Source of the DNA: Chrysomallon squamiferum
Taxonomy: Eukaryota; Animalia; Mollusca
DNA: 64,000 bases
Assembly (NCBI GenBank): GCA_012295275.1
Contig: CM022671.1
Location: 28,148,001 to 28,212,000 of the forward strand
Direction of reading: 5' to 3'
Shown here: positions 1-64,000 of the stretch, piece after piece
Position numbering within the stretch: the first letter of the stretch is position 1
Layout: every line of letters begins with the position of its first letter
Made by a program: the position numbers and the translations under genes
Notes under the pieces: model-generated
The model's input: the letters and a program-made list of their open reading frames with translations, nothing else
Told to the model about the DNA's origin: nothing
Databases searched by the model: none

Positions 1-329
1 TGTTTAATTTTTCATGAACGTGCTTAATTAAAACCAAAGACATTTTGTTTAAATGCAAACAAAACTAATTTATGATTCATATCGCCAAAAGCGGTCCATG
101 TTTAACATTTAAGTTGACAATGACATGCCGCAGTAATTAATGATTTAAATTAAAATTAAAGCTCAAAACAATTCCCAAGAAACGTTGTATTGGCTATTTG
201 GCAATTCGGGGTCGCAATCGCAATCGGTCTGCTGTCAATTCAAATTAGCTGTATCTATTTTTCTAGTATACTTAATTCTGTTTACCATGTTTATGTTTTG
301 TCGTCATTATATTGTAGTGGCTTTCACTT

Positions 330-470
330 TAGACAAGCCGCCATTAAGAACCTAGATTTCTCTTACAATTGTTTTGATTGGTTACAGAAATGAAAAATTG
401 TAAGCATAACGATGATTTGCCACTTTGTTTTGAAATTTCATTGGTGTTTTGCAACAAAATGGAAGTGTAA
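330..470 (+). promoter_or_regulatory. Putative HDAC11 promoter / first-exon region
   Basis: YY1-like GCCGCCATT at 337-345, reverse CCAAT (ATTGG) motifs near 378 and 440, and a strong GTAAGT donor at 467. Motif matches only. Confidence 0.35.
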
Positions 471-1812
471 GTAAAGAAAAGCTTATTATTTATAAATTAT
501 TATATCAGTAATGATATTACACTATTTAAGTTATTTTATGTTTTATATCCAGGTCAGTTAAATTCAACTTGTAAATAACGATTTGTAATTAGATCGTTTC
601 AAAACAAGATTTTGTCAGGTACATATTTATTATTCATTTTGCTTTTTATTATCGATGTTTTTTCGAACATTACCTTTTTTCGCATTCGCGGTATTGCTAT
701 TACTTATGTTTTTTTCGCTATCTGCATGTAATTAATTACATATAATCAATATATTTATAAATGAGATGGATACAGATCTCCCAGTATTTATATTTTTAAA
801 AAATATGTCTTCTTTTCTTATTCTGATAATAATTCTAAATTCAATTTCTATTTTCGTATGAAATATTTACTAGTTAAAGTAGTTTCGATTCTTCAGTCTG
901 TTATTATTTTATTCGTAATAGATTGATTATTAATACACATGTATTTTATTTTAATTTTAATTTTCATTTGTTTATCTATAATTTTTTTTTTTTTCTTTGT
1001 TGGTATATTGACACTAATTATTTTTGTACATAAACAAATTTGTATCTATTTTTACTTGAAAAATACGATTATAGAAAAATAATTAAATTTTATTTTCATC
1101 TTAAAGGTTGGATTCTTCTTCTTATTATTATTATTATTTTATTTTATTTTATTTTATTTACTTATTTATTAACTAATTCATTCATTAATTCAGTATCAGT
1201 GCTTTTGAATAAAAAAAAATAAAAATAAAAGGTAATATGTATGTCATAATTTGTATATGGTAACAATTCTGGATCATAAAATTATAACTATTCTGGAATT
1301 TGGACAAAATGTAAAAACAATTATATTGTGTTTCTATTTCCTTATTTGTCCTTTCAAAAGCACATAACATTGTATCCTCAGTTCAATTTAGTTTCAGTTT
1401 CCTGGATTTACGTCATTATATAGATTCTTTTTCCTGCTGTCAGGATTGATGATCAGTCTTTAACTGAAGGAAAGAAGAAGAAATATTCAAATAATTTGCT
1501 GTAACCTGCAAGTTTGTTAACATGTCATGTATATTATTTTTATATAACTTTATATAGATATTGGATATAAAGATATAGATATTATACAGTAATAATCAGT
1601 TTTTAGTTTCAGTTTTCATTTCCTGTTAGTCATACATCAAATGAAAATGCTGAAGTAAATGATTCTGATTATTTTTTTCAGATGTTCTGAAACTTTTCTT
1701 CTACATGTCCCTTGTGTGTGCATTCTACAGTATCAATCGATTTGCTAAATTATCTTTTGAAGGGATTTCAAGCACTTTCCATTTCAATATCCGGAATCAG
1801 TTTAAAAACACA

Positions 1813-4800
1813 ATGTCTGATGTTGACTCTGGAAAACAAGAAAGGTAAATACCTTTAGTTTAGTTTAATAATACTAACAATTACAGTATATTTCACTGGT
1901 GTGATATGATTTAAAGAACAAAAGTAAATATTTACTGAACATTTTTTTTTTTAAATTACTTTGTGAAGTGCTCCAATACTAGAGGTTATGTAAGAAATTT
2001 TAGTAGCGCAGTATAGATAAATTATTAAAAAAAAAAGAAGAAATATAGAAAAGAGGGAGACAGAAAACATTGATAATTTTCAGTTATATTATACTTTCAT
2101 ATCAAGTTGTTGAGGTTTCGTTGATTGGGATTTAAAAACAAAAATATTTTATTCTGTATTATTATTTTTATGGTTAATAAATTTACATCTGTACTGAAAT
2201 ATACTATCCATTGGCAAAATAAGTCAGGTGGCATTTATTTCTTCCTATTATTATTTTAATCATACTTTCATTGTCACCAATTATTTTGTTTTTTGAGATA
2301 ATAAATTGGATCAGGATGGTGTTCAAAAATTTTAAACTAAGATTATGAAACTGTGTGTGTTTATTTGGATGCAGCAACTACAAGAAACTTGAATCTGTGT
2401 ACTATAATGTATTATACTCTGTAGTATTATGTCTGTAGCATTACTATCTACTCTTGTGAGGGCTTAATAAATGGCACTTCAGTTATACTGATCTGGATCA
2501 GAATGTAAAAAAATTATCTAACAATCCCTCCAACCAGTTTATGTCTCTTTATCAACTTTATGCAATTTATTTTCAGAAATTTAAACAACTCTGGACTGTT
2601 TGTTCAAGTTAAACCAACGCAATGGCCAATAATATATTCTCCAGAGTACAATATTGGTTTTCTTGGACTTGAGAAGTTGCATCCTTTTGATGCTGGAAAA
2701 TGGGGGAAGATCTTTAATTTTCTGAAAGGTAATTTATTTATACACATCTAAAGATTTAATTAAAATTATTGTTGAAACCATCTGATTAGATAATAAGATG
2801 TACATTTAAATATTTGTTTACTTAACCTTAAATAAGTATATCTTATAAAACTATTTCTCTTAAGGTGTTTTTTGACATTGCTAGAAACAGCCATAAAGAT
2901 TGTCTTTATAAAAAAATACAAACTCTTTTTCCAGTTTTCCACAATAATGAAATTGTTATAAATTGTTATTCAGCTTTAATTTCAGGGTTAACAATGTATA
3001 TCAGAATAAATATCGTAAAAGAGAAAAAGTATATTGATTTGTTATTTATTAATATGTTTAGAAGAAAGAATGGTTCGTGATGACACCATAGTGACTCCTG
3101 TGGAAGCAACAGAGGAAGATCTGATGGTGGTTCATCCCAGAGCATATATTAACAGTCTAAAGGTAATTATCAAAAATGATATAATATCTATTTTAAAAAC
3201 ATGTAGCTTTTGTCTCTCATATAACCAGTCATTTAAACATAAAATGGATTAAGATAAATTAATATTAAGATCTTCTGTATATCACATACTCATATCTGTT
3301 TTTGTTTAATGTGGTCTGCCTTTGGTAAATCATTTTTGCTATTGGTTTTGGTTCTGGTTGAAAAGCATGAACTTGCATACTCACATAATCTGATATATCA
3401 TTAAGACAGTTACAGTAATTATTGAATGAAGCAGTTGACTTTTTGAAGTTCTGTTGAATAGCCACTACTTTTAAAATGATGAATTTCATTCGTTGACAGT
3501 TAAAAGTTCTGATGTTTTTCCAGTACTAATGTGTACTAATGTTACAGTTACAGAGACATTTTTTTTTCTGTTTATCAATATTTATTATATTTAACTGCAC
3601 GGTTTGGTTTCAGAATATTTTAGAATAGTGATGTCTCATCTTCTTTGATATGATTTGGGACTTTTTTTATATTTTTTTTTTTTATTTATTGGTGAAACTA
3701 ATATCTTCTTTGGATTTTATAAAATGTATTTGTGTTTAATATAACACTAAGAATATACACATTTAAACATTTTTTTTTTCTGAGTGAAAGTAAATATCTA
3801 GGAATATTCCAGTTTTGTAATTTTTCATCAGTTTTTATTACTACATTTTATGACTTTTCGGCCTGCAGCTTTCTGATTTTGTTGAAGGAATTAATGAGGT
3901 TTGTCCATATTTCAGCTTCTCCTTCTTCACCATGTTGTGTAAATGGCATTTGGCATTTTCAAATAACAGTATTTTGTACTTGTTCTAACTACTTCCAGTC
4001 AAAAATTACAAAATGTCCTTGACAAAGAATATTCCTAGAAATATATATTTTTTTAAATAAATTCTGTACACATTTCAGTGTTTCTTTGAAAAATTATTTT
4101 CAGATGGGTTATAAATATTTTCACTCTATTCACTTAATTAACAGAATTTTAAAATCTTCTTGAGAAGGGTCTTTGTTGCGTTGATTTTTTTTTTTCTTGT
4201 AACCAAAACAGATCATTAAAATAAAATATTGTAATGAGGTTTTGTAATATCTGATCAAATACAAAATACAGGTACGTTTGTTAGCTTTAAAATAATCTGA
4301 CTGTCGTGGTGATGGTGGCCTTTGTTTTGGCTCAGGCTGGGTAAATGTCAATATTAAATTCCAAGTCATTAAGTGACAGCTAATATTATAATAAATTGTG
4401 TCTCAGTTTCAATAGATATGTTCACCAGTTAAATATTTTGTGTTGTGTGAATTATTTATTTTTGGATTGCTTTTACAAAATTAATTTTTATTTATCTCCC
4501 TTGAGCATATTTTATTTTGGCCTTGGTTCCTGATACTTTAAGAACAAGTACACATACTGTTAGCCAGTCTTTCACACAACAATGCATGTTAGTTCTGTTT
4601 GGGCACAATCAGATTATCCTTGCATGTTGCATGTCACTTAAAATATATTATTTTCAAATACAAATATTTTCTACATTAATATTAACTTTACATATTAATC
4701 TGTATGAAGAAATGTTATAATGTATAATTTCAGCAAATTTATTTGTTTTGTTTCAGATACACATTAATAAGAAAATTAAATATTTTGAGTTTGATATTTT

Positions 4801-7800
4801 AATTTCAGTTACAGTGATTATGGTTTTTTCTTGTTTTTTTTTTCTCTCCATTGTGTCTAGAAATTGTTGTTTATGGTATAGCACTATATTTTGCTTAAAT
4901 GTTTTTAACTTGCTGGGGTTTTTTAATTTTTTTCCTATGTTATTTCAGTGTAGTATTAAAAATAACATTTACAAATATGAAATTGGAATCATGTCTGTTA
5001 TACAAACTTCAATATTTTAGTTCCATTTAAAAAAAAAAAAAGACATGAATTAGCATGAAACCTTAAACAGCAAAATTTTTAATGCTTAAATGCATTTTGT
5101 CATTCTTTCAAAAAAGATTAATTTGACATTTTTGTGTTTATTTTACAGCACAGTATTAATGTAGCTGGAATTACTGAAATTTGGCCTGTTGCATTGCTGC
5201 CAAATTTTGTTGTCCAGAAGAAAGTTTTGCGACCATTTCGATTCCAGACTGGTGGAACAGTTTTGGTCAGTTACAATTATTTCTGCATTTTATATATATA
5301 CCTACACATACACATACATATATACATACTAACTTTTGAATTAAATAGCTTTTGGTGTTCCATCTAAGAAAATATAATAATAATAATTTAAAGAATAAAA
5401 GAGCAAAATTTAAACTGACATATAGGTTATTAGTTCTTCGGTATCAAAATAGTTCATTATCAAAAGATTATTATTTTTTCTTCTTTTTTCATTTTCTTTT
5501 TTAATTGCAGGGTGGCAAACTTGCAATGGAGAGAGGCTGGGCAATCAATCTTGGTGGAGGTTTCCATCACTGCTCAAGAGACAGAGGCGGTGGTTTCTGC
5601 GCTTATGCTGACATAACATTGACCATTAAGTGTCTGTTAAACAGTGGAGTAGAGAAAGTCATGATTGTTGATTTGGACTGTCACCAGGTAAGCAAGAATA
5701 AAAATTATTGTTAATTACTGCTTGCTTGTAGCCATTTTATATTTAAGGAAAATTAATTTTACCTATTGGATGCGATAGTCACCAGTGCATTAGCGATTAA
5801 TTCAAATAGTGTTTTTTAAATATCTTTGTTGATCAACAGTTGTGAACATGGTGACCCAGATAAAGTAAATGATATCATTCTGTTCCACTGAATTTTGTGA
5901 TCCTTTTCATAAATACTGAAACTGAAGTGCCTCCATTATTAATTAAGTAATAATAAAGATGTTAATCTGATCCTTATAATTTAAAAACTGTATTTATTAT
6001 TACTGTTTTTGCTTCATGTATATAATCTTTACTTTTCTTTTAAAAATTGGTCATATAGTCAACAAAATGTTTGGATGTAATCATCTTTCTTTATTTTATT
6101 ATCATTATTATTATTTATTTATATGTATTTTTTTTTTAAATTTTTGCAGGGCAATGGACATGAGAGAGATTTTATGAAAGAAAAACGAGTTTATATCATG
6201 GATGTGTATAACAGAAACATTTATCCTCATGATGGATATGCTAAAAGTGAGCTGTTCTTAATTTTTCATTTATACTTTGTTTGCAGACAATTATTCACCG
6301 AAATCACAAACACAGGTCTCTTTCTGATAATATAATGTGCTTCGTTTGTGTCTATAATATTATCACAATCTTAATTCATTTATTAATAATTTCATAAATT
6401 AATTATTTAAAATGTTTACACAAAATGTCATTACAAACAGCTTATTTGAAGACTGTTGAAAAGAATTGTAATTGTCTATAAACAATTTTTTTACATTATA
6501 AAGAATATTTCACTTATCCATTGGTGGGATATATATTAATTTTTGTTTTGGTCTTAGAAATAGTCTTTGGAGATTAAAATGAAATATCCTTCAGACATTT
6601 TCAAGTAAACCACTGATTAATTTTTAAAATAATTTTTCAGAGGGTATCTGCAGAAAGGTGGAAATTAACCATTTTACACAGGATGAAGAATACTTGGATT
6701 TGGTTGAAAAGTAAGTATTGATGAAAATTACTGAAGCAAAATTATTTGTCTTTAATAATGCATCTTAATTTTTATATATATATATATATATATATATTTA
6801 TTTGTCTCTGTATGTGCATGTGTGTGTGTGTGTGGACCATTAATAGTTCAAGGAAAATTAATAAATAAATTATCAATTATCAAAATTTAAAAAAGGTAGA
6901 AATTCTAGAACTGTATTTATTGTCAGTATTTTAAATGATAGATTATTTACTCATGATTTCATTATGCAGGAACTTGGAAGAAGCCTTGGAGGAGTTTAAT
7001 CCTAATTTTGTTGTATACAATGCTGGTACAGACATTCTGGATGGAGACCCTCTTGGAAATATTTCTGTTTCATCTCAAGTAACTAAATTAATTTCAACAT
7101 ACGTGCTTGCACACTGATTTGTCATATTATATTTTATCACACATCAACATCTCTTAAATGATTGTTAATATTTTTTTAAATATATTTTCTTATATAATGT
7201 AATAGAAGCTCCTGATTGTCAAGTGAACTGAGGTGCATGATAATTTTGAGTTCGTTAATTTAATATAATCCTTGTTCCTATTATTAATTTTAAAATGTCT
7301 TACATAAGTTATAACTGTTATTTTTACTTTTATAATTATGCCATTTTTTTTAATTAGAAAGAACACAAGTAGTTGCCTGAAAGCCACTTGTTGTGATGAA
7401 TAATGAGCAAAGACCTTCATTTGTATCTTATTTCAGCCTATCTAAAACTTTACAAAAACAACAATATACAAATGTTTTACATCTTAAGTCTTCTGACAAG
7501 AAGGTCCAGTTACACATTATTTGTTGGATGTAGAGATTTTAACAAGGTTATTTTTTCTTACTTTTAGGGGATTATTAAACGAGATGAGATAGTGTTTTCA
7601 AAAGTGAGAGGTCGCAATATTCCCATTCTGATGTTAACCAGTGGTGGATATTTGAGAGAAACGGCACAGATCATTGCCAATTCCATCTTAAATCTCAGAC
7701 ATCTTGGCCTCATCAGTTGCCAGGAGGCAGAAGAAGCACCTCCACCAGAGAAAGGTCAAATATAAAATGATCTGCATCTCATTTTTTTTTCTTTTTCTTT

Positions 7801-9167
7801 TTTCTTTTTGGTATTATAATTATATCATTATGTCTGAGGATATACAACATAATTTTAAACTGTTATTATTATTATTAATATTATTTTGCTGCACATAGTA
7901 ACCTCCTTCATACACAACACAACAAGTAAAAAACCCAGTTACACATACTCATTCTTTTTAGGTTTTCAGGGTTTGATGAAAAGATTAAATGTTTCCGGTC
8001 AAAGCAGTAGCAATGGTAGGCACTTCCTTTTTATTAAAAAAAGACTTTACACTTAGCAGTCCTTGTTAATGAATAATAATAAAACAACCAAATGTATATG
8101 TTTTAATTTACTTAAAAATTGCCACATAAATTGCCAGAAAAAATATAAAATATTAACTTCAGGTTACATGTATATTAAATAAATTAATATAAGTCTTCAT
8201 CAACAACAACAACAATAATAATTAAATAAATATTTTCCATATTTATAGTATTTTTTGTGTAATTTACTGGACACTGTTTATTATCATGGACTGCTTTAAT
8301 AATCAATATGGAAATAACATTTAAATTTTTTTTTTTTTTGTTATTGTCATTGATTTTTTTTATTTGCCATTTATCCCAATTGTAATGTTTATGAAATAAA
8401 AAAAGCAATGAATTTTTATTCAACTAGAAAATGTTGTATTTTTACATAATACAAAATCAAAATAGATTTTAAAATGAATCTTTGTAATGCAAAGGAGTGT
8501 TCTCACTATATAACCAACAGTCACCAAGGACTTAAACTGTTGTAATAATTACATTAAAGCATATCCTGTTTCTCCTGACATGATATACATTTTCAGTGGG
8601 GTAAATGAGTTAAATTTAGAATAGATTTGGATGAAATTATGTCCCTTTATAGTTCTGTCCTCTGTTTTAAATGTATGATAATTTATTATAATTATGTTAC
8701 AAAATAAAGGTATCACAATTTGAAGTATTCCAGTTTTTGCTGACACATCAGGTTATATGTGACAAGTCTTGTGATAGTTTTCTTGTTGGTGGATTTCAGT
8801 GTAGTGTATGCTAGTTTCATCTTTTACAACTAATGTGACGTATTTGTCTTTCTTTCAGATTTGTTTATTAAATGACAATTGCACCTGGGATTTTTGTTTG
8901 TTTTGTTTTTTTTTTTTTGTTGTTTTTTTGGCAATTTGTCCAATATTTTAAATAAGTAATAAATAAATAAATAAATAAATAAATAAACAGAAAATTATCA
9001 ATATTATCATTTCCATTGCAGGTAATAATCACATCAGCAGAAGTCAGAGTGAGGGATATATTCAAAGATTTAGCAGATGGACTGGCTTCTCTTCATCTTC
9101 AAGTCAGAGTCTTTCTTCTAATGATGACTCACAAAATTATCCAGAGTCCAAGAAAGATGACTTGTGA
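1813..9167 (+). CDS. HDAC11: Histone deacetylase 11 (class IV HDAC / lysine defatty-acylase), spliced
   Basis: Exons 1813-1844, 2577-2728, 3062-3162, 5149-5265, 5511-5687, 6150-6246, 6641-6710, 6970-7078, 7568-7754, 7962-8015, 9022-9167, all GT-AG and frame-compatible. Motifs LEKLHPFDAGKWG, GWAINLGGGFHHCS-DRGGGFCAYADI, DLDCHQGNGHERDF, YNAGTDILDGD and TSGGY are diagnostic of HDAC11. The core can also stop at TAA 7763-7765 if the 7754 donor is not used. The start may lie further upstream (see findings). Confidence 0.95.
7387..7500 (+). ncRNA. Candidate intronic box C/D snoRNA (no target identified)
   Basis: In an HDAC11 intron, sense strand: CTTG-tt-GTGATGA (box C 7393-7399) ... CTGA (box D 7493-7496)-CAAG. 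The 4-bp terminal stem is in K-turn register. No convincing guide complementarity recognised. Confidence 0.3.
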
Positions 9168-12100
9168 ATTTATTTGTTTAATCACAATGTAGTATAAAAT
9201 CTATTCAGAACTGAGGATGTTTGCAGTTTTTGTATATATATATACATATCTGACTACACATGAAGAATTTTATTTTAAATATTGAAAGTGGATCCATCAT
9301 TGCACTTTTTGGCACACTCTTTAAGGGGTGTAGGTATTTTTTTTTTTTTTTTTGGTTTGGCTCATAAAATTGCTAGATCTGATATTTTGTTCCTGAACAA
9401 TGAACATATAAGGCAATTTTCTGATATTTATCTACTCAGTTTTTTTTTTGTTTTTTTTTACATACATCTGCTAACTGTTATGTATTAACTTACTAAATTT
9501 TCTTGAACAAGGAGGTAAAATGCATTGTTAAAAGATTTCTTTGATATTTAAGTTTTGAATTTGTTCAGACCATGTTTTCTAACCTGAAATTAGTTTTTAA
9601 TCTATGATCGATCAAAAATAATAATTATGAAGAATAAAAAAGTAAACATTGGGAATTAGACATTTTACCCAAGCACTGTTCAACTTGTAATGTGTAACCC
9701 ATTCAGCTTTAAGCTAACGAAGAAAATGTGTGATTTCAAAAAAAGCTTTTACCCATTTTTCTTTATTTCATCATTATGTGTATATTTACATTTTTGTTGT
9801 TTTATCTTTGATTTAAAACTGATTTATTTCAAAACAAAAAATGTTAGCTAAGCATTTAGAAGTATTTTTGAAATGCCCATTTTCTTAGGCAGCTTGTTAT
9901 TAGCTATCAATTAATGTTAGAGTACATATATATTAATCTGTGTGTATATTCATAATTTTTGTATGAAATATATTTTATGTTTTATTTTTTCTTTATATAT
10001 GTATGTGTGTATATATATATATTAAGAAATTAGAAATGACAAAGTAAAATTAGTCCAGTGAGAAAGTGGTAGGACATATTATTTAGGGACTATGTGATTT
10101 AAAATATGTACAAACCAACTTGCTTGTATTAATTTAGAACTTATTTCACATCCTGTAGAATGTAAATATACATTAGTCAAAGGTTGTTTTATTTTAAAAG
10201 TTATCAAGACTTTTGTCCAAAATTCATATTTAAAAAGCAAGAAAATGTAATTGTGGCACTTTTCTAATTAAAAAGAGTATTGTTTCCTTTATAAAATAAT
10301 CCTTTTTGGCTGTTGATATCTGTGATAACTGTGCTTTGTTCTTTATAGATGAATGTTTTGTTATTGGTAAAACTGTTGTGCATTTTTTAGTACTTTGTGA
10401 TATTTTGTTTTGCTTATTTTTCATTTCTGATTGGACATTTTATTCTTTCTCAGAAAAATGTATTAATGAAATACTGTTACTCTGCTTAAAGTGATTCTTT
10501 GTGCTTGTATGCCAAATCCCAAATAGTATCTACAAGCATTCCAAAAAAACAACAGTAAGGAATTTAAATTTCATAAAAATACATTTATTTCTTAAATAGA
10601 TTTCATAGCTGATACAAAAATATTAATGAATCCTAAATGTTTTGTTAACACAAAACATTGTGACCCATTTGATTTTCCATTTAAATGTGATAATCAGTTT
10701 TTTTAAAATGTCATTACTGTTTTTGGATTAAACATTATTCATCTTGAAAATTCTGCTTTCCATTTGTCATTGTTAATTTATATATTTCTGATTTATATAC
10801 CTTGAAATTTTGATAGAAAAATCAGTTTTTCCTCTATTTTAAAAATATATTAATTGAAAATGTTTAAGAAAGAATACTAACATTTTGCGAGATAATTTTT
10901 CAAATAAAATGTTTTGTTTAAATGAAAATGTGTTTTGTTCTTTTTGATATTCTTTGTTATTATTAAAGATATTTACTTAGACCAAGAAAAAAAATTGCAA
11001 TGTTTGAACAGAATAATGCAGAACATTTTTTAAAAATAACGTTTAGGATTTTATTAACAAAAAACACAGGAATATGGAAAGACTATAATCACTTCTGATT
11101 GTAATTATTGAACTGGATAATGCCAGTATGTTTAAATACTAAATTAATGTTCAAAATGGCATTTGTAATAAATAATATATTGTGAAATGCCATTTAAAAC
11201 ACAAGTTTTAGTAACATATTCATTTGTATATTAAAATTCCTGAAAGAGAAAAGTTATTGCTGTCACTATATATAACAAACATAATAAAATTACAGGCAAT
11301 TAATTATATATATTTTCTTAAACAGAAAGAAAATACTTCTGCTTCTAATACTCTAAAGGTCTTTCGACACTTAACAGAACAAGACTTTGGCTAAATTAAT
11401 CTTTCACTTGTTACTAAATCCTCTATCTGCTCTGTAAAAAACACAAAATTCTTCTTTCTTTTTTTTTTTGAATACCTTTTTCACATAAATATTGTTATCA
11501 GCTTTTATGAAATATAGATTGCAATACACTATTGTTTTTATTATTATTATTATTAACATTAACACTAACATTAACATTAACATCTACTTTATAATTCCTT
11601 TTTTTCTTTTCTTTTTTTTTCTTAATAGTTATTAAACTGTTTATACCGATTTGCAAGTTATTAGATTATATTTTAATCATTGCAGGTCGGAAATGTAACA
11701 ACCATATTAAAGGACCATTATAAATACATTATTCATTAAGGATGGGGAACTGCAGAAACGTTTTAAAGGAATATGCCATAATATGATAATAGTATTAATA
11801 TGTATTATTATGACAGCTGAAAATAAAAAATATATAAAAAATCCGTACATCGTAAGAAATTCTGTGGCTTTATATTTTGATTAAAAGCATATAGACTGCT
11901 ATTGATGTGATTAAAAGAAGAGGCAAATTTTAATGCGTACGTTCGACATAGGTCAGAAAACACACAAAGGAAAAAGGCCACAGTTAATAATTTTTAATTT
12001 CCACCACTGAGGTTCTTCGATAATATTGCATCATTAGTATACGCATAGTAATGTATAACGTTCGACCGTAGCGACATCTCGAAACCGTTTTAACTCGACG

Positions 12101-12222
12101 ACTGTATCTCCGTCGTATATTGACCGTTATTTTAATGTATACTACTTTTGCGTATCACTTGTAAGAAATTAGTTTCTGAAAGGTTAATGGAACGAACGAA
12201 TAAAGTTTGACAGAATCTGAGA

Positions 12223-13060
12223 ATGGAAGAATATGCAAGAGATCCATGGTTTGTGTTTATTACTTTTGTATTTATGTCATATTAATATATTAATGAAGTC
12301 TTCTTTAACCGAAATATTGTCTTTATAGAATTAGGCAGCAGTAATTATTTAATTTTGTTTGGAAGGTCACATGCTAGAAACAACACGTGTTTTCACTGTT
12401 TTGGCAGTCGGGGAGTCGGTTTTTGATTGTCACGTTTATTCGTATTTAAAGTAAAAACAAATTAAAATGACATAAAAATGTTTAATTGCTAATTGTAATT
12501 CTTACTGTCATTTTCTTAGTAAATTTGGAAAGGAATATTGAAGTTATTAAATAATTTCAAAATATTTACCGTTATCACGTACATCAATATTATTCGAAAA
12601 CCTTAATCTGTAGTCGGAGATTTCTCTTACTTCTAAAGATGATCGTTGGTAATATTTGAAAATTTTACTTCTGTATGATAATCTTTTATACTAATACAAA
12701 CATTCGATGTGAAACATTTTATATTCTGAGATTAATTTGTTTTTTTTCTGATTTCACAATATATTATCTGCAAATTATAACATTGATTAAAGGAGAAATA
12801 TTTCAGAAACATTGCATATGACTAGACTTTTTAAAATATCCTTTTCAAACATCAAATCAAGAATAATTTAATGATGGCTATTAATAACTTTTATTGTATT
12901 ATAATGATTGTATATCATGTCATGTTCTGTTTGTTGTATTTGGTCTTTCTCAAGTTACAAACTTATTACCTTGAATTAATGTACAGTTGTCAGTTTTCCC
13001 AGTACAGTTAATATTTTATAATTGATTATCATTATTTGTATTTATTTTTTATTATATTGT

Positions 13061-13114
<54 letters not shown>

Positions 13115-13122
13115 TATTATTA

Positions 13123-13155
<33 letters not shown>

Positions 13156-15221
13156 TCAGTCCTTGGAGAATAGTAGATGATTGTGGTGGTGCCTTTTCTA
13201 TGGGGGCTATTGGTGGGATGCTCTTTCATGGAGTCAAAGGCTTCAGAAATGCTCCAAGTGTAAGTAGTTTTATTTATTCTCATTGATCATCAGTAAGTGG
13301 AAATATTGAATTAACATGGATTCTTGGCAGATACTTTAAATTTTATTACATACAAACACTACTTTAAGTTGCAGTTACCAAGCAAGTGTAATTATTGTGT
13401 TTTATAGGTACAGTGTTATTATTATTATTAAATAATTTTTTATGCAAATCAGAATGCCAGTAAAAAGATACAATTTACAGGGGATTTATTTTCAAGCAAC
13501 ATTTTATATTATTTGAATTTTAGGCCAGTGTAAAGAAACTGTAATGATGCATATTTATATATATTTGCTGTATTTACTTAATTAAGAATAACACTGGATA
13601 TTGCTATTGATGCTAAATTATATTTTAGGGAAATTACAGAAGACTGATAGGAAGTTTCGTATCTTTAAAAGAAAGAGCTCCTATAACAGGAGGTAAGTGC
13701 TGCTACAAAATAATAAAATAATTTTCAGGAAATTTGCAATTTATTAAATTTCTGTTTCTAATAAATAAATATTTTTAGAAGGACTAATAGAGATTATTTG
13801 GAAATAGTTAAGCATAGTAGGGTTGCCAATGGCAGTGTATTTACATGTTAATACATTTGATTAAAACTATAAAAGTCCATTAGTTGTGTAGAATGTCTGT
13901 TTTATTTTGTTATGATACTATAAAATAGGATTATCACCAGATACTTTTTGACTGATCATTCCATAGTAAACATTTTAAGTTGACATTTTATCTGGGTATT
14001 TTCAGGAAATTTTGCTGTATGGGGTGGCTTATTCTCAGCAATTGATTGCTCCATGGTTTATATCAGGAAAAAGGAAGACCCTTGGAATTCAATAACAAGT
14101 GGGGCTCTGACTGGAGCTATTCTCTCTGTGAGAAGTATGTTTCAGTAAACAATTCCTTTGAATAGATGTGTGATGTATTTAGTATGTGTGTGTTGTTATA
14201 TTTCATAAAAAAAAATTCTTATAGATAATAACAGTTCTTTTATCATGGAATTCAGAATAATGATGATCTTACTTGGACCAAAAATAGATTAAAAATGAAA
14301 CGTATTTTAATTGAGTACTTTACAGATGAAAAGAACATTTGTGATTATTATTTTTTATTATAGATCTTTATAGTCAAAATAAAAGTCAAGAAATAAGAGT
14401 TTTGTATTGTAGGTCTTTTACATGGTATCTTCTAACAAAAGTACAAATTAGTCATTAAATTTAAGTTCATCGGTATGAAAGGATTTCAAGTATATTATCA
14501 CTGAACATCAAATAAACTGTTGAATTATGTGTATGATTATCCAAATAACGTTTAAACATTTTTATTGTTATTTTTTTTTTTTTGTTCTACAGATGGGACT
14601 GGTGCCATGATTGGCTCTGCTATTATTGGTAAGTGAAAATCAATCAGATTAACTTTGTTCAAGTTAACTTATCAGAAAAAAAGAATATTTGATCAGATAA
14701 ACAGATGTAGTTAATCTGACAAATGCTTCTGCAGTTATCTAATAATTAAATTTTGTTTTTCTAAGGTGGTGTCCTGCTTGCTTTGATAGAAGGCATGGGT
14801 ATCATGTTCACACGTTTCACAGCAGAACAATTTAACCCAGGTAATGTTTTCTTTCATTTGTATTGTAGTAATTGGCTAAATTGTCATCAGTGTTTTTATA
14901 ATTAACTTGTAAAGGTATACAGCATGGTAATTTTTAGTGGTGATTTGTACTAGAGCACATAATTTAAACAAAATTATAGTTAATTTTTCTGTTACTCACA
15001 AGTCAGATAAAAATACGGCAATATAAAAAGATTATTAAATTTTAATTTGTTCTTTCACATTCACAGTATTACTGACTGTGGATACAGTTTTGAATTATTT
15101 AACAGTAAATGGATGTTTCTGTTTTTCAGCCAATCGTATGGTGATGGATGACCCAAATCAACAGTCCGTTCCCCCTGTGCAGCAAAACAGCTTATTTGGT
15201 AGTTCACCACAGTATCAATAG
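12223..15221 (+). CDS. TIMM17: Mitochondrial import inner membrane translocase subunit Tim17, spliced
   Basis: Exons 12223-12248, 13160-13259, 13629-13692, 14006-14134, 14593-14628, 14766-14840, 15130-15221. Translation [28 protein letters not shown]...[40 protein letters not shown]...[10 protein letters not shown] is the Tim17 signature. Largely missed by the ORF track because the exons are short. Confidence 0.96.
13063..13155. repeat. Inverted (TAA)n/(TTA)n microsatellite
   Basis: About 17 TAA units followed directly by about 12 TTA units, ending just before the TIM17 exon 2 acceptor (AG 13158-13159). Confidence 0.9.
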
Positions 15222-17256
15222 CACAGATGTGTGAAGTATGTTTTTGTCTAGGAGTTTTTTGTGTATTTATTATACAGTTGTGTGTACACAGCAGATTGGA
15301 GTCTGCTGTAACTGTGTACACGTCCAATATATTTTGTCAAAGAACATCAAACCATTGATGGGATGGATATTACATATATATAATTAATTTTTTTTAAGTC
15401 AACTTGTGTAGTGTTAAACATAAGTTTAAAATATTTCAAAAAAAAAGAAGAAGAAACTTCTGTTGGTGTGTTGAAAAACTCCAGTGTTTTCAGTTTAGAG
15501 GTTGAGCAGACTGTGAGGATGTGTTTGTGTCATTACAGAGAATAGATACTTTTTGTGAAATACTTGAACATTTTGATTTATTGATCAGTTTGTAATAAAA
15601 CCCCCCAAAATGACATTGGTGTCCATGTTAGGTAAAAGTGTCGGGGGTTTTACCAGAATGCATGTTTTGTGTCCTAATTTGTGAAAAACAGTCGTCACCA
15701 ACATGTATTTAAGATATTTTTACATTTTGTCATGGTAACAAAGTCAAAGATGTTGTAGCAATGAGACATTTTATTTTTAAATGGGGAGTTAATTTTTTTT
15801 TTTAAATTGACAGAGATATTTGATACACTTTTATGTACATTTGTTACAAGTGCTGTGGTGACATTGTTAACCATTTTTACTGTGATAAATGATTTTCTGA
15901 ATAGCTGGGTGAAGATGTGAAATAATGTCCTTACAGTTGCTGCAACACAAGACTGATCAAGATATATTGTCAAAATATATTTGGCAGTTTTTTTTTAAAT
16001 TTTAGAAGTAATTTTAAAAGCCTAATAATAAAATACTAATACCAGAATGTGTTGATTCATAACTAATCATTTAATTAAAGGTTTCTACATAACTGGCCTT
16101 GATAGGTGTTTTAACTTCTTTTTAATCAAAATGCTTTGTATTCAGCAAATAATATTACCACGTTAATTTACTAATTTGTTCCCTTCTGTTACCATTTTGG
16201 AATTTATTACATATGAATAAAATAGCCACACTAGCCACAGTCACACTGTATGTAAACATTAACTGAATTACACTAACATGCTTGAGCATGATTTTGAAAT
16301 TATTTGATAACAGGCAAATATTTTTGGCTTCAGATGTTTTTCATGTGGTGGTGGCGGCATGTGGATATTTTAAATAATCATGTTTTGAAACTGTACCAAA
16401 CTAATGGGTGAAACCATTTGTTATCAAACTTCCAGTTGTAAAAACTTGCTCATAAAAACACTTGTTGGTTTAGAAGACATCATTATTTAGTTTTCATTAA
16501 TATTGGTATTGAAGCAGGCTGTGCTTGCATATGTGGCTGGTATGTGAAGTGAATTTTTTTTTAACTAAACATTCGCTGGCCAATGATAAAGAAAAGCTGA
16601 GGAATATAACAAATACGTATATTTTAAAATCTTTCCACAAATATCATATTTCTGAAAAATGTTTTCATTGCAAAAATGCATCAATTTTAGTTTTTGTTTT
16701 CTGCAGAGTTTGTATTATGTGTTTTGTTTTTTCAAAATTTTGTAAATAGTCATTAAAAATAAAGAAGAAAAAAGCTGGAATAAAAAAATCATGAATTTTT
16801 TCATTGTTAGTTTTGTTTTAGATTTTTAATGATTTCTGTGTTACTAAACTTTAATTACAATTTTATTGCTTGTTGCATCAAAGGCAAAGTAAATAGATAA
16901 CACGACTAGCTACCTCATTTTTGTACCCAATACTGTCATTTCCCTTCAAGATGCCTCAAACTTCAGGAAAGTAGCACTGCAATTTTTTTTTCATCCCTAA
17001 ACATGTATACAGTCATAGTATAGTATAGTTAATGAATATCACATCAGTTGATAGTTCAAAAGGAATTTTTTTTCTTTTAGATCAGAATATTTTCATCATT
17101 TAACAGAATGCTTATTTATTTTGAACAGTTCCAAGCTTGTTTACAATCTTACTTCTGCACTGTCATCTTTATCCTTCCTAATTTTTGGGAATAGCTTTTA
17201 TTATCCTTTCCATATGTACATTAAATTTAATGTTTTTGAACATTTGAATGAAATCT

Positions 17257-20200
17257 TCATTTCCTTTCATACATAAAACTTCTTGATGGATCTGTAGGGA
17301 ACACTTTCTGGCACTGGGTCATCAGTCTCTTCAGACCCTGATATAAAACAAAAACAATAAATTATTTGTACTCTATTAACTTGTTTATATAGTTCAAACT
17401 GGTTTTACAAGTAAATTGTACATAATTTTAAAAATATGTTTAATACTGGACAGAACTTTAAATTGAAATGCTGATTTATTTCAAAATAAATGAATTTTTT
17501 AAATGCAAACTTAAAAAAAAAAAACAGTTGCTGATTATGAAGAATATACTGCAGAAAACTGTCAGATACATGACTGATTGTTTTTCAGAAGACTTTAACA
17601 AACCTGAATGTATTTTCTCTGTGTTTCATCATTGAGCACATGGGCTACGTATCTTGAAGAAATCTTCTCACGACCAGTACGGGCGTGTATTCCAACCATG
17701 GTAACACCAATTGGCCAAGGAGCATTGCCAATAGCCATTTCCAGATAAGCATCATTAGCCTGCAACAAATATGAATTTTTGAAGTTAATTTTTTTATTGC
17801 AAAGTATTTTGTATTTTAAAACAGTGTTCAAATAAGGTTTAAGAGTAATATAGCTATAACCATACATAAAACAATCTAAAACCACAATGTCAGTTGTGTG
17901 TCACTTGACAAATATTAATTCATTCCAAACCATGCCATTTGGATATAAAAAAAAAATCTAAATAATCATATTAACCTTCAAGTAATTTCGATCCATCAAG
18001 TGTTGTACAATCAGAACCAAACTCTCCAAAATGTCTTCATCAACATTCTGAAAAGCACAAAAAAAATCTAATTTCAAACACATCAAAATTAAATTGTGCA
18101 ACTAAAATATGGAATTCTGTAGCAATTATAAAAACTTATTAATTTTAATATGCATTAAACTTAGAATTAAAATTTAAAAAAAAAAAATTAAATGTGAATA
18201 AAACTTGTAAACATATTACCTGGACAAAATAGTATAAACAATAGTTCACGTGTTTAATTACAACTGCAATACTTAGTTTCCACACTATTGTAATGGTATA
18301 TTCATATTTTAATAGTAACGTTATATAAATTTTAAAAAAAACTGAACAAAAAGAATAATTTAAATAAAAATCTAAGTACCTTGTTTTTGAGCTTTCTGAA
18401 CAGAGGTTTAAGGTAGCTGACAGTCTGTGTGTGATGTGCACTCTGTGTTTTACCTTTTGTTGTACGTTTTTCTTCTTCTGGTCTTTCATTCAGTGCTTTT
18501 CCCCACCTTTTTATAACATACTACAAAACAACAAAATAATAGAGTAAAATGCACTTAGTTAATTCTTAAATATCAGTTTCTTTTCATAAATTTATACTTG
18601 AAGCAGAAGAGGCTACTATTTTGTGCATATTATATGTTATTGTTATAGCCTACAAGTCTTAGGCCTAAAATAAACAAAACACAAACTGTTTGTAATAATG
18701 TCATAATAAAAATAATAATTACCTTAAAGAAACTTAGCATAATTTCCTGATCACGACCTGGATCGCCTGCTCCAAGTTCTTTTCTCATTTGCTGTTTTTA
18801 AAAAAAATTAAAAATACCCGTCAGTACATATTCAAGATTTCGTACGTAAGTGTTTAATATATAGACGTTGTGAATTTAATGCATTTTTGACATATCACAA
18901 TTTTAAAAAAATGTTTGGTATATCAAACAGCGTAAGGATCTCAACTTAAAACAATTATATCAAATGCCAATATGGTGGTTTGAAATGTAATTACTGCATT
19001 GCCCAAATTTCACATTAGTTTAAAATAACTATTATTTTTTCCCTTATTAAAAGCTAGCGTGTGCCAGTTATTATTTACTTTTTTAAATTCTTCTACAATG
19101 TTACTTGAATAATACAAACATATAGATTTTCTTCTCAATTACTATTTTCTGAACATACCGGTATATCTTCCACTCTTGTACCATCATCTTTTATAGACAC
19201 ATCATTGGAAATTATCTGTTCTCCAGCTGACTTTATAATCTCATTCAGATACTGAAGATCTACCTGGTCCATGGCATCTTTGAAATCATTTCCACCACGA
19301 AGTGCCTACAAAGCAAGAACAATGTTTGACACAATGACATAAAATTACAAACACAGTTAAATGAGATGCATTTTACTATTTGTATACTACTCTTTTTTTC
19401 ATTTCTTTTTCAATTTCAATAAGATAAAATCTAATTAAGTTAAATTACAGAGCAAAATGAAAATAAAAGAAAATAACAGTTTTCATCCAATTAAAAAAAA
19501 CACCTATTCCTGCTACGTTTAAATCCAAAATAACTGTTAATAAAAACCAGTGAATGATATAAAATAAAGAAAGGTTTTTTGAATATTATAATATAATGTT
19601 TCCTCTATGCAGGAATATCCTGCCCTTGAGACCTAAATTCTCAAATCTGTCTATAATTATTGATGTCTGCAGGCATCAGTTTGTTCAGCAAATGACACTA
19701 TTTACTCATGAAAAAGAGACCATGTCAATTCTGCCCTTTTGAAGATATGAAAAAATGCCCCTTTTTCTACCTGTGCCTTGCCCTTTTTTCATTCTGGAGG
19801 AAACACAATAATATGATTATCATTACCCTCTGATCAGGTTCCTGAGTTTCAAGTTTTTTCAGTCGAAGATAACTATCAGCATCACTTTCACCAAACAGTC
19901 TGATAGGCTCCCCTCGTTCCCTTAACCGGCGTATCACCTGAAAGAGTTTTTAAATTATATTTAAAAGTTGAAAGAAAATGGAAATTTAAGCATAACTAAA
20001 AATGACAATATGACCACTGAATGATTATTAATTAATTGCAAAAATAAATTCAAGACATTTTAAAGATTTATTTTTTGTCTAAAGAAATGCGATTTCCTTT
20101 CAGTTTACATGAAGTATTATGAAAATTATAGATATTTCTACAAAGTGTTTTGGTGTATATATATAAGTTTTTTAAAAATGTACAGCTACACTGAAGTTTT

Positions 20201-21463
20201 TAAAGTTCCAACTAAAAACATGATGCTGTACATTTATAATTGACCATACCATTTAAAAAATTTTTATAACACAGTACTTCAGAATTTATACTTAATATGC
20301 AATTAAAATTTAGAATAATATGATAATAAAAAGCATGGATCTCCATCCTAAGAAAATTTAGCACCCACATCTTTTCTTGGAAGTAATTCTATTTTCTTTT
20401 CTTCAATCCTCTTAGCTTCTGTATCATTTTCTTTTGATTCCTGAAAAAAAAAAAGTATTGTATATTTTTAAACTCTTTATAAACAAAACAAACTATATAT
20501 ACTGAATATAAAGATTTTAGGAATGCCATCTATCCCATTTATTTGACATACATAGGAAATCACTGACACTTTAGATTCAAATAGCTATAATGGCTGTAAA
20601 CCAATTATTTTTCTTGGCATTTTAAACTGAAATGAAAGTAACTGGATTTGTTTTGCATTTTAAATAATGGGAGAATTTGGTGAAGATAATATAGAGTATA
20701 AAAATGTTCATTTTTAATGAAACAAATATCAAACAAAGGCTTCACATCGCTGGTGGCAATGTTACCATGCACTGATCAATTTTGTGAAGATATTATTACC
20801 GTTATTTCTACAATCTCTTCTGGTTCACTTCTGTGCCTTTTCCAATACTCTTCTTCTTGTTTGGCAGCTAAGTCACTTCTTTTAAAATACTTCTTATTTG
20901 GTAGCTTTGTAATAAATAAAATACTCCTATAAATCATTATTAAATGTTATATAATGACTGTTTTACATATACGATTTAAAGAGTTATAAAAATAACTGAG
21001 CTATTTCGGTTGTCTGACCATTTTAATATTTGTCTATATACTATTTTATTTAATAATAATAACACAGTACTTCATTCATTCTTAGTCTAATTATCATCAT
21101 CGTAACTCATTAACTGTTAACAATGTTATATTGCTGAATACTGGTCATTTGGTTATTCAGCTTATTCATTTTATTGTATCATTATCAACTATCAAGTAAT
21201 TCAACTAACTGAAGAGTGAAGTATTACTGTTAATAAGTATTAACTACAGACTATAGACTATAGTGAATAGTCTATAGACGTATAGTTACTATTAGTATTA
21301 TGATGATCAGATGAGATCTGAGTCATGGATCAAGATTATGTATTTCACGTATAAATTATAGTTAATAGCATATAAAGACCGAAAAGAACAAATAACTTAC
21401 CATAACATTGCTATCTTTCAACTGTCGCTTTTTTCTTTCTATTTCTGCTTTTAAAATGTCCAT
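17257..21463 (-). CDS. PRPF18: Pre-mRNA-splicing factor 18, spliced
   Basis: Ten exons, approx. 21401-21463, 20800-20904, 20369-20440, 19828-19937, 19160-19305, 18723-18791, 18380-18520, 17976-18047, 17624-17759, 17257-17337. N-terminus [18 protein letters not shown]4-like motif [17 protein letters not shown], and the invariant Prp18 loop [33 protein letters not shown]...[17 protein letters not shown]. Confidence 0.96.
19597..19805. mobile_element. Degenerate short non-autonomous DNA transposon (MITE-like) in PRP18 intron
   Basis: Terminal inverted repeats TGTTTCCTC...GAGGAAACA enclose about 200 bp that is more GC-rich than the intron and has repeated TGCCC(T)TTT motifs. No target-site duplication confirmed. 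Confidence 0.4.
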
Positions 21464-21813
21464 TGCTCCGCACTTCAACGCTGTTTACTTCATTGCACTG
21501 GTTTTTGAAAGCTCAATACGGTATTAGTCATTCACAGCACTAATATGCAAATGACCAGCGGACAGTCAATGAAGAGTAGACAATTATTAAGAAATGTGTA
21601 TTTATGTAATTTCATTCACGATAATTATCGTTAACATTAAACAAAACATTTCCGTAATTACTTTTGAAAGTTAAAGTTGGACAGATATGTTGTTATTTCG
21701 ATAAGAATAACGGGGTGCCATGATAATGGCTAATGCTTTTAGATATGATTTTTGGTTGGAGAAGTAAAACCTTACGTGTAATTAACAACAGCTTTTCAAT
21801 AATGTTAAAATAA

Positions 21814-21864
<51 letters not shown>

Positions 21865-22195
21865 TGAATAAATAAACCGAGAGGAGATGACTGTAAGATC
21901 AAGCATGGACAATACGAAAAGAGTTTAGACGTAGGCTAATCAAGTTGTTAATGAAAGGTTTTGTTTTCTAGTTGCTGACAATAATCGCAGAAGGCTGATA
22001 TGAACGAGATGTCAAAACAGTTGCAAAATTAAATGTTTTATATTTAATTTAATAATAAACAGAACATTTTTAATAACCGTTGTAAGGGCCTTGCCAGTAA
22101 GGTTTATTTCTGTTGGAGTATTATTATTATTATTATCTTCTCTCTATATACGCTAACATTATTTATTCACCGAAGTTGATGGTACCACACTATAA
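21464..22195. promoter_or_regulatory. Head-to-head (bidirectional) intergenic region PRP18 / EEP gene
   Basis: Start codons at 21463 (-) and 22196 (+) are about 730 bp apart. The region contains a (TAA)n tract at 21815-21863. Confidence 0.55.
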
Positions 22196-22511
22196 ATGGA
22201 TCTTATCATATGTTTATTATATGTGTTAATTATACCACCCCGATCGTGGACTCATGACGTAATCATCAGTACATACAACATATGGAATATTATGTTCAAC
22301 TGGGAATCGAGGAAATACCGGATTGCTGATATGGTAGCGTTTTTATATTTACTTTTTAAAGGGAATTGGAATCAATTATCTTAAGCAGACAAATGCTTCC
22401 AAAAAAGAAATTTAATGTAAAAATAATTCAGTTAAGATACGATGGTTCTACCGCATCAAAATAATTAAATTAAGATACTATGCCCCCACCCCCAAAAGGG
22501 AGATAACTACA

Positions 22512-22573
<62 letters not shown>

Positions 22574-25310
22574 GCACGCACACACACACACAAGGCTTTT
22601 GGTGTAATTAGAATTATGTAATACAGAGTTGACTTTTAAAGTAAGAATCAAGCAGTCTCTTGCATTTTGCACACACCATGGCTTTTTATACACTAACTGT
22701 AGGTCACTAGCTAGAACAAGAAACTGACCAATGAAAACACAGAGAAGGATTGATCCTGAAGCCAGTTATTTTAGTCAGGTGCTGTGCTTTCAGACTATAA
22801 CTCACTTTGTTCATCAGTTCTAAGCTTAAATACATCTTTATACATATCCCAATAATAATTTTGATCAAAGAAATATCTTGGCCTAATGGAAAGTTTGAAA
22901 CTGCAAACATTTTATAACTGAAAAAGTGGATGAAAAATTCATTGCATCATTTACATTTCAGATTCAAGAAACTAAATCAGATATCATAGCCATTCAGGAA
23001 GTTAGAATAAACAACAACAGAAAAGATTCCCAGATATCAGAACTGCAGAAATTGCTACCAGATTACAAATGGTCGGTTTACAAACCAGCAGACGTGATCT
23101 CAAAAACACTGGACCCTGCAATATCACCATGGGACAGAGAAGGTAGAATTGCAATTTATATTTTATGGTTATGTTTATTATATTTTTAAATTATTATTAC
23201 TGTTACATATTTATTTATTTCTCTTGATATCATTAATTAAATTGCAGATGCCAATCTCAAAATTGATTTTTACTGCTTTTAAAAGCAATTTCAACGTTCT
23301 TATAATTTTTGAAGTTTTGTAATTAAACATTATTTGAATGTTTTATAATTTATTATTACATCATAAATGTTTACCTTGTCTTTCACACACAAACACACAC
23401 ACACACACACACACAAAATCACAAACACATTTATATATATATATATATATATTTCTCTTTTTTCTGCAGGTGTTGGTGTGTTGAGTAAAAAACCTATTGT
23501 GAACTCATTCGTCCAGTATCTTGCTCCTCTTAATGGACCAGACACCAATAAACGAATTGCACTTCATGTTTCCCTTGATTTAGATGGACATTTAATTAAC
23601 ATAATAGTTTTACACATGTCGTACGACAGAGAGAGTCAGTGTAAACATGCAGCAGAAATCTACCAGTATATAACTTGTAAGTTTGGCTTTGCAAAATATT
23701 CATAAAAGAGTAACATGGAAATATATAAAATATGTTTAAACTGTCTCTATTTTTCACCAAAGGTACACTTTAATGTCGTTATAAAACATTTGGATAATGT
23801 CTATGATCTTTATGAATATACATATCTCTATCATATTATATAATATTATATTTTATAAGAAAAATATTACGTTATTCACTATACTGTATTTACAAATGCA
23901 AGAAAAATCTTTACATTTTTATTTTATTTATTTATTTATTTTGCAGCAAAGAAACTGAGTGATGTGATTATTCTGGGAGACATGAATATTTACAATGATT
24001 ATCCCTGGCCAGTAAGAATTTTCACCAGGAGTGAAATTAAGAGGAGTAGTCGTTGTTTTCCATTTGTTCAGAGATTCAGGAAGACAAAATTGACTATTTT
24101 TTATGATACTTGGCAGAATGAGAATAAAAGCAACATGGGACTCACATTTAGTAATATGGTAAGAAATGCCTTTTTTATATATATATATTTTTTTTCTTTA
24201 GTTAAGATTATCTCATTTTAAAAATGTCTAAAATTGCTTGCTTCGTGCATATTGTTGAATTTAATATTCATTTTGTGTAATTAATATCATTTTTATTCAT
24301 TTCACTACACAGATTGGATGGGATTAATATATATGTATTCTTTCAGGATACTTTTAACTTTGTAACTTTTAAGTATATAAATTCTAGTTAAATTCTATTA
24401 AAAAAATGAATGAAGTATTTAAAAATCAAACGGTTTTTAAATTAAGTTGTACTTTTTTCATTTTAATTTTTCATTTTAAATTCAGTTAAATGTATCAACA
24501 GTGGTGTTACATAAAAACAAAACATTCAAGCAGTTTTACTGTTTTACTAAAAATAAAATACCATACTATTCATTTAGCAAAAGTCTGATTTATATTTTTT
24601 TTTTTCAGCCTATTCCAGGACTGGAGAGTCGACCTGACAGGATTCTGGTTTCATATTCGTTCAAAACTATCAAAAGAACTCTTACTGGAAATGGAACAGT
24701 GTACAAAGAAAAATATTCAAGGACCATACAGATTAACAGAATAATGTCAGTAATGAGAAATTCTTTTTTCGTTTTCAGACAAAAATCAGGATATTCGTGT
24801 TTACACGACTGCGGTCCAAGGGGATCCTGTCGATGTGGGGTTTGTGTTGGAGGTCATTTAAATGGCTGTGAACTTCCCACTTGTAAAGAATGTGACCTCA
24901 CAGTATTCTGGAGGATTGTTTTATTTGCTGTTTTGTTTATAATGATGGCAGTGCTGACTCTGTATTCTGCACTTCAGGTGTTGATAATTTCAGCCAAATT
25001 TGACACAGAAATTCTGTTTTCCATCATGGGTTTCAAGTGTTGCCTTTTCAATCCTAAACTTTACATGTGCAAAAGAAATCAATTTAGGCTGTCCAGATAT
25101 TGCAAGATTTTCCGTTTTTTCAGTGTCCCTCCCATGTTTCTGTTTTTTGTTTCTGTGTACTCTTTATTTATTTTGTGTTTTGTAAGTGAGAAAGTATTTG
25201 CTGAAATGTTTGTGACTGTTAATGGAATTATGGAAGAAGAATTTTTCCCATCTGATCATCTGATGTATACTGTCCATCTTAGACTGAATCCAAAATACAT
25301 ATTGGAATGA
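22196..25310 (+). CDS. Uncharacterised endonuclease/exonuclease/phosphatase (EEP, DNase I-like fold) protein with signal peptide, Cys-rich motif and transmembrane segments
   Basis: Exons 22196-22333, 22962-23142, 23470-23676, 23947-24158, 24609-25310. EEP motifs appear in canonical order: TYNIWN, DIIAIQEV, GVGVLSKKP, LHMS, ILGDMN, PDRILV, PSDH. The N-terminus MDLIICLLYVLIIP is hydrophobic. Confidence 0.85.
22515..22591. repeat. Compound (CT)n(CA)n microsatellite
   Basis: Direct reading of the sequence. Confidence 0.95.
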
Positions 25311-25862
25311 ATTTATTTAGAAATCTACAGCAAAGTATTTTTGTGTCATATGTTAACAGACCAGAATTTTTAAAAATTATATATAGTTTTACTAGATGTA
25401 TGGTGAATGGCATGTGAGATTGGTTGTCTGGCTAGCAATGGTCTATCACTGGATGAACACTTTTTGACAGAATAATTTTTATTTTTATTTTTAAAAACGA
25501 CTGTTGTTGATTTTATTTTAAAAAAAAAGAAAAATAATAATAAAATAAATAAATATAAAGGCTTATAAATGAATCTTACCTAATGTTTATATGTTTATAT
25601 AGATTAAAGTTTACATTTCTCCCTGAAATGTTGCAGTGTTAAAAAAAAAACAATACAAGAAAATGCAATTTTATGAGAAATTGTTTTTTTTTTTTTTTTT
25701 TTAAACATATTTTTAGAAAAATAAAACAACAATGGAAATTAAAAATCTAAATCTGGTTAAAATTATTATAAAAATCTTAAAGCTAGGTTAGAGTATATGT
25801 TATCATTGTCGTCAGAACTGATGGGAACTACCTATGATTTATATTGCTATATTTCAAAACCA

Positions 25863-27576
25863 TTATATTTTTGTATCAATCTCTTCCTTAAGTTTGCCAG
25901 CAGAGTGGGAATCACGTATCTGGCGTTTTTCGTCTTTTGACATGAAGAGAATTTCCACTTCCTCTAGACTTTTTTCTTTTGTTTCAGGTAACAATGCAAC
26001 AACAAATAACAAGCCAAGAGTTGATATCCCTGCAAACAAGTAGAATGTTCCTGAAAAATTAATAAAATATTTTATCAATAATCATATAACTAGATGAACG
26101 TCAACAACAACATCAACAATAAAAAGAGTAATAATAATTTTATAAACTTTTATTATTAATAATAATAACCATACATTGGGGCTAAAAAGCTACATAAACT
26201 TATAGAGATATTAAAAAATGAATGATACAGGTACCGGAATCTGTTTAAATAACTGATAATTCAGAAGCTTTGGCTCATTACAGCTGAATTTATTTTTCAC
26301 ATTAAGAAATCCTGCATTTAAGAATTTAGAAATAAAGAAAGCAAACACTATCATTAATGTTCCTAACTTTGAATTATAATAAATAATGGTAAAAACCAAA
26401 AACATTAATTTTATTATTTTACTTAGACAATATCTAAGGTTACATTAGTTTTTTGTTTTTTTTTATTAATATAACTTTTTCATGATTGTATGAAATTAAT
26501 TTCAAAACAAAAATTACAATAGTTTTGTAGTGAAATAAAATTTAATGCTTACCATACGGAGTAACTTTTTCCGTTAAAGTTAGGAACGTCATGGATACGA
26601 TTAAATTTGTGATCCAAAGAGTGGCAGTGGCAATGGAGACGCATACTCCCCGAGCCCACAGTGGGTAGATTTCTGCATTGATTGTCCAAGGCATTGGTCC
26701 TAAACCTACAACAGAAAGTTGATAATGCATTCCCGAGAACAGTACTATTAAAGGAACAATGTGTTTAAAAAATTCCAAGAAAAGTAAGAAAGAAAATATC
26801 TTTTTCAATTCAAGTGTTACTTTTATATATATATATATATATAACTTTGAACAGAAATCAAATTTAAAAAAAAAAGGGAACGTTTTTCGATAATTTAAAG
26901 TATACAGTTTGTACACCTGATTTTTAAATATATTTTTTATTATTATTATTTAAAAAAAAAAAAAAAAAAAAAAATATTATAAACTGAACTTTTTATTTAT
27001 TTATTTATTTTATTTTTTTAATTTATTTTATTTATTATTATTTGTATTTTAATTATTATTATTGTTATTATTATTATTTATTTATTTTTATTTTATTTTA
27101 TTTAATTTTAATTTTATTTATTTATTTAAATATTTTATTTATTATTATTTAATTTTTTTTCTCTCTCTCGTATCTTTACAAAATGAAAAAAAAAAAATGA
27201 TGTCTAGAATCGTGAAAATTGTTTTAAATTCAGCTTTATGAACCTGGAGCGAATGCCAGAACAAACAGAGTCATTCCCAAGACAGGAATCCAGGTATACT
27301 GATTTGGGCAGTAACCGTACGACCATTTATATATCGAAGATTCTGTAGAAGAATTGCATTTCCCTACCAGGGACGTCATCTCGTTGCGCGCGGGCAAACA
27401 CGTGGAGTGCGCTTCGCCGTCGTAGCAAAACCCACATCCTTTATCTTTGATACACGATTCACAAAAGCTGCAATGCATCAAAACAGATTTTTGTAATTTA
27501 ATATGATTTCAAACATTAAACAGAGAAATGCATCTGTCTAATAATAATTGCAACTATGCAATAAAATAATAATTTA

Positions 27577-27610
<34 letters not shown>

Positions 27611-28311
27611 TCAGATGGATATTCCTTCATTTAAAAAATCGCGCCGAACAAAAATAAAAATGATAAAAAGAGGTAGCCTCTTTATTGTTATCTGCGGATA
27701 TTAGTTTTTTTTTAACTAGACATTTAAATAAATCGTACTCATATTGCTGATGACATCGAGTAATCCGAGTTCCATTGTCGTACGATTCCATTTTAGTCTT
27801 GTTTATAACAGGCGAGTTGATCACTGAGAGCTGGAATCCTATAGCCACCACAATCAGAGACAGTACAACACCTGAAAACATATACATATACATACATATA
27901 TACAGACACCCAGACACATACACACACATACACACACGTGTATATAGTATAATCGAACATTCCATTATAATCATTTTTAAAACAGCGATTTTACAGGCAG
28001 ATTCTTTTCTTCCCTCTTCTCTGTGACTTGCTTCGTCTGTCTTTGCATAATTCACTGTAGCATATAATACTAAACATTTACATTATTCAGTTTTGTAGTG
28101 TATTTCTTTATATAATGTTTTTTCAAATATATGTTATAAGCATAAATATCCTAATATGATTCGTTTATTTGGATTTCATCCTCTAAATGTATTTTTGTTT
28201 TCGGATAAGTACTGGATGAAGTTCGTAATAATTATAACAAATGCTTTCGTCCTGAACTAGTATGTAATTAAATTGCATTCGATAAGTCATACTGTTTAGA
28301 AAACTTATTCT

Positions 28312-28347
<36 letters not shown>

Positions 28348-29017
28348 ACTTCGAGGCGAGTCGAAACCAAAAAAGGACCAATCAGAACGTCCAAGACATT
28401 ATAATTGAAAGTTATTATTAGGATTTCTGGTTTCTGCGCACGTGACCACATTTATAAGAAGCATGCCGACATTCTTACCTCCGATACTAAAACAGAGAGA
28501 CAGCTTCCTTCCGAATCGTTCGACAGCCCATAGACCAAAAAATGTGGCCAGAACCAAAACGGCATTAGGAATACACACCAACCAAATGGCATGTCTCACA
28601 GGAAATCCCGCCATTTTTAATATGGTACCGCTGTAGTAACTGTAAGAGATTAATAATAATAATAAGAAGAAGAAGAATAGGAAGAAGAAGAAGAAGCAGA
28701 AGAAGAAAATAAAACAGTTGTAAAGCAGTTGAATATATTTTAAGTTACTGATTCTTTTCTACGTACAGTAAACAAAACTCAAAGTGTATTTTAGAAAAAA
28801 AAAAGAAATATAACATGGGAAAACATACACGTATTAATTAATAGAACTTGAAAAATATTAATTACTACAATAGTCCTTTTTTTTTTTCTTTTCGGATTTA
28901 TATTGGTGAAGCTTGTAAACTCACTGAGCTCGAATAAATACAGTTAGCTAACGTAACCCAAAACCGTTCTAGCGTTAGTTTTTCCAAACGTCTTATAATT
29001 GCATTTCTCATGTTCAG

Positions 29018-29083
<66 letters not shown>

Positions 29084-29548
29084 AATAAATAATGATTTAA
29101 AATATATTATGTTTATTCTAAATTAGAGACAAACAAATAATAATGTCAATAGACTTACAAAGACTTATGTAATCTAACTCAGATAAATATAATACTAATT
29201 TTCCCTTGACTTGCAAATTATAATCCTTATATTGTTTACTATGCTATATTTAGGATAGCTAATACTCACATAATGCTATTGATTCCACTGAACTGTGCAA
29301 AAACACACAACCCGCATCCTATGAACAGTGCTTTCCTGACGTAAGCTGTCGTAAATATTTGTGTTACCACTCCACTCTTTGTTTGTCGTTCTTCAGTGTT
29401 AGAAATAAAATAAAGTTTATTTATTTATTTATTTATTTTGTTGTTGTTATTTTTGTTTTTGTTGTTATTGCTGGAGTTGTTATGCATACAAACACGTTCA
29501 CCACACAGATGACACCCTCATATTTAAAACATTACGTCTGTCGTAAAA

Positions 29549-29579
<31 letters not shown>

Positions 29580-32500
29580 GGCTGTCTGGCAGCGCTATTC
29601 TACAGTACATACGAAACAGAAAACGGTGGGTAATATTTCATAAATAACAAAGAATATTAAGTGCATTCTAATTAACGTCAGGTCGTTGAACGGTCGGTCA
29701 GAATGCGTAACCCGGTCGTAAGTGGGTTCAAGATAAGTGGGTTAGATCTCGATTGAATTTTTGATGGATGATGAGATCGATAAACGTAGAAGCCCACTGT
29801 GAAGGTTTACATTCTAGACATGACTCCAAACTATCAAAAACCCTGGTTTGGGGAATCGCTTATAAAATTCGTTTTCTTAATTATTAATAACCTTAATGCG
29901 ATGTCTGTTGATATTTTTTTTTTTTTTTTTTTTATGTAACTATTATAAAATCAAAATCTATTAACTTGTTAATGTTAAATTATGCCGAGTGTCTTAAAAC
30001 AATTATTCATTTATTATATTTTTACACACACACACACATACTGAGCATATTCACTCTTAATGAAACTGAATAGCTACCCATATCTGATTTCACTGTTTCA
30101 ATGATCGAAGACAGCGACATTTCGACTTCGTCTGCTCTGCTAACACGTTCTAGAACAGCACGTGCTTCCTCCTGGCGTCCCTTGATAACGAGCCACCGCG
30201 GACTTTCAGGAAGAAACACGAAGGAGATGAACTGAATTAAAGCTGGCAGAGCTCCCAGACCCAACATGTATCTGAAATGGGTTTAAATGTTAACATTGAT
30301 TTTTGGAAACAGTTATCGACGTCGTTCTTCTTTCTCTTATTATTATTATTATTATTATTATTATCATCATCATCATCATTAGTGGTAGTAGTAACAGTTA
30401 CAGTAATATTTTGATTTAGGTGTATATTACTTCATACATTATGTACATATAAGCACTTACACGTTTATACACGCCAAACAAATGTGCATCCATACTGATA
30501 TAGACAGTCAAACAGATGCAGACAGATAAAACTCGGACACACCCATGCACCCACACTTATACACACATATATATACACAGACCACCTCTATCTGTTGATA
30601 TATGTTAATATATATACACAGGGCCGGCGTCAAGCGATGGCATGCAGAAGGAGGGGTGTCGAACGGGCGGTGGCACCGGACATCCAAATTGGGGGGCATC
30701 CAATCAGAGAAAAGAACTTAATAAATTTGATTAATTTATATATAAATCAAATAAAGTGTTTAGTTTATGTTTCATCTGTGTTTACATATTCAAATTATCT
30801 TCCTTTCTCATAGAATTTCTCAGTATTAGGCCTTATACTTGAGTCTTTGGGGCATACAATCAAGGAGTTGGCCCCGGCCTCACCAGACTGCACGTCACTG
30901 CGCCTTAGGCAAGGTTAGATTCCGGCAAAATTAAGACTAGAATAAACAAACATAAATACAGACATTAATGATGAACCAGCAGCTTAATGGACAGTTGAAC
31001 AGTCACTCAATACGAATATACCTGAAACCCAGTTTAGCTGAGGGATAAATGTAGTCATTTAAATATCCCACACAGGCCATTTCTTTCCTTGTTTATACAT
31101 TAAAATAAGGAGTTACCATTTTGGTTTCCGCGGCAAACTGAAGGTTTCGTATACGCGTGGTTCTACGGAAACACTCATAGCCTATAAAAACACACGTCCT
31201 GATGGTTTCGTGTACGCGTGATTTTCACTCTTATTTTGCTTGTTCCGGTCAGCCTGGCATTTCGGATTTGTTTCTGTATGGAATAAACGAGGATAAAAAA
31301 AAAAAAAAAAAAACCTAAATAAAGCTGAAATTTATTTATTTATTTTTACAGAACTGTTGTTGATTTGGAAAAAACTGCGCCCCCTGAAATAGTGCCCTAG
31401 GTGGCTGCCTATATTGTATCGCCGGCCCTGTATATATTTATATATATATATATATATATCCGTGCGGACATATTTCCATACATATGTCGCATGATCGTCC
31501 TTCTAGAGTTCCATGAAATACAGTGAAACTGGTTTATCAAAGCGTGCTAAATACTATACGGAGACGCTTATCAAAGATCCAAGGCTACTAAGTCTTAACA
31601 TTAGGGCCGATTCTGAACGACCTTTCTATTTCATCATTATGCAAATAACGTACGAGTGACATTTAATAACCGTTACAGTTAAACTGTGCTATGGTATCTT
31701 CAAGCGTATAATGTTTAATTTATTCGCGTAAACACGTATCGTTACATGCATGCACATATGCACACACTGGAAAACGCAAAAGATGCATCATGTTTCCCTG
31801 TTAATGTAAGCATATTTCTTAAGTACCTCCATCCCGTCGTCTTGTTTTCACTCAAGAGTCCAGCCATGATACTGGATAGCAAAATTCCGATACATATAAA
31901 CAGCTGATTCAACGTTACTAGACGTCCGCGAATGTCAGGGGGAGATGACTCTGCAATGTACACTGGAACCATCATCGAGGTGATACCTAATTTAAATGTT
32001 CAATAATATTTTGAAAATCAAAAAAAAAAAATATATATATATATATATCAAATGCATTCTTAAAATAAAATTTAATATTTCTAAAACATTTATATTCAAA
32101 AACATACTGAAAACAAAAAGTTCAGTTGGCTCCATACTATATTAAATTAGTATCGTAACCTTACAAAATTTCTTTAAAAAAAAACAAAAAAAAAACGAAA
32201 AACAGAACAAGGAAATAAAGAAAAAAAAAACGTTATTATTGTTAATAGCATAGAAATTAAAAAAAAAGGTATGGGGTGACTTACCTACAGCAACGCCTAC
32301 AACCACTCGTCCCACGAACAACACCTCTTTGGTCGGTGCCACCGCCATGACAACAGATCCAATGATGAATATAACATTGGAGATCATAATCGTTTTCTTG
32401 CGTCCAAGAAGATCTCCAATGTGACCAGAGCACAGAGAGGCCACGGCGGCGGCTGCAATGGTTCCGCTCACGATCAGTTCGTGCCAGATCGACTGAAGGT

Positions 32501-32621
32501 TGAAATAAGGCTCGATTAACAGCATTGAACCGGAGACGATGCCGGTGTCGTAGCCAAATAGCAGACCTCCTAACGTGGCACATCCTGCCAGTATATAAAC
32601 AAACGTACGTTGAACGGCCAT
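25863..32621 (-). CDS. SLC2A13: Proton myo-inositol cotransporter-like sugar porter (MFS), divergent paralog A
   Basis: Nine exons, approx. 32285-32621, 31828-31986, 30078-30271, 29270-29390, 28479-28639, 27738-27871, 27244-27468, 26552-26705, 25863-26050. Motifs GGLLFGYDTG, DLLGRKK, PVYIAESSP, PESPRWL, ERFGRK, the HMIT-type Cys-rich loop (CESCIKDKGCGFCY...YCP), PMPWTINAEIYPLWARG and LPETK. The exon 3 donor is ambiguous (30078 or 30042). Confidence 0.9.
29020..29092. repeat. (TAA)n/(TAAA)n microsatellite
   Basis: Direct reading of the sequence. Confidence 0.9.
30619..31430. mobile_element. Non-autonomous DNA transposon (MITE, hAT-like termini) in sugar-porter A intron 2
   Basis: Perfect 11-bp terminal inverted repeats CAGGGCCGGCG (30619-30629) / CGCCGGCCCTG (31420-31430), 812 bp. 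Flanks TATATACA / TATATATT match 6 of 8, a possible decayed 8-bp target duplication. No transposase ORF. Confidence 0.75.
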
Positions 32622-33990
32622 TTCAAAGTTTCTAAAGTCTGTTCTGCTGCAGTAGTAAAATTCTGAGACCAACAATAGTAATAACTGCTATCAGTTTTAA
32701 TTGTGGATCAGTTTTCAGTCCTCCAGTGACCCGGCTTGGCCAGCGTCTTAATTAGACGTGCTCAAATGTGTGCAGTGTGTGAGAACTTGCAACACAGTAC
32801 GACGAAGTCAGCTGAGGTTATTATACTGACCGACTTCGAAGTAGAGGTGGGTCGAGACAGATACTTTACCTCAGACCGAGGAACACTGGGATCGTATCCA
32901 GCTTGGTCCTCATACCCAGAAATAATTAACAGTATTAGTATATTACTCAGTGATAGTTAAGAATTGTAGCTGAGTAAGGTATATTTTGTTACGCACAACA
33001 AAGAATTGTACAAATGTGAGACGCGAGTATCAGATCCTAAAAAAACATCCAACATTTTAAAAATAAGTGAATCTGTGTCGCTAATCGGGGCTAAGTTGAA
33101 TCTCTGATCATAGCATAATCATATACATTTTATTATTGCCGTATATATAACTTTTTATCCTGTGATAACTGCGAAATGCAGTATAATATGATTTATTTTC
33201 CATTGATAATTATTAATTATAACGTAATGTATTGCGGATAAATATTTTTTGATATTCATTAATTTCTGTCATAAGCAAGACCTTTTCTATGCATCAGCTG
33301 GACTCTTCTGATATGCATTGTGTATGTGCACGTGTGTGTATGTTCGTGTGTGTATATGTATGTATGTATGGATGGATGAACATATGCATTTATGTAGGTA
33401 TTGTATATATATATACGTTTGTATGGATGTAATTGTATGTACGTATATATATAAAATATATATATATATATGGATGGATGCATGTATGTATGTATGTATG
33501 AATGTATATACGCCCGTTTATTACATCAACGAAATTGTATAGATTATATGATATGTGCTATATTTGTGTTTGAAGCATTTTAGATGTTTTAAAAATAAAA
33601 CGTAAATGCAAAATAATAAATGGACATATTAAAAGATTTATCACATTAATACATTTTCAGAATATTTTATTTTACATAACAATTTATAAAAGAACTAGAA
33701 TAAAATATCTGTAAATATAATTATAACAATTAACTTATTATTCCAAAAGAGCAACATATAAAGATAAAAACATCATATATATACACACACACACACATAC
33801 ACAAGCAATCACGCACACTCAAACCAAAGACACAGACCTTGTGTACACACAGAAATAACGTTTAAATCTTGATTATATTCATGATCTAGTATTTTATTAA
33901 CAACGACCGTAAAATTACCACAAGTGTATGAATTCTTTGTTCATGTTATTTATGTTACTATTGATCTAATGTGATATACCCAACGCTTTA

Positions 33991-34857
33991 TCACATTTTA
34001 GTCACTTCCACAGATTTAGTATAATCGTTTTCACTTGGAATTTCTATTTCGTATACCCCTATGTTTTCCTGCAGTTGTTCCCGCTCTTTCTTTGACATAA
34101 ACAGTAATTGCACTTCCTCCAGAGTTTTGTTCTTAGTCTCTGGCAAGAAAATTATTGTAAAGATCATCCCAGCGAAACAGATGCTTGCAAATAACCAAAA
34201 TGTACCTGGAATTGTAATGAAAGAAATTAATATCCACTGTTTGCAAAGATTAAGTAACGGAAAAATACTACTCAGTTTATGTGATACAGGATGATACAGA
34301 GATTTAAAAAAAAGCTGATGTATTGTTTGTTTAAAACAGATTTATAATTTTTGTCGTTATTTTGCTTTGATTAAGTCCATAATTAAATTCTGAATAGAAC
34401 TGACTGTACTGTTATTAACTTCTGAGCTTTGTTAATAAAGATTCAGAAAGGTAATTAGTGCATTTTCTTTTTTTGTTTTTTCTTTTCTTAAATTAAACAA
34501 TATTCTATTATTTATTTTATTTTAAATTAAACAATATTCTATTACTTTTTTCTTTTCTTTTTGTTTAAACTAAATATAATAATCATTTCTTTTTTTTTTT
34601 CCATATATGGGCTATATATTTCATCAGCCCGTTAAGTATACATAATATGTGTGTGAAAGTGTAATATTTACCATATGTCGTAATTGTTTCAGTTAGTGTC
34701 AGAAAGGTGAAGGATACGACAAGATTGAAAATCCAGTTGACGGCGGTTGTCATAGCAATACATGTACTTCGTGCCCACAGAGGGAATATTTCAGAGTTTA
34801 TTGTCCATGGCATTGGCCCCAGACCTTGAATAAAGTAACGATAATCAGTAATTGTAA

Positions 34858-34906
<49 letters not shown>

Positions 34907-35886
34907 TGCTACTACATATTAAATACAACATCTATTTTTAACAAATGAATTAGAATAAGATTATTAACGAACAGAAATAAAAATTATAAGATATAATTTA
35001 ATAAAAAAATAAAGAAGCATACAATTAAATTTCAGCAACATCAAACTAATTAATGTCGTAAAACTAATCACATAGTAATTTAAAGAATAGTAACAAACAA
35101 AACAAGTTAAGAATATGTACCTGGTGCAAACGAAACAACGAACATGGCCAGCCCCAAAACAGCCATCCACGAATAGTCTGTGGGGCAGTAACCTTGTGCC
35201 CAGTGCATTCCGGAAGAGGAAACACCGACAGCGTTACAGCGGCCATATTCAGCTCTTTCCTCTTTCTTATCCATTTGAGCTGGTAAGCACGTTCCGTTGG
35301 CGATGTCATCGTAGCAAAATCCACACCGACTGTCTCTGATGCAGTCGTTGCAGATGCTGAAAACAGTTACATAAATGTTTAGGTTTTCAAAGAATAAACT
35401 AAACATTTGTTGAAAAATAACATCATGTGCGTTTTAAAAATACAATTTTATTTCAAAACTTTTCACCGCCAATAAGCTATTACCATTATTTTGCTAATAT
35501 CTGATGTTCCTAAATATGTGAAGATATAAAGAAATAATTGCATGTGTATCTGATTCATCCAGATAAATTTTATGAACTAAGTTAATTATTTTTGTGGATG
35601 TTTTCATTTTAATTTTTTGGCCAGTGTTTAGTTTTTGTTTGTATTTGATTCATTTATTAATTGTGAACTTCATTTAAAATGTTATTAGATTAACTTTATT
35701 TAATCATTTAAATAAATGAAAGGATAAATAAATACTGACGAATATTTGACGTAGCAGCTGTCAGTGATGACTGTGTCGTTTCCATCGTACGTTTCTGTGA
35801 TGTTGGTGTTGATTTGTGGCGAATTGTTTGCTGATAACTGAAATCCGATCGCCAAAATGCCAAGGGAAATAACCACTCCTACGGAG

Positions 35887-35941
<55 letters not shown>

Positions 35942-37633
35942 GAAATTTTAAAGTGATTTGAAACTGAATTACCTTTCAAATACATATTGAATATTGCAGT
36001 TTTATATTTATTATTATTACTTAAAATTATTATTATTAATTAATTTCAATTTACATTAATATCCATTGCATTAATACTTGAAAACAATGCAGAATTTTAC
36101 TTACTGAAAGGACCTTTTACAGAAAATAGAATATCCTAAAATAATTATAGTATATTAATCATTTGCTTTATGTGGTAAACTATTAAACGAGTTCAAACAT
36201 CTATTTAGATGTTAGGACAGAGATGGGATTTTACCTGCAAAACTAATCACAATCAATAATTTACGACCAAATCTCTCCACAGCCCAAAGACCGATGAAAG
36301 TCGACAAGAAGTTTATTGTGTCAGGAACCATCACCAACCAAATTGCATATCTAACCGGAAATCCCGCCATTTTTAGAATAGATGCGCTGTAATATCTGCA
36401 AAAGTCAGTACTTTCCGAAAAGTTCTAATAATTACGGTTATAATTATCACTAAAAACAATGCCAAAACAATTATTTTTCGATGACATAATCTTGTGTTCT
36501 TATCAGATTCAAAAAACCATGTTAGATCTAACATTTAATTGTACGGCCTTTTGACTAGTACGATATAAAACCAAATATACTAATTAAAGTTACAGGTAAC
36601 TCATTGCAAACGCGTTGATCTACATTAAATGGTATACTGTAATGTGGAATACGTCAAGGTTATTTTGATACGCAAATACTGGTTGTTAATCGACACTGAA
36701 CTTTATGATTGTCGCGATGTAAGTGCCTAAAGTGCTCATTTTCACGTCTAGGGGGTGAGTAAATACAAATTGTAACAATAATTTATTATAAATTCATTGG
36801 ATAAATAGCAATCAACAAGTGTGCAGGTTCAGTTATTTATTTATTTACAAACATTTTGTATTTTGTAATAATATGCAAGAAATAAAAGCAGTTAAATTAT
36901 TTAAAATACGGAATCAGCTGAATCCTAATTAAAGACGGAATCTGTCGGAGAGAATCTAATTACGTTGATATGCCGTTATTTATATTAAACAAGTTATGTT
37001 ATTTATATTAAACAAATGCGCCATTGGTAACACAGAAAACACTGCATAATGTCGGTACCAAAAACAATGTAGAAAAGTATCTTGCCAAACGCTTATCGAA
37101 GCAAGGTCAAAGTTTCAATGTTCTCTCTCGAAACCTCCGTGTTCATCAAAGGAACCACCTGGTTCAGTAGATGCCTGCTTATCTTTGCTTCTTCTCAGAC
37201 CCCGATGTCCGTATATATTACATTCTTGCGGACGTTAATGAAAACCATGGAATGAAAGAATGAAAAGACGGAAAATTTCAAAACTATGTTTCTTTCTCAC
37301 ACAAAAAAAAAACCTCCATATTTTGGACGATAATTTACTTAATTTAGAAATTTAAAAACTACCTTAAAGAGTTCGTCATCGCGTACTTTCCTGTAAAAAG
37401 ATGTTACTGATGGTCAAACAGAACTTTAATTATCTGCAATTATCAATAATATATGCAACAGAAATATATCTACTGAAACACAGTTTCATAGATATGCGGG
37501 TTTATGTCTTCGTCGCAAAGGTAACTAATTACGATTATTTTCAAAGCTGAATTCGAATTTATTGTCCGCAAATTCGTCCTTTATTTAATTGGATTTGATA
37601 CCATGAGCGACTTATTCAAGCACACTATTCATT

Positions 37634-37677
<44 letters not shown>

Positions 37678-40190
37678 TGTATGTATATATATATTTATAC
37701 ACATACATATTTGCTGATTCTTATAAGAGTTAATAGATCTGTTTTTCTTACTTACATGACAGTGTTTATTCCACAGAGCTGCTGGAAAAGCTGAAGTCCA
37801 GCTCCAACAAAGAGAGCTTTCATCACGTATGGAGTACTACACACTTTACCCAGAACGAAACCTAAAAAAACAGATTTTAAAAATACATTTTCACAAGTCA
37901 AGAATATACGCTTACAAACACGAAGTCTGGATTAGTTGTTTTCGTTTTTATTTATTGAATTGACATTTTTACCATGTTTGGACTGTTTATCTTGATCGAT
38001 GCCTTTCTGTATATCTTCAAGTTCTTTGCTGACGTCATCATGTCCTCTAATTCTCACAAGTACAGCACGAGCATCTGTACCTCGTCCTTTGCTCAGAAGC
38101 CAGCGCGGACTTTCAGGAAGAAAGAAGAATCCGAAGAATTGTACCATCCCAGGCAAACCGGCTAATCCAAGCATATACCTGTAAAAAAAAAAAAAAAAAA
38201 AAAAAAACACAATACAAACACGTTTAATATAATTATTCTGTAAGAATGAAACATTTAAAGGGAAAACAAAAAGAGTTAAACAGTGTATAATATTAATATT
38301 ACAATCTAGAAAATAAGTATTTTTAAATTATAAGTACTAATGGTAGACTATATTAAGCAGTAACAGATAAACAATTTCCATCTAGCTGTTTATAGTGTAG
38401 CATAAGCGGATAAAAAAAAACCCACAAAAAACCTACAAAATTCACGTGTTGCTATCACTGTGATAAATCTAATTTTAAAATGAAACGATTTGCATTACAT
38501 AGAAAAGAAGAAGAACACGAAGAAAAATAACAGCCAAAACAAAACAAAACAAAAATTCGATTGCCAAAAGAATATAAAGGCAAATCAAGGGGCACAAATG
38601 TGTCCCAGCCCAATGGATCCGGGTACACAGAATCACTGCATTACCTCCAGCCTGTGTCCTTTATCTCGCTGAACGCACCAGCAATCAACGCGGAAAGGAT
38701 GATGCCTATTGTTATAAACAACTGGTTCAAGGTCACCAGACGACCTCTGATAGGAGTTGGGGCGACTTCAGCCACATACACGGGAACAGTCATGGAAGCA
38801 AATCCTGAAAATAAAATATTTTGAGTCTAAATTTAACACTTCTAAGATAGTTAATGACTTAATGATAAATTTAATTCTTAATTTATGATCTACGGTTTAT
38901 TGCTGTTGAAGTATACTAGATTTAACATTCTAACATTTTAATTTTGACGTACTATAATCAACGATGGAAATGGGTTTTAGGAATCAGAACAGGGTTTAAA
39001 AAGTTCATGAGGCCCAGGCTGGGAAAGACTGGACTGTTAGACATTGTAAGTCCCTCCGTGAAAATCTTTTTGTAATCTGAAAATGCAATTTGTTATTGCG
39101 GGCTGATAATAGAAAAAGAATTAACTAATCTATAACGTGCCCTTATCTAAAGACTGTCGTAACAGTTTCCAATCAGGAAGTTCGTATACACATTTATTAG
39201 CTCACTGAACACAAAATGTGTTTTTGATTTCCATTAAGATGCCTTTATATGTTGTTTAAAAGAAATGAGTGAAATATTGCAAGAATGACTTTTTATTTCC
39301 TAGACAAAGATTAGCTAATAAACGTGTTTGACTCTGCACTAGTACAGAAATAGGACATAAACCGGAAGCTAAAAACTAGGAGAGCGCCCACCCCCCGTTT
39401 CCATCAATGACTGTTTTTCTTGTTAAACTGTCTGACGGTGTGCTTACCTGACCTTCTCAGAATAATCAAGTAATCTCCCACAGTTATATCAGTTTTTCAT
39501 CGAAAAATATTGTAATTTGTCAAAAAAAGTGTTTTAATAAATCAAGCAACCCTATAAGATTTGCCGTTTCCGCCAATAACTTGTCTGTATTCGATTTTGA
39601 GTGACAGTGCTTCAAAGCATTGTATTTTTATTAGACAGCGAACAGTAAAATTATAGATCACTGCTAAGGGTTTATTCAAAGTACTTTGGGCAAAAATGGA
39701 ACATAACATGTTATTACATCGGAAAGGACCTCGAGGTAGCAATCTAGTCAAAAGAGTGGACTAGATGGTGTATTGCGGAACTGTAATCTAGACAAACTGT
39801 ATCAAATGCAGTTTTTTTTTTTATAAAGATGTTTTGGTCACTTTTACATGATAAAGAGATTTAAGTATACGCTTTAATTCTTTCGGCGAATTTAATTATA
39901 TAATTCGCAGATTATCGTTTTTATTTAATATCTATTTATAAAATAAGCTTCATGCTTTATAAAATATAAACAAGTATTAATATTTTATTATTAAACTATT
40001 ATTATTTTCTTCTTTTTTCCATACATGTTGTCTTACAGTAGTTTTTATTTGTTTTTATTTTAAATATATCACTGTATCAATAAAAACTTACCTTCAATAA
40101 ATATTTTCAAACATTATTTTATTAAAAGATTTGAAAATTTCTACTTAAAGTAATATTGAAAAACAATAAAACAAAATAAAAAACAGTAAA

Positions 40191-40228
<38 letters not shown>

Positions 40229-40886
40229 TAATAATAATAATAACAAAAAAATAAATAAAAATAATAAAAAAATAATAAAATAATAAATAAATAGTAGTAA
40301 CAGCAGCAGTACTAATAGTAGTACTACTACTACTAATAATAATAATAACAGCAATAAAAATAATAATAAATAAAACAAGCAAATAAAAATTAAATGAATG
40401 AATGAATTAATAAAGTCAACACATTTATTTTCTGAAATCTGTCATTTCCAATAACAGTTCTCTGTACTTACCTATACCTATACCGACAACAATTCTTCCT
40501 ACAAGCAGAATTTCCTTGGATGGCGACGCTCCCATTAAAGCAGCTCCTCCTGTAAAAACAATACTAGCAAACATGATTGTTTTCTTTCGTCCAAAGAAAT
40601 CTGTACTGAAGCCAGCTACAAGAGAAAACAATGCAGCCGCACCAATAGTGCCACTGACGATGATCTCTGTCCATATTGTATTGAGGTTGAAGTACGGTTT
40701 TATCAACAGCATTGCTCCTGAGACTATTCCCGTGTCGTATCCGAACAGCAGGCCACCCAGAGTAGCGAAACATGACAGAAAATACACAAATTTCGTATTT
40801 TCGCATTTTGGAGAAGCTGCACTGTCAGTATCGGCCGTTATGTCGACACTGGTTCCGTTTTTACCTTGGTGTTTTTTCTCATCCAT
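33991..40886 (-). CDS. SLC2A13: Proton myo-inositol cotransporter-like sugar porter (MFS), canonical paralog B
   Basis: Nine exons, approx. 40471-40886, 38645-38803, 37973-38178, 37755-37861, 36234-36395, 35740-35879, 35121-35356, 34672-34824, 33991-34205, with the same intron positions as paralog A. Motifs GGLLFGYDTGIVSG, PESPRWL, LQLFQQLCGINTVIYYS, Cys-rich loop, PMPWTINSEIFPLWARS, NWIFN and LPETK. Ends ...VEVTKM*. Confidence 0.93.
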
Positions 40887-42013
40887 TTCTGGTTCCTTTG
40901 CACTTCGCTATCATTCGTGAATGTTCTGTAACATTCTATAAATAAATTTTAAAAAAACGAGGAAAAGAATTTTTTTTTAAAAAGAAAGGAAATTGAAAAA
41001 AATAAGGAATCAGACAGATGTTCTCAGAAACAGTTTTTGCAAGACATGATTTATCACCGGGAACTCAGCACGCCATGGTGATTACACAAAAGATCCACTG
41101 AACATCATGTTGATCAAACCGACGTCATCTGTGATAAAACCGCTGCAGTCTTACGTGCTTATTTCGAGAGCTAGATTCTCTGTATCTGGTAAGATACGGC
41201 AGGAGTGGCTGGATGACCAAAGGTGCCATCGTCGTCAGGTAACGATGCTGAGTTGGCTGTTCGCATTATTTGCGTAGACGATAATGCGTGGTTGTTGCTC
41301 AGAGAGAAATGAATTACAAGTGTGCGGAGATATATCGGCCAGAATGATTATACGTTTTACCTTCGTTCTTGCTTGCTTTCTCTTGGTATATGTGTGCCGA
41401 AGACTGATATTGAAAATCATCCATTGCATAATATGAATATAATGCGAGTAAATATCTCAGTGTGAATATGTAGTGATGAGAGAGAAAAAGGGAGACAGTG
41501 ATTGTGTTTATGTGTGCGTTTCAAATACGAAAGAAAACTTTATATTTTCATTAATATCATTTTATTCTATAATTTGATTAAGTTTTTAATGTGTGAATGT
41601 GAAAAATAATAATAATAAAATTAAAGAATATAATATATGCCATTATACAACGATAATACTTTTATGAGAAATATTAAAAGTAACTTTTTTTTATTTATTT
41701 CACAAAAATTGTGCTTTTTTCATTTTAAAAACTATTTGCTTTGAGAGTATTTAATTCTGAAAAAAAAAATAAAAAAAATACAACAACCCACACAAATCAA
41801 ATTGTTATCCATTATGAAAGTTTTCGGTGATATAGCGTTCAGCATGGTTCAGCGCAATAAGCAACACGAGATAATGAATTCCAGCTTACCAAGCAGCTCA
41901 CACATTTTATAATCTGTGTAAACGTCAAAGAGATGGAGATTTTAATTCAGTGCTGGGAGGGGTTTCCTGAAGCTATGCAATAGTTCAATCTAGCGTTTAT
42001 AATATGTTGTCGA

Positions 42014-42016
<3 letters not shown>

Positions 42017-42058
<42 letters not shown>

Positions 42059-42101
42059 AGTGTGTGTGTGTGTGTGTGTGTTGACGTATCGGATAAAATT
42101 A

Positions 42102-42140
<39 letters not shown>

Positions 42141-42238
42141 ATAGATGACGTAAGATTTTTCCGGCTTAATTAATAATTAGTTAATAAAAGATATATGAAA
42201 AAATACAAACGTAATCATCAGAGGCTTTAAATAACTTC

Positions 42239-42279
<41 letters not shown>

Positions 42280-42299
42280 AATAATAATAATAATAATAA
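42017..42299. repeat. Microsatellite cluster (CT)n, (TG)n, (TA)n, (AAC)n(AAT)n
   Basis: Direct reading; intergenic between sugar porter B and the ZMYND10 3' end. Confidence 0.9.
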
Positions 42300-43562
42300 A
42301 AGTAACAGATATGGAATAAGAAAAATTATTATTATTATATATTTATGTTTCGAACACAGTTCCCATGAATTAGTTTTTCCTTTGAAAATTTTATATTTTT
42401 AGCTAGTCAGTATCAGTTTTCGATTTTTCGTCAGCTTTTTTTATCACTTAAGAATTACGATTAAAAAGAATTTAATTTCATAAATCATTTAAAACATATA
42501 CTATAATCGGTCTCAAGACATGTTTATTTTTCTTTCTGAATAAATTAAAACAACAAACAAAACATTTAAATGTATTTCGACATTATCAATATTATATAAA
42601 TATAACGGCCGAGATAAGATTAGGAATATACAGAATCATTCATCAGCATTATATAAATATTAATTTATAATGTAATTATAAGCAGAAGGTTAAGATACTA
42701 GAAATAGCTGTATCAATGTGCGTGCGTACATGCGTGCGAGAAGCGAGTTATCGTCCTACGATGTTTTACGTTGTTGTGTAGCGGATTATTTAGTTGTTTA
42801 AAGCGATGAATTTCAGCTTCTGCTTTCAGTGGGAAAAATTGTTTAAATGAGATTTTTATCTCACGCGTTTTTAAATAAACTGTAAAAAAAAAAAAAATAA
42901 TAATAATAATAATAATAATATTAATAACAAAAAAAATTTTTTTTTTTTTTTTTTTTTTTAAATAAGTTAAACAAAAAAAATAATAATAATAAATATTTAA
43001 AAACATTAAAATTACTTTTATTTAACTTCGATATTACACACTGTAAGCCTTATTAAATTTTTTTATTATTATATTCTACATATATAAACTCAAATGAAAA
43101 AAAAAAAATAATAATAAAGAGCGAGAACATAACATGCCACTCAGAACGTGATATTGTTCAAGTGTTTTGTTGTTTTATTCTGAGCAATATGTTTACTCAG
43201 GAATCATCACATGCTTATAACTGTCACTAAATTTGACAGATCGCCTGCCTGTTTGAAAACATGGGCAATTGTTATCAATGTATTTCTTTAACAGACAACG
43301 AACTCGAACATTCTTTTCTTCTTTTCTTAAATTAAATAATTTAAAATTTAATTTCTCCAGAATTTATCCAACAATCATAACACATCTTTTCTCTTTTACG
43401 AAACTGTAACATATTTTGAAAATAAGTCACATCAAATGCAAAACCTGGTGAACCAAACTGTAACAAATGTTTGATTAAAAGGTGTCTGTAAGATTATACA
43501 ATAATGGTGCAGCTCTATGGCAGTTGGTTTCATTCTAGTAGATTAACAACAGAAATGTCCTG

Positions 43563-50396
<6,834 letters not shown>

Positions 50397-50580
50397 TATC
50401 AAAATGCGAAAAAAAAATTTACAGAATAAAAAATCCTAAAGTATAGTTTCTAAACAATTTGCATGTAGTAACCTGTAAACACGAATAGACTGGCCACTGC
50501 ATAAATATTTCGCTTTGGACTACACGCGGTTTTATTTTTGTTTTATCATGTGATTTTTTATCACATCACATGCATTTATT
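50397..50580. promoter_or_regulatory. Very short bidirectional promoter ZMYND10 / fucosidase
   Basis: Only 184 bp separate the two start codons. Forkhead motif TGTAAACA at 50474-50481. Confidence 0.65.
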
Positions 50581-51337
50581 ATGGCTGCTTTAGTCAAATA
50601 TTGTTTTTTCATTTGTTTCTTAGCTTTATTCGTGGACTGCAAAAAATATAAACCGAACTGGCCATCGATAGATTCTAGGCCGCTTCCTTCTTGGTACGAT
50701 GAAGCAAAATTAGGCATTTTCATTCACTGGGGAGTATTTTCAGTGCCAAGTTATTCGTCAGAATGGTTTTGGTGGGGTTGGCAAGGCCAACATTTGCCGG
50801 CAATCGTCAGTTTTATGGAACAAAACTACAGACCTGATTTCACATATGCCGATTTTGCGGCACAGTTTACAGCAGAATTTTACGATCCTGTAGAATGGGC
50901 AGAACTTTTTGCGGGATCGGGAGCAGAGTGTGTACATTAAAAATATATAATTATATTGCATCAAACTAAATGTACATTAATTCATGTAATTTATCTCAGT
51001 ACATAACTCAGTAACTGCATTTTACGTTATTATAATCAAATTTTTATTTATATCTTTACGTAGCATTCACAATTATTCTAAAACATCAAAGATTAATTTC
51101 TATTATCTTTGTTAAAAATAATTTCATTTATTTTATTCTTCATGTCATATTCCACCTTCAGGATTGTTGTATAATACAGTTTTTTTTCCCCCTGCTAGAT
51201 ACATTGTATTTGTCAGCAAACATCATGAAGGCTTTTGTAACTGGGCCACTAATGTATCATTCAACTGGAATTCTGTGGATTATGGTCCAAAAAGAGATAT
51301 TGTTGGTTTGTTAACAATTTAATATTTTTTAGTTTTG

Positions 51338-51378
<41 letters not shown>

Positions 51379-51964
51379 TTTTTCGTTATTATTTTTTTAA
51401 ATTTAAATTTTATTATTTAAATTCATAAATACTATTTTGATTTATTGATTATTATGATTTTTAGAAACTATTTTATATATTATTGTTGACTCTTCAAAAT
51501 ATCTTATATGTGTATATATGTGAGTGTGTGTGTGCAGCAATAATTATTTGTAGACTGTGTCTATCTAATAATTTAAAGTTAAGTTATATATATTATATTT
51601 ATTAAAATATATATTTCTATTTAACAGGTGAACTGGCAGATGCTGTTCGATCCAAAACCAAAATGCATTTTGGCTTGTACCATTCTTTGTTTGAATGGTT
51701 CCACCCACTTTATTTGCAGGACAAGGCTAACAACTTCACTACAAACAACTTTGTCACAGTCAGTTTAAAAATAATTTATTTAGAGACAGTTGTCAATTAT
51801 TATCATTTGTTTTACTGAACATTAAAACAGTTTAGACAAAATTATCAGTTTGTTTCATTAAATAAAGCTGTTTTATAATTCTCTTCCAAATAACATTCTC
51901 GCATAAGCCAAGTCACTATAGTTCTTTAAAAAATATAGTTAAACTGTCTTTAAAAAAATAAAAA

Positions 51965-52004
<40 letters not shown>

Positions 52005-54399
52005 TGAGTTACAGTCAGTGATATGTTTTTCGGAATATTTGTAAAATGATGACATTGAATTCAATTATTATTTCACTTAACATTATTTTAAATTTATAAT
52101 ACATTTTTCACAAGTCCTGACAGAAAGGGGAAATGAATAATTTCATTAACTTTTAACAAAATATTAATGTATTTTCAGGATAAAACTATGCCTGAGTTAA
52201 AAGAGCTGGTCACTAAATACAAACCTGAAATCATTTGGTCAGATGGAGACTGGGAAGCTCCTGATATTTACTGGCAGTCCACAGAATTTCTTGCCTGGCT
52301 TTACAATGACAGGTACCAGCACTTGTATTCACTTATTTTTGTATACAAGAATAGATTTGATCTTTTATCAGTCTGTTGTTGTGGTGGCCAAAGTGTCAGT
52401 CATTAGTCTGTTTTGTTTTAGTTTGGCATCACAGTTAATATAAGCTCTACAGATAAATTGATGTATCTTTCACCTCTCAAACATATGAAATTTATTGTAT
52501 TTCGCACTTAGGTTAAACAACTGTGGCCACATTTAATAAAAAATAACCAGTTAGTACCTGCTTATCAAGTTATATTCCAGACACGGTTCTATAAAGTGTC
52601 TTGTATTACAAAATTTGTAATTTGTTTGTTGATTTTTTTTTTTCATTTTTTTTGTTGTTCTTTTTTTCATCTTTTTAATATTTAGATCTTACAGCTTGTG
52701 GATGTTACTTGTATACATTTTTTGAAATGTTGAGATGAGAGTTTTATTGTTTTCAGTCCAGTGAAAGACACTGTTGTCACAAATGACAGATGGGGCATTG
52801 GTGCTTCTTGTCACCATGGTGGATTCTATACATGCAGCGACAGGTTTAATCCAGGTAAGACAATTAAATAGTATTGTTTTGTTCGTGTTCATTCATTCTT
52901 TTTCTTCTTGAAACAAAATTAATGTTTTGTTGCTTTTTTTTAATGTTTGTTTTTATTTTTCCTGTACAAGGATATTTGCATGTTAATACAAGAAAATAGC
53001 TTTTTAACCATCCTGCAAAACTGAGTGAATTTTTTAACCTATAGTTAGACTTCATAGCTAAGGTGCAGTATGTCTCAGATTCAGTTCTTGTTAGTATGTA
53101 TACAGAGTTTTCATCATACCATTCTAAGCTGTTGCTATTTGAAAGCTATATAAATACAGTTATGTGAGCAAAGAGATTTTGTTTTGCAGGAACCCTTCAA
53201 AAGCACAAGTTTGAGAATGCTATGACCATTGACCGTTATTCGTGGGGTTACAGGAGAGATGCCAGGCTTTCAGATTTTATGTCAATGGAAGAACTCATTG
53301 GCACATTTGTTGAGACTGTCAGGTAAAAGAAATGACTACTCATATAAAAAGTCATTATTGGATCAGCAATTAGCATTAATATTTTAGAAAGCATAGAATC
53401 TATATTTTTATAAGAATGTTTTATATAGTGTGGAAAATACATTTAAAATCTTCCAAATTGGCAAATTGTGAAGTAAACTGATCCTAATTTTGGAAATGTT
53501 TTTTTTTTAATGTTTAAAGTCTTACATTTTATGTATCTATTTATTTTCACTTGTTTTTTTTTTATATGTTATATTTTTTAATTTTATTTAATAAACAAAT
53601 ATAAATAAAGTTTTGTAAAAAACATTTTGCTTTTTTTAAAAAAAAATTCATATTTCCAAGAAAGTAAAATTTACTATTTTATATAGTTGTGGAGGAAACA
53701 TGCTGATGAATGTTGGACCAACCAAAGATGGAATGATTATTCCAATATTTCAAGAACGGCTGAAAGGCATGGGTCGTTGGTTATATGTGAATGGAGAAGC
53801 TATTTATAAAACTAGACCATGGGCTTACCAAAATGACACTGTCACAAAGAACGTTTGGTATGCTACAAAACAATAATTATTAACTCTGGCTAATACATTT
53901 TACACTCTTGAAATTTACTTCTTACGTGGCTCAAATTAGTGATATTTTTAGATTATCTCATCAGTAAACATCCTCTTTTAAATTATGTAATTATAAAAGT
54001 TACAAATCACGTGATGGAAAACCAACAGAATTTATCTTAACTCATTATTTGCTTCTTGACAGAAGATGGTATATCTATAAAAGCTATTTCCGATAATAAA
54101 TCAATCCAGCAATATTTTTAAATGAAGTGGTTATTTTGATTTTTTTTTTTTTTAGGTACACTTCAAAGGAAAACAATGTTTATGCTATTGTTCTGTCGTG
54201 GCCATCAGATACCCTTTTTCTTGGAGCACCGACACCTTCTGTCTCGACAACTGTTAATCTTCTTGGGTATAAAGGAAGTTTTGACTGGAAGAAAGGTGCA
54301 ACTAGGGGAATGCAAATAACCATCCCACCAATATCCATCAATGATATGCCTTGTGAATGGGCTTGGGTTTTCAAACTCACTGAATTAACATACGATTAA
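50581..54399 (+). CDS. FUCA: Alpha-L-fucosidase (GH29), spliced
   Basis: Exons approx. 50581-50927, 51199-51305, 51628-51758, 52179-52312, 52757-52854, 53190-53322, 53687-53837, 54156-54399. Signal peptide followed by [40 protein letters not shown], catalytic nucleophile motif IWSDGDW, VTNDRWG, SWGYRR and [10 protein letters not shown]. Confidence 0.96.
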
Positions 54400-56487
54400 T
54401 ACAGACATTTCAGTTATCTTGGGATTAACAACTTAATATTTAAAAATAATTAGTAATTATTAAAATCCATACCCACAGATGAGTATCAGATATTGTTTAT
54501 ATTAGTGAAGACAGATTAAAGATAATGATTTCTTTCTTTATATCAAGCAAAATATAAATCGCCATTAAAAAAAAAATGGATACGTTTCTAAATTAATCAC
54601 ATATTTATAAGTTATTGCAGAATTGATTAACTGAATATTTTGACCTAAGTGTTATTTTTAACATAGATGTATAACAAATATTATTAAGCTAATTTACAAG
54701 ATCGTGTTTGAAGTGAATCCAAATTGGCATCATTTATACTAAACTCTTTTATGGACACCTACTTGGTACCAGGTTCATACCTTTTAAATTCTTTGGAATA
54801 GAAATTTCCAGTTTGAAATTGATTAATTTTGGTGTTTTAGAAGTTTTATTGTGTATATTCTGTTAATAAAATAATGTTTGCATATAAATACAAAGTGACT
54901 AGATATTGGATATTGTCTGCTTTATTTTTAAGCTTGGAGAATTCTGTGATGTTTGCCATTTGATGTGCATTAATATCACTACCATACACTTACAACAAAC
55001 AATATTTTTTTAAACAGTTTATTTTCATTGTTGTATATTACCTTCATGAATGTGACTGAAGGATGTGACGCACATTATGTGATAGTTATGAATATTTTAA
55101 TTTTGTGATTTTTAAAACAGACTGAAAACGTCATCTTGATGTGAAAACAGTATAAATATTAAAGAGAAATTTGGTGGTGCTTTTTCTGTTGCAAAACTGA
55201 GTAGAACATTGAAAAAGTTTCTTTATTAATTATGTTAGCATTTATTTCTGATTATTCAGCAGGAATGTGAACCAGTTCAAGGTTAGTTAAACAGCACCTA
55301 TTTATTTCACCAGTTGAAACTAAAATACAGAGTATGTTTTTTGTTATAATTTTGTAATTTGGTTCACATGTCAAAAACATCTAGTTTTTATTTTGTGATA
55401 TACCAACAGTTTAAAAACTATTTTGATATTTTAATACTTTTTTTTTTAATTCATTTTAAAGAGAACATTAGATGTTACGTGGCATTATCTGGAATTTTGC
55501 ATCAAATGTTAATCAGTATACATCATAGAAGTACAGTCATAATTTACTATCTGTTTAATCAATTTTCATAATCAGTTAAATGGATAATTGCATTTTAATA
55601 ATATTTTTTCATTTTTTTCATTTGTGTTTGATATTTAAAACATATTTTAATAATTTTGAGATGACACAGAAATTGTACATTCTGTTTTAGAAAGTGTTAG
55701 ATTTCAATATTTTTATTCCAATTACTCAACCACAGTCAGTTGTTTATAGCTTGTTTTGTGGGGTTTTTAAATTATTATTATTATTATTATTATCTAATAC
55801 AATATACAGTGTAAAAAAAATTCAATTGTATGTCTACCTTATTAGTAGCTACAGAAGACAGCTTGATGAGCTAAAATGTTTCTGTTAATACTAATTAGAA
55901 AATTCAAATAAAGTATATATACAGTCTTAAAATATTTAATAATAATCCATTCTTGTTTTGATTAATGCTGTGGATAAAATACATTCCACCTAACAAATAA
56001 AATTTTATTTAGTTATTCAAATTAATTTTTGTTGTTGTAAAATTAATATGAAATGTTAATTTTTTTTTAATTTTTATTTTAATAAATTTTGTTCAGTTTA
56101 TCAAGTGTTGTGGCTTTTATTTTCTTGACCACATCTATTTTGATTTAATCAGAAATATTACAAATATGCTTTGTTTCAGATATAACCTAGCTTTATGTAT
56201 AATTCAAATGATGTTAAGAATAATTTACACAAATTACAGGTATTTAATAGATTTCAAATAATGTAATTTCTGAACTCTTAAAACTTACCATTAATGCAGA
56301 ATTGCCGTTACATTAAATTATCGGAAACTAATTAAGTAATTTATCCATTTGTCAAGAACTGAAGTAAAGTATGTTTACTGACTTGTGGCCTGTTCGTATG
56401 AAGATAATATACTTGTCAAGGGAGATAACTAACAACAGATCGCTAGATAGGTCCAAAGTTCAGTAGCACTAGCAGTCTGGGGTAAAC

Positions 56488-59400
56488 ATGTTGAAGGGAC
56501 TATCGTTAGCAAAGAACCAGGTTTACAGTTTTATTGAGGTAGTATTCCGCAAATTATAAGAGGGAAAAATTAAGATAATATTTATTTACGATGTATTTCA
56601 AAATAACATCGATGCATACCAGTATGATTATCATGATCATAATCATGCTGTACCAATCGTCCAATAGCAATGGCCAGTACTTTCTGCACAGCTCTTTACA
56701 TTGTGTTTTGACTATTTTTCATTTTTATCTGAAAAAATGTTCACCATTTTGTTATATTTACCTTTGTTTAACACCCAGTAAGCGATATATTTTTTGTGCC
56801 GGGGGTGTTGTTAAATATTAATTCATTCATAATTTCATTCATTGAATGACCAATGGCAGTGGACGAATGGTCCGAAGATTTTACACTCAGTTATTTCTAC
56901 TCAAGAGTCAATACTGAATCAGTGAATGATGTGAATTCATTGTTCAGATACCACATTCTGCGGCAATGGCTTCTAATTGTATCATAATTATTCATTTTAA
57001 AATGTAATGGGTTGATACTAAAGTTTTAAGGAGTTAGATTATTCTTTTTTTAAATATAATTTTGTTCATTATAATTTTTAAATGTGAATTAGTGATGTTT
57101 AGAGCATATGATACAGTTAATGTTACAACAATAATAGACTGATATTGATATAGATAAATGAAAACAAATGTTTTTATTTCAAATGCATAGCTTTTTTTTC
57201 TTATACATTTAAATATTATCAGTGAATCTTTCTGTCAAAATAATTTATACTTTTTAGGAATTAAAAAATGACAATACAAATTACAATTCACATTTGTGAA
57301 TCCAGCACATTATATCAGTTTCAATTTTTAAATGCAACTGTAAATTAAAAATGAAATTTTTACTAAATATATATCTGTGCATGTATGTGTGTGTGTGTGC
57401 ATGTGTGTGTATAATTTGAAGGTGGCATTTGACTGATGTATTAAGTGAACAAAGAATTATGCATTACTTTAATTTTATTTTTTTCCAGCCATTATCAAGT
57501 GTTCGTCTTTACAGGTAAGCATGAATAGTTATTCAAGTTGTTTAGTTAATTTTTTATTTTTTGTGCTAGAACATAGGCTGATATTATCTGCCAGTTTTGT
57601 TCCATATTATGATTAAAATTCACAAGATTATCTCTGTTCTGTTCACAGACTACATAAATTTCTTAACTTAATTTTCAATTTATGAGTATTTTCTGCTAAT
57701 TATGAATAGGCCTAAATATATTTGGTTTTATTGAATTTCAAATCTCAAGCTTTCAAGATTTTGAAATATTTTGAATTGTTTTCTTAAGTGAATAATTTGA
57801 CACTAACACATAATTCAGTTATGCATCAGATAATTATTGAAATATTACCCAAAATATTATTTTTATAACATATAAGTTTTTCTCTTTACAGTACATCTTT
57901 TGATGAAAGGGAATACATTCACAAAAGTATTGTTCCAACATATCACTTTCAAAAAAGTTTACCTAGACTACCAATTCCTAAACTTGAGAAAACATGTGAG
58001 AGATACCTAAAAGCTCAGCTTCCTCTTCTGACACCTGGTGAATACACAAATACTGAAAATATTGTGAAATCTTTTCTACAAGGAGATGGACCAAGTAAGT
58101 TTGTGGACATTTTAGTATCAGCACAACATACACGTGCACTAAAGAGCAGCCCACATCTGCTCAGCTAGTTTTTGCCTACTAATATCTCATCTTTTTAAGA
58201 ACTTTATTGTTTCTGAAATCATGGGAAAACTGTTGAACTGCTGTTTAACTAAATTCTTCTGAACTTATTGTTTATTAATATTATACAACCTCTATAACAA
58301 TGTAATGAACAATTTAATAACTTGGAAATATCTGAATATAACATTTTAATTTGTTATATTTACTTTAATTATTTACCCTTTGCATTGTCATATTTATGAG
58401 GTTATCTATAACACTTATTAGAACTACGTGTTGAAAAAACAATAACAACAAAACAATGAACATATAAAATGTGGAATAAATGTGCCATAATAATTTTCAT
58501 TTATAAATATGTTTGAGTTTCAGTTAAAATATCTGTATTTCACTTAACATATCTGAAATTTATCTTTCAGCACTTCATGAGGAACTTGTTGCCCAAGATA
58601 AAAGAAACAAACACACTAACTATGTTTCAGGTAAGTTTCACTAGAACAGAAAAGGTGAATTTTTGAAAGATTATACATTATACATGAGGTTATCTAGAAT
58701 AAATACATGTACCAGATAATTTACCTGCCAAGTATAGTTTTCGAGATGACCCATATTTCTTGATTTATGCTTAAAATATGAAAAGAGAATGAAATTTTAT
58801 TTTACTGATGGATTTCTGAAAGCCAGATAAAGAACTGGTGTCTGTATTAGTATTATTCACATTACAAATGTGTGAAAAAAACTGTAATTAAAATTAAGAC
58901 TACATCTGTGACAACATTATCAAATAATTTTAAAACAATGATTATGTTTATTATTTAAAAATCAATAAATAAAAGCAATGGAATCTTTTATCTATTTTTT
59001 TCTTTTCTACAGACTTGTGGTTTGATATGTACTTGAAGGATAGATCTCCTGTTGTACTGACTCACAACCCATTCATGGTATTTACTGATGACCCAAAACC
59101 TGAATACAACAATCAGGTACATAATAAGATAATTGTAAATAAATAAAACATAAAAGTAATCACTTTTTGTTATATATAAAACTTGAAAACAAAATTATTT
59201 TCAGTGTTTTGATACTTGTATTTATAACGACGTAAATATTTTGGGGAAAAATGTTTGTTAGCTTTTTCAGATATTTTCTGAGTCTCTTTCTTTTCAAAGG
59301 TTATTTTCTATTTATTAATGTTTTAATTTTTTTTATTTTTTATAGCTTTTGCGTGCTGCTAATATGGTTGTGTCATCTGCAAGGTTTATGAAAACATTAG

Positions 59401-62372
59401 AAGCAGAAATCCTGGAACCAGAAATTTTTCATTTAAATCCTTCTAACAGTGATAATGAGAAATTCAGAAAGTTTACTAAGTATGTTCTTGATAATTATCA
59501 TCTGACACAGTCGTTACAATAATCAAATTAAAAAGTGCTAGTTCATATCGTCTGATAATTTGTTTCTAGATTAATTCCATTTTATTTTTCATATTATAAA
59601 TTTTTGTATTTTATGTTCCGAAAGCTGTTGAGACTAATGAAACTAGAATTTTAATTGTTTAAAATCTGTATATAGTGAAGTACTTTAAAAATAATTTATA
59701 TATTTAATCATTTATAATCATACATGTTTAAAATATTTAAGATTTAATTTAAATTAAGAAGCATTTGATAGGAATAAAAATATGTATCATTTATATAATT
59801 ATATATAGTTTTAATTACATATTAATTAATTCTGACTCCTCAAAATGCAGATGTTACTTTATTTTCCAGAAAAAGTCTGTTTTAAAATGAATTAAAGCTT
59901 TGAAAACAAATTTAAGGTTCAGTTATCGTATCATTTAATTACAATTCTAAGTTATTATATCATTTAATTATAATGCAAACTGTATTTTTCCGAGATCTAA
60001 TTTGTTTATTATTAGGTTTCTTCCAGAATCTTTATCTTGGTACGGAGCTTACTGGTACAAGGCGTTTCCTTTAGACATGAGTCAGTACAAAAGATTATTC
60101 AAATCCACTCGCATACCTAGGTGATTCTAGATGATTCTAGATTTCTTAATTAAAGCAAAGTTGTCTCAGGTTTTAAGAGGAACACTTCTACTATTGTCAC
60201 AGATAGAAAACAAGGAATTATTTATTAGTTGTTGAAAGAATAGATTATAAAGTTTAATTGAGAAGTTAATACTACAAAGTTAGCACTAGTATGGCATGCA
60301 AATGTATATTTTTATAATAAAATTTACATTGTTAGTAATATTTGCTAATAGACAGTTTTACATTATGTCAACACTGCTAGTGATATTTATAAAGGGACAG
60401 TTTTATCATAAAGACAAAATAACTAGTGTGATGTTCAAATAGACAGTTTTATCATAAATTGTTTTATTACAGGAAAGGCAAAGATGAGTTGTATACTGAC
60501 AAGTCTAGTCGACATCTTGTTGTGTTGAGGAAAGGAAACTTTTACATCTTTGATGTTCTTGATTCTAATGGTATTTTTCTCAATTTCTTCTTCATCTGTT
60601 TTACAAAAAGGAAGGTGCTTTTCTTTAAGCATTTGTTTTTGTCTAGTTATTTTTTACTGTTAGAGCCAGCTCTTAGTTTTTACGTAAAATAATTTTTAGT
60701 AATTTGACTGATCCATCCCTGTTTATAAACAAAAATAACAAACATAAACTGATGTAAATCTTATACTTGTATTTCAATTCTGAATTTTGTCTTGAGATCA
60801 TTTTTAATTATCTCTAATAGTAACAGTAAATTTGGATTCAGAAAATATACTTTTATGATTTAGAAACAAATAACTATTTTCTTAAATATTAGTCTGTAAC
60901 TTAATGATTTATTATATTTCTATTTTCACTTTTGTCAGGCAATGTACATACAGCTGAAGAAATAATGTCCCACATAAAATATATTCTTGAGGACATAACA
61001 GCTGAACCGGACTGTCCAGTTGGTGCTTTGACCACTGAGAACAGAGATGTGTGGGCAGCAGCAAGAGAAAAGCTCATAAAATCAGGTTAAAATATTTTAT
61101 TTATTATAGAGTTAACATAGAAGTGTATTTTCTTTGATTTATATTAACAGCCAGACATGAAAGTTAAAAAGCATAAAGTTTTTCAAATGCTTCAGTTTGA
61201 TTTGTTTGTACATTCATTTTGTGTCAAAACATTCCATCAAAAGTTAGTCATTATAATTTCAGAATGAACTGAAATATTTTCAGAATTCAGAAGAATTAAA
61301 AATGATTATGAATCTATAATTTCTTTTCTTCAAATACAAATACAAATTAAAAATACTATTTATGATACAGAATTATAATTTTTTATATATATTTTTTTTT
61401 TCAGGGAATGAAGATGCACTAAAGAAGATAGATGGAGCTCTGTTTGTTTTGGCTTTAGATGATAAAGACATGACAGATCCAAATGATGTTTCGAGAACAT
61501 TCCTTCATGGAGATGGTGTGAACAGGTCAGCCTTTCTTTTTCTTTAGATACTGCAGTTCTCTGCAGAAGTGATTTTTGAATCTCTGTTACAGTTTGTATT
61601 GCGATGGACAATTTTAATATTTTATTTAGGTTTTATATATATATATAAAGAAGATTGCCAAAAAACAACAAGTAAATATTAATGCATACAAATATATATA
61701 TATATTTATATTTATTTGTGCATTTAAAATAGGGAAGTGTTCACACACTTGTCTAGATTAAACAACATCCATTGTGCAGTTCAGTATTAGTATTAGTATT
61801 AGTATTATTTTTTAAAATTATTTTAAACAGGTGGTTTGACAAATCTTTCCAGCTGCTGATGTCAAACTGTGGGAAAGCTTGTGTGAATTTTGAACACTCC
61901 TGGGGTGATGGTGTTGCTGTTCTGAGATATTTTCGAGAGGTTTATAAAGACTCAACACAAAATCCACAGGTTCATCCTTCGACCAAACCAGCTAATGTAA
62001 ATTCGGCAGAGAAAGTGCAGCGAATTGGTATGAATGGCAGTCCTCTTTGTTGTTTTACTTTTTTCTTTTAAAGTTGATTTATAAGGAAAAATGAATTTAT
62101 CAAAATTATTCTTTTCAGTTATTTTATGGGTTTCTTTAAATGGAATTTCATATCTTTTTTTGGCCTTTAATTTTAATTTTTAATTATTTTTTTCTTGATT
62201 AGAATTCAAACTTGATGAAGCTTCAAAAGAAGCTATTAGACAGGCAAAGACAAAGTTTGAGAAAAAGACTGCTAGTGTTGATCTGCATCATCTGGAATAC
62301 AATACATTTACCAAGACAACCTGCAAAAAACAGAGACTCAGCCCAGACTCAGTTTTACAGTTAGCTATACAG
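56488..62372 (+). CDS. CPT2: Carnitine O-palmitoyltransferase 2, mitochondrial (5' part; continues beyond the window)
   Basis: Exons approx. 56488-56538, 57489-57514 (26 nt), 57892-58094, 58571-58630, 59013-59116, 59346-59479, 60016-60120, 60472-60570, 60939-61085, 61405-61525, 61831-62027, 62203-62372. Motifs [50 protein letters not shown], catalytic [14 protein letters not shown] and [11 protein letters not shown]. No stop codon in the window. Confidence 0.95.
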
Positions 62373-62681
62373 GTAAACTCTTCATCTTATACAATAATTT
62401 TTTTTTTACATACTTGATTTTACAATCACTTATATGTGTACTACATTTTATAAACACACACAGAGTAATCAATTCCTTTTACACTCACTATATTGGTAAA
62501 CTCTTCATCATTTATGTAATAAAAAAATTATTAACATACTTGATTTTACAATTAATTATATGTCTACTGTATTATATATAGAATACACTCACTTGTAAAT
62601 TGGCTGTACAAATAAATAACGTCTTGTGTAAAGAAATTGTGATCGATTTTTAACCTCTGCCTAAATGTAGTTTGAATTCTT

Positions 62682-62821
62682 TGTGCAGTGTATGGTGTGT
62701 TATCAGCTCGACAATAGTGAGTTTACTGTTGGGTTATTAAGTGCACCTAGATAAAACTGGGAGATGTGCCGACAAATAACTGTGAAGAACAGGGAATCTG
62801 TGCGATTCATCTCCCACAAAA
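62682..62821 (+). ncRNA. Box H/ACA guide RNA (probable scaRNA, U2 snRNA pseudouridylation), copy 1
   Basis: Hairpin 1 closed by GTGCA 62683-62687 / TGCAC 62742-62746, H box AGATAA 62749-62754, hairpin 2 closed by TGGGAGATG 62758-62766 / CATCTCCCA 62808-62816, and ACA 62816-62818. UGAG and GAAG lie in the apical regions. Both pockets are complementary to U2 snRNA. Confidence 0.85.
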
Positions 62822-63206
62822 TACTAATTTTACTTTGTACAATACAAGAAAATAGAGATGTACCTTTAGTAATAGAAACAAATAACCTTAATACATCCTG
62901 TTATCAATATTATTAAGTTGTTTTAATTTAATAAAGTATGATAATAAAATAGATTTCTCACTTGTAAGTTAGTTATACAGGTAAATCCTTCATCATTATT
63001 CATGTAATAAAGAATATTTATCTACTCAATTTTACAATTAAATATGTCTATCACATACACTTTTACTGTATAAAGAAATTGTATCTTTATACAGTAATCA
63101 AATACTTTTACACTCACTTGTAAGTTGGCTATGATAGTAAATCATTTCTTGTATAAAGAAATTTTGATAGATTTTAAACCTCTGCCTAAATGTAGTTTGA
63201 ATTTTT

Positions 63207-63346
63207 TGTGCAGTGTATGGTGTGTTATCAGCTTGACAATAGTGAGTTTACTGTTGGGTTATTAAGTGCACCTAGATAAAACTGGGAGATGTGCCGACAA
63301 ATAACTGTGAAGAACAGGGAATCTGTGCGATTCATCTCCCACAAAA
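63207..63346 (+). ncRNA. Box H/ACA guide RNA (probable scaRNA), copy 2
   Basis: Identical to copy 1 except AGCTCGAC>AGCTTGAC (C-G to U-G pair, structure-compatible). ACA at 63341-63343. Confidence 0.85.
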
Positions 63347-63365
63347 TACTTATTTTACTTTCTAC

Positions 63366-63399
<34 letters not shown>

Positions 63400-63818
63400 G
63401 AAAATAAAGATGTACCTTTAGTAACAGAAACAAATAACCTTAATACATCTTTCTATCAACATTATACTTATGTTTTAGTTTAATAAAGTATGACAATAAA
63501 ATAAATTCTTCGTTGATCATGAAGCCTTAATACTTCCTTTTATCCACATTATTATTTTGTTTTTGTTTAATAAAGTACGACAATGAAATAAATTTCTCAC
63601 TTGTAAGTTAGTTATACAGTAAACGATTCATCATTATTTATGTTATAAAAAAATATTTATATACTCAGTTTTACAGTTACATATGTCTACCACATTTTAT
63701 TCACAGTAATCAAATACTTTTACACTCACTTGTAAGTTGGCTATACATATAAATAATTTCTTGTATAAAGAAACTGTGATAGAATTTAAACCTTTGCAAA
63801 CCTGAAGTTTGAAGTCTT

Positions 63819-63958
63819 TGTGCAGTGTTTGGTGTGTTATCAGCTTGACAATAGTGAGTTTACTGTTGGGTTATTAAGTGCACCTAGATAAAACTGGGAG
63901 ATGTGCCGACAAATAACTGTGAAGAACAGGGAATCTGTGCGATTCATCTCCCACAAAA
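63819..63958 (+). ncRNA. Box H/ACA guide RNA (probable scaRNA), copy 3
   Basis: Same as copy 2 plus one change (GTGTATGG>GTGTTTGG) outside the predicted guide pairing. ACA at 63953-63955. Confidence 0.85.
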
Positions 63959-64000
63959 TACTTATTTTACTTTCTACCATACATATAGAAGAAAATAAAG

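Follow-up and report, generated by a model that had tools for sequence, protein, structure and literature searches.

Among enzymes of the EEP superfamily, the CCR4/nocturnin/PDE12/Angel group and TDP2 are intracellular and carry neither a signal peptide nor membrane helices, while the membrane part of Cwh43/PGAP2IP is a large N-terminal domain. In SMPD2, N15 and E49 lie at the Mg2+ site, H272 acts as the base and W17 and W51 contact lipid, as described in PMC10682184. The sphingomyelinase of B. cereus bears a membrane-binding hairpin with the apex residues W284/F285 located 11-12 residues before the catalytic H296 (PMC9710629), and EEPs that remove phosphocholine or phosphoethanolamine from sugars exist as well (PMC10704324). 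Outside this superfamily, the tandem transmembrane insertion of the GPI-GalNAc transferase PGAP4 has been proposed to bring the active site to the glycolipid (PMC5785973). Here we analyze an EEP gene in a stretch of 64,000 nucleotides (the window). Its product belongs to a conserved, uncharacterized EEP family, and prediction and conservation together give good support to an unusual membrane architecture in which the catalytic domain is split.

Gene structure and catalytic domain

The window is AT-rich, intron-rich animal DNA, likely of a mollusc in view of the closest homologue described below. The EEP gene occupies positions 22196-25310 of the forward strand and comprises five exons with GT-AG borders (Table 1), the junctions of which were placed by splice signals and ungapped alignment to homologues; the spliced product has 479 residues and zero internal stops. 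It contains the complete EEP motif series, i.e. N28, E59, H155, D187/N189, D256 and S461-D462-H463, with only 16 residues following H463. As the catalytic residues are 90-100% conserved in a 46-row alignment, the gene product does not appear to be a pseudo-enzyme; it is a member of the EEP superfamily with an intact catalytic residue set and predicted activity. PF03372 scored 50-70 bits, against a gathering cut-off of 24.5, in all eight full-length homologues scanned; the exons of the window, scanned one by one, stayed below that cut-off. The closest homologue, the gastropod protein P0001 (274 of 470 aligned residues identical, 58%), shares all key residues, and several arginines are invariant (R41, R63, R136, R255 and R258 in P0001). 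In the window protein, the D131...R135 loop aligns with the D-K loop of sphingomyelinases, and C212 is likely the disulfide partner of C164.

D256 and S461 are 205 residues apart. A retained intron or a fused neighboring gene could in principle have produced such a distance in a protein with an ordinary gap, and a few database models (P0043, P0057 and P0215) indeed lack part of the insert. However, the insert is an open frame within a single exon and is kept from choanoflagellates to molluscs, and a newer Nematostella model (P0192), clustered with P0057, carries it in full. In an RNA-library check with exon 5 and its 3' flank as target (four runs of one study), one unbroken contig bridged 24609-25415, insert included, and a second spanned 24623-25228; neither has joints, although contigs of this kind do not prove transcription. 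One of the other runs reached the first 126 bases only and one yielded no contig. We therefore consider an artefact of the gene model highly improbable. The three shortened models are likely exon-skipping annotation errors, but may represent a soluble splice form.

These results bear out an earlier note on this DNA, which had described a signal-like N-terminus and a complete EEP series, about 200 residues between the D-x-I strand and SDH, and an insert made up of an 8-Cys motif, a hydrophobic helix, a basic Cys-containing loop and a second helix. The catalytic residues are intact after splicing and the N-terminus is signal-like by prediction; all insert parts were located in exon 5, and splicing-out of the insert, raised there as a counter-argument, is contradicted by the contig that crosses it.

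Table 1. Exons and predicted elements of the EEP gene (positions in the window)
Feature	Position	Strand	Content and basis
Exon 1	22196..22333	+	Predicted signal-like N-terminus, first EEP strand (N28/W30), W36-x-x-R39 helix
Signal-peptide-like N-terminus (predicted)	22196-22252	+	About residues 1-19, in exon 1
Exon 2	22962..23142	+	Metal-binding E59 (22998-23000), then conserved R61
Exon 3	23470..23676	+	D131...R135 loop, H155, C164
Exon 4	23947..24158	+	D187-x-N189 motif, C212, TFSNM motif
Exon 5	24609..25310	+	R254-P-D256-R257 strand, entire insert, SDH motif, last strand, stop
Helix A	24696..24776	+	27 residues, second half amphipathic, invariant Y278 and R290; DSSP of models, conservation, hydrophobic moment
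8-Cys module	24798..24893	+	Residues 310-341; likely disulfide-bonded
Predicted transmembrane helix 1	24897..24995	+	Hydropathy, models
Basic Cys-rich loop	24996..25130	+	Predicted cytosolic; charge
Predicted transmembrane helix 2	25131..25196	+	Hydropathy, models
Return arm, SDH and last beta-strand	25197..25286	+	Amphipathic helix B, conserved E456/E457; S461-D462-H463 at 25251-25259

The neighboring genes in the window, namely sugar transporters, a PRP4-like gene and a fucosidase, gave no functional hint for the EEP gene. A multi-exon sugar transporter gene (25863-32687, reverse strand; PF00083), which presumably resembles the myo-inositol transporter SLC2A13 and has a Cys-rich loop exon at 27236-27508, lies tail-to-tail with the EEP gene at a distance of about 550 bases, followed by a second, tandem paralogue (33991-40907, reverse strand; PF00083). 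A gene with a PRP4-like motif (about 18600-20950, reverse strand; PF08799), which probably encodes the splicing factor PRP18, is divergent from the EEP gene, and the first exon of an alpha-L-fucosidase gene (PF01120) is found at 50554-50940 on the forward strand.

Conservation and predicted topology of the insert

Hydropathy within the insert peaks at about residues 346-374 and 418-440. The 45-residue loop between the two helices contains nine K/R, two D/E and four Cys, including a Cys-Cys pair as a possible S-acylation site. The eight Cys columns of the module have a letter in 45-46 of the 46 alignment rows, and in any one column at most a single such row departs from Cys. All 37 full-length rows combine a loop net charge of +4 to +10 with net negative outer flanks, and in all 37 the arm leading from helix 2 to the catalytic His has 21 residues without indels. 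Further insert residues are invariant (Y279, R291 and E454 in P0001), and helix A shows a modestly elevated amphipathic moment (0.34 versus 0.26-0.28 in control helices). Exactly two hydrophobic insert segments were found in 34 of the 40 homologues that have both motifs (55 examined).

An AlphaFold model of P0001 (pLDDT 88.7, pTM 0.85) comprises a helix at 277-303, the Cys module, helices at 345-377 and 419-440, short helices at 442-456 and a strand at 463-470. Superposed on complete EEP domains of known structure, this model aligns from about residue 21 to residues 469-473 (Z 20.5-26.2, rmsd 2.4-4.4); the latter coincide with the C-termini of those domains, so that the post-insert strand falls in the sandwich. 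Modeled on its own, exon 5 of the window gene folds likewise (pLDDT 87.8), with the two hydrophobic helices packed as an antiparallel hairpin. Foldseek with the exon-5 model returned no match to the insert fold at E 0.001, and a wider structure search yielded generic two-helix hairpins only (best Z 8.0). For the 8-Cys module, which was folded only as part of the longer models, no known fold or family matched, with Pfam, Atlas and PDB profile searches giving nothing.

A hydrophobic stretch just before strand 1, resembling a signal sequence, is present in 34 of 38 homologues with an N-terminal extension; amoebozoan members have a basic N-terminus and a signal anchor, as in type II proteins. Based on the signal-like N-terminus, the two hydrophobic helices, the basic loop and the fixed 21-residue arm, we predict that the enzyme is lumenal or exposed at the surface, with its active site close to the bilayer. 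The distribution of N-glycosylation sequons lends this location no support, as sequons in the catalytic part are rarer than in shuffles (31 versus 63). This depletion would instead suit an inverted or monotopic arrangement, with a cytosolic catalytic domain as in SMPD2, a zinc-binding Cys module and a hairpin that dips into the membrane without crossing it, as would the short amoebozoan hairpins, with one hydrophobic window in several rows, and the h-region of only about 11 residues in the window protein. Yet the frequency of signal-like N-termini, the strongly basic loop with acidic flanks in every full-length row and the length of the bilaterian loop (40-60 residues) speak against it, and we regard such an arrangement as quite unlikely.

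We favor, somewhat above even, a reading in which the insert crosses the membrane twice and keeps the active site against the bilayer on its lumenal or extracellular side, serving an enzyme that likely cuts a phosphoester in a lipid head group or a lipid-linked glycan. With the predicted signal peptide, the first 270 residues would enter the lumen together with helix A and the Cys module; transmembrane helix 1 would then run inward, the basic loop would be cytosolic and helix 2 would return. Only 21 residues beyond helix 2, D462/H463 and the last strand would complete the beta-sandwich and the Mg2+ site, and this short distance between the membrane exit and the catalytic His would keep the site near the bilayer. 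By analogy to EEP chemistry, E59 and N28 would bind Mg2+, and H463 would serve as the general base acting on the attacking water. Helix A probably runs along the membrane surface. The substrate would itself be membrane-bound, either the head group of a sphingo- or phosphonolipid, or a phosphate, phosphoethanolamine or phosphonate on a glycolipid or GPI.

Distribution, variants and origin of the family

Exon 5 alone matched 21 longer proteins (E 2e-86 to 4e-23), which align through the insert, all carry PF03372 and have no specific name. Profile searches gave 52 and 113 matches, and a representative search 110 at E 1e-30 or better. Named members come from molluscs, annelids, the brachiopod Lingula, echinoderms, hemichordates and cnidarians, with an orthologue in Nematostella; further members, identified among 30 proteins whose source was looked up, belong to two choanoflagellates, Salpingoeca urceolata and Codosiga hollandica, and to the amoebozoans Cavostelium, Phalansterium and Luapelamoeba. 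Among the named matches, none was from a chordate, arthropod, nematode, fungus or land plant, in word-based searches of limited reach in which many matches are unnamed. These results define an old eukaryotic EEP family of Amoebozoa, choanoflagellates and many invertebrate phyla, and the lack of named matches in vertebrates, insects, nematodes and fungi may be why it is unstudied. The main texts of an open library contained no description of an insert-bearing family and no mention of six member gene ids, although supplements could mention members.

Both the R-x-D-R and the SDH patterns occur in 177 of 282 proteins fetched, a set with many fragments or near-duplicates. The gap between the two patterns is 24-50 residues in 52 of the 177 and 91-497 in 125, with none between, and 97 of the 125 long-gap rows have exactly two hydrophobic segments. 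Three of these 125 (P0272, P0274 and P0280) are pattern artefacts in ordinary bacterial EEPs. One insert-bearing protein, P0122 (738 residues), has a second large insertion before the D-x-I strand, SH3-like by eye.

The family occurs in three variants: helix A, Cys module and hairpin in animals and choanoflagellates; helix A and a short hairpin, without Cys module, in Amoebozoa; and helix A and Cys module, without hairpin, in some microbial eukaryotes. The last variant is real at the level of DNA: P0095, which has a hydrophobic anchor at its N-terminus, is encoded by an unbroken ORF that adjoins a poly(A) polymerase gene on a contig from a eukaryotic metagenome. The intronless hairpin-less gene (positions 546-1604 of contig L001) lies in a GC-rich microbial eukaryote among PhyH, poly(A) polymerase and alpha/beta-hydrolase genes. 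The hairpin is thus dispensable in some microbial eukaryotes; what stays constant are the two helices on either side of it.

The earlier note had also held that the D-x-I strand and SDH are normally tens of residues apart, that an even number of helices should be found and that the protein could not be assigned to a named family. All of this agrees with our data, given the gap of 24-50 residues in related EEPs lacking the insert, the two hydrophobic segments in most homologues and their antiparallel packing in the model, and the lack of a characterized family with such a layout in Pfam, NCBIfam, PDB or the literature; no NCBIfam model reached its cut-off in ten proteins. Its proposal that a membrane hairpin returns the chain to the lumenal side stands as a predicted topology, but does not extend to the microbial eukaryotes without hairpin, and the lipid or GPI substrate that it suggested is a hypothesis.

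A tree was built from the N-terminal catalytic part alone with 60 of 88 eligible rows; the 28 omitted were for the most part near-duplicates or close animal rows and included P0043. In this tree, 26 of the 27 rows with the insert share one branch (SH-aLRT 86). A single clade of all 27 was not rejected (p-AU 0.85), in a tree in which long branches are common. A single origin of the insert inside a wider secretory eukaryotic clade is therefore plausible. A wider set of unnamed, likewise uncharacterized and mostly secretory-looking EEPs (P0092, P0109, P0120, P0121, P0123, P0129, P0132 and others) shares the R-P-D-R motif but has a gap of normal length; it includes proteins of Capsaspora, Chrysophaeum and Ceratiomyxa, and in some of its members SDH is followed by a single C-terminal membrane helix. 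On viral contigs, 33 candidate stretches were checked and none proved to be a relative.

Candidate substrates and comparison with known systems

The top structural matches of the P0001 model, bacterial sugar phosphatases, TDP2, nocturnin and SMPD2, differ by no more than about 2 Z, and Foldseek ranked the deadenylase CNOT6L first; structural scores do not choose among substrates. We lean toward a lipid-linked phosphoester because of the predicted near-bilayer site, the hairpin loop of bacterial sphingomyelinases and the design of PGAP4, and this slight preference falls in about equal parts on the head groups of sphingo/phosphonolipids and on glycolipid or GPI with phospho-substituents. If this is correct, the family would provide an enzyme for the turnover of phosphoesters or phosphonolipids in invertebrate membranes. 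A narrower version seems improbable, namely that the family is a phospholipase C dedicated to CAEP, a phosphonosphingolipid, and to related head groups of invertebrates, located at the surface or in the lumen and built by insertion of a transmembrane hairpin into the loop that bears the membrane-binding hairpin in bacterial sphingomyelinases. In molluscs and cnidarians, CAEP is the predominant sphingolipid (PMC9174665), and it was not detected in crabs (PMC8708635). Its occurrence matches the named animal members, which include no arthropod or chordate, only loosely, and leaves the choanoflagellate and amoebozoan members unexplained.

With the same topology, the hairpin could be a mere tether of an anchored ecto- or lumenal phosphatase or phosphodiesterase for soluble or protein-linked substrates, such as sugar phosphates on glycoproteins, nucleotides, NADP or cyclic phosphates. 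Of the top five structural rows, two belong to the mannosyl-6-phosphatase BT3783 (3mpr, 4c1r), with nocturnin tied, several invariant arginines would suit an anionic substrate, and hairpin-less members exist, as do secretory relatives without the insert, some with a plain C-terminal anchor after SDH. However, an anchor would not need to sit in an active-site loop, nor would it need an indel-free 21-residue arm or the invariant Y279, R291 and E454, and we hold this reading, including the substrates it implies, to be possible but clearly the less likely one. A membrane-bound extracellular or lumenal nuclease of the DNase I/TDP2 type, with DNA, RNA or their end adducts as substrates, appears unlikely to about the same degree as the inverted topology. 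CNOT6L and TDP2 are near the top in Foldseek, TDP2 gives the lowest rmsd (2.4-2.6) and there are weak NCBIfam matches to xth, MnuA and ExeM/NucH, but the latter fall far below their cut-offs, and a polynucleotide would probably be obstructed, as the site lies about 20 residues from the bilayer with a long helix and the Cys module at its sides.

The bacterial EEP phosphatases BT3783 (3MPR/4C1R), 3G6S, 4RUW and 3TEB are the best matches by structure (Z 23.5-26.2) and by profile (E 4e-7 to 6e-3), and 3G6S shares the W-x-x-R helix with the window protein; identity is about 20%, and no such insert was matched in them. BT3783 (PMC4978465) itself, at Z 24.4-25.6, is tied with TDP2, nocturnin and SMPD2. 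The CCR4/nocturnin/PDE12/Angel and TDP2 groups, despite good fold scores, give profile E values of 0.02 or worse and differ by the signal-like N-terminus and the hairpin found here. The Cwh43/PGAP2IP domain (PF23226), an EEP domain tied to GPI lipid remodeling (PMC10704324), reached at most 23.6 bits in eight proteins against a cut-off of 27; 9 of 76 rows match it weakly, exon 3 of the window gene gave a weak sub-cut-off match, and precomputed tables enter it for P0027 and P0055.

SMPD2 (PDB 8J2F) shares the EEP fold with the P0001 model (Z 23.9, rmsd 2.8 over 242 residues), and SMPD2 and yeast Isc1 also resemble the present protein in the N, E, H, D, D, H catalytic set, a Trp two residues after the first Asn and two membrane helices. 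In SMPD2/Isc1, however, these helices are C-terminal to a finished domain (aligned range ending at 284; PMC10682184), whereas here they precede SDH, and a predicted signal peptide and a Cys module are features of the present protein but not of SMPD2/Isc1. SMPD2 W17 is kept, by motif spacing, in 38 of 41 rows, while W51, two positions after the metal-binding Glu, is replaced by Arg in 44 of 45. For the D111-K116 loop of SMPD2, compared via the alignment with L. ivanovii SmcL, the invariant Asp aligns and an Arg, at a spacing one residue shorter, takes the place of the Lys; the D-K loop of SmcL corresponds to D132...R136 of P0001.

Bacterial sphingomyelinases C (B. cereus, L. ivanovii SmcL) are likewise secreted EEPs with a membrane-binding element just before the catalytic His, and since the B. 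cereus hairpin precedes H296 in this manner, the insert occupies the equivalent loop. Their element is a short aromatic beta-hairpin, in contrast to the 200-residue helical insert with two predicted transmembrane helices, and the overall similarity is weak (E 8e-4, Z 20.8). The present protein thus lacks some defining features of each of the SMPD2/Isc1, bacterial sphingomyelinase C, Cwh43/PGAP2IP and CCR4/TDP2 groups. A catalytic domain that is predicted to be complete only after two membrane crossings was encountered in no other EEP here, but is known from PGAP4, in which a lumenal catalytic fold is likewise split by a tandem transmembrane insertion (PMC5785973). PGAP4 has a GT-A glycosyltransferase fold, and we regard it as an architectural precedent and analogue of the EEP family described here rather than as a homologue.

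Follow-up and report, generated by a model that had tools for sequence, protein, structure and literature searches.

Which named carriers serve the transfer of carbon from bacteria to their chemosymbiotic animal hosts is an open question. The window, the whole stretch of 64,000 nucleotides of Chrysomallon squamiferum (the scaly-foot snail) that was analysed here, contains two neighbouring sugar porter genes, A and B, and a preliminary description had reported that A carries hydrophobic residues at three polar positions of the site that binds sugar. The question that this locus raises is whether A is a decaying copy or a working carrier, and in the latter case what it carries. A offers a testable candidate for such a carrier, one with probable strong enrichment in the organ of the symbionts, and its neighbour B can serve as a control.

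Structure of genes A and B

Gene A encodes a sugar porter and extends from 32621 to 25863 on the minus strand, with 9 exons and a translation of 556 aa, numbered from the first ATG that lies in frame in exon 1 (a further upstream in-frame exon is possible). The reading frame, described earlier as open, indeed runs through 556 codons with no internal stop. All the introns (8/8) are bounded by GT-AG and their phases are those of paralog B, which lies head to tail with A on the same strand, has GT-AG introns as well and shares 58% identity with it. The span reported previously, 26552-29390, corresponds to exons 4-8 of A, and the junction between exons 3 and 4 is backed by the sequence of the ortholog described below. 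As a whole, the window consists of animal DNA that is rich in AT and has short introns. The features of both genes are as follows.

32285..32621, minus strand: A exon 1, from the ATG to TM4, with Asp25 at 32549-32547 (TM1) and Arg105 at 32309-32307 (TM4)
31827..31986, minus strand: A exon 2, end of TM4 and TM5, with Gln140 kept (31906-31904) and Thr replaced by Cys144 (31894-31892)
30078..30271, minus strand: A exon 3, TM6, PESPRW motif and intracellular helices, with Ser210 and Ser218 in place of a conserved Arg and a conserved Glu
29270..29390, minus strand: A exon 4, TM7, with Cys259 (Q279 site), Ala262 at 29298-29296 (Q282 site), and Gln263 and Asn268 kept
28479..28639, minus strand: A exon 5, TM7b and TM8, with Leu299 at 28557-28555 (N317 site)
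27739..27871, minus strand: A exon 6, TM9 and beginning of the Cys-rich outer loop
27244..27467, minus strand: A exon 7, Cys-rich loop and TM10; RNA contigs pass from exon 8 into it
26553..26705, minus strand: A exon 8, TM10b and TM11, with Trp450 kept and Leu473 at 26619-26617 (N411 site)
25863..26050, minus strand: A exon 9, TM12, PETK motif, short tail and stop codon
33991..40886, minus strand: paralog B, 596 aa in 9 exons, with the canonical pocket (Gln/Asn/Asn); its counterpart in G. aegis is XP_041349242/247

The best match to A was protein XP_041349243 (P0186) of Gigantopelta aegis, a snail of deep-sea vents, with 77% identity, and the best match to B was XP_041349242, the adjacent accession of the same species. 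One A ortholog was found in all. The full-length protein of A itself was absent from the homologue-search matches and the best 150 representatives. The P0186 model begins at exon 2 and lacks exon 1, owing either to an annotation gap or to true loss, so that the sites of the TM1 Asp and the TM4 Arg lie outside it. Against the sugar porter family TIGR00879 (cut-off 237.8 bits), P0186 scored 285 bits, and A, scanned as the exon 1 fragment, scored 66.6 bits, under the cut-off. A structure model of P0186 (pLDDT 89.5, lacking TM1-3) had GLUT3 as its best Foldseek match, with GLUT5 and XylE also among the matches, while no HMIT structure occurred among the 59 PDB matches.

Replacement of three sugar contacts in A

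The three motif pairs that had been quoted for A and B were all found on the minus strand, and the Gln, Asn and Asn of B are replaced in A by Ala262, Leu299 and Leu473. An alignment of A exon 8 with GLUT1 384-432 was free of gaps and placed Leu473 on N411; that of exon 5 placed Leu299 on STP10 N332, and that of exon 4 matched Ala262 to the leading Gln in the QQ pair of GlcP, although this last match was weak (E 1.1). Via the homologue P0007, the three sites of A correspond to XylE Q288, N325 and Q415. We take the Ala262 and Leu299 sites to be GLUT1 Q282 and N317 by established numbering. The original assignment of the swaps to GLUT1 positions was borne out by direct alignment for N411, whereas for Q282 and N317 the equivalence runs through XylE, STP10 and GlcP and that numbering.

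The remainder of the pocket is largely retained. Asp25, Arg105 and Gln140 are intact, as had been stated, and the Q161, Q283, N288 and W388 sites are kept as Gln140, Gln263, Asn268 and Trp450. GLUT1/GLUT3, XylE, GlcP, STP10 and PfHT1 share the fold modelled for the ortholog, and their W412 and N415 sites are likewise kept in A. Two further changes, Cys259 at the Q279 site and Cys144 for the TM5 Thr, were also found in the ortholog, which carries Cys/Ala/Val/Leu at the Q279/Q282/N317/N411 sites and differs from A there only by Val for Leu at N317. The substitutions are thus real and conserved. In solved sugar porters the residues that bond glucose are identical save at one TM10 site, according to the available text of PMC8154325, whereas A departs at three; it does not match the canonical monosaccharide pocket exemplified by GLUT3, XylE and STP10, in which Q282 is Gln, N317 is Asn and N411 is Asn or Gln.

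Among 203 homologues of at least 400 aa, Gln occupied the Q282 site in 191, and Asn the N317 site in 161 and the N411 site in 149. All three residues were lost in 2 of the 194 homologues scoreable at every site, namely P0186 and the unnamed P0091, and among animal-named homologues the triple loss was found only in the ortholog of A. A further 145 representatives contributed 131 proteins no longer than 800 aa, of which 113 could be scored; five of these lacked all three residues, one of them (P0277) with purely apolar replacements. When all changes were counted, 4/19 pocket sites and 16/175 other conserved sites had changed in A, a difference that was not significant (p 0.11). Counting strong polar-to-apolar changes gave 4/19 vs 2/175 (p 0.0009), with a cut that was picked after the data had been seen. 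The plain test reached significance in 2/10 control lineages, namely the caenogastropod rows (p 0.044) and P0143 of Sinanodonta (p 0.0001).

The cytoplasmic motifs had been described as intact. This holds for the signature motifs, since two A-motifs, PESPRW, PETK and the TM7b gate Asn268 are present in the translation, but not for the intracellular helices, where two conserved charged residues, an Arg and a Glu, have given way to Ser210 and Ser218, in A and in its ortholog alike. Loss of these two charges together with that of substrate contacts would fit a non-transporting sensor or a membrane scaffold. Yeast sugar sensors of the Snf3/Rgt2 type have a long C-terminal signalling tail and a pocket that is kept. 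In A some 40 residues follow PETK, fewer than in B, and the protein retains its signature motifs along with Asn268 of the gate, a Tyr pair and Asp25/Arg105. The sensing role that had been offered as an option has no support, and we regard a sensor or scaffold as very improbable.

Origin of A and B and relationship to SLC2A13

The nearest named family in the searches was HMIT/SLC2A13, which shares with A the TM1 Asp, the TM4 Arg, an outer loop with eight Cys between TM9 and TM10 and Ala at the GLUT1 E380 site. A Cys-rich TM9-TM10 outer loop is a hallmark of SLC2A13/HMIT. This loop has 8 Cys in each of A, B and P0186, and four Cys are invariant across 76 aligned rows. Unlike HMIT/SLC2A13, A alone lacks Q282, N317 and N411. 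At the Q161 and I168 sites, the clade of fish slc2a13 and G. aegis P0185 mostly has Asn/Thr/Val/Ser and Gln, respectively, whereas A keeps Gln at the Q161 site.

Two trees were computed, a quick one of 81 rows and a careful one of 37 rows, the latter hand-picked among some 220 proteins so that named species were represented. In the 81-row tree, A and B fell in a mollusc clade of 55 rows (SH-aLRT 99), apart from the clade of fish slc2a13 and P0185. In the 37-row tree, A and P0186 grouped at 100/100 and joined Haliotis, caenogastropod and heterobranch rows at 97/93, and B joined a separate set spanning the same gastropod groups (91/92). Constraining A and B together was rejected (AU p 0.0008), which discards A as a recent tandem copy of B. 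On these trees, A and B go back to an old gastropod duplication, and neither of them is the SLC2A13 ortholog. The earlier comparison had implied B as a myo-inositol transporter baseline, which is not established, both A and B lying outside the SLC2A13 orthogroup. In the literature these genes occur as supplement rows under an automatic name; that of XP_041349243 is 'proton myo-inositol cotransporter-like', a label that covers mollusc proteins that are not SLC2A13 orthologs and that maybe carry other solutes.

The sister paralogs of A in Haliotis (P0007/P0220), Aplysia, Lymnaea, Littorina and Babylonia form one clade with it and lack N411 as A does, but they keep the Gln of Q282, unlike A. Within the 17-row clade of A, N411 was kept in 0/16 scoreable rows, and Q282 Gln was kept by all rows except A and P0186. 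Leu at the N317 site was found in seven caenogastropod rows and, separately, in two Patella rows. By this pattern the loss of N411 is clade-wide, N317 was lost recurrently and Q282 went last; the pocket has been remodelled stepwise and repeatedly, with A as the extreme case. Taken together, A, B and the sister clade of gastropods offer a natural series of steps (N411 first, N317 repeatedly, Q282 last) at sites described as fixed. A paper on the pocket of this paralog was not found among the top-ranked literature matches, in which subscription papers were thinly covered.

Expression and maintenance of A

Between 0.29 and 0.36 of the words sampled from gene A were present in each of four RNA runs from one study. 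RNA contig mapping, with all runs again from that one study, covered 25700-26960 (the region of exons 8-9). Intron 8 was spliced out in 3/3 mapped runs, with contigs extending into exon 7, which shows that introns 7 and 8 are both removed, and exon 8 showed no differences from the window in 3/3. Two RNA contigs (2031 and 1994 bases) were long enough for the entire message of A, and the gene is expressed. The splice joint of intron 8 was absent from run X5, which had 10 listed differences from the window, with none falling in its 341 coding bases (p about 0.02-0.03).

Identity, computed over one common set of 431 columns, was 78.7% between A and P0186 and 79.6% and 81.9% between B and its two orthologs (p 0.27). 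Synonymous sites between A and B were saturated (pS 0.81, pN 0.27), which makes this comparison uninformative on recent selection. In the 37-row tree the stem branch of A was 0.70, compared to 0.23 for B, and the tips of A and P0186 were 0.14 and 0.16; a long stem followed by short tips points to a burst and then renewed constraint.

The long stem would also fit a decaying duplicate under relaxed selection, as would the ortholog model without exon 1 and the plain count of pocket changes, which did not reach significance. Against decay, no mark of a pseudogene (stops, frameshifts, lost splice sites, absence of RNA) was seen in A, its RNA is spliced, X5 has no coding differences and the identity between A and its ortholog resembles that of B. 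The same pocket is moreover found in a genus that split from that of the scaly-foot snail 116 Ma ago (71-184), according to the available text of PMC7895826. We consider decay extremely improbable and gene A almost certainly maintained by selection, in agreement with the preliminary view that A is not decaying.

Gene order and expression in the oesophageal gland

The window contains a block of genes that we take to be, by their exon translations, HDAC11, TIM17, PRPF18, A, B, ZMYND10, a fucosidase and CPT2. MED31, with which the gene-order comparison could have been carried further, was not found in the window by motif. Two neighbours served as reference points.

17598..19949 (approximate exon span), minus strand: PRPF18-like gene, same-strand neighbour of A and anchor of the gene order
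50554..54396 (approximate span), plus strand: alpha-L-fucosidase-like gene, synteny marker

A fucose-transport story built on the neighbouring fucosidase was rejected, the block also holding PRPF18, TIM17 and CPT2. Published gene tables and supplements were compared as far as available from PMC7895826, PMC7142155 and PMC9381778. The block recurs in the scaly-foot snail table as 82.20, 82.43, 82.44, 82.45, 83.14, 83.16 and 83.13, and in G. aegis on ctg126.

In the table available from PMC7142155, gene 82.44 had a mean of 1011 in the oesophageal gland vs 20 in other tissues (fold 57, FDR 1e-67), and gene 82.45 had 55 in the gland vs 13 elsewhere (fold 4.7), in a comparison without the digestive gland, sampled for gene prediction only, so that enrichment in gland and in gut are not separable. 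PRPF18 is 82.43 in the published table, and the order on the minus strand of the window is PRPF18, A, B. With these three genes consecutive on one strand and the numbers running 43-44-45, A would be 82.44 if the numbers follow position; 83.13 and 83.16, of the next chunk, are out of positional order. The length or sequence of 82.44 was not found in the supplement tables searched. By serial gene numbers, rather than by a sequence match, A is very probably the gland-enriched copy. The G. aegis data available list one of five models in the block as gland-enriched (log2FC 3.96, FDR 0.024), which may or may not be the counterpart of A.

Proposed substrate and mechanism of A

From the residues of the pocket we infer that A may well carry, coupled to protons, a sugar or cyclitol whose ring still presents two adjacent hydroxyls but in which those matching C2 and C6 of glucose are absent or masked, a reading to which we assign a probability of about 0.5. 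Parts of it differ in strength. The substrate preference of A quite probably differs from that of B, and A is likely to be proton-coupled, as had been proposed; the reading in terms of C2 and C6 in particular is tentative, just short of an even chance.

As for proton coupling, the Asp/Arg pair acts as a latch and the gate Asn binds the C3/C4-OH, according to the available text of PMC8154325, which adds that the TM1 Asp is necessary and not sufficient, GLUT2 having the Asp and yet being uncoupled. In A, protonation of Asp25 would release TM1 from Arg105. Gln263 and Asn268 would still hold two adjacent hydroxyls and shut the TM7b gate, and Gln140 and Trp450, whose PfHT1 equivalents bind the ring O and C1-OH (PMC13095657, available text), would still bind the ring oxygen and C1-OH. 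Ala262 with Leu473, plus Cys259 and Cys144, would leave an apolar space at C2. The same source reports that PfHT1 Q305 is required for glucose and fructose and is unbonded to a sugar without C2-OH.

Leu299 would occupy the C6 side. The Asn of the N317 site faces glucose C6, and Val, Phe or Ile there turns yeast carriers toward xylose; in Gal2 N376V/F and Hxt36 N367I, glucose is disfavoured and xylose kept (both second-hand, in the available text of PMC11466781). These mutants show the same change of the TM8 Asn to an apolar residue as Leu299, although they are single laboratory changes in uncoupled yeast carriers, while that of A is natural and comes with two additional losses. With this mutant precedent, the earlier proposal of a retuning of A toward a substrate that is more hydrophobic or bears fewer hydroxyls is plausible by analogy. 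Against a reading from the pocket stands the observation that specificity in sugar porters is often set elsewhere in the protein (PMC8154325). Candidate cargo would include pentoses, 2-deoxy and 6-deoxy sugars, N-acetylated amino sugars, and cyclitols in deoxy or methyl form, as from digested bacteria.

The main rival, which we consider unlikely, is that A still carries inositol or a plain polyol or hexose, with lower affinity, higher capacity or for another stereoisomer, its pocket having been loosened and not re-aimed. In bacterial matches that the sources annotate as major inositol transporters, neither N317 nor N411 is present (Ser/Ala/Gly and Leu at these sites), and the glucose carrier GlcP has Leu at the N411 site; two of the three losses in the former and one in the latter imply that such changes alone do not exclude inositol or glucose. 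In addition, GLUT1 Q282A and N317A lower uptake and do not abolish it (PMC9867014, available text), and high expression in one tissue would fit low affinity. Nevertheless, the bacterial proteins mostly keep the Gln of Q282 and have Glu at Q161, and the full triple loss occurred in just two of the 194 scoreable homologues of the first set. XylE Q288A moreover loses xylose transport, as does Q415A, while N325A retains it (second-hand, in the available text of PMC7427733).

A further alternative is that A takes bulkier cargo, a glycoside or disaccharide fragment with an extra group in the space opened by Gln to Ala and Gln to Cys. These two changes enlarge the C1/C2 side, beside which TM4 has four more changes in A. 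The Q282 site has also changed independently in the oyster paralogs P0030/P0035 (Gly) and in three unnamed representatives (Ala). Fungal porters for lactose and cellodextrin would have small residues here too, a parallel that the literature search did not confirm. Beetle sugar porters have turned glucosinolate-specific, but the available text of PMC8113468 gives no pocket residues, and Asn to Leu at two sites preserves volume. A bulkier cargo appears improbable.

Under the reading of A as a carrier of such deoxy, amino or methyl compounds, its site of action would likely be the oesophageal gland, a gut-derived organ that houses symbiont bacteriocytes. The two snail genera gained their endosymbionts independently (PMC7895826, available text). 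As the pocket change is older than the split of these genera, it more likely arose for digestion of bacteria and was later co-opted. We infer the link to symbiosis in its most specific form only as a doubtful proposal: in peltospirid vent snails, A would be a dedicated proton-driven carrier of deoxy- or amino-sugars out of the acidic bacteriocyte vacuole, where endosymbionts are digested or leak, rewired before the split, co-opted twice and working without three fixed sugar contacts. High lysosomal gene expression has been reported for the oesophageal gland (PMC7895826, available text).

Pocket substitutions among homologues

The sugar-pocket position corresponding to GLUT1 Q282, at which the sugar porter encoded by paralog A carries Ala, was found to have changed independently in other homologues of the comparison set, from Gln to Gly in the oyster proteins P0030 and P0035 and from Gln to Ala in P0231, P0241 and P0246. 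Two of these three Ala-bearing proteins carry Cys at the N411 site, hinting that the Q282 and N411 sites change jointly. Altered pockets were also observed in the following mollusc paralogs:

P0115 and P0126, Gigantopelta aegis: TM10 Trp replaced by Leu
P0019, Patella: His at the Q282 site and Asp at the N288 site
P0143, Sinanodonta: 9 of 19 pocket sites changed, TM1 Asp replaced by His

In the adjacent paralog B, residue 321 (exon 5, 36395-36235, TM8) is Asp and lies three residues ahead of the N317-site Asn. The homologue alignment showed Asn or Phe at this position in B orthologs and most relatives. Asp321 is thus a new acid adjoining the pocket, and for this reason B, too, is not a fully typical baseline.

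Intracellular helices and 5' end of A

Both A (30141-30115) and its G. aegis ortholog have Ser in place of a conserved intracellular-helix Arg and Glu, with an Arg present one position further on. These replacements may affect the inner gate.

Upstream of A exon 1, a stretch at about 32915-32870 opens with ATG and closes with a GT donor. Its in-frame splicing to exon 1 is possible and would lengthen A by about 23 residues, but the stretch may have arisen by chance.

Neighbouring genes

The following genes lie near A and B:

22400-25310, +: gene adjoining A tail to tail, whose exons are nuclease/phosphatase-like; it also contains hydrophobic segments and a stretch rich in Cys
50554-54396 (approximate span), +: alpha-L-fucosidase-like gene
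about 56000-64000, +: putative CPT2 gene

According to entries in published expression tables (PMC7142155 supplement), the scaly-foot-snail counterparts of fucosidase and CPT2 are also enriched in the symbiont-housing oesophageal gland (3.5-fold and 2.6-fold, respectively), and the gene block around A and B may therefore be co-regulated.

Follow-up and report, generated by a model that had tools for sequence, protein, structure and literature searches.

Vertebrate U2 snRNA is pseudouridylated at U6, U7 and U60, and Psi7 is among the modifications near its 5' end that contribute to efficient splicing. H/ACA RNAs are bound by dyskerin, NOP10, NHP2 and GAR1, the distance from pocket to box is 14 to 16 nt, and the CAB box (consensus ugAG) directs localization to Cajal bodies. 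The closest described system is SCARNA14, or U100 (Rfam RF00582). Deletion of the single-copy human SCARNA14 led to the loss of U2 Psi7 and spared Psi6 (PMC8763049), and Table 1 of PMC7960923 names U100 as the Psi7 guide and gives human Psi6 and Psi60 without a reported guide. Psi60 is found in human and rodent and is absent in Xenopus, but an artificial scaRNA installs it on endogenous Xenopus U2, which a snoRNA backbone cannot do (PMC8522698); the same paper reports that a perfectly complementary guide may still fail to modify its target in vivo. Passages of two further papers map Psi60 without naming a guide (PMC8336889; bioRxiv 10.1101/2025.11.30.691380). SNORA11 is the guide for Psi58 of U2, and position 6 is served by a separate guide in Xenopus (PMC6984369). 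SCARNA14 or U100 goes unmentioned in the main text of PMC6984369, PMC8522698 and PMC3884663, whose supplements may list SCARNA14 targets, of Xenopus or other species, and the relevant passages of PMC5473140, PMC5855946 and PMC12716993 hold nothing on a Psi60 guide or an invertebrate SCARNA14. In the open-access literature, we found neither a natural Psi60 guide nor an invertebrate SCARNA14 in print; supplements, subscription papers and snoRNA databases could differ. As to arrangement, an animal intron mostly holds a single snoRNA. Introns with two can give rise to sno-lncRNAs, a class to which the H/ACA-ended SLERT belongs and in which two or more snoRNAs per intron can protect the sequence that lies between (PMC11028025).

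The locus described here lies in the window, that is, the whole 64-kb stretch of DNA that was analysed. We assign a probability of about 0.68 to the reading that it consists of tandem CPT2-intron copies of a divergent SCARNA14 (U100), with a 3' pocket predicted to guide modification of U7 and a gained 5' pocket predicted to guide modification of U60. The features are collected in the table.

Table. Features of the scaRNA array and its host gene in the window
Feature	Position	Strand	Remarks
Last CPT2 exon in window	62203..62372	+	Host intron starts at 62373; RNA contigs X6 and X7 exit the exon at 62372
scaRNA copy 1, conserved core	62682..62821	+	46.0 bits, model built without window sequences
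Pocket 1 left arm, copy 1	62701..62706	+	Predicted to pair with U2 62-66 (61-66 if 62706 is used)
CAB-box-like UGAG, hairpin 1 loop	62718..62721	+	From the fold; AG aligns with AG of Rfam SCARNA14 loop
Pocket 1 right arm, copy 1	62735..62742	+	Predicted to pair with U2 52-59; starts 14 nt before H box
H box AGAUAA	62749..62754	+	First and third A invariant in 16/16 aligned sequences
Pocket 2 left arm, copy 1	62768..62772	+	Predicted to pair with U2 9-13; identical to Rfam SCARNA14 consensus
CAB-box-like GAAG, hairpin 2 loop	62784..62787	+	From the fold and Rfam alignment
Pocket 2 right side, copy 1	62801..62806	+	62802-62806 predicted to pair with U2 1-5; 62801 faces U6
ACA box, copy 1	62816..62818	+	From position and Rfam alignment
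Decayed CPT2 exon-end copy, head of repeat unit 2	62957..62990	+	Intact donor-like site, junction 62980/62981
scaRNA copy 2	63207..63346	+	46.4 bits, same window-free model from relatives
Decayed exon-end copy, head of repeat unit 3	63596..63629	+	One base lost before GT
scaRNA copy 3	63819..63958	+	46.3 bits, window-free model from relatives

The preliminary description of this DNA had claimed three nearly identical 140-nt copies with diverged flanks, and this was borne out. Pairwise differences among the copies were 1, 2 and 1 nt (over 145 nt), whereas in 110 nt of flank there were 10 to 14 substitutions and as many as 4 gaps; divergence was about 10 to 13% in the flanks on both sides and below 1.5% in the cores. 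Variable columns in the three-way alignment numbered 1 of 128 in the core and 28 of 130 in the flanks (Fisher p = 2.5e-8), with the second copy difference, at 62692, counted as flank under the core definition used for this test. Both arms of pocket 1 were identical across the three copies. No further copy of the core was detectable in the 64-kb window by BLAST or with a covariance model, the next window match reaching 10 bits. The contig depth of the common core compared to the unique spacer was 255.9:88.7 (2.9) for X1 and 15.3:6.0 (2.6) for X2, and the variant common to copies 2 and 3 had 2.0 and 1.75 times the depth; contig depth is, by the tool's own caution, not copy number, and the ratios fit three copies and not a dispersed repeat. 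The earlier count of at least three copies thus stands, with the per-contig depths pointing to three and not more. The stretch 61800-64000 was present, in whole or in part, in 9 of 11 listed sequencing runs, and five runs of three studies held 0.79 to 0.93 of its words, one of these runs being possibly the source. The locus is very probably a real, selected H/ACA scaRNA gene array. Its copies presumably go back to a unit of some 0.5 to 0.6 kb, starting in the upstream exon end, that was duplicated in tandem. A (TA)15 microsatellite at 63367-63396 lies behind copy 2 only and was the source of weak miRNA matches in the Rfam scan.

The upstream exons of the host match Pfam PF00755 (CPT2-type). 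For one exon, the best of 760 matches was CPT2 of the gastropod Gigantopelta aegis (77%), and the top named matches were mostly molluscs, which makes a gastropod the likely source. RNA contigs of two runs leave the last exon at its 3' end and continue in sequence outside the window; since they jump past the window, the three copies lie in one intron. All three are on the plus strand in a single CPT2 intron, in keeping with the sense orientation noted before. The end of the exon, with its donor, has been copied repeatedly together with the repeat units, each of which starts with a decayed copy of it (62349-62390, 62477-62514, 62588-62621, 62957-62990, 63113-63146, 63596-63629 and 63725-63758), and donor-like sites in 62370-64000 comprised only the true donor and 62980/62981, a junction that sits right behind an AG, as in a recursive splice site. 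An RNA contig crosses the spacer unspliced, which makes efficient splicing at the duplicated donor slightly less likely. In the contigs of the RNA libraries the core is joined to intron flanks (copy 1 to the spacer, and the upstream flank to copy 2). Both RNA runs came from one study and contigs cannot show RNA ends; contigs that cross the borders between copy and flank fit a long RNA and equally pre-mRNA or DNA. The RNA runs contained 0.41 and 0.34 of the words of 61800-64000 and, apart from a short cross-match, gave no cover at 62381-62620, where the DNA runs also had a hole.

No other credible snoRNA was found in CPT2 introns by an Rfam e-value scan of 54400-62400, which gave five weak matches. 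A GC-richer, hairpin-like stretch at 58105-58155, just behind a CPT2 donor, was spotted by eye and had no Rfam match. Just upstream of CPT2, on the same strand, lies a gene (50554-54399) whose exons read like those of an alpha-L-fucosidase, as we take it. Exons of at least three similar genes, presumably of the sugar-transporter family, were found in tandem on the minus strand at 26500-40950.

The architecture of each copy is hairpin-H-hairpin-ACA with AG in both apical loops (UGAG and GAAG), as in CAB boxes. The H box in the hinge has the form ANANNA, the ACA is located three bases before the presumed 3' end, and the right arms start 14 nt before the boxes; boxes and arms were found in the sequence where the preliminary description had placed them. 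The sense strand folded into two hairpins, as expected from that description, with z scores of -3.1, -2.0 and -2.4 for the three copies; the reverse strand of copy 1 gave a z score of -2.0. Hairpin 2 alone was significant (z = -3.3), and hairpin 1 alone was not more stable than shuffles (z = -1.25). Forcing the arms open cost about 10 kcal/mol, and the upper stem of hairpin 2 then failed to form at its base in the predicted fold, a weakness partly common to the coral copies described below (pair 122-147). Further features of the H/ACA class are the bipartite pockets 14 to 16 nt from the box around a uridine (in the U2 of other eukaryotes) and compensatory change in the 3' hairpin (among relatives selected with bias).

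A scan of the window at the Rfam gathering threshold gave 0 matches. In an e-value scan, the SCARNA14 model (RF00582) aligned over 1-136 of its 136 positions to each copy with 24.4, 23.7 and 23.7 bits, below the cut-off of 40 bits in all three cases. The covariance scan proposed earlier therefore gave a full-length alignment, but at 24 bits, and we file the copies as a divergent homologue or variant of RF00582 and not as a curated member. Apart from the full-length alignment, they share with SCARNA14 the H and ACA boxes and the intronic location; both arms of the 3' pocket are identical to the RF00582 consensus, and AG stands at matching places in both loops. Metagenome contigs were scanned for the pocket-2 arms plus ACA, which gave at least 119 loci; among the 119 matches listed, 16 were relatives and the other 103 were dropped as chance. 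The pocket-2 arms are invariant among the relatives by construction of the search pattern. One relative, L227, is SCARNA14 itself (81.5 bits). Among the 15 of non-vertebrate type in these matches, 6 reached 23 to 31 bits with the Rfam model. Six relatives form one group, whose member L170 lies in an ERCC5 intron and whose named matches are all stony corals. The other nine form a second group (L163, L183, L192, L226, L239, L248, L254, L263 and L264), with L163 in a NUP43 intron; many of its members have G as the last base of the H box (ANANNG), and in the group as a whole the 5' hairpin is extended by about 20 nt. Pfam gave no name for the short exons of the relatives. None of the 16 loci lay next to CPT2 when compared to 4 CPT2 proteins, among the metagenome matches listed. 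In L239 (663-890), the intact gene is directly followed by two broken tandem copies of the 3' hairpin (33 and 31.7 bits); local duplication of a SCARNA14-type RNA thus recurs.

When the three window copies and 13 relatives were aligned, 8 of 12 pairs of the 3' hairpin changed on both sides, and 88% of the cells paired compared to 35 to 55% in slid controls. The relatives, which represent three lineages, had first been ranked by lower-stem pairing, so that the covariation counts as support and carries no p value. A model built from the 13 relatives with the window excluded scored the copies with 46 bits (E ~4e-9), whereas 111 non-relative loci with the same 19 pattern bases (103 metagenomic and 8 viral) scored at most 23.3; therefore, the likeness extends beyond the bases of the pocket. 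In viral contigs the pocket-2 patterns had 120+ and 8 matches, taken as chance, of which only the 8 were scored, with at most 12.5 bits. In view of the full-length Rfam alignment and the 46-bit score of the window-free model, the question of a relationship to SCARNA14, which the preliminary description had left undecided, can be answered in the affirmative, and a real SCARNA14-type RNA gene is very probable.

The U2 segments 53-66 and 1-13 had been named in the preliminary description as those of human U2. The target search worked with fetched U2 genes: the four pocket arms were reverse-complemented, combined into one pattern and run on genome_contigs. It fetched 32 loci, and 19 of the 20 given to Rfam were full-length U2 (161 to 192 bits), the remaining one (L012) being a chance match. 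The 5' sequence of U2 was present in 31 of the 32, in 11 distinct forms. These loci are eukaryotic contigs within prokaryote assemblies and were fetched by an exact-match pattern, so that they are no gauge of site conservation. Eukaryotic U2 genes are present in ten prokaryote assemblies (L001-L032), partly as tandem arrays and partly with 5S rRNA linked to them (L009, L013, L014, L019 and L022); these are host contigs in metagenome-assembled genomes. The same U2 pattern had 0 matches in viral contigs. The complementarity of both pockets to U2 that had been claimed was thus upheld against U2 genes of other eukaryotes.

In a search restricted to U2, pocket 1 paired best at U60 in all six U2 sequences tested, at a distance of 14 nt from the H box and with 12 Watson-Crick pairs if position 53 is C and 11 if it is U. 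The pairing with U2 53-66 proposed earlier holds overall; its G-U pair at 62741 becomes G-C in the 6 of 11 distinct U2 forms that have C53. In a loose search, 7 of 4000 dinucleotide shuffles of U2 reached 12 pairs, and in a strict, structure-anchored search in which U60 was allowed to stand alone, 9 of 20000 mononucleotide shuffles reached 13, which puts the chance of such a match per U2 length at p ~0.0005 to 0.002. A U60 pocket was present in 0 of 13 relatives tested, which gave 7 to 9 pairs at scattered sites in the looser search compared to 12 to 13 here. Their 5' pockets vary freely. No further molluscan copy turned up among the matches listed, and in the 13 relatives compared there was no covariation in support of the Psi60 pocket. 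From these alignments, the 5' pocket for U60 is probably a lineage-specific gain.

Pocket 2 forms 5 + 5 pairs with U2 1-5 and 9-13. In its best all-Watson-Crick register U6 is the first unpaired base, at 14 nt, and the Psi7 register lies 15 nt from the ACA, within the 14-to-16 rule. Because deletion of human SCARNA14 removes Psi7 and not Psi6, Psi7 is the likelier product, although by its length the 9-nt spacer to the ACA would also allow the Psi6 register. Of the double guide for Psi60 and Psi6/7 put forward earlier, the Psi60 pocket is retained as beyond chance, with the qualification that 13 of 13 relatives are without it, and Psi6/7 is narrowed to Psi7 as the more likely. We consider it probable that the 3' pocket makes Psi7 and, with less confidence though still on the favourable side, that the 5' pocket makes Psi60; that the latter is both active and previously undescribed has a little under an even chance.

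The differences from SCARNA14 are, besides the score of 24 bits compared to the cut-off of 40, the U60 pocket in the 5' hairpin, which L227 and 12 relatives of non-vertebrate type are without, the spacer to the ACA of 9 nt (8 nt in L227 and the corals), the host gene CPT2 instead of ERCC5 (corals) or NUP43, and a triplicated gene within one intron, compared to a single gene copy in human (PMC8763049). The engineered SCARNA4>U2-Psi60 guide (Deryusheva et al. 2021, PMC8522698) likewise combines a scaRNA backbone with a U60 pocket, but it is artificial, whereas here a natural pocket sits in a SCARNA14 backbone; the two were compared by description. Since the engineered scaRNA reaches U60, the site is reachable, and the CAB-like loops of the window copies fit this. 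SNORA11 targets the same stem-loop region of U2, two bases away, but there was no Rfam SNORA11 match up to E = 10. A Psi58 register was rejected because its distance to the H box, 12 nt, falls short of the range that the rule allows. With the sno-lncRNAs, the array shares the presence of at least two snoRNAs in one intron; it differs in that any such long RNA would carry the same scaRNA at both ends and once more in between.

In the mechanism that we propose, the scaRNA would be cotranscribed with the CPT2 pre-mRNA and trimmed out of the spliced intron, would assemble with the four H/ACA proteins, and would be targeted to Cajal bodies via its AG loops and WDR79. Dyskerin would then be offered U7 of U2, in the arrangement that the human case implies (15 nt from the ACA and with 62801 opposite U6), together with U60; the three-base register would allow Psi6. 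With three copies in one intron, maturation would require endonucleolytic release, splicing at the duplicated donor, or a long RNA that has copy 1 at one end and copy 3 at the other. Unusual processing of the copies, either as an H/ACA-capped RNA or by release through the duplicated donor, is doubtful in our view. Still less should be staked on the full combination, namely, the first natural Psi60 pocket, in a family as old as the common ancestor of corals and bilaterians, plus an H/ACA-capped three-guide RNA of ~1.28 kb (62682-63958) or release via 62980/62981.

If the RNA is a SCARNA14 homologue that guides modification of the 5' end of U2 only, its 5' pocket would be inactive or coincidental. 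The 13 of 13 relatives that have no U60 pocket and whose 5' pockets drift would agree with this, as would the weakness of hairpin 1, the finding that a complementary guide need not act on endogenous RNA (PMC8522698), and the loose null, which gives ~0.07 such matches when scaled to ~8 kb of rRNA plus snRNA. However, the match falls on the same RNA as that of the other pocket, at a uridine that is modified in mammals and at the canonical 14 nt, the p value per U2 length is low, and both arms are unchanged in three copies. We consider this reading unlikely. A somewhat lower probability goes to a 3' pocket that places Psi6 (three unpaired bases, 14 nt) and not Psi7, or that serves U6 snRNA, reportedly an early proposal for the target of U100. 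The best all-Watson-Crick register and the spacer, one nucleotide longer than in L227 and the corals, would be in line with Psi6, and three-base pockets can work (PMC3884663). Against it stand the human knockout, which excludes Psi6, the 15 nt of the Psi7 register, inside the rule, and the separate guide that Xenopus has for U2 position 6 (PMC6984369).

The identity of the copies might also stem from recent duplication or gene conversion, with one or two copies functional and the rest passengers. That animals mostly have one snoRNA per intron (PMC11028025) and that L239 has broken tandem copies of the 3' hairpin would favour this, but conversion tracts would have to end at the RNA ends twice to leave such different divergence in cores and flanks, and the only change within hairpin 1 replaces C-G by U-G in the fold of copy 1; we hold it to be as improbable as the Psi6 reading. 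Near-identical repeats at the edge of the window in a microsatellite-rich genome could, in principle, be a transposon fragment or an assembly artefact. This is largely refuted by the array being unique in the window, with a depth ratio of ~3, by its presence in five runs of three studies (one maybe the source) and by the relatives being intronic in corals and another lineage, and we regard it as extremely improbable. The reading as tandem copies of a divergent SCARNA14 with a gained U60 pocket is the one that we prefer.

The relatives extend SCARNA14 to corals and other non-vertebrate lineages, in three different host genes and below the Rfam cut-off; therefore, the Psi7 guide appears to be old and mobile. 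The three conserved copies per intron offer a clean case for how intronic H/ACA clusters mature. A natural Psi60 guide, if true, predicts that U60 is modified in this animal and would suggest that modification of U60 was gained more than once.
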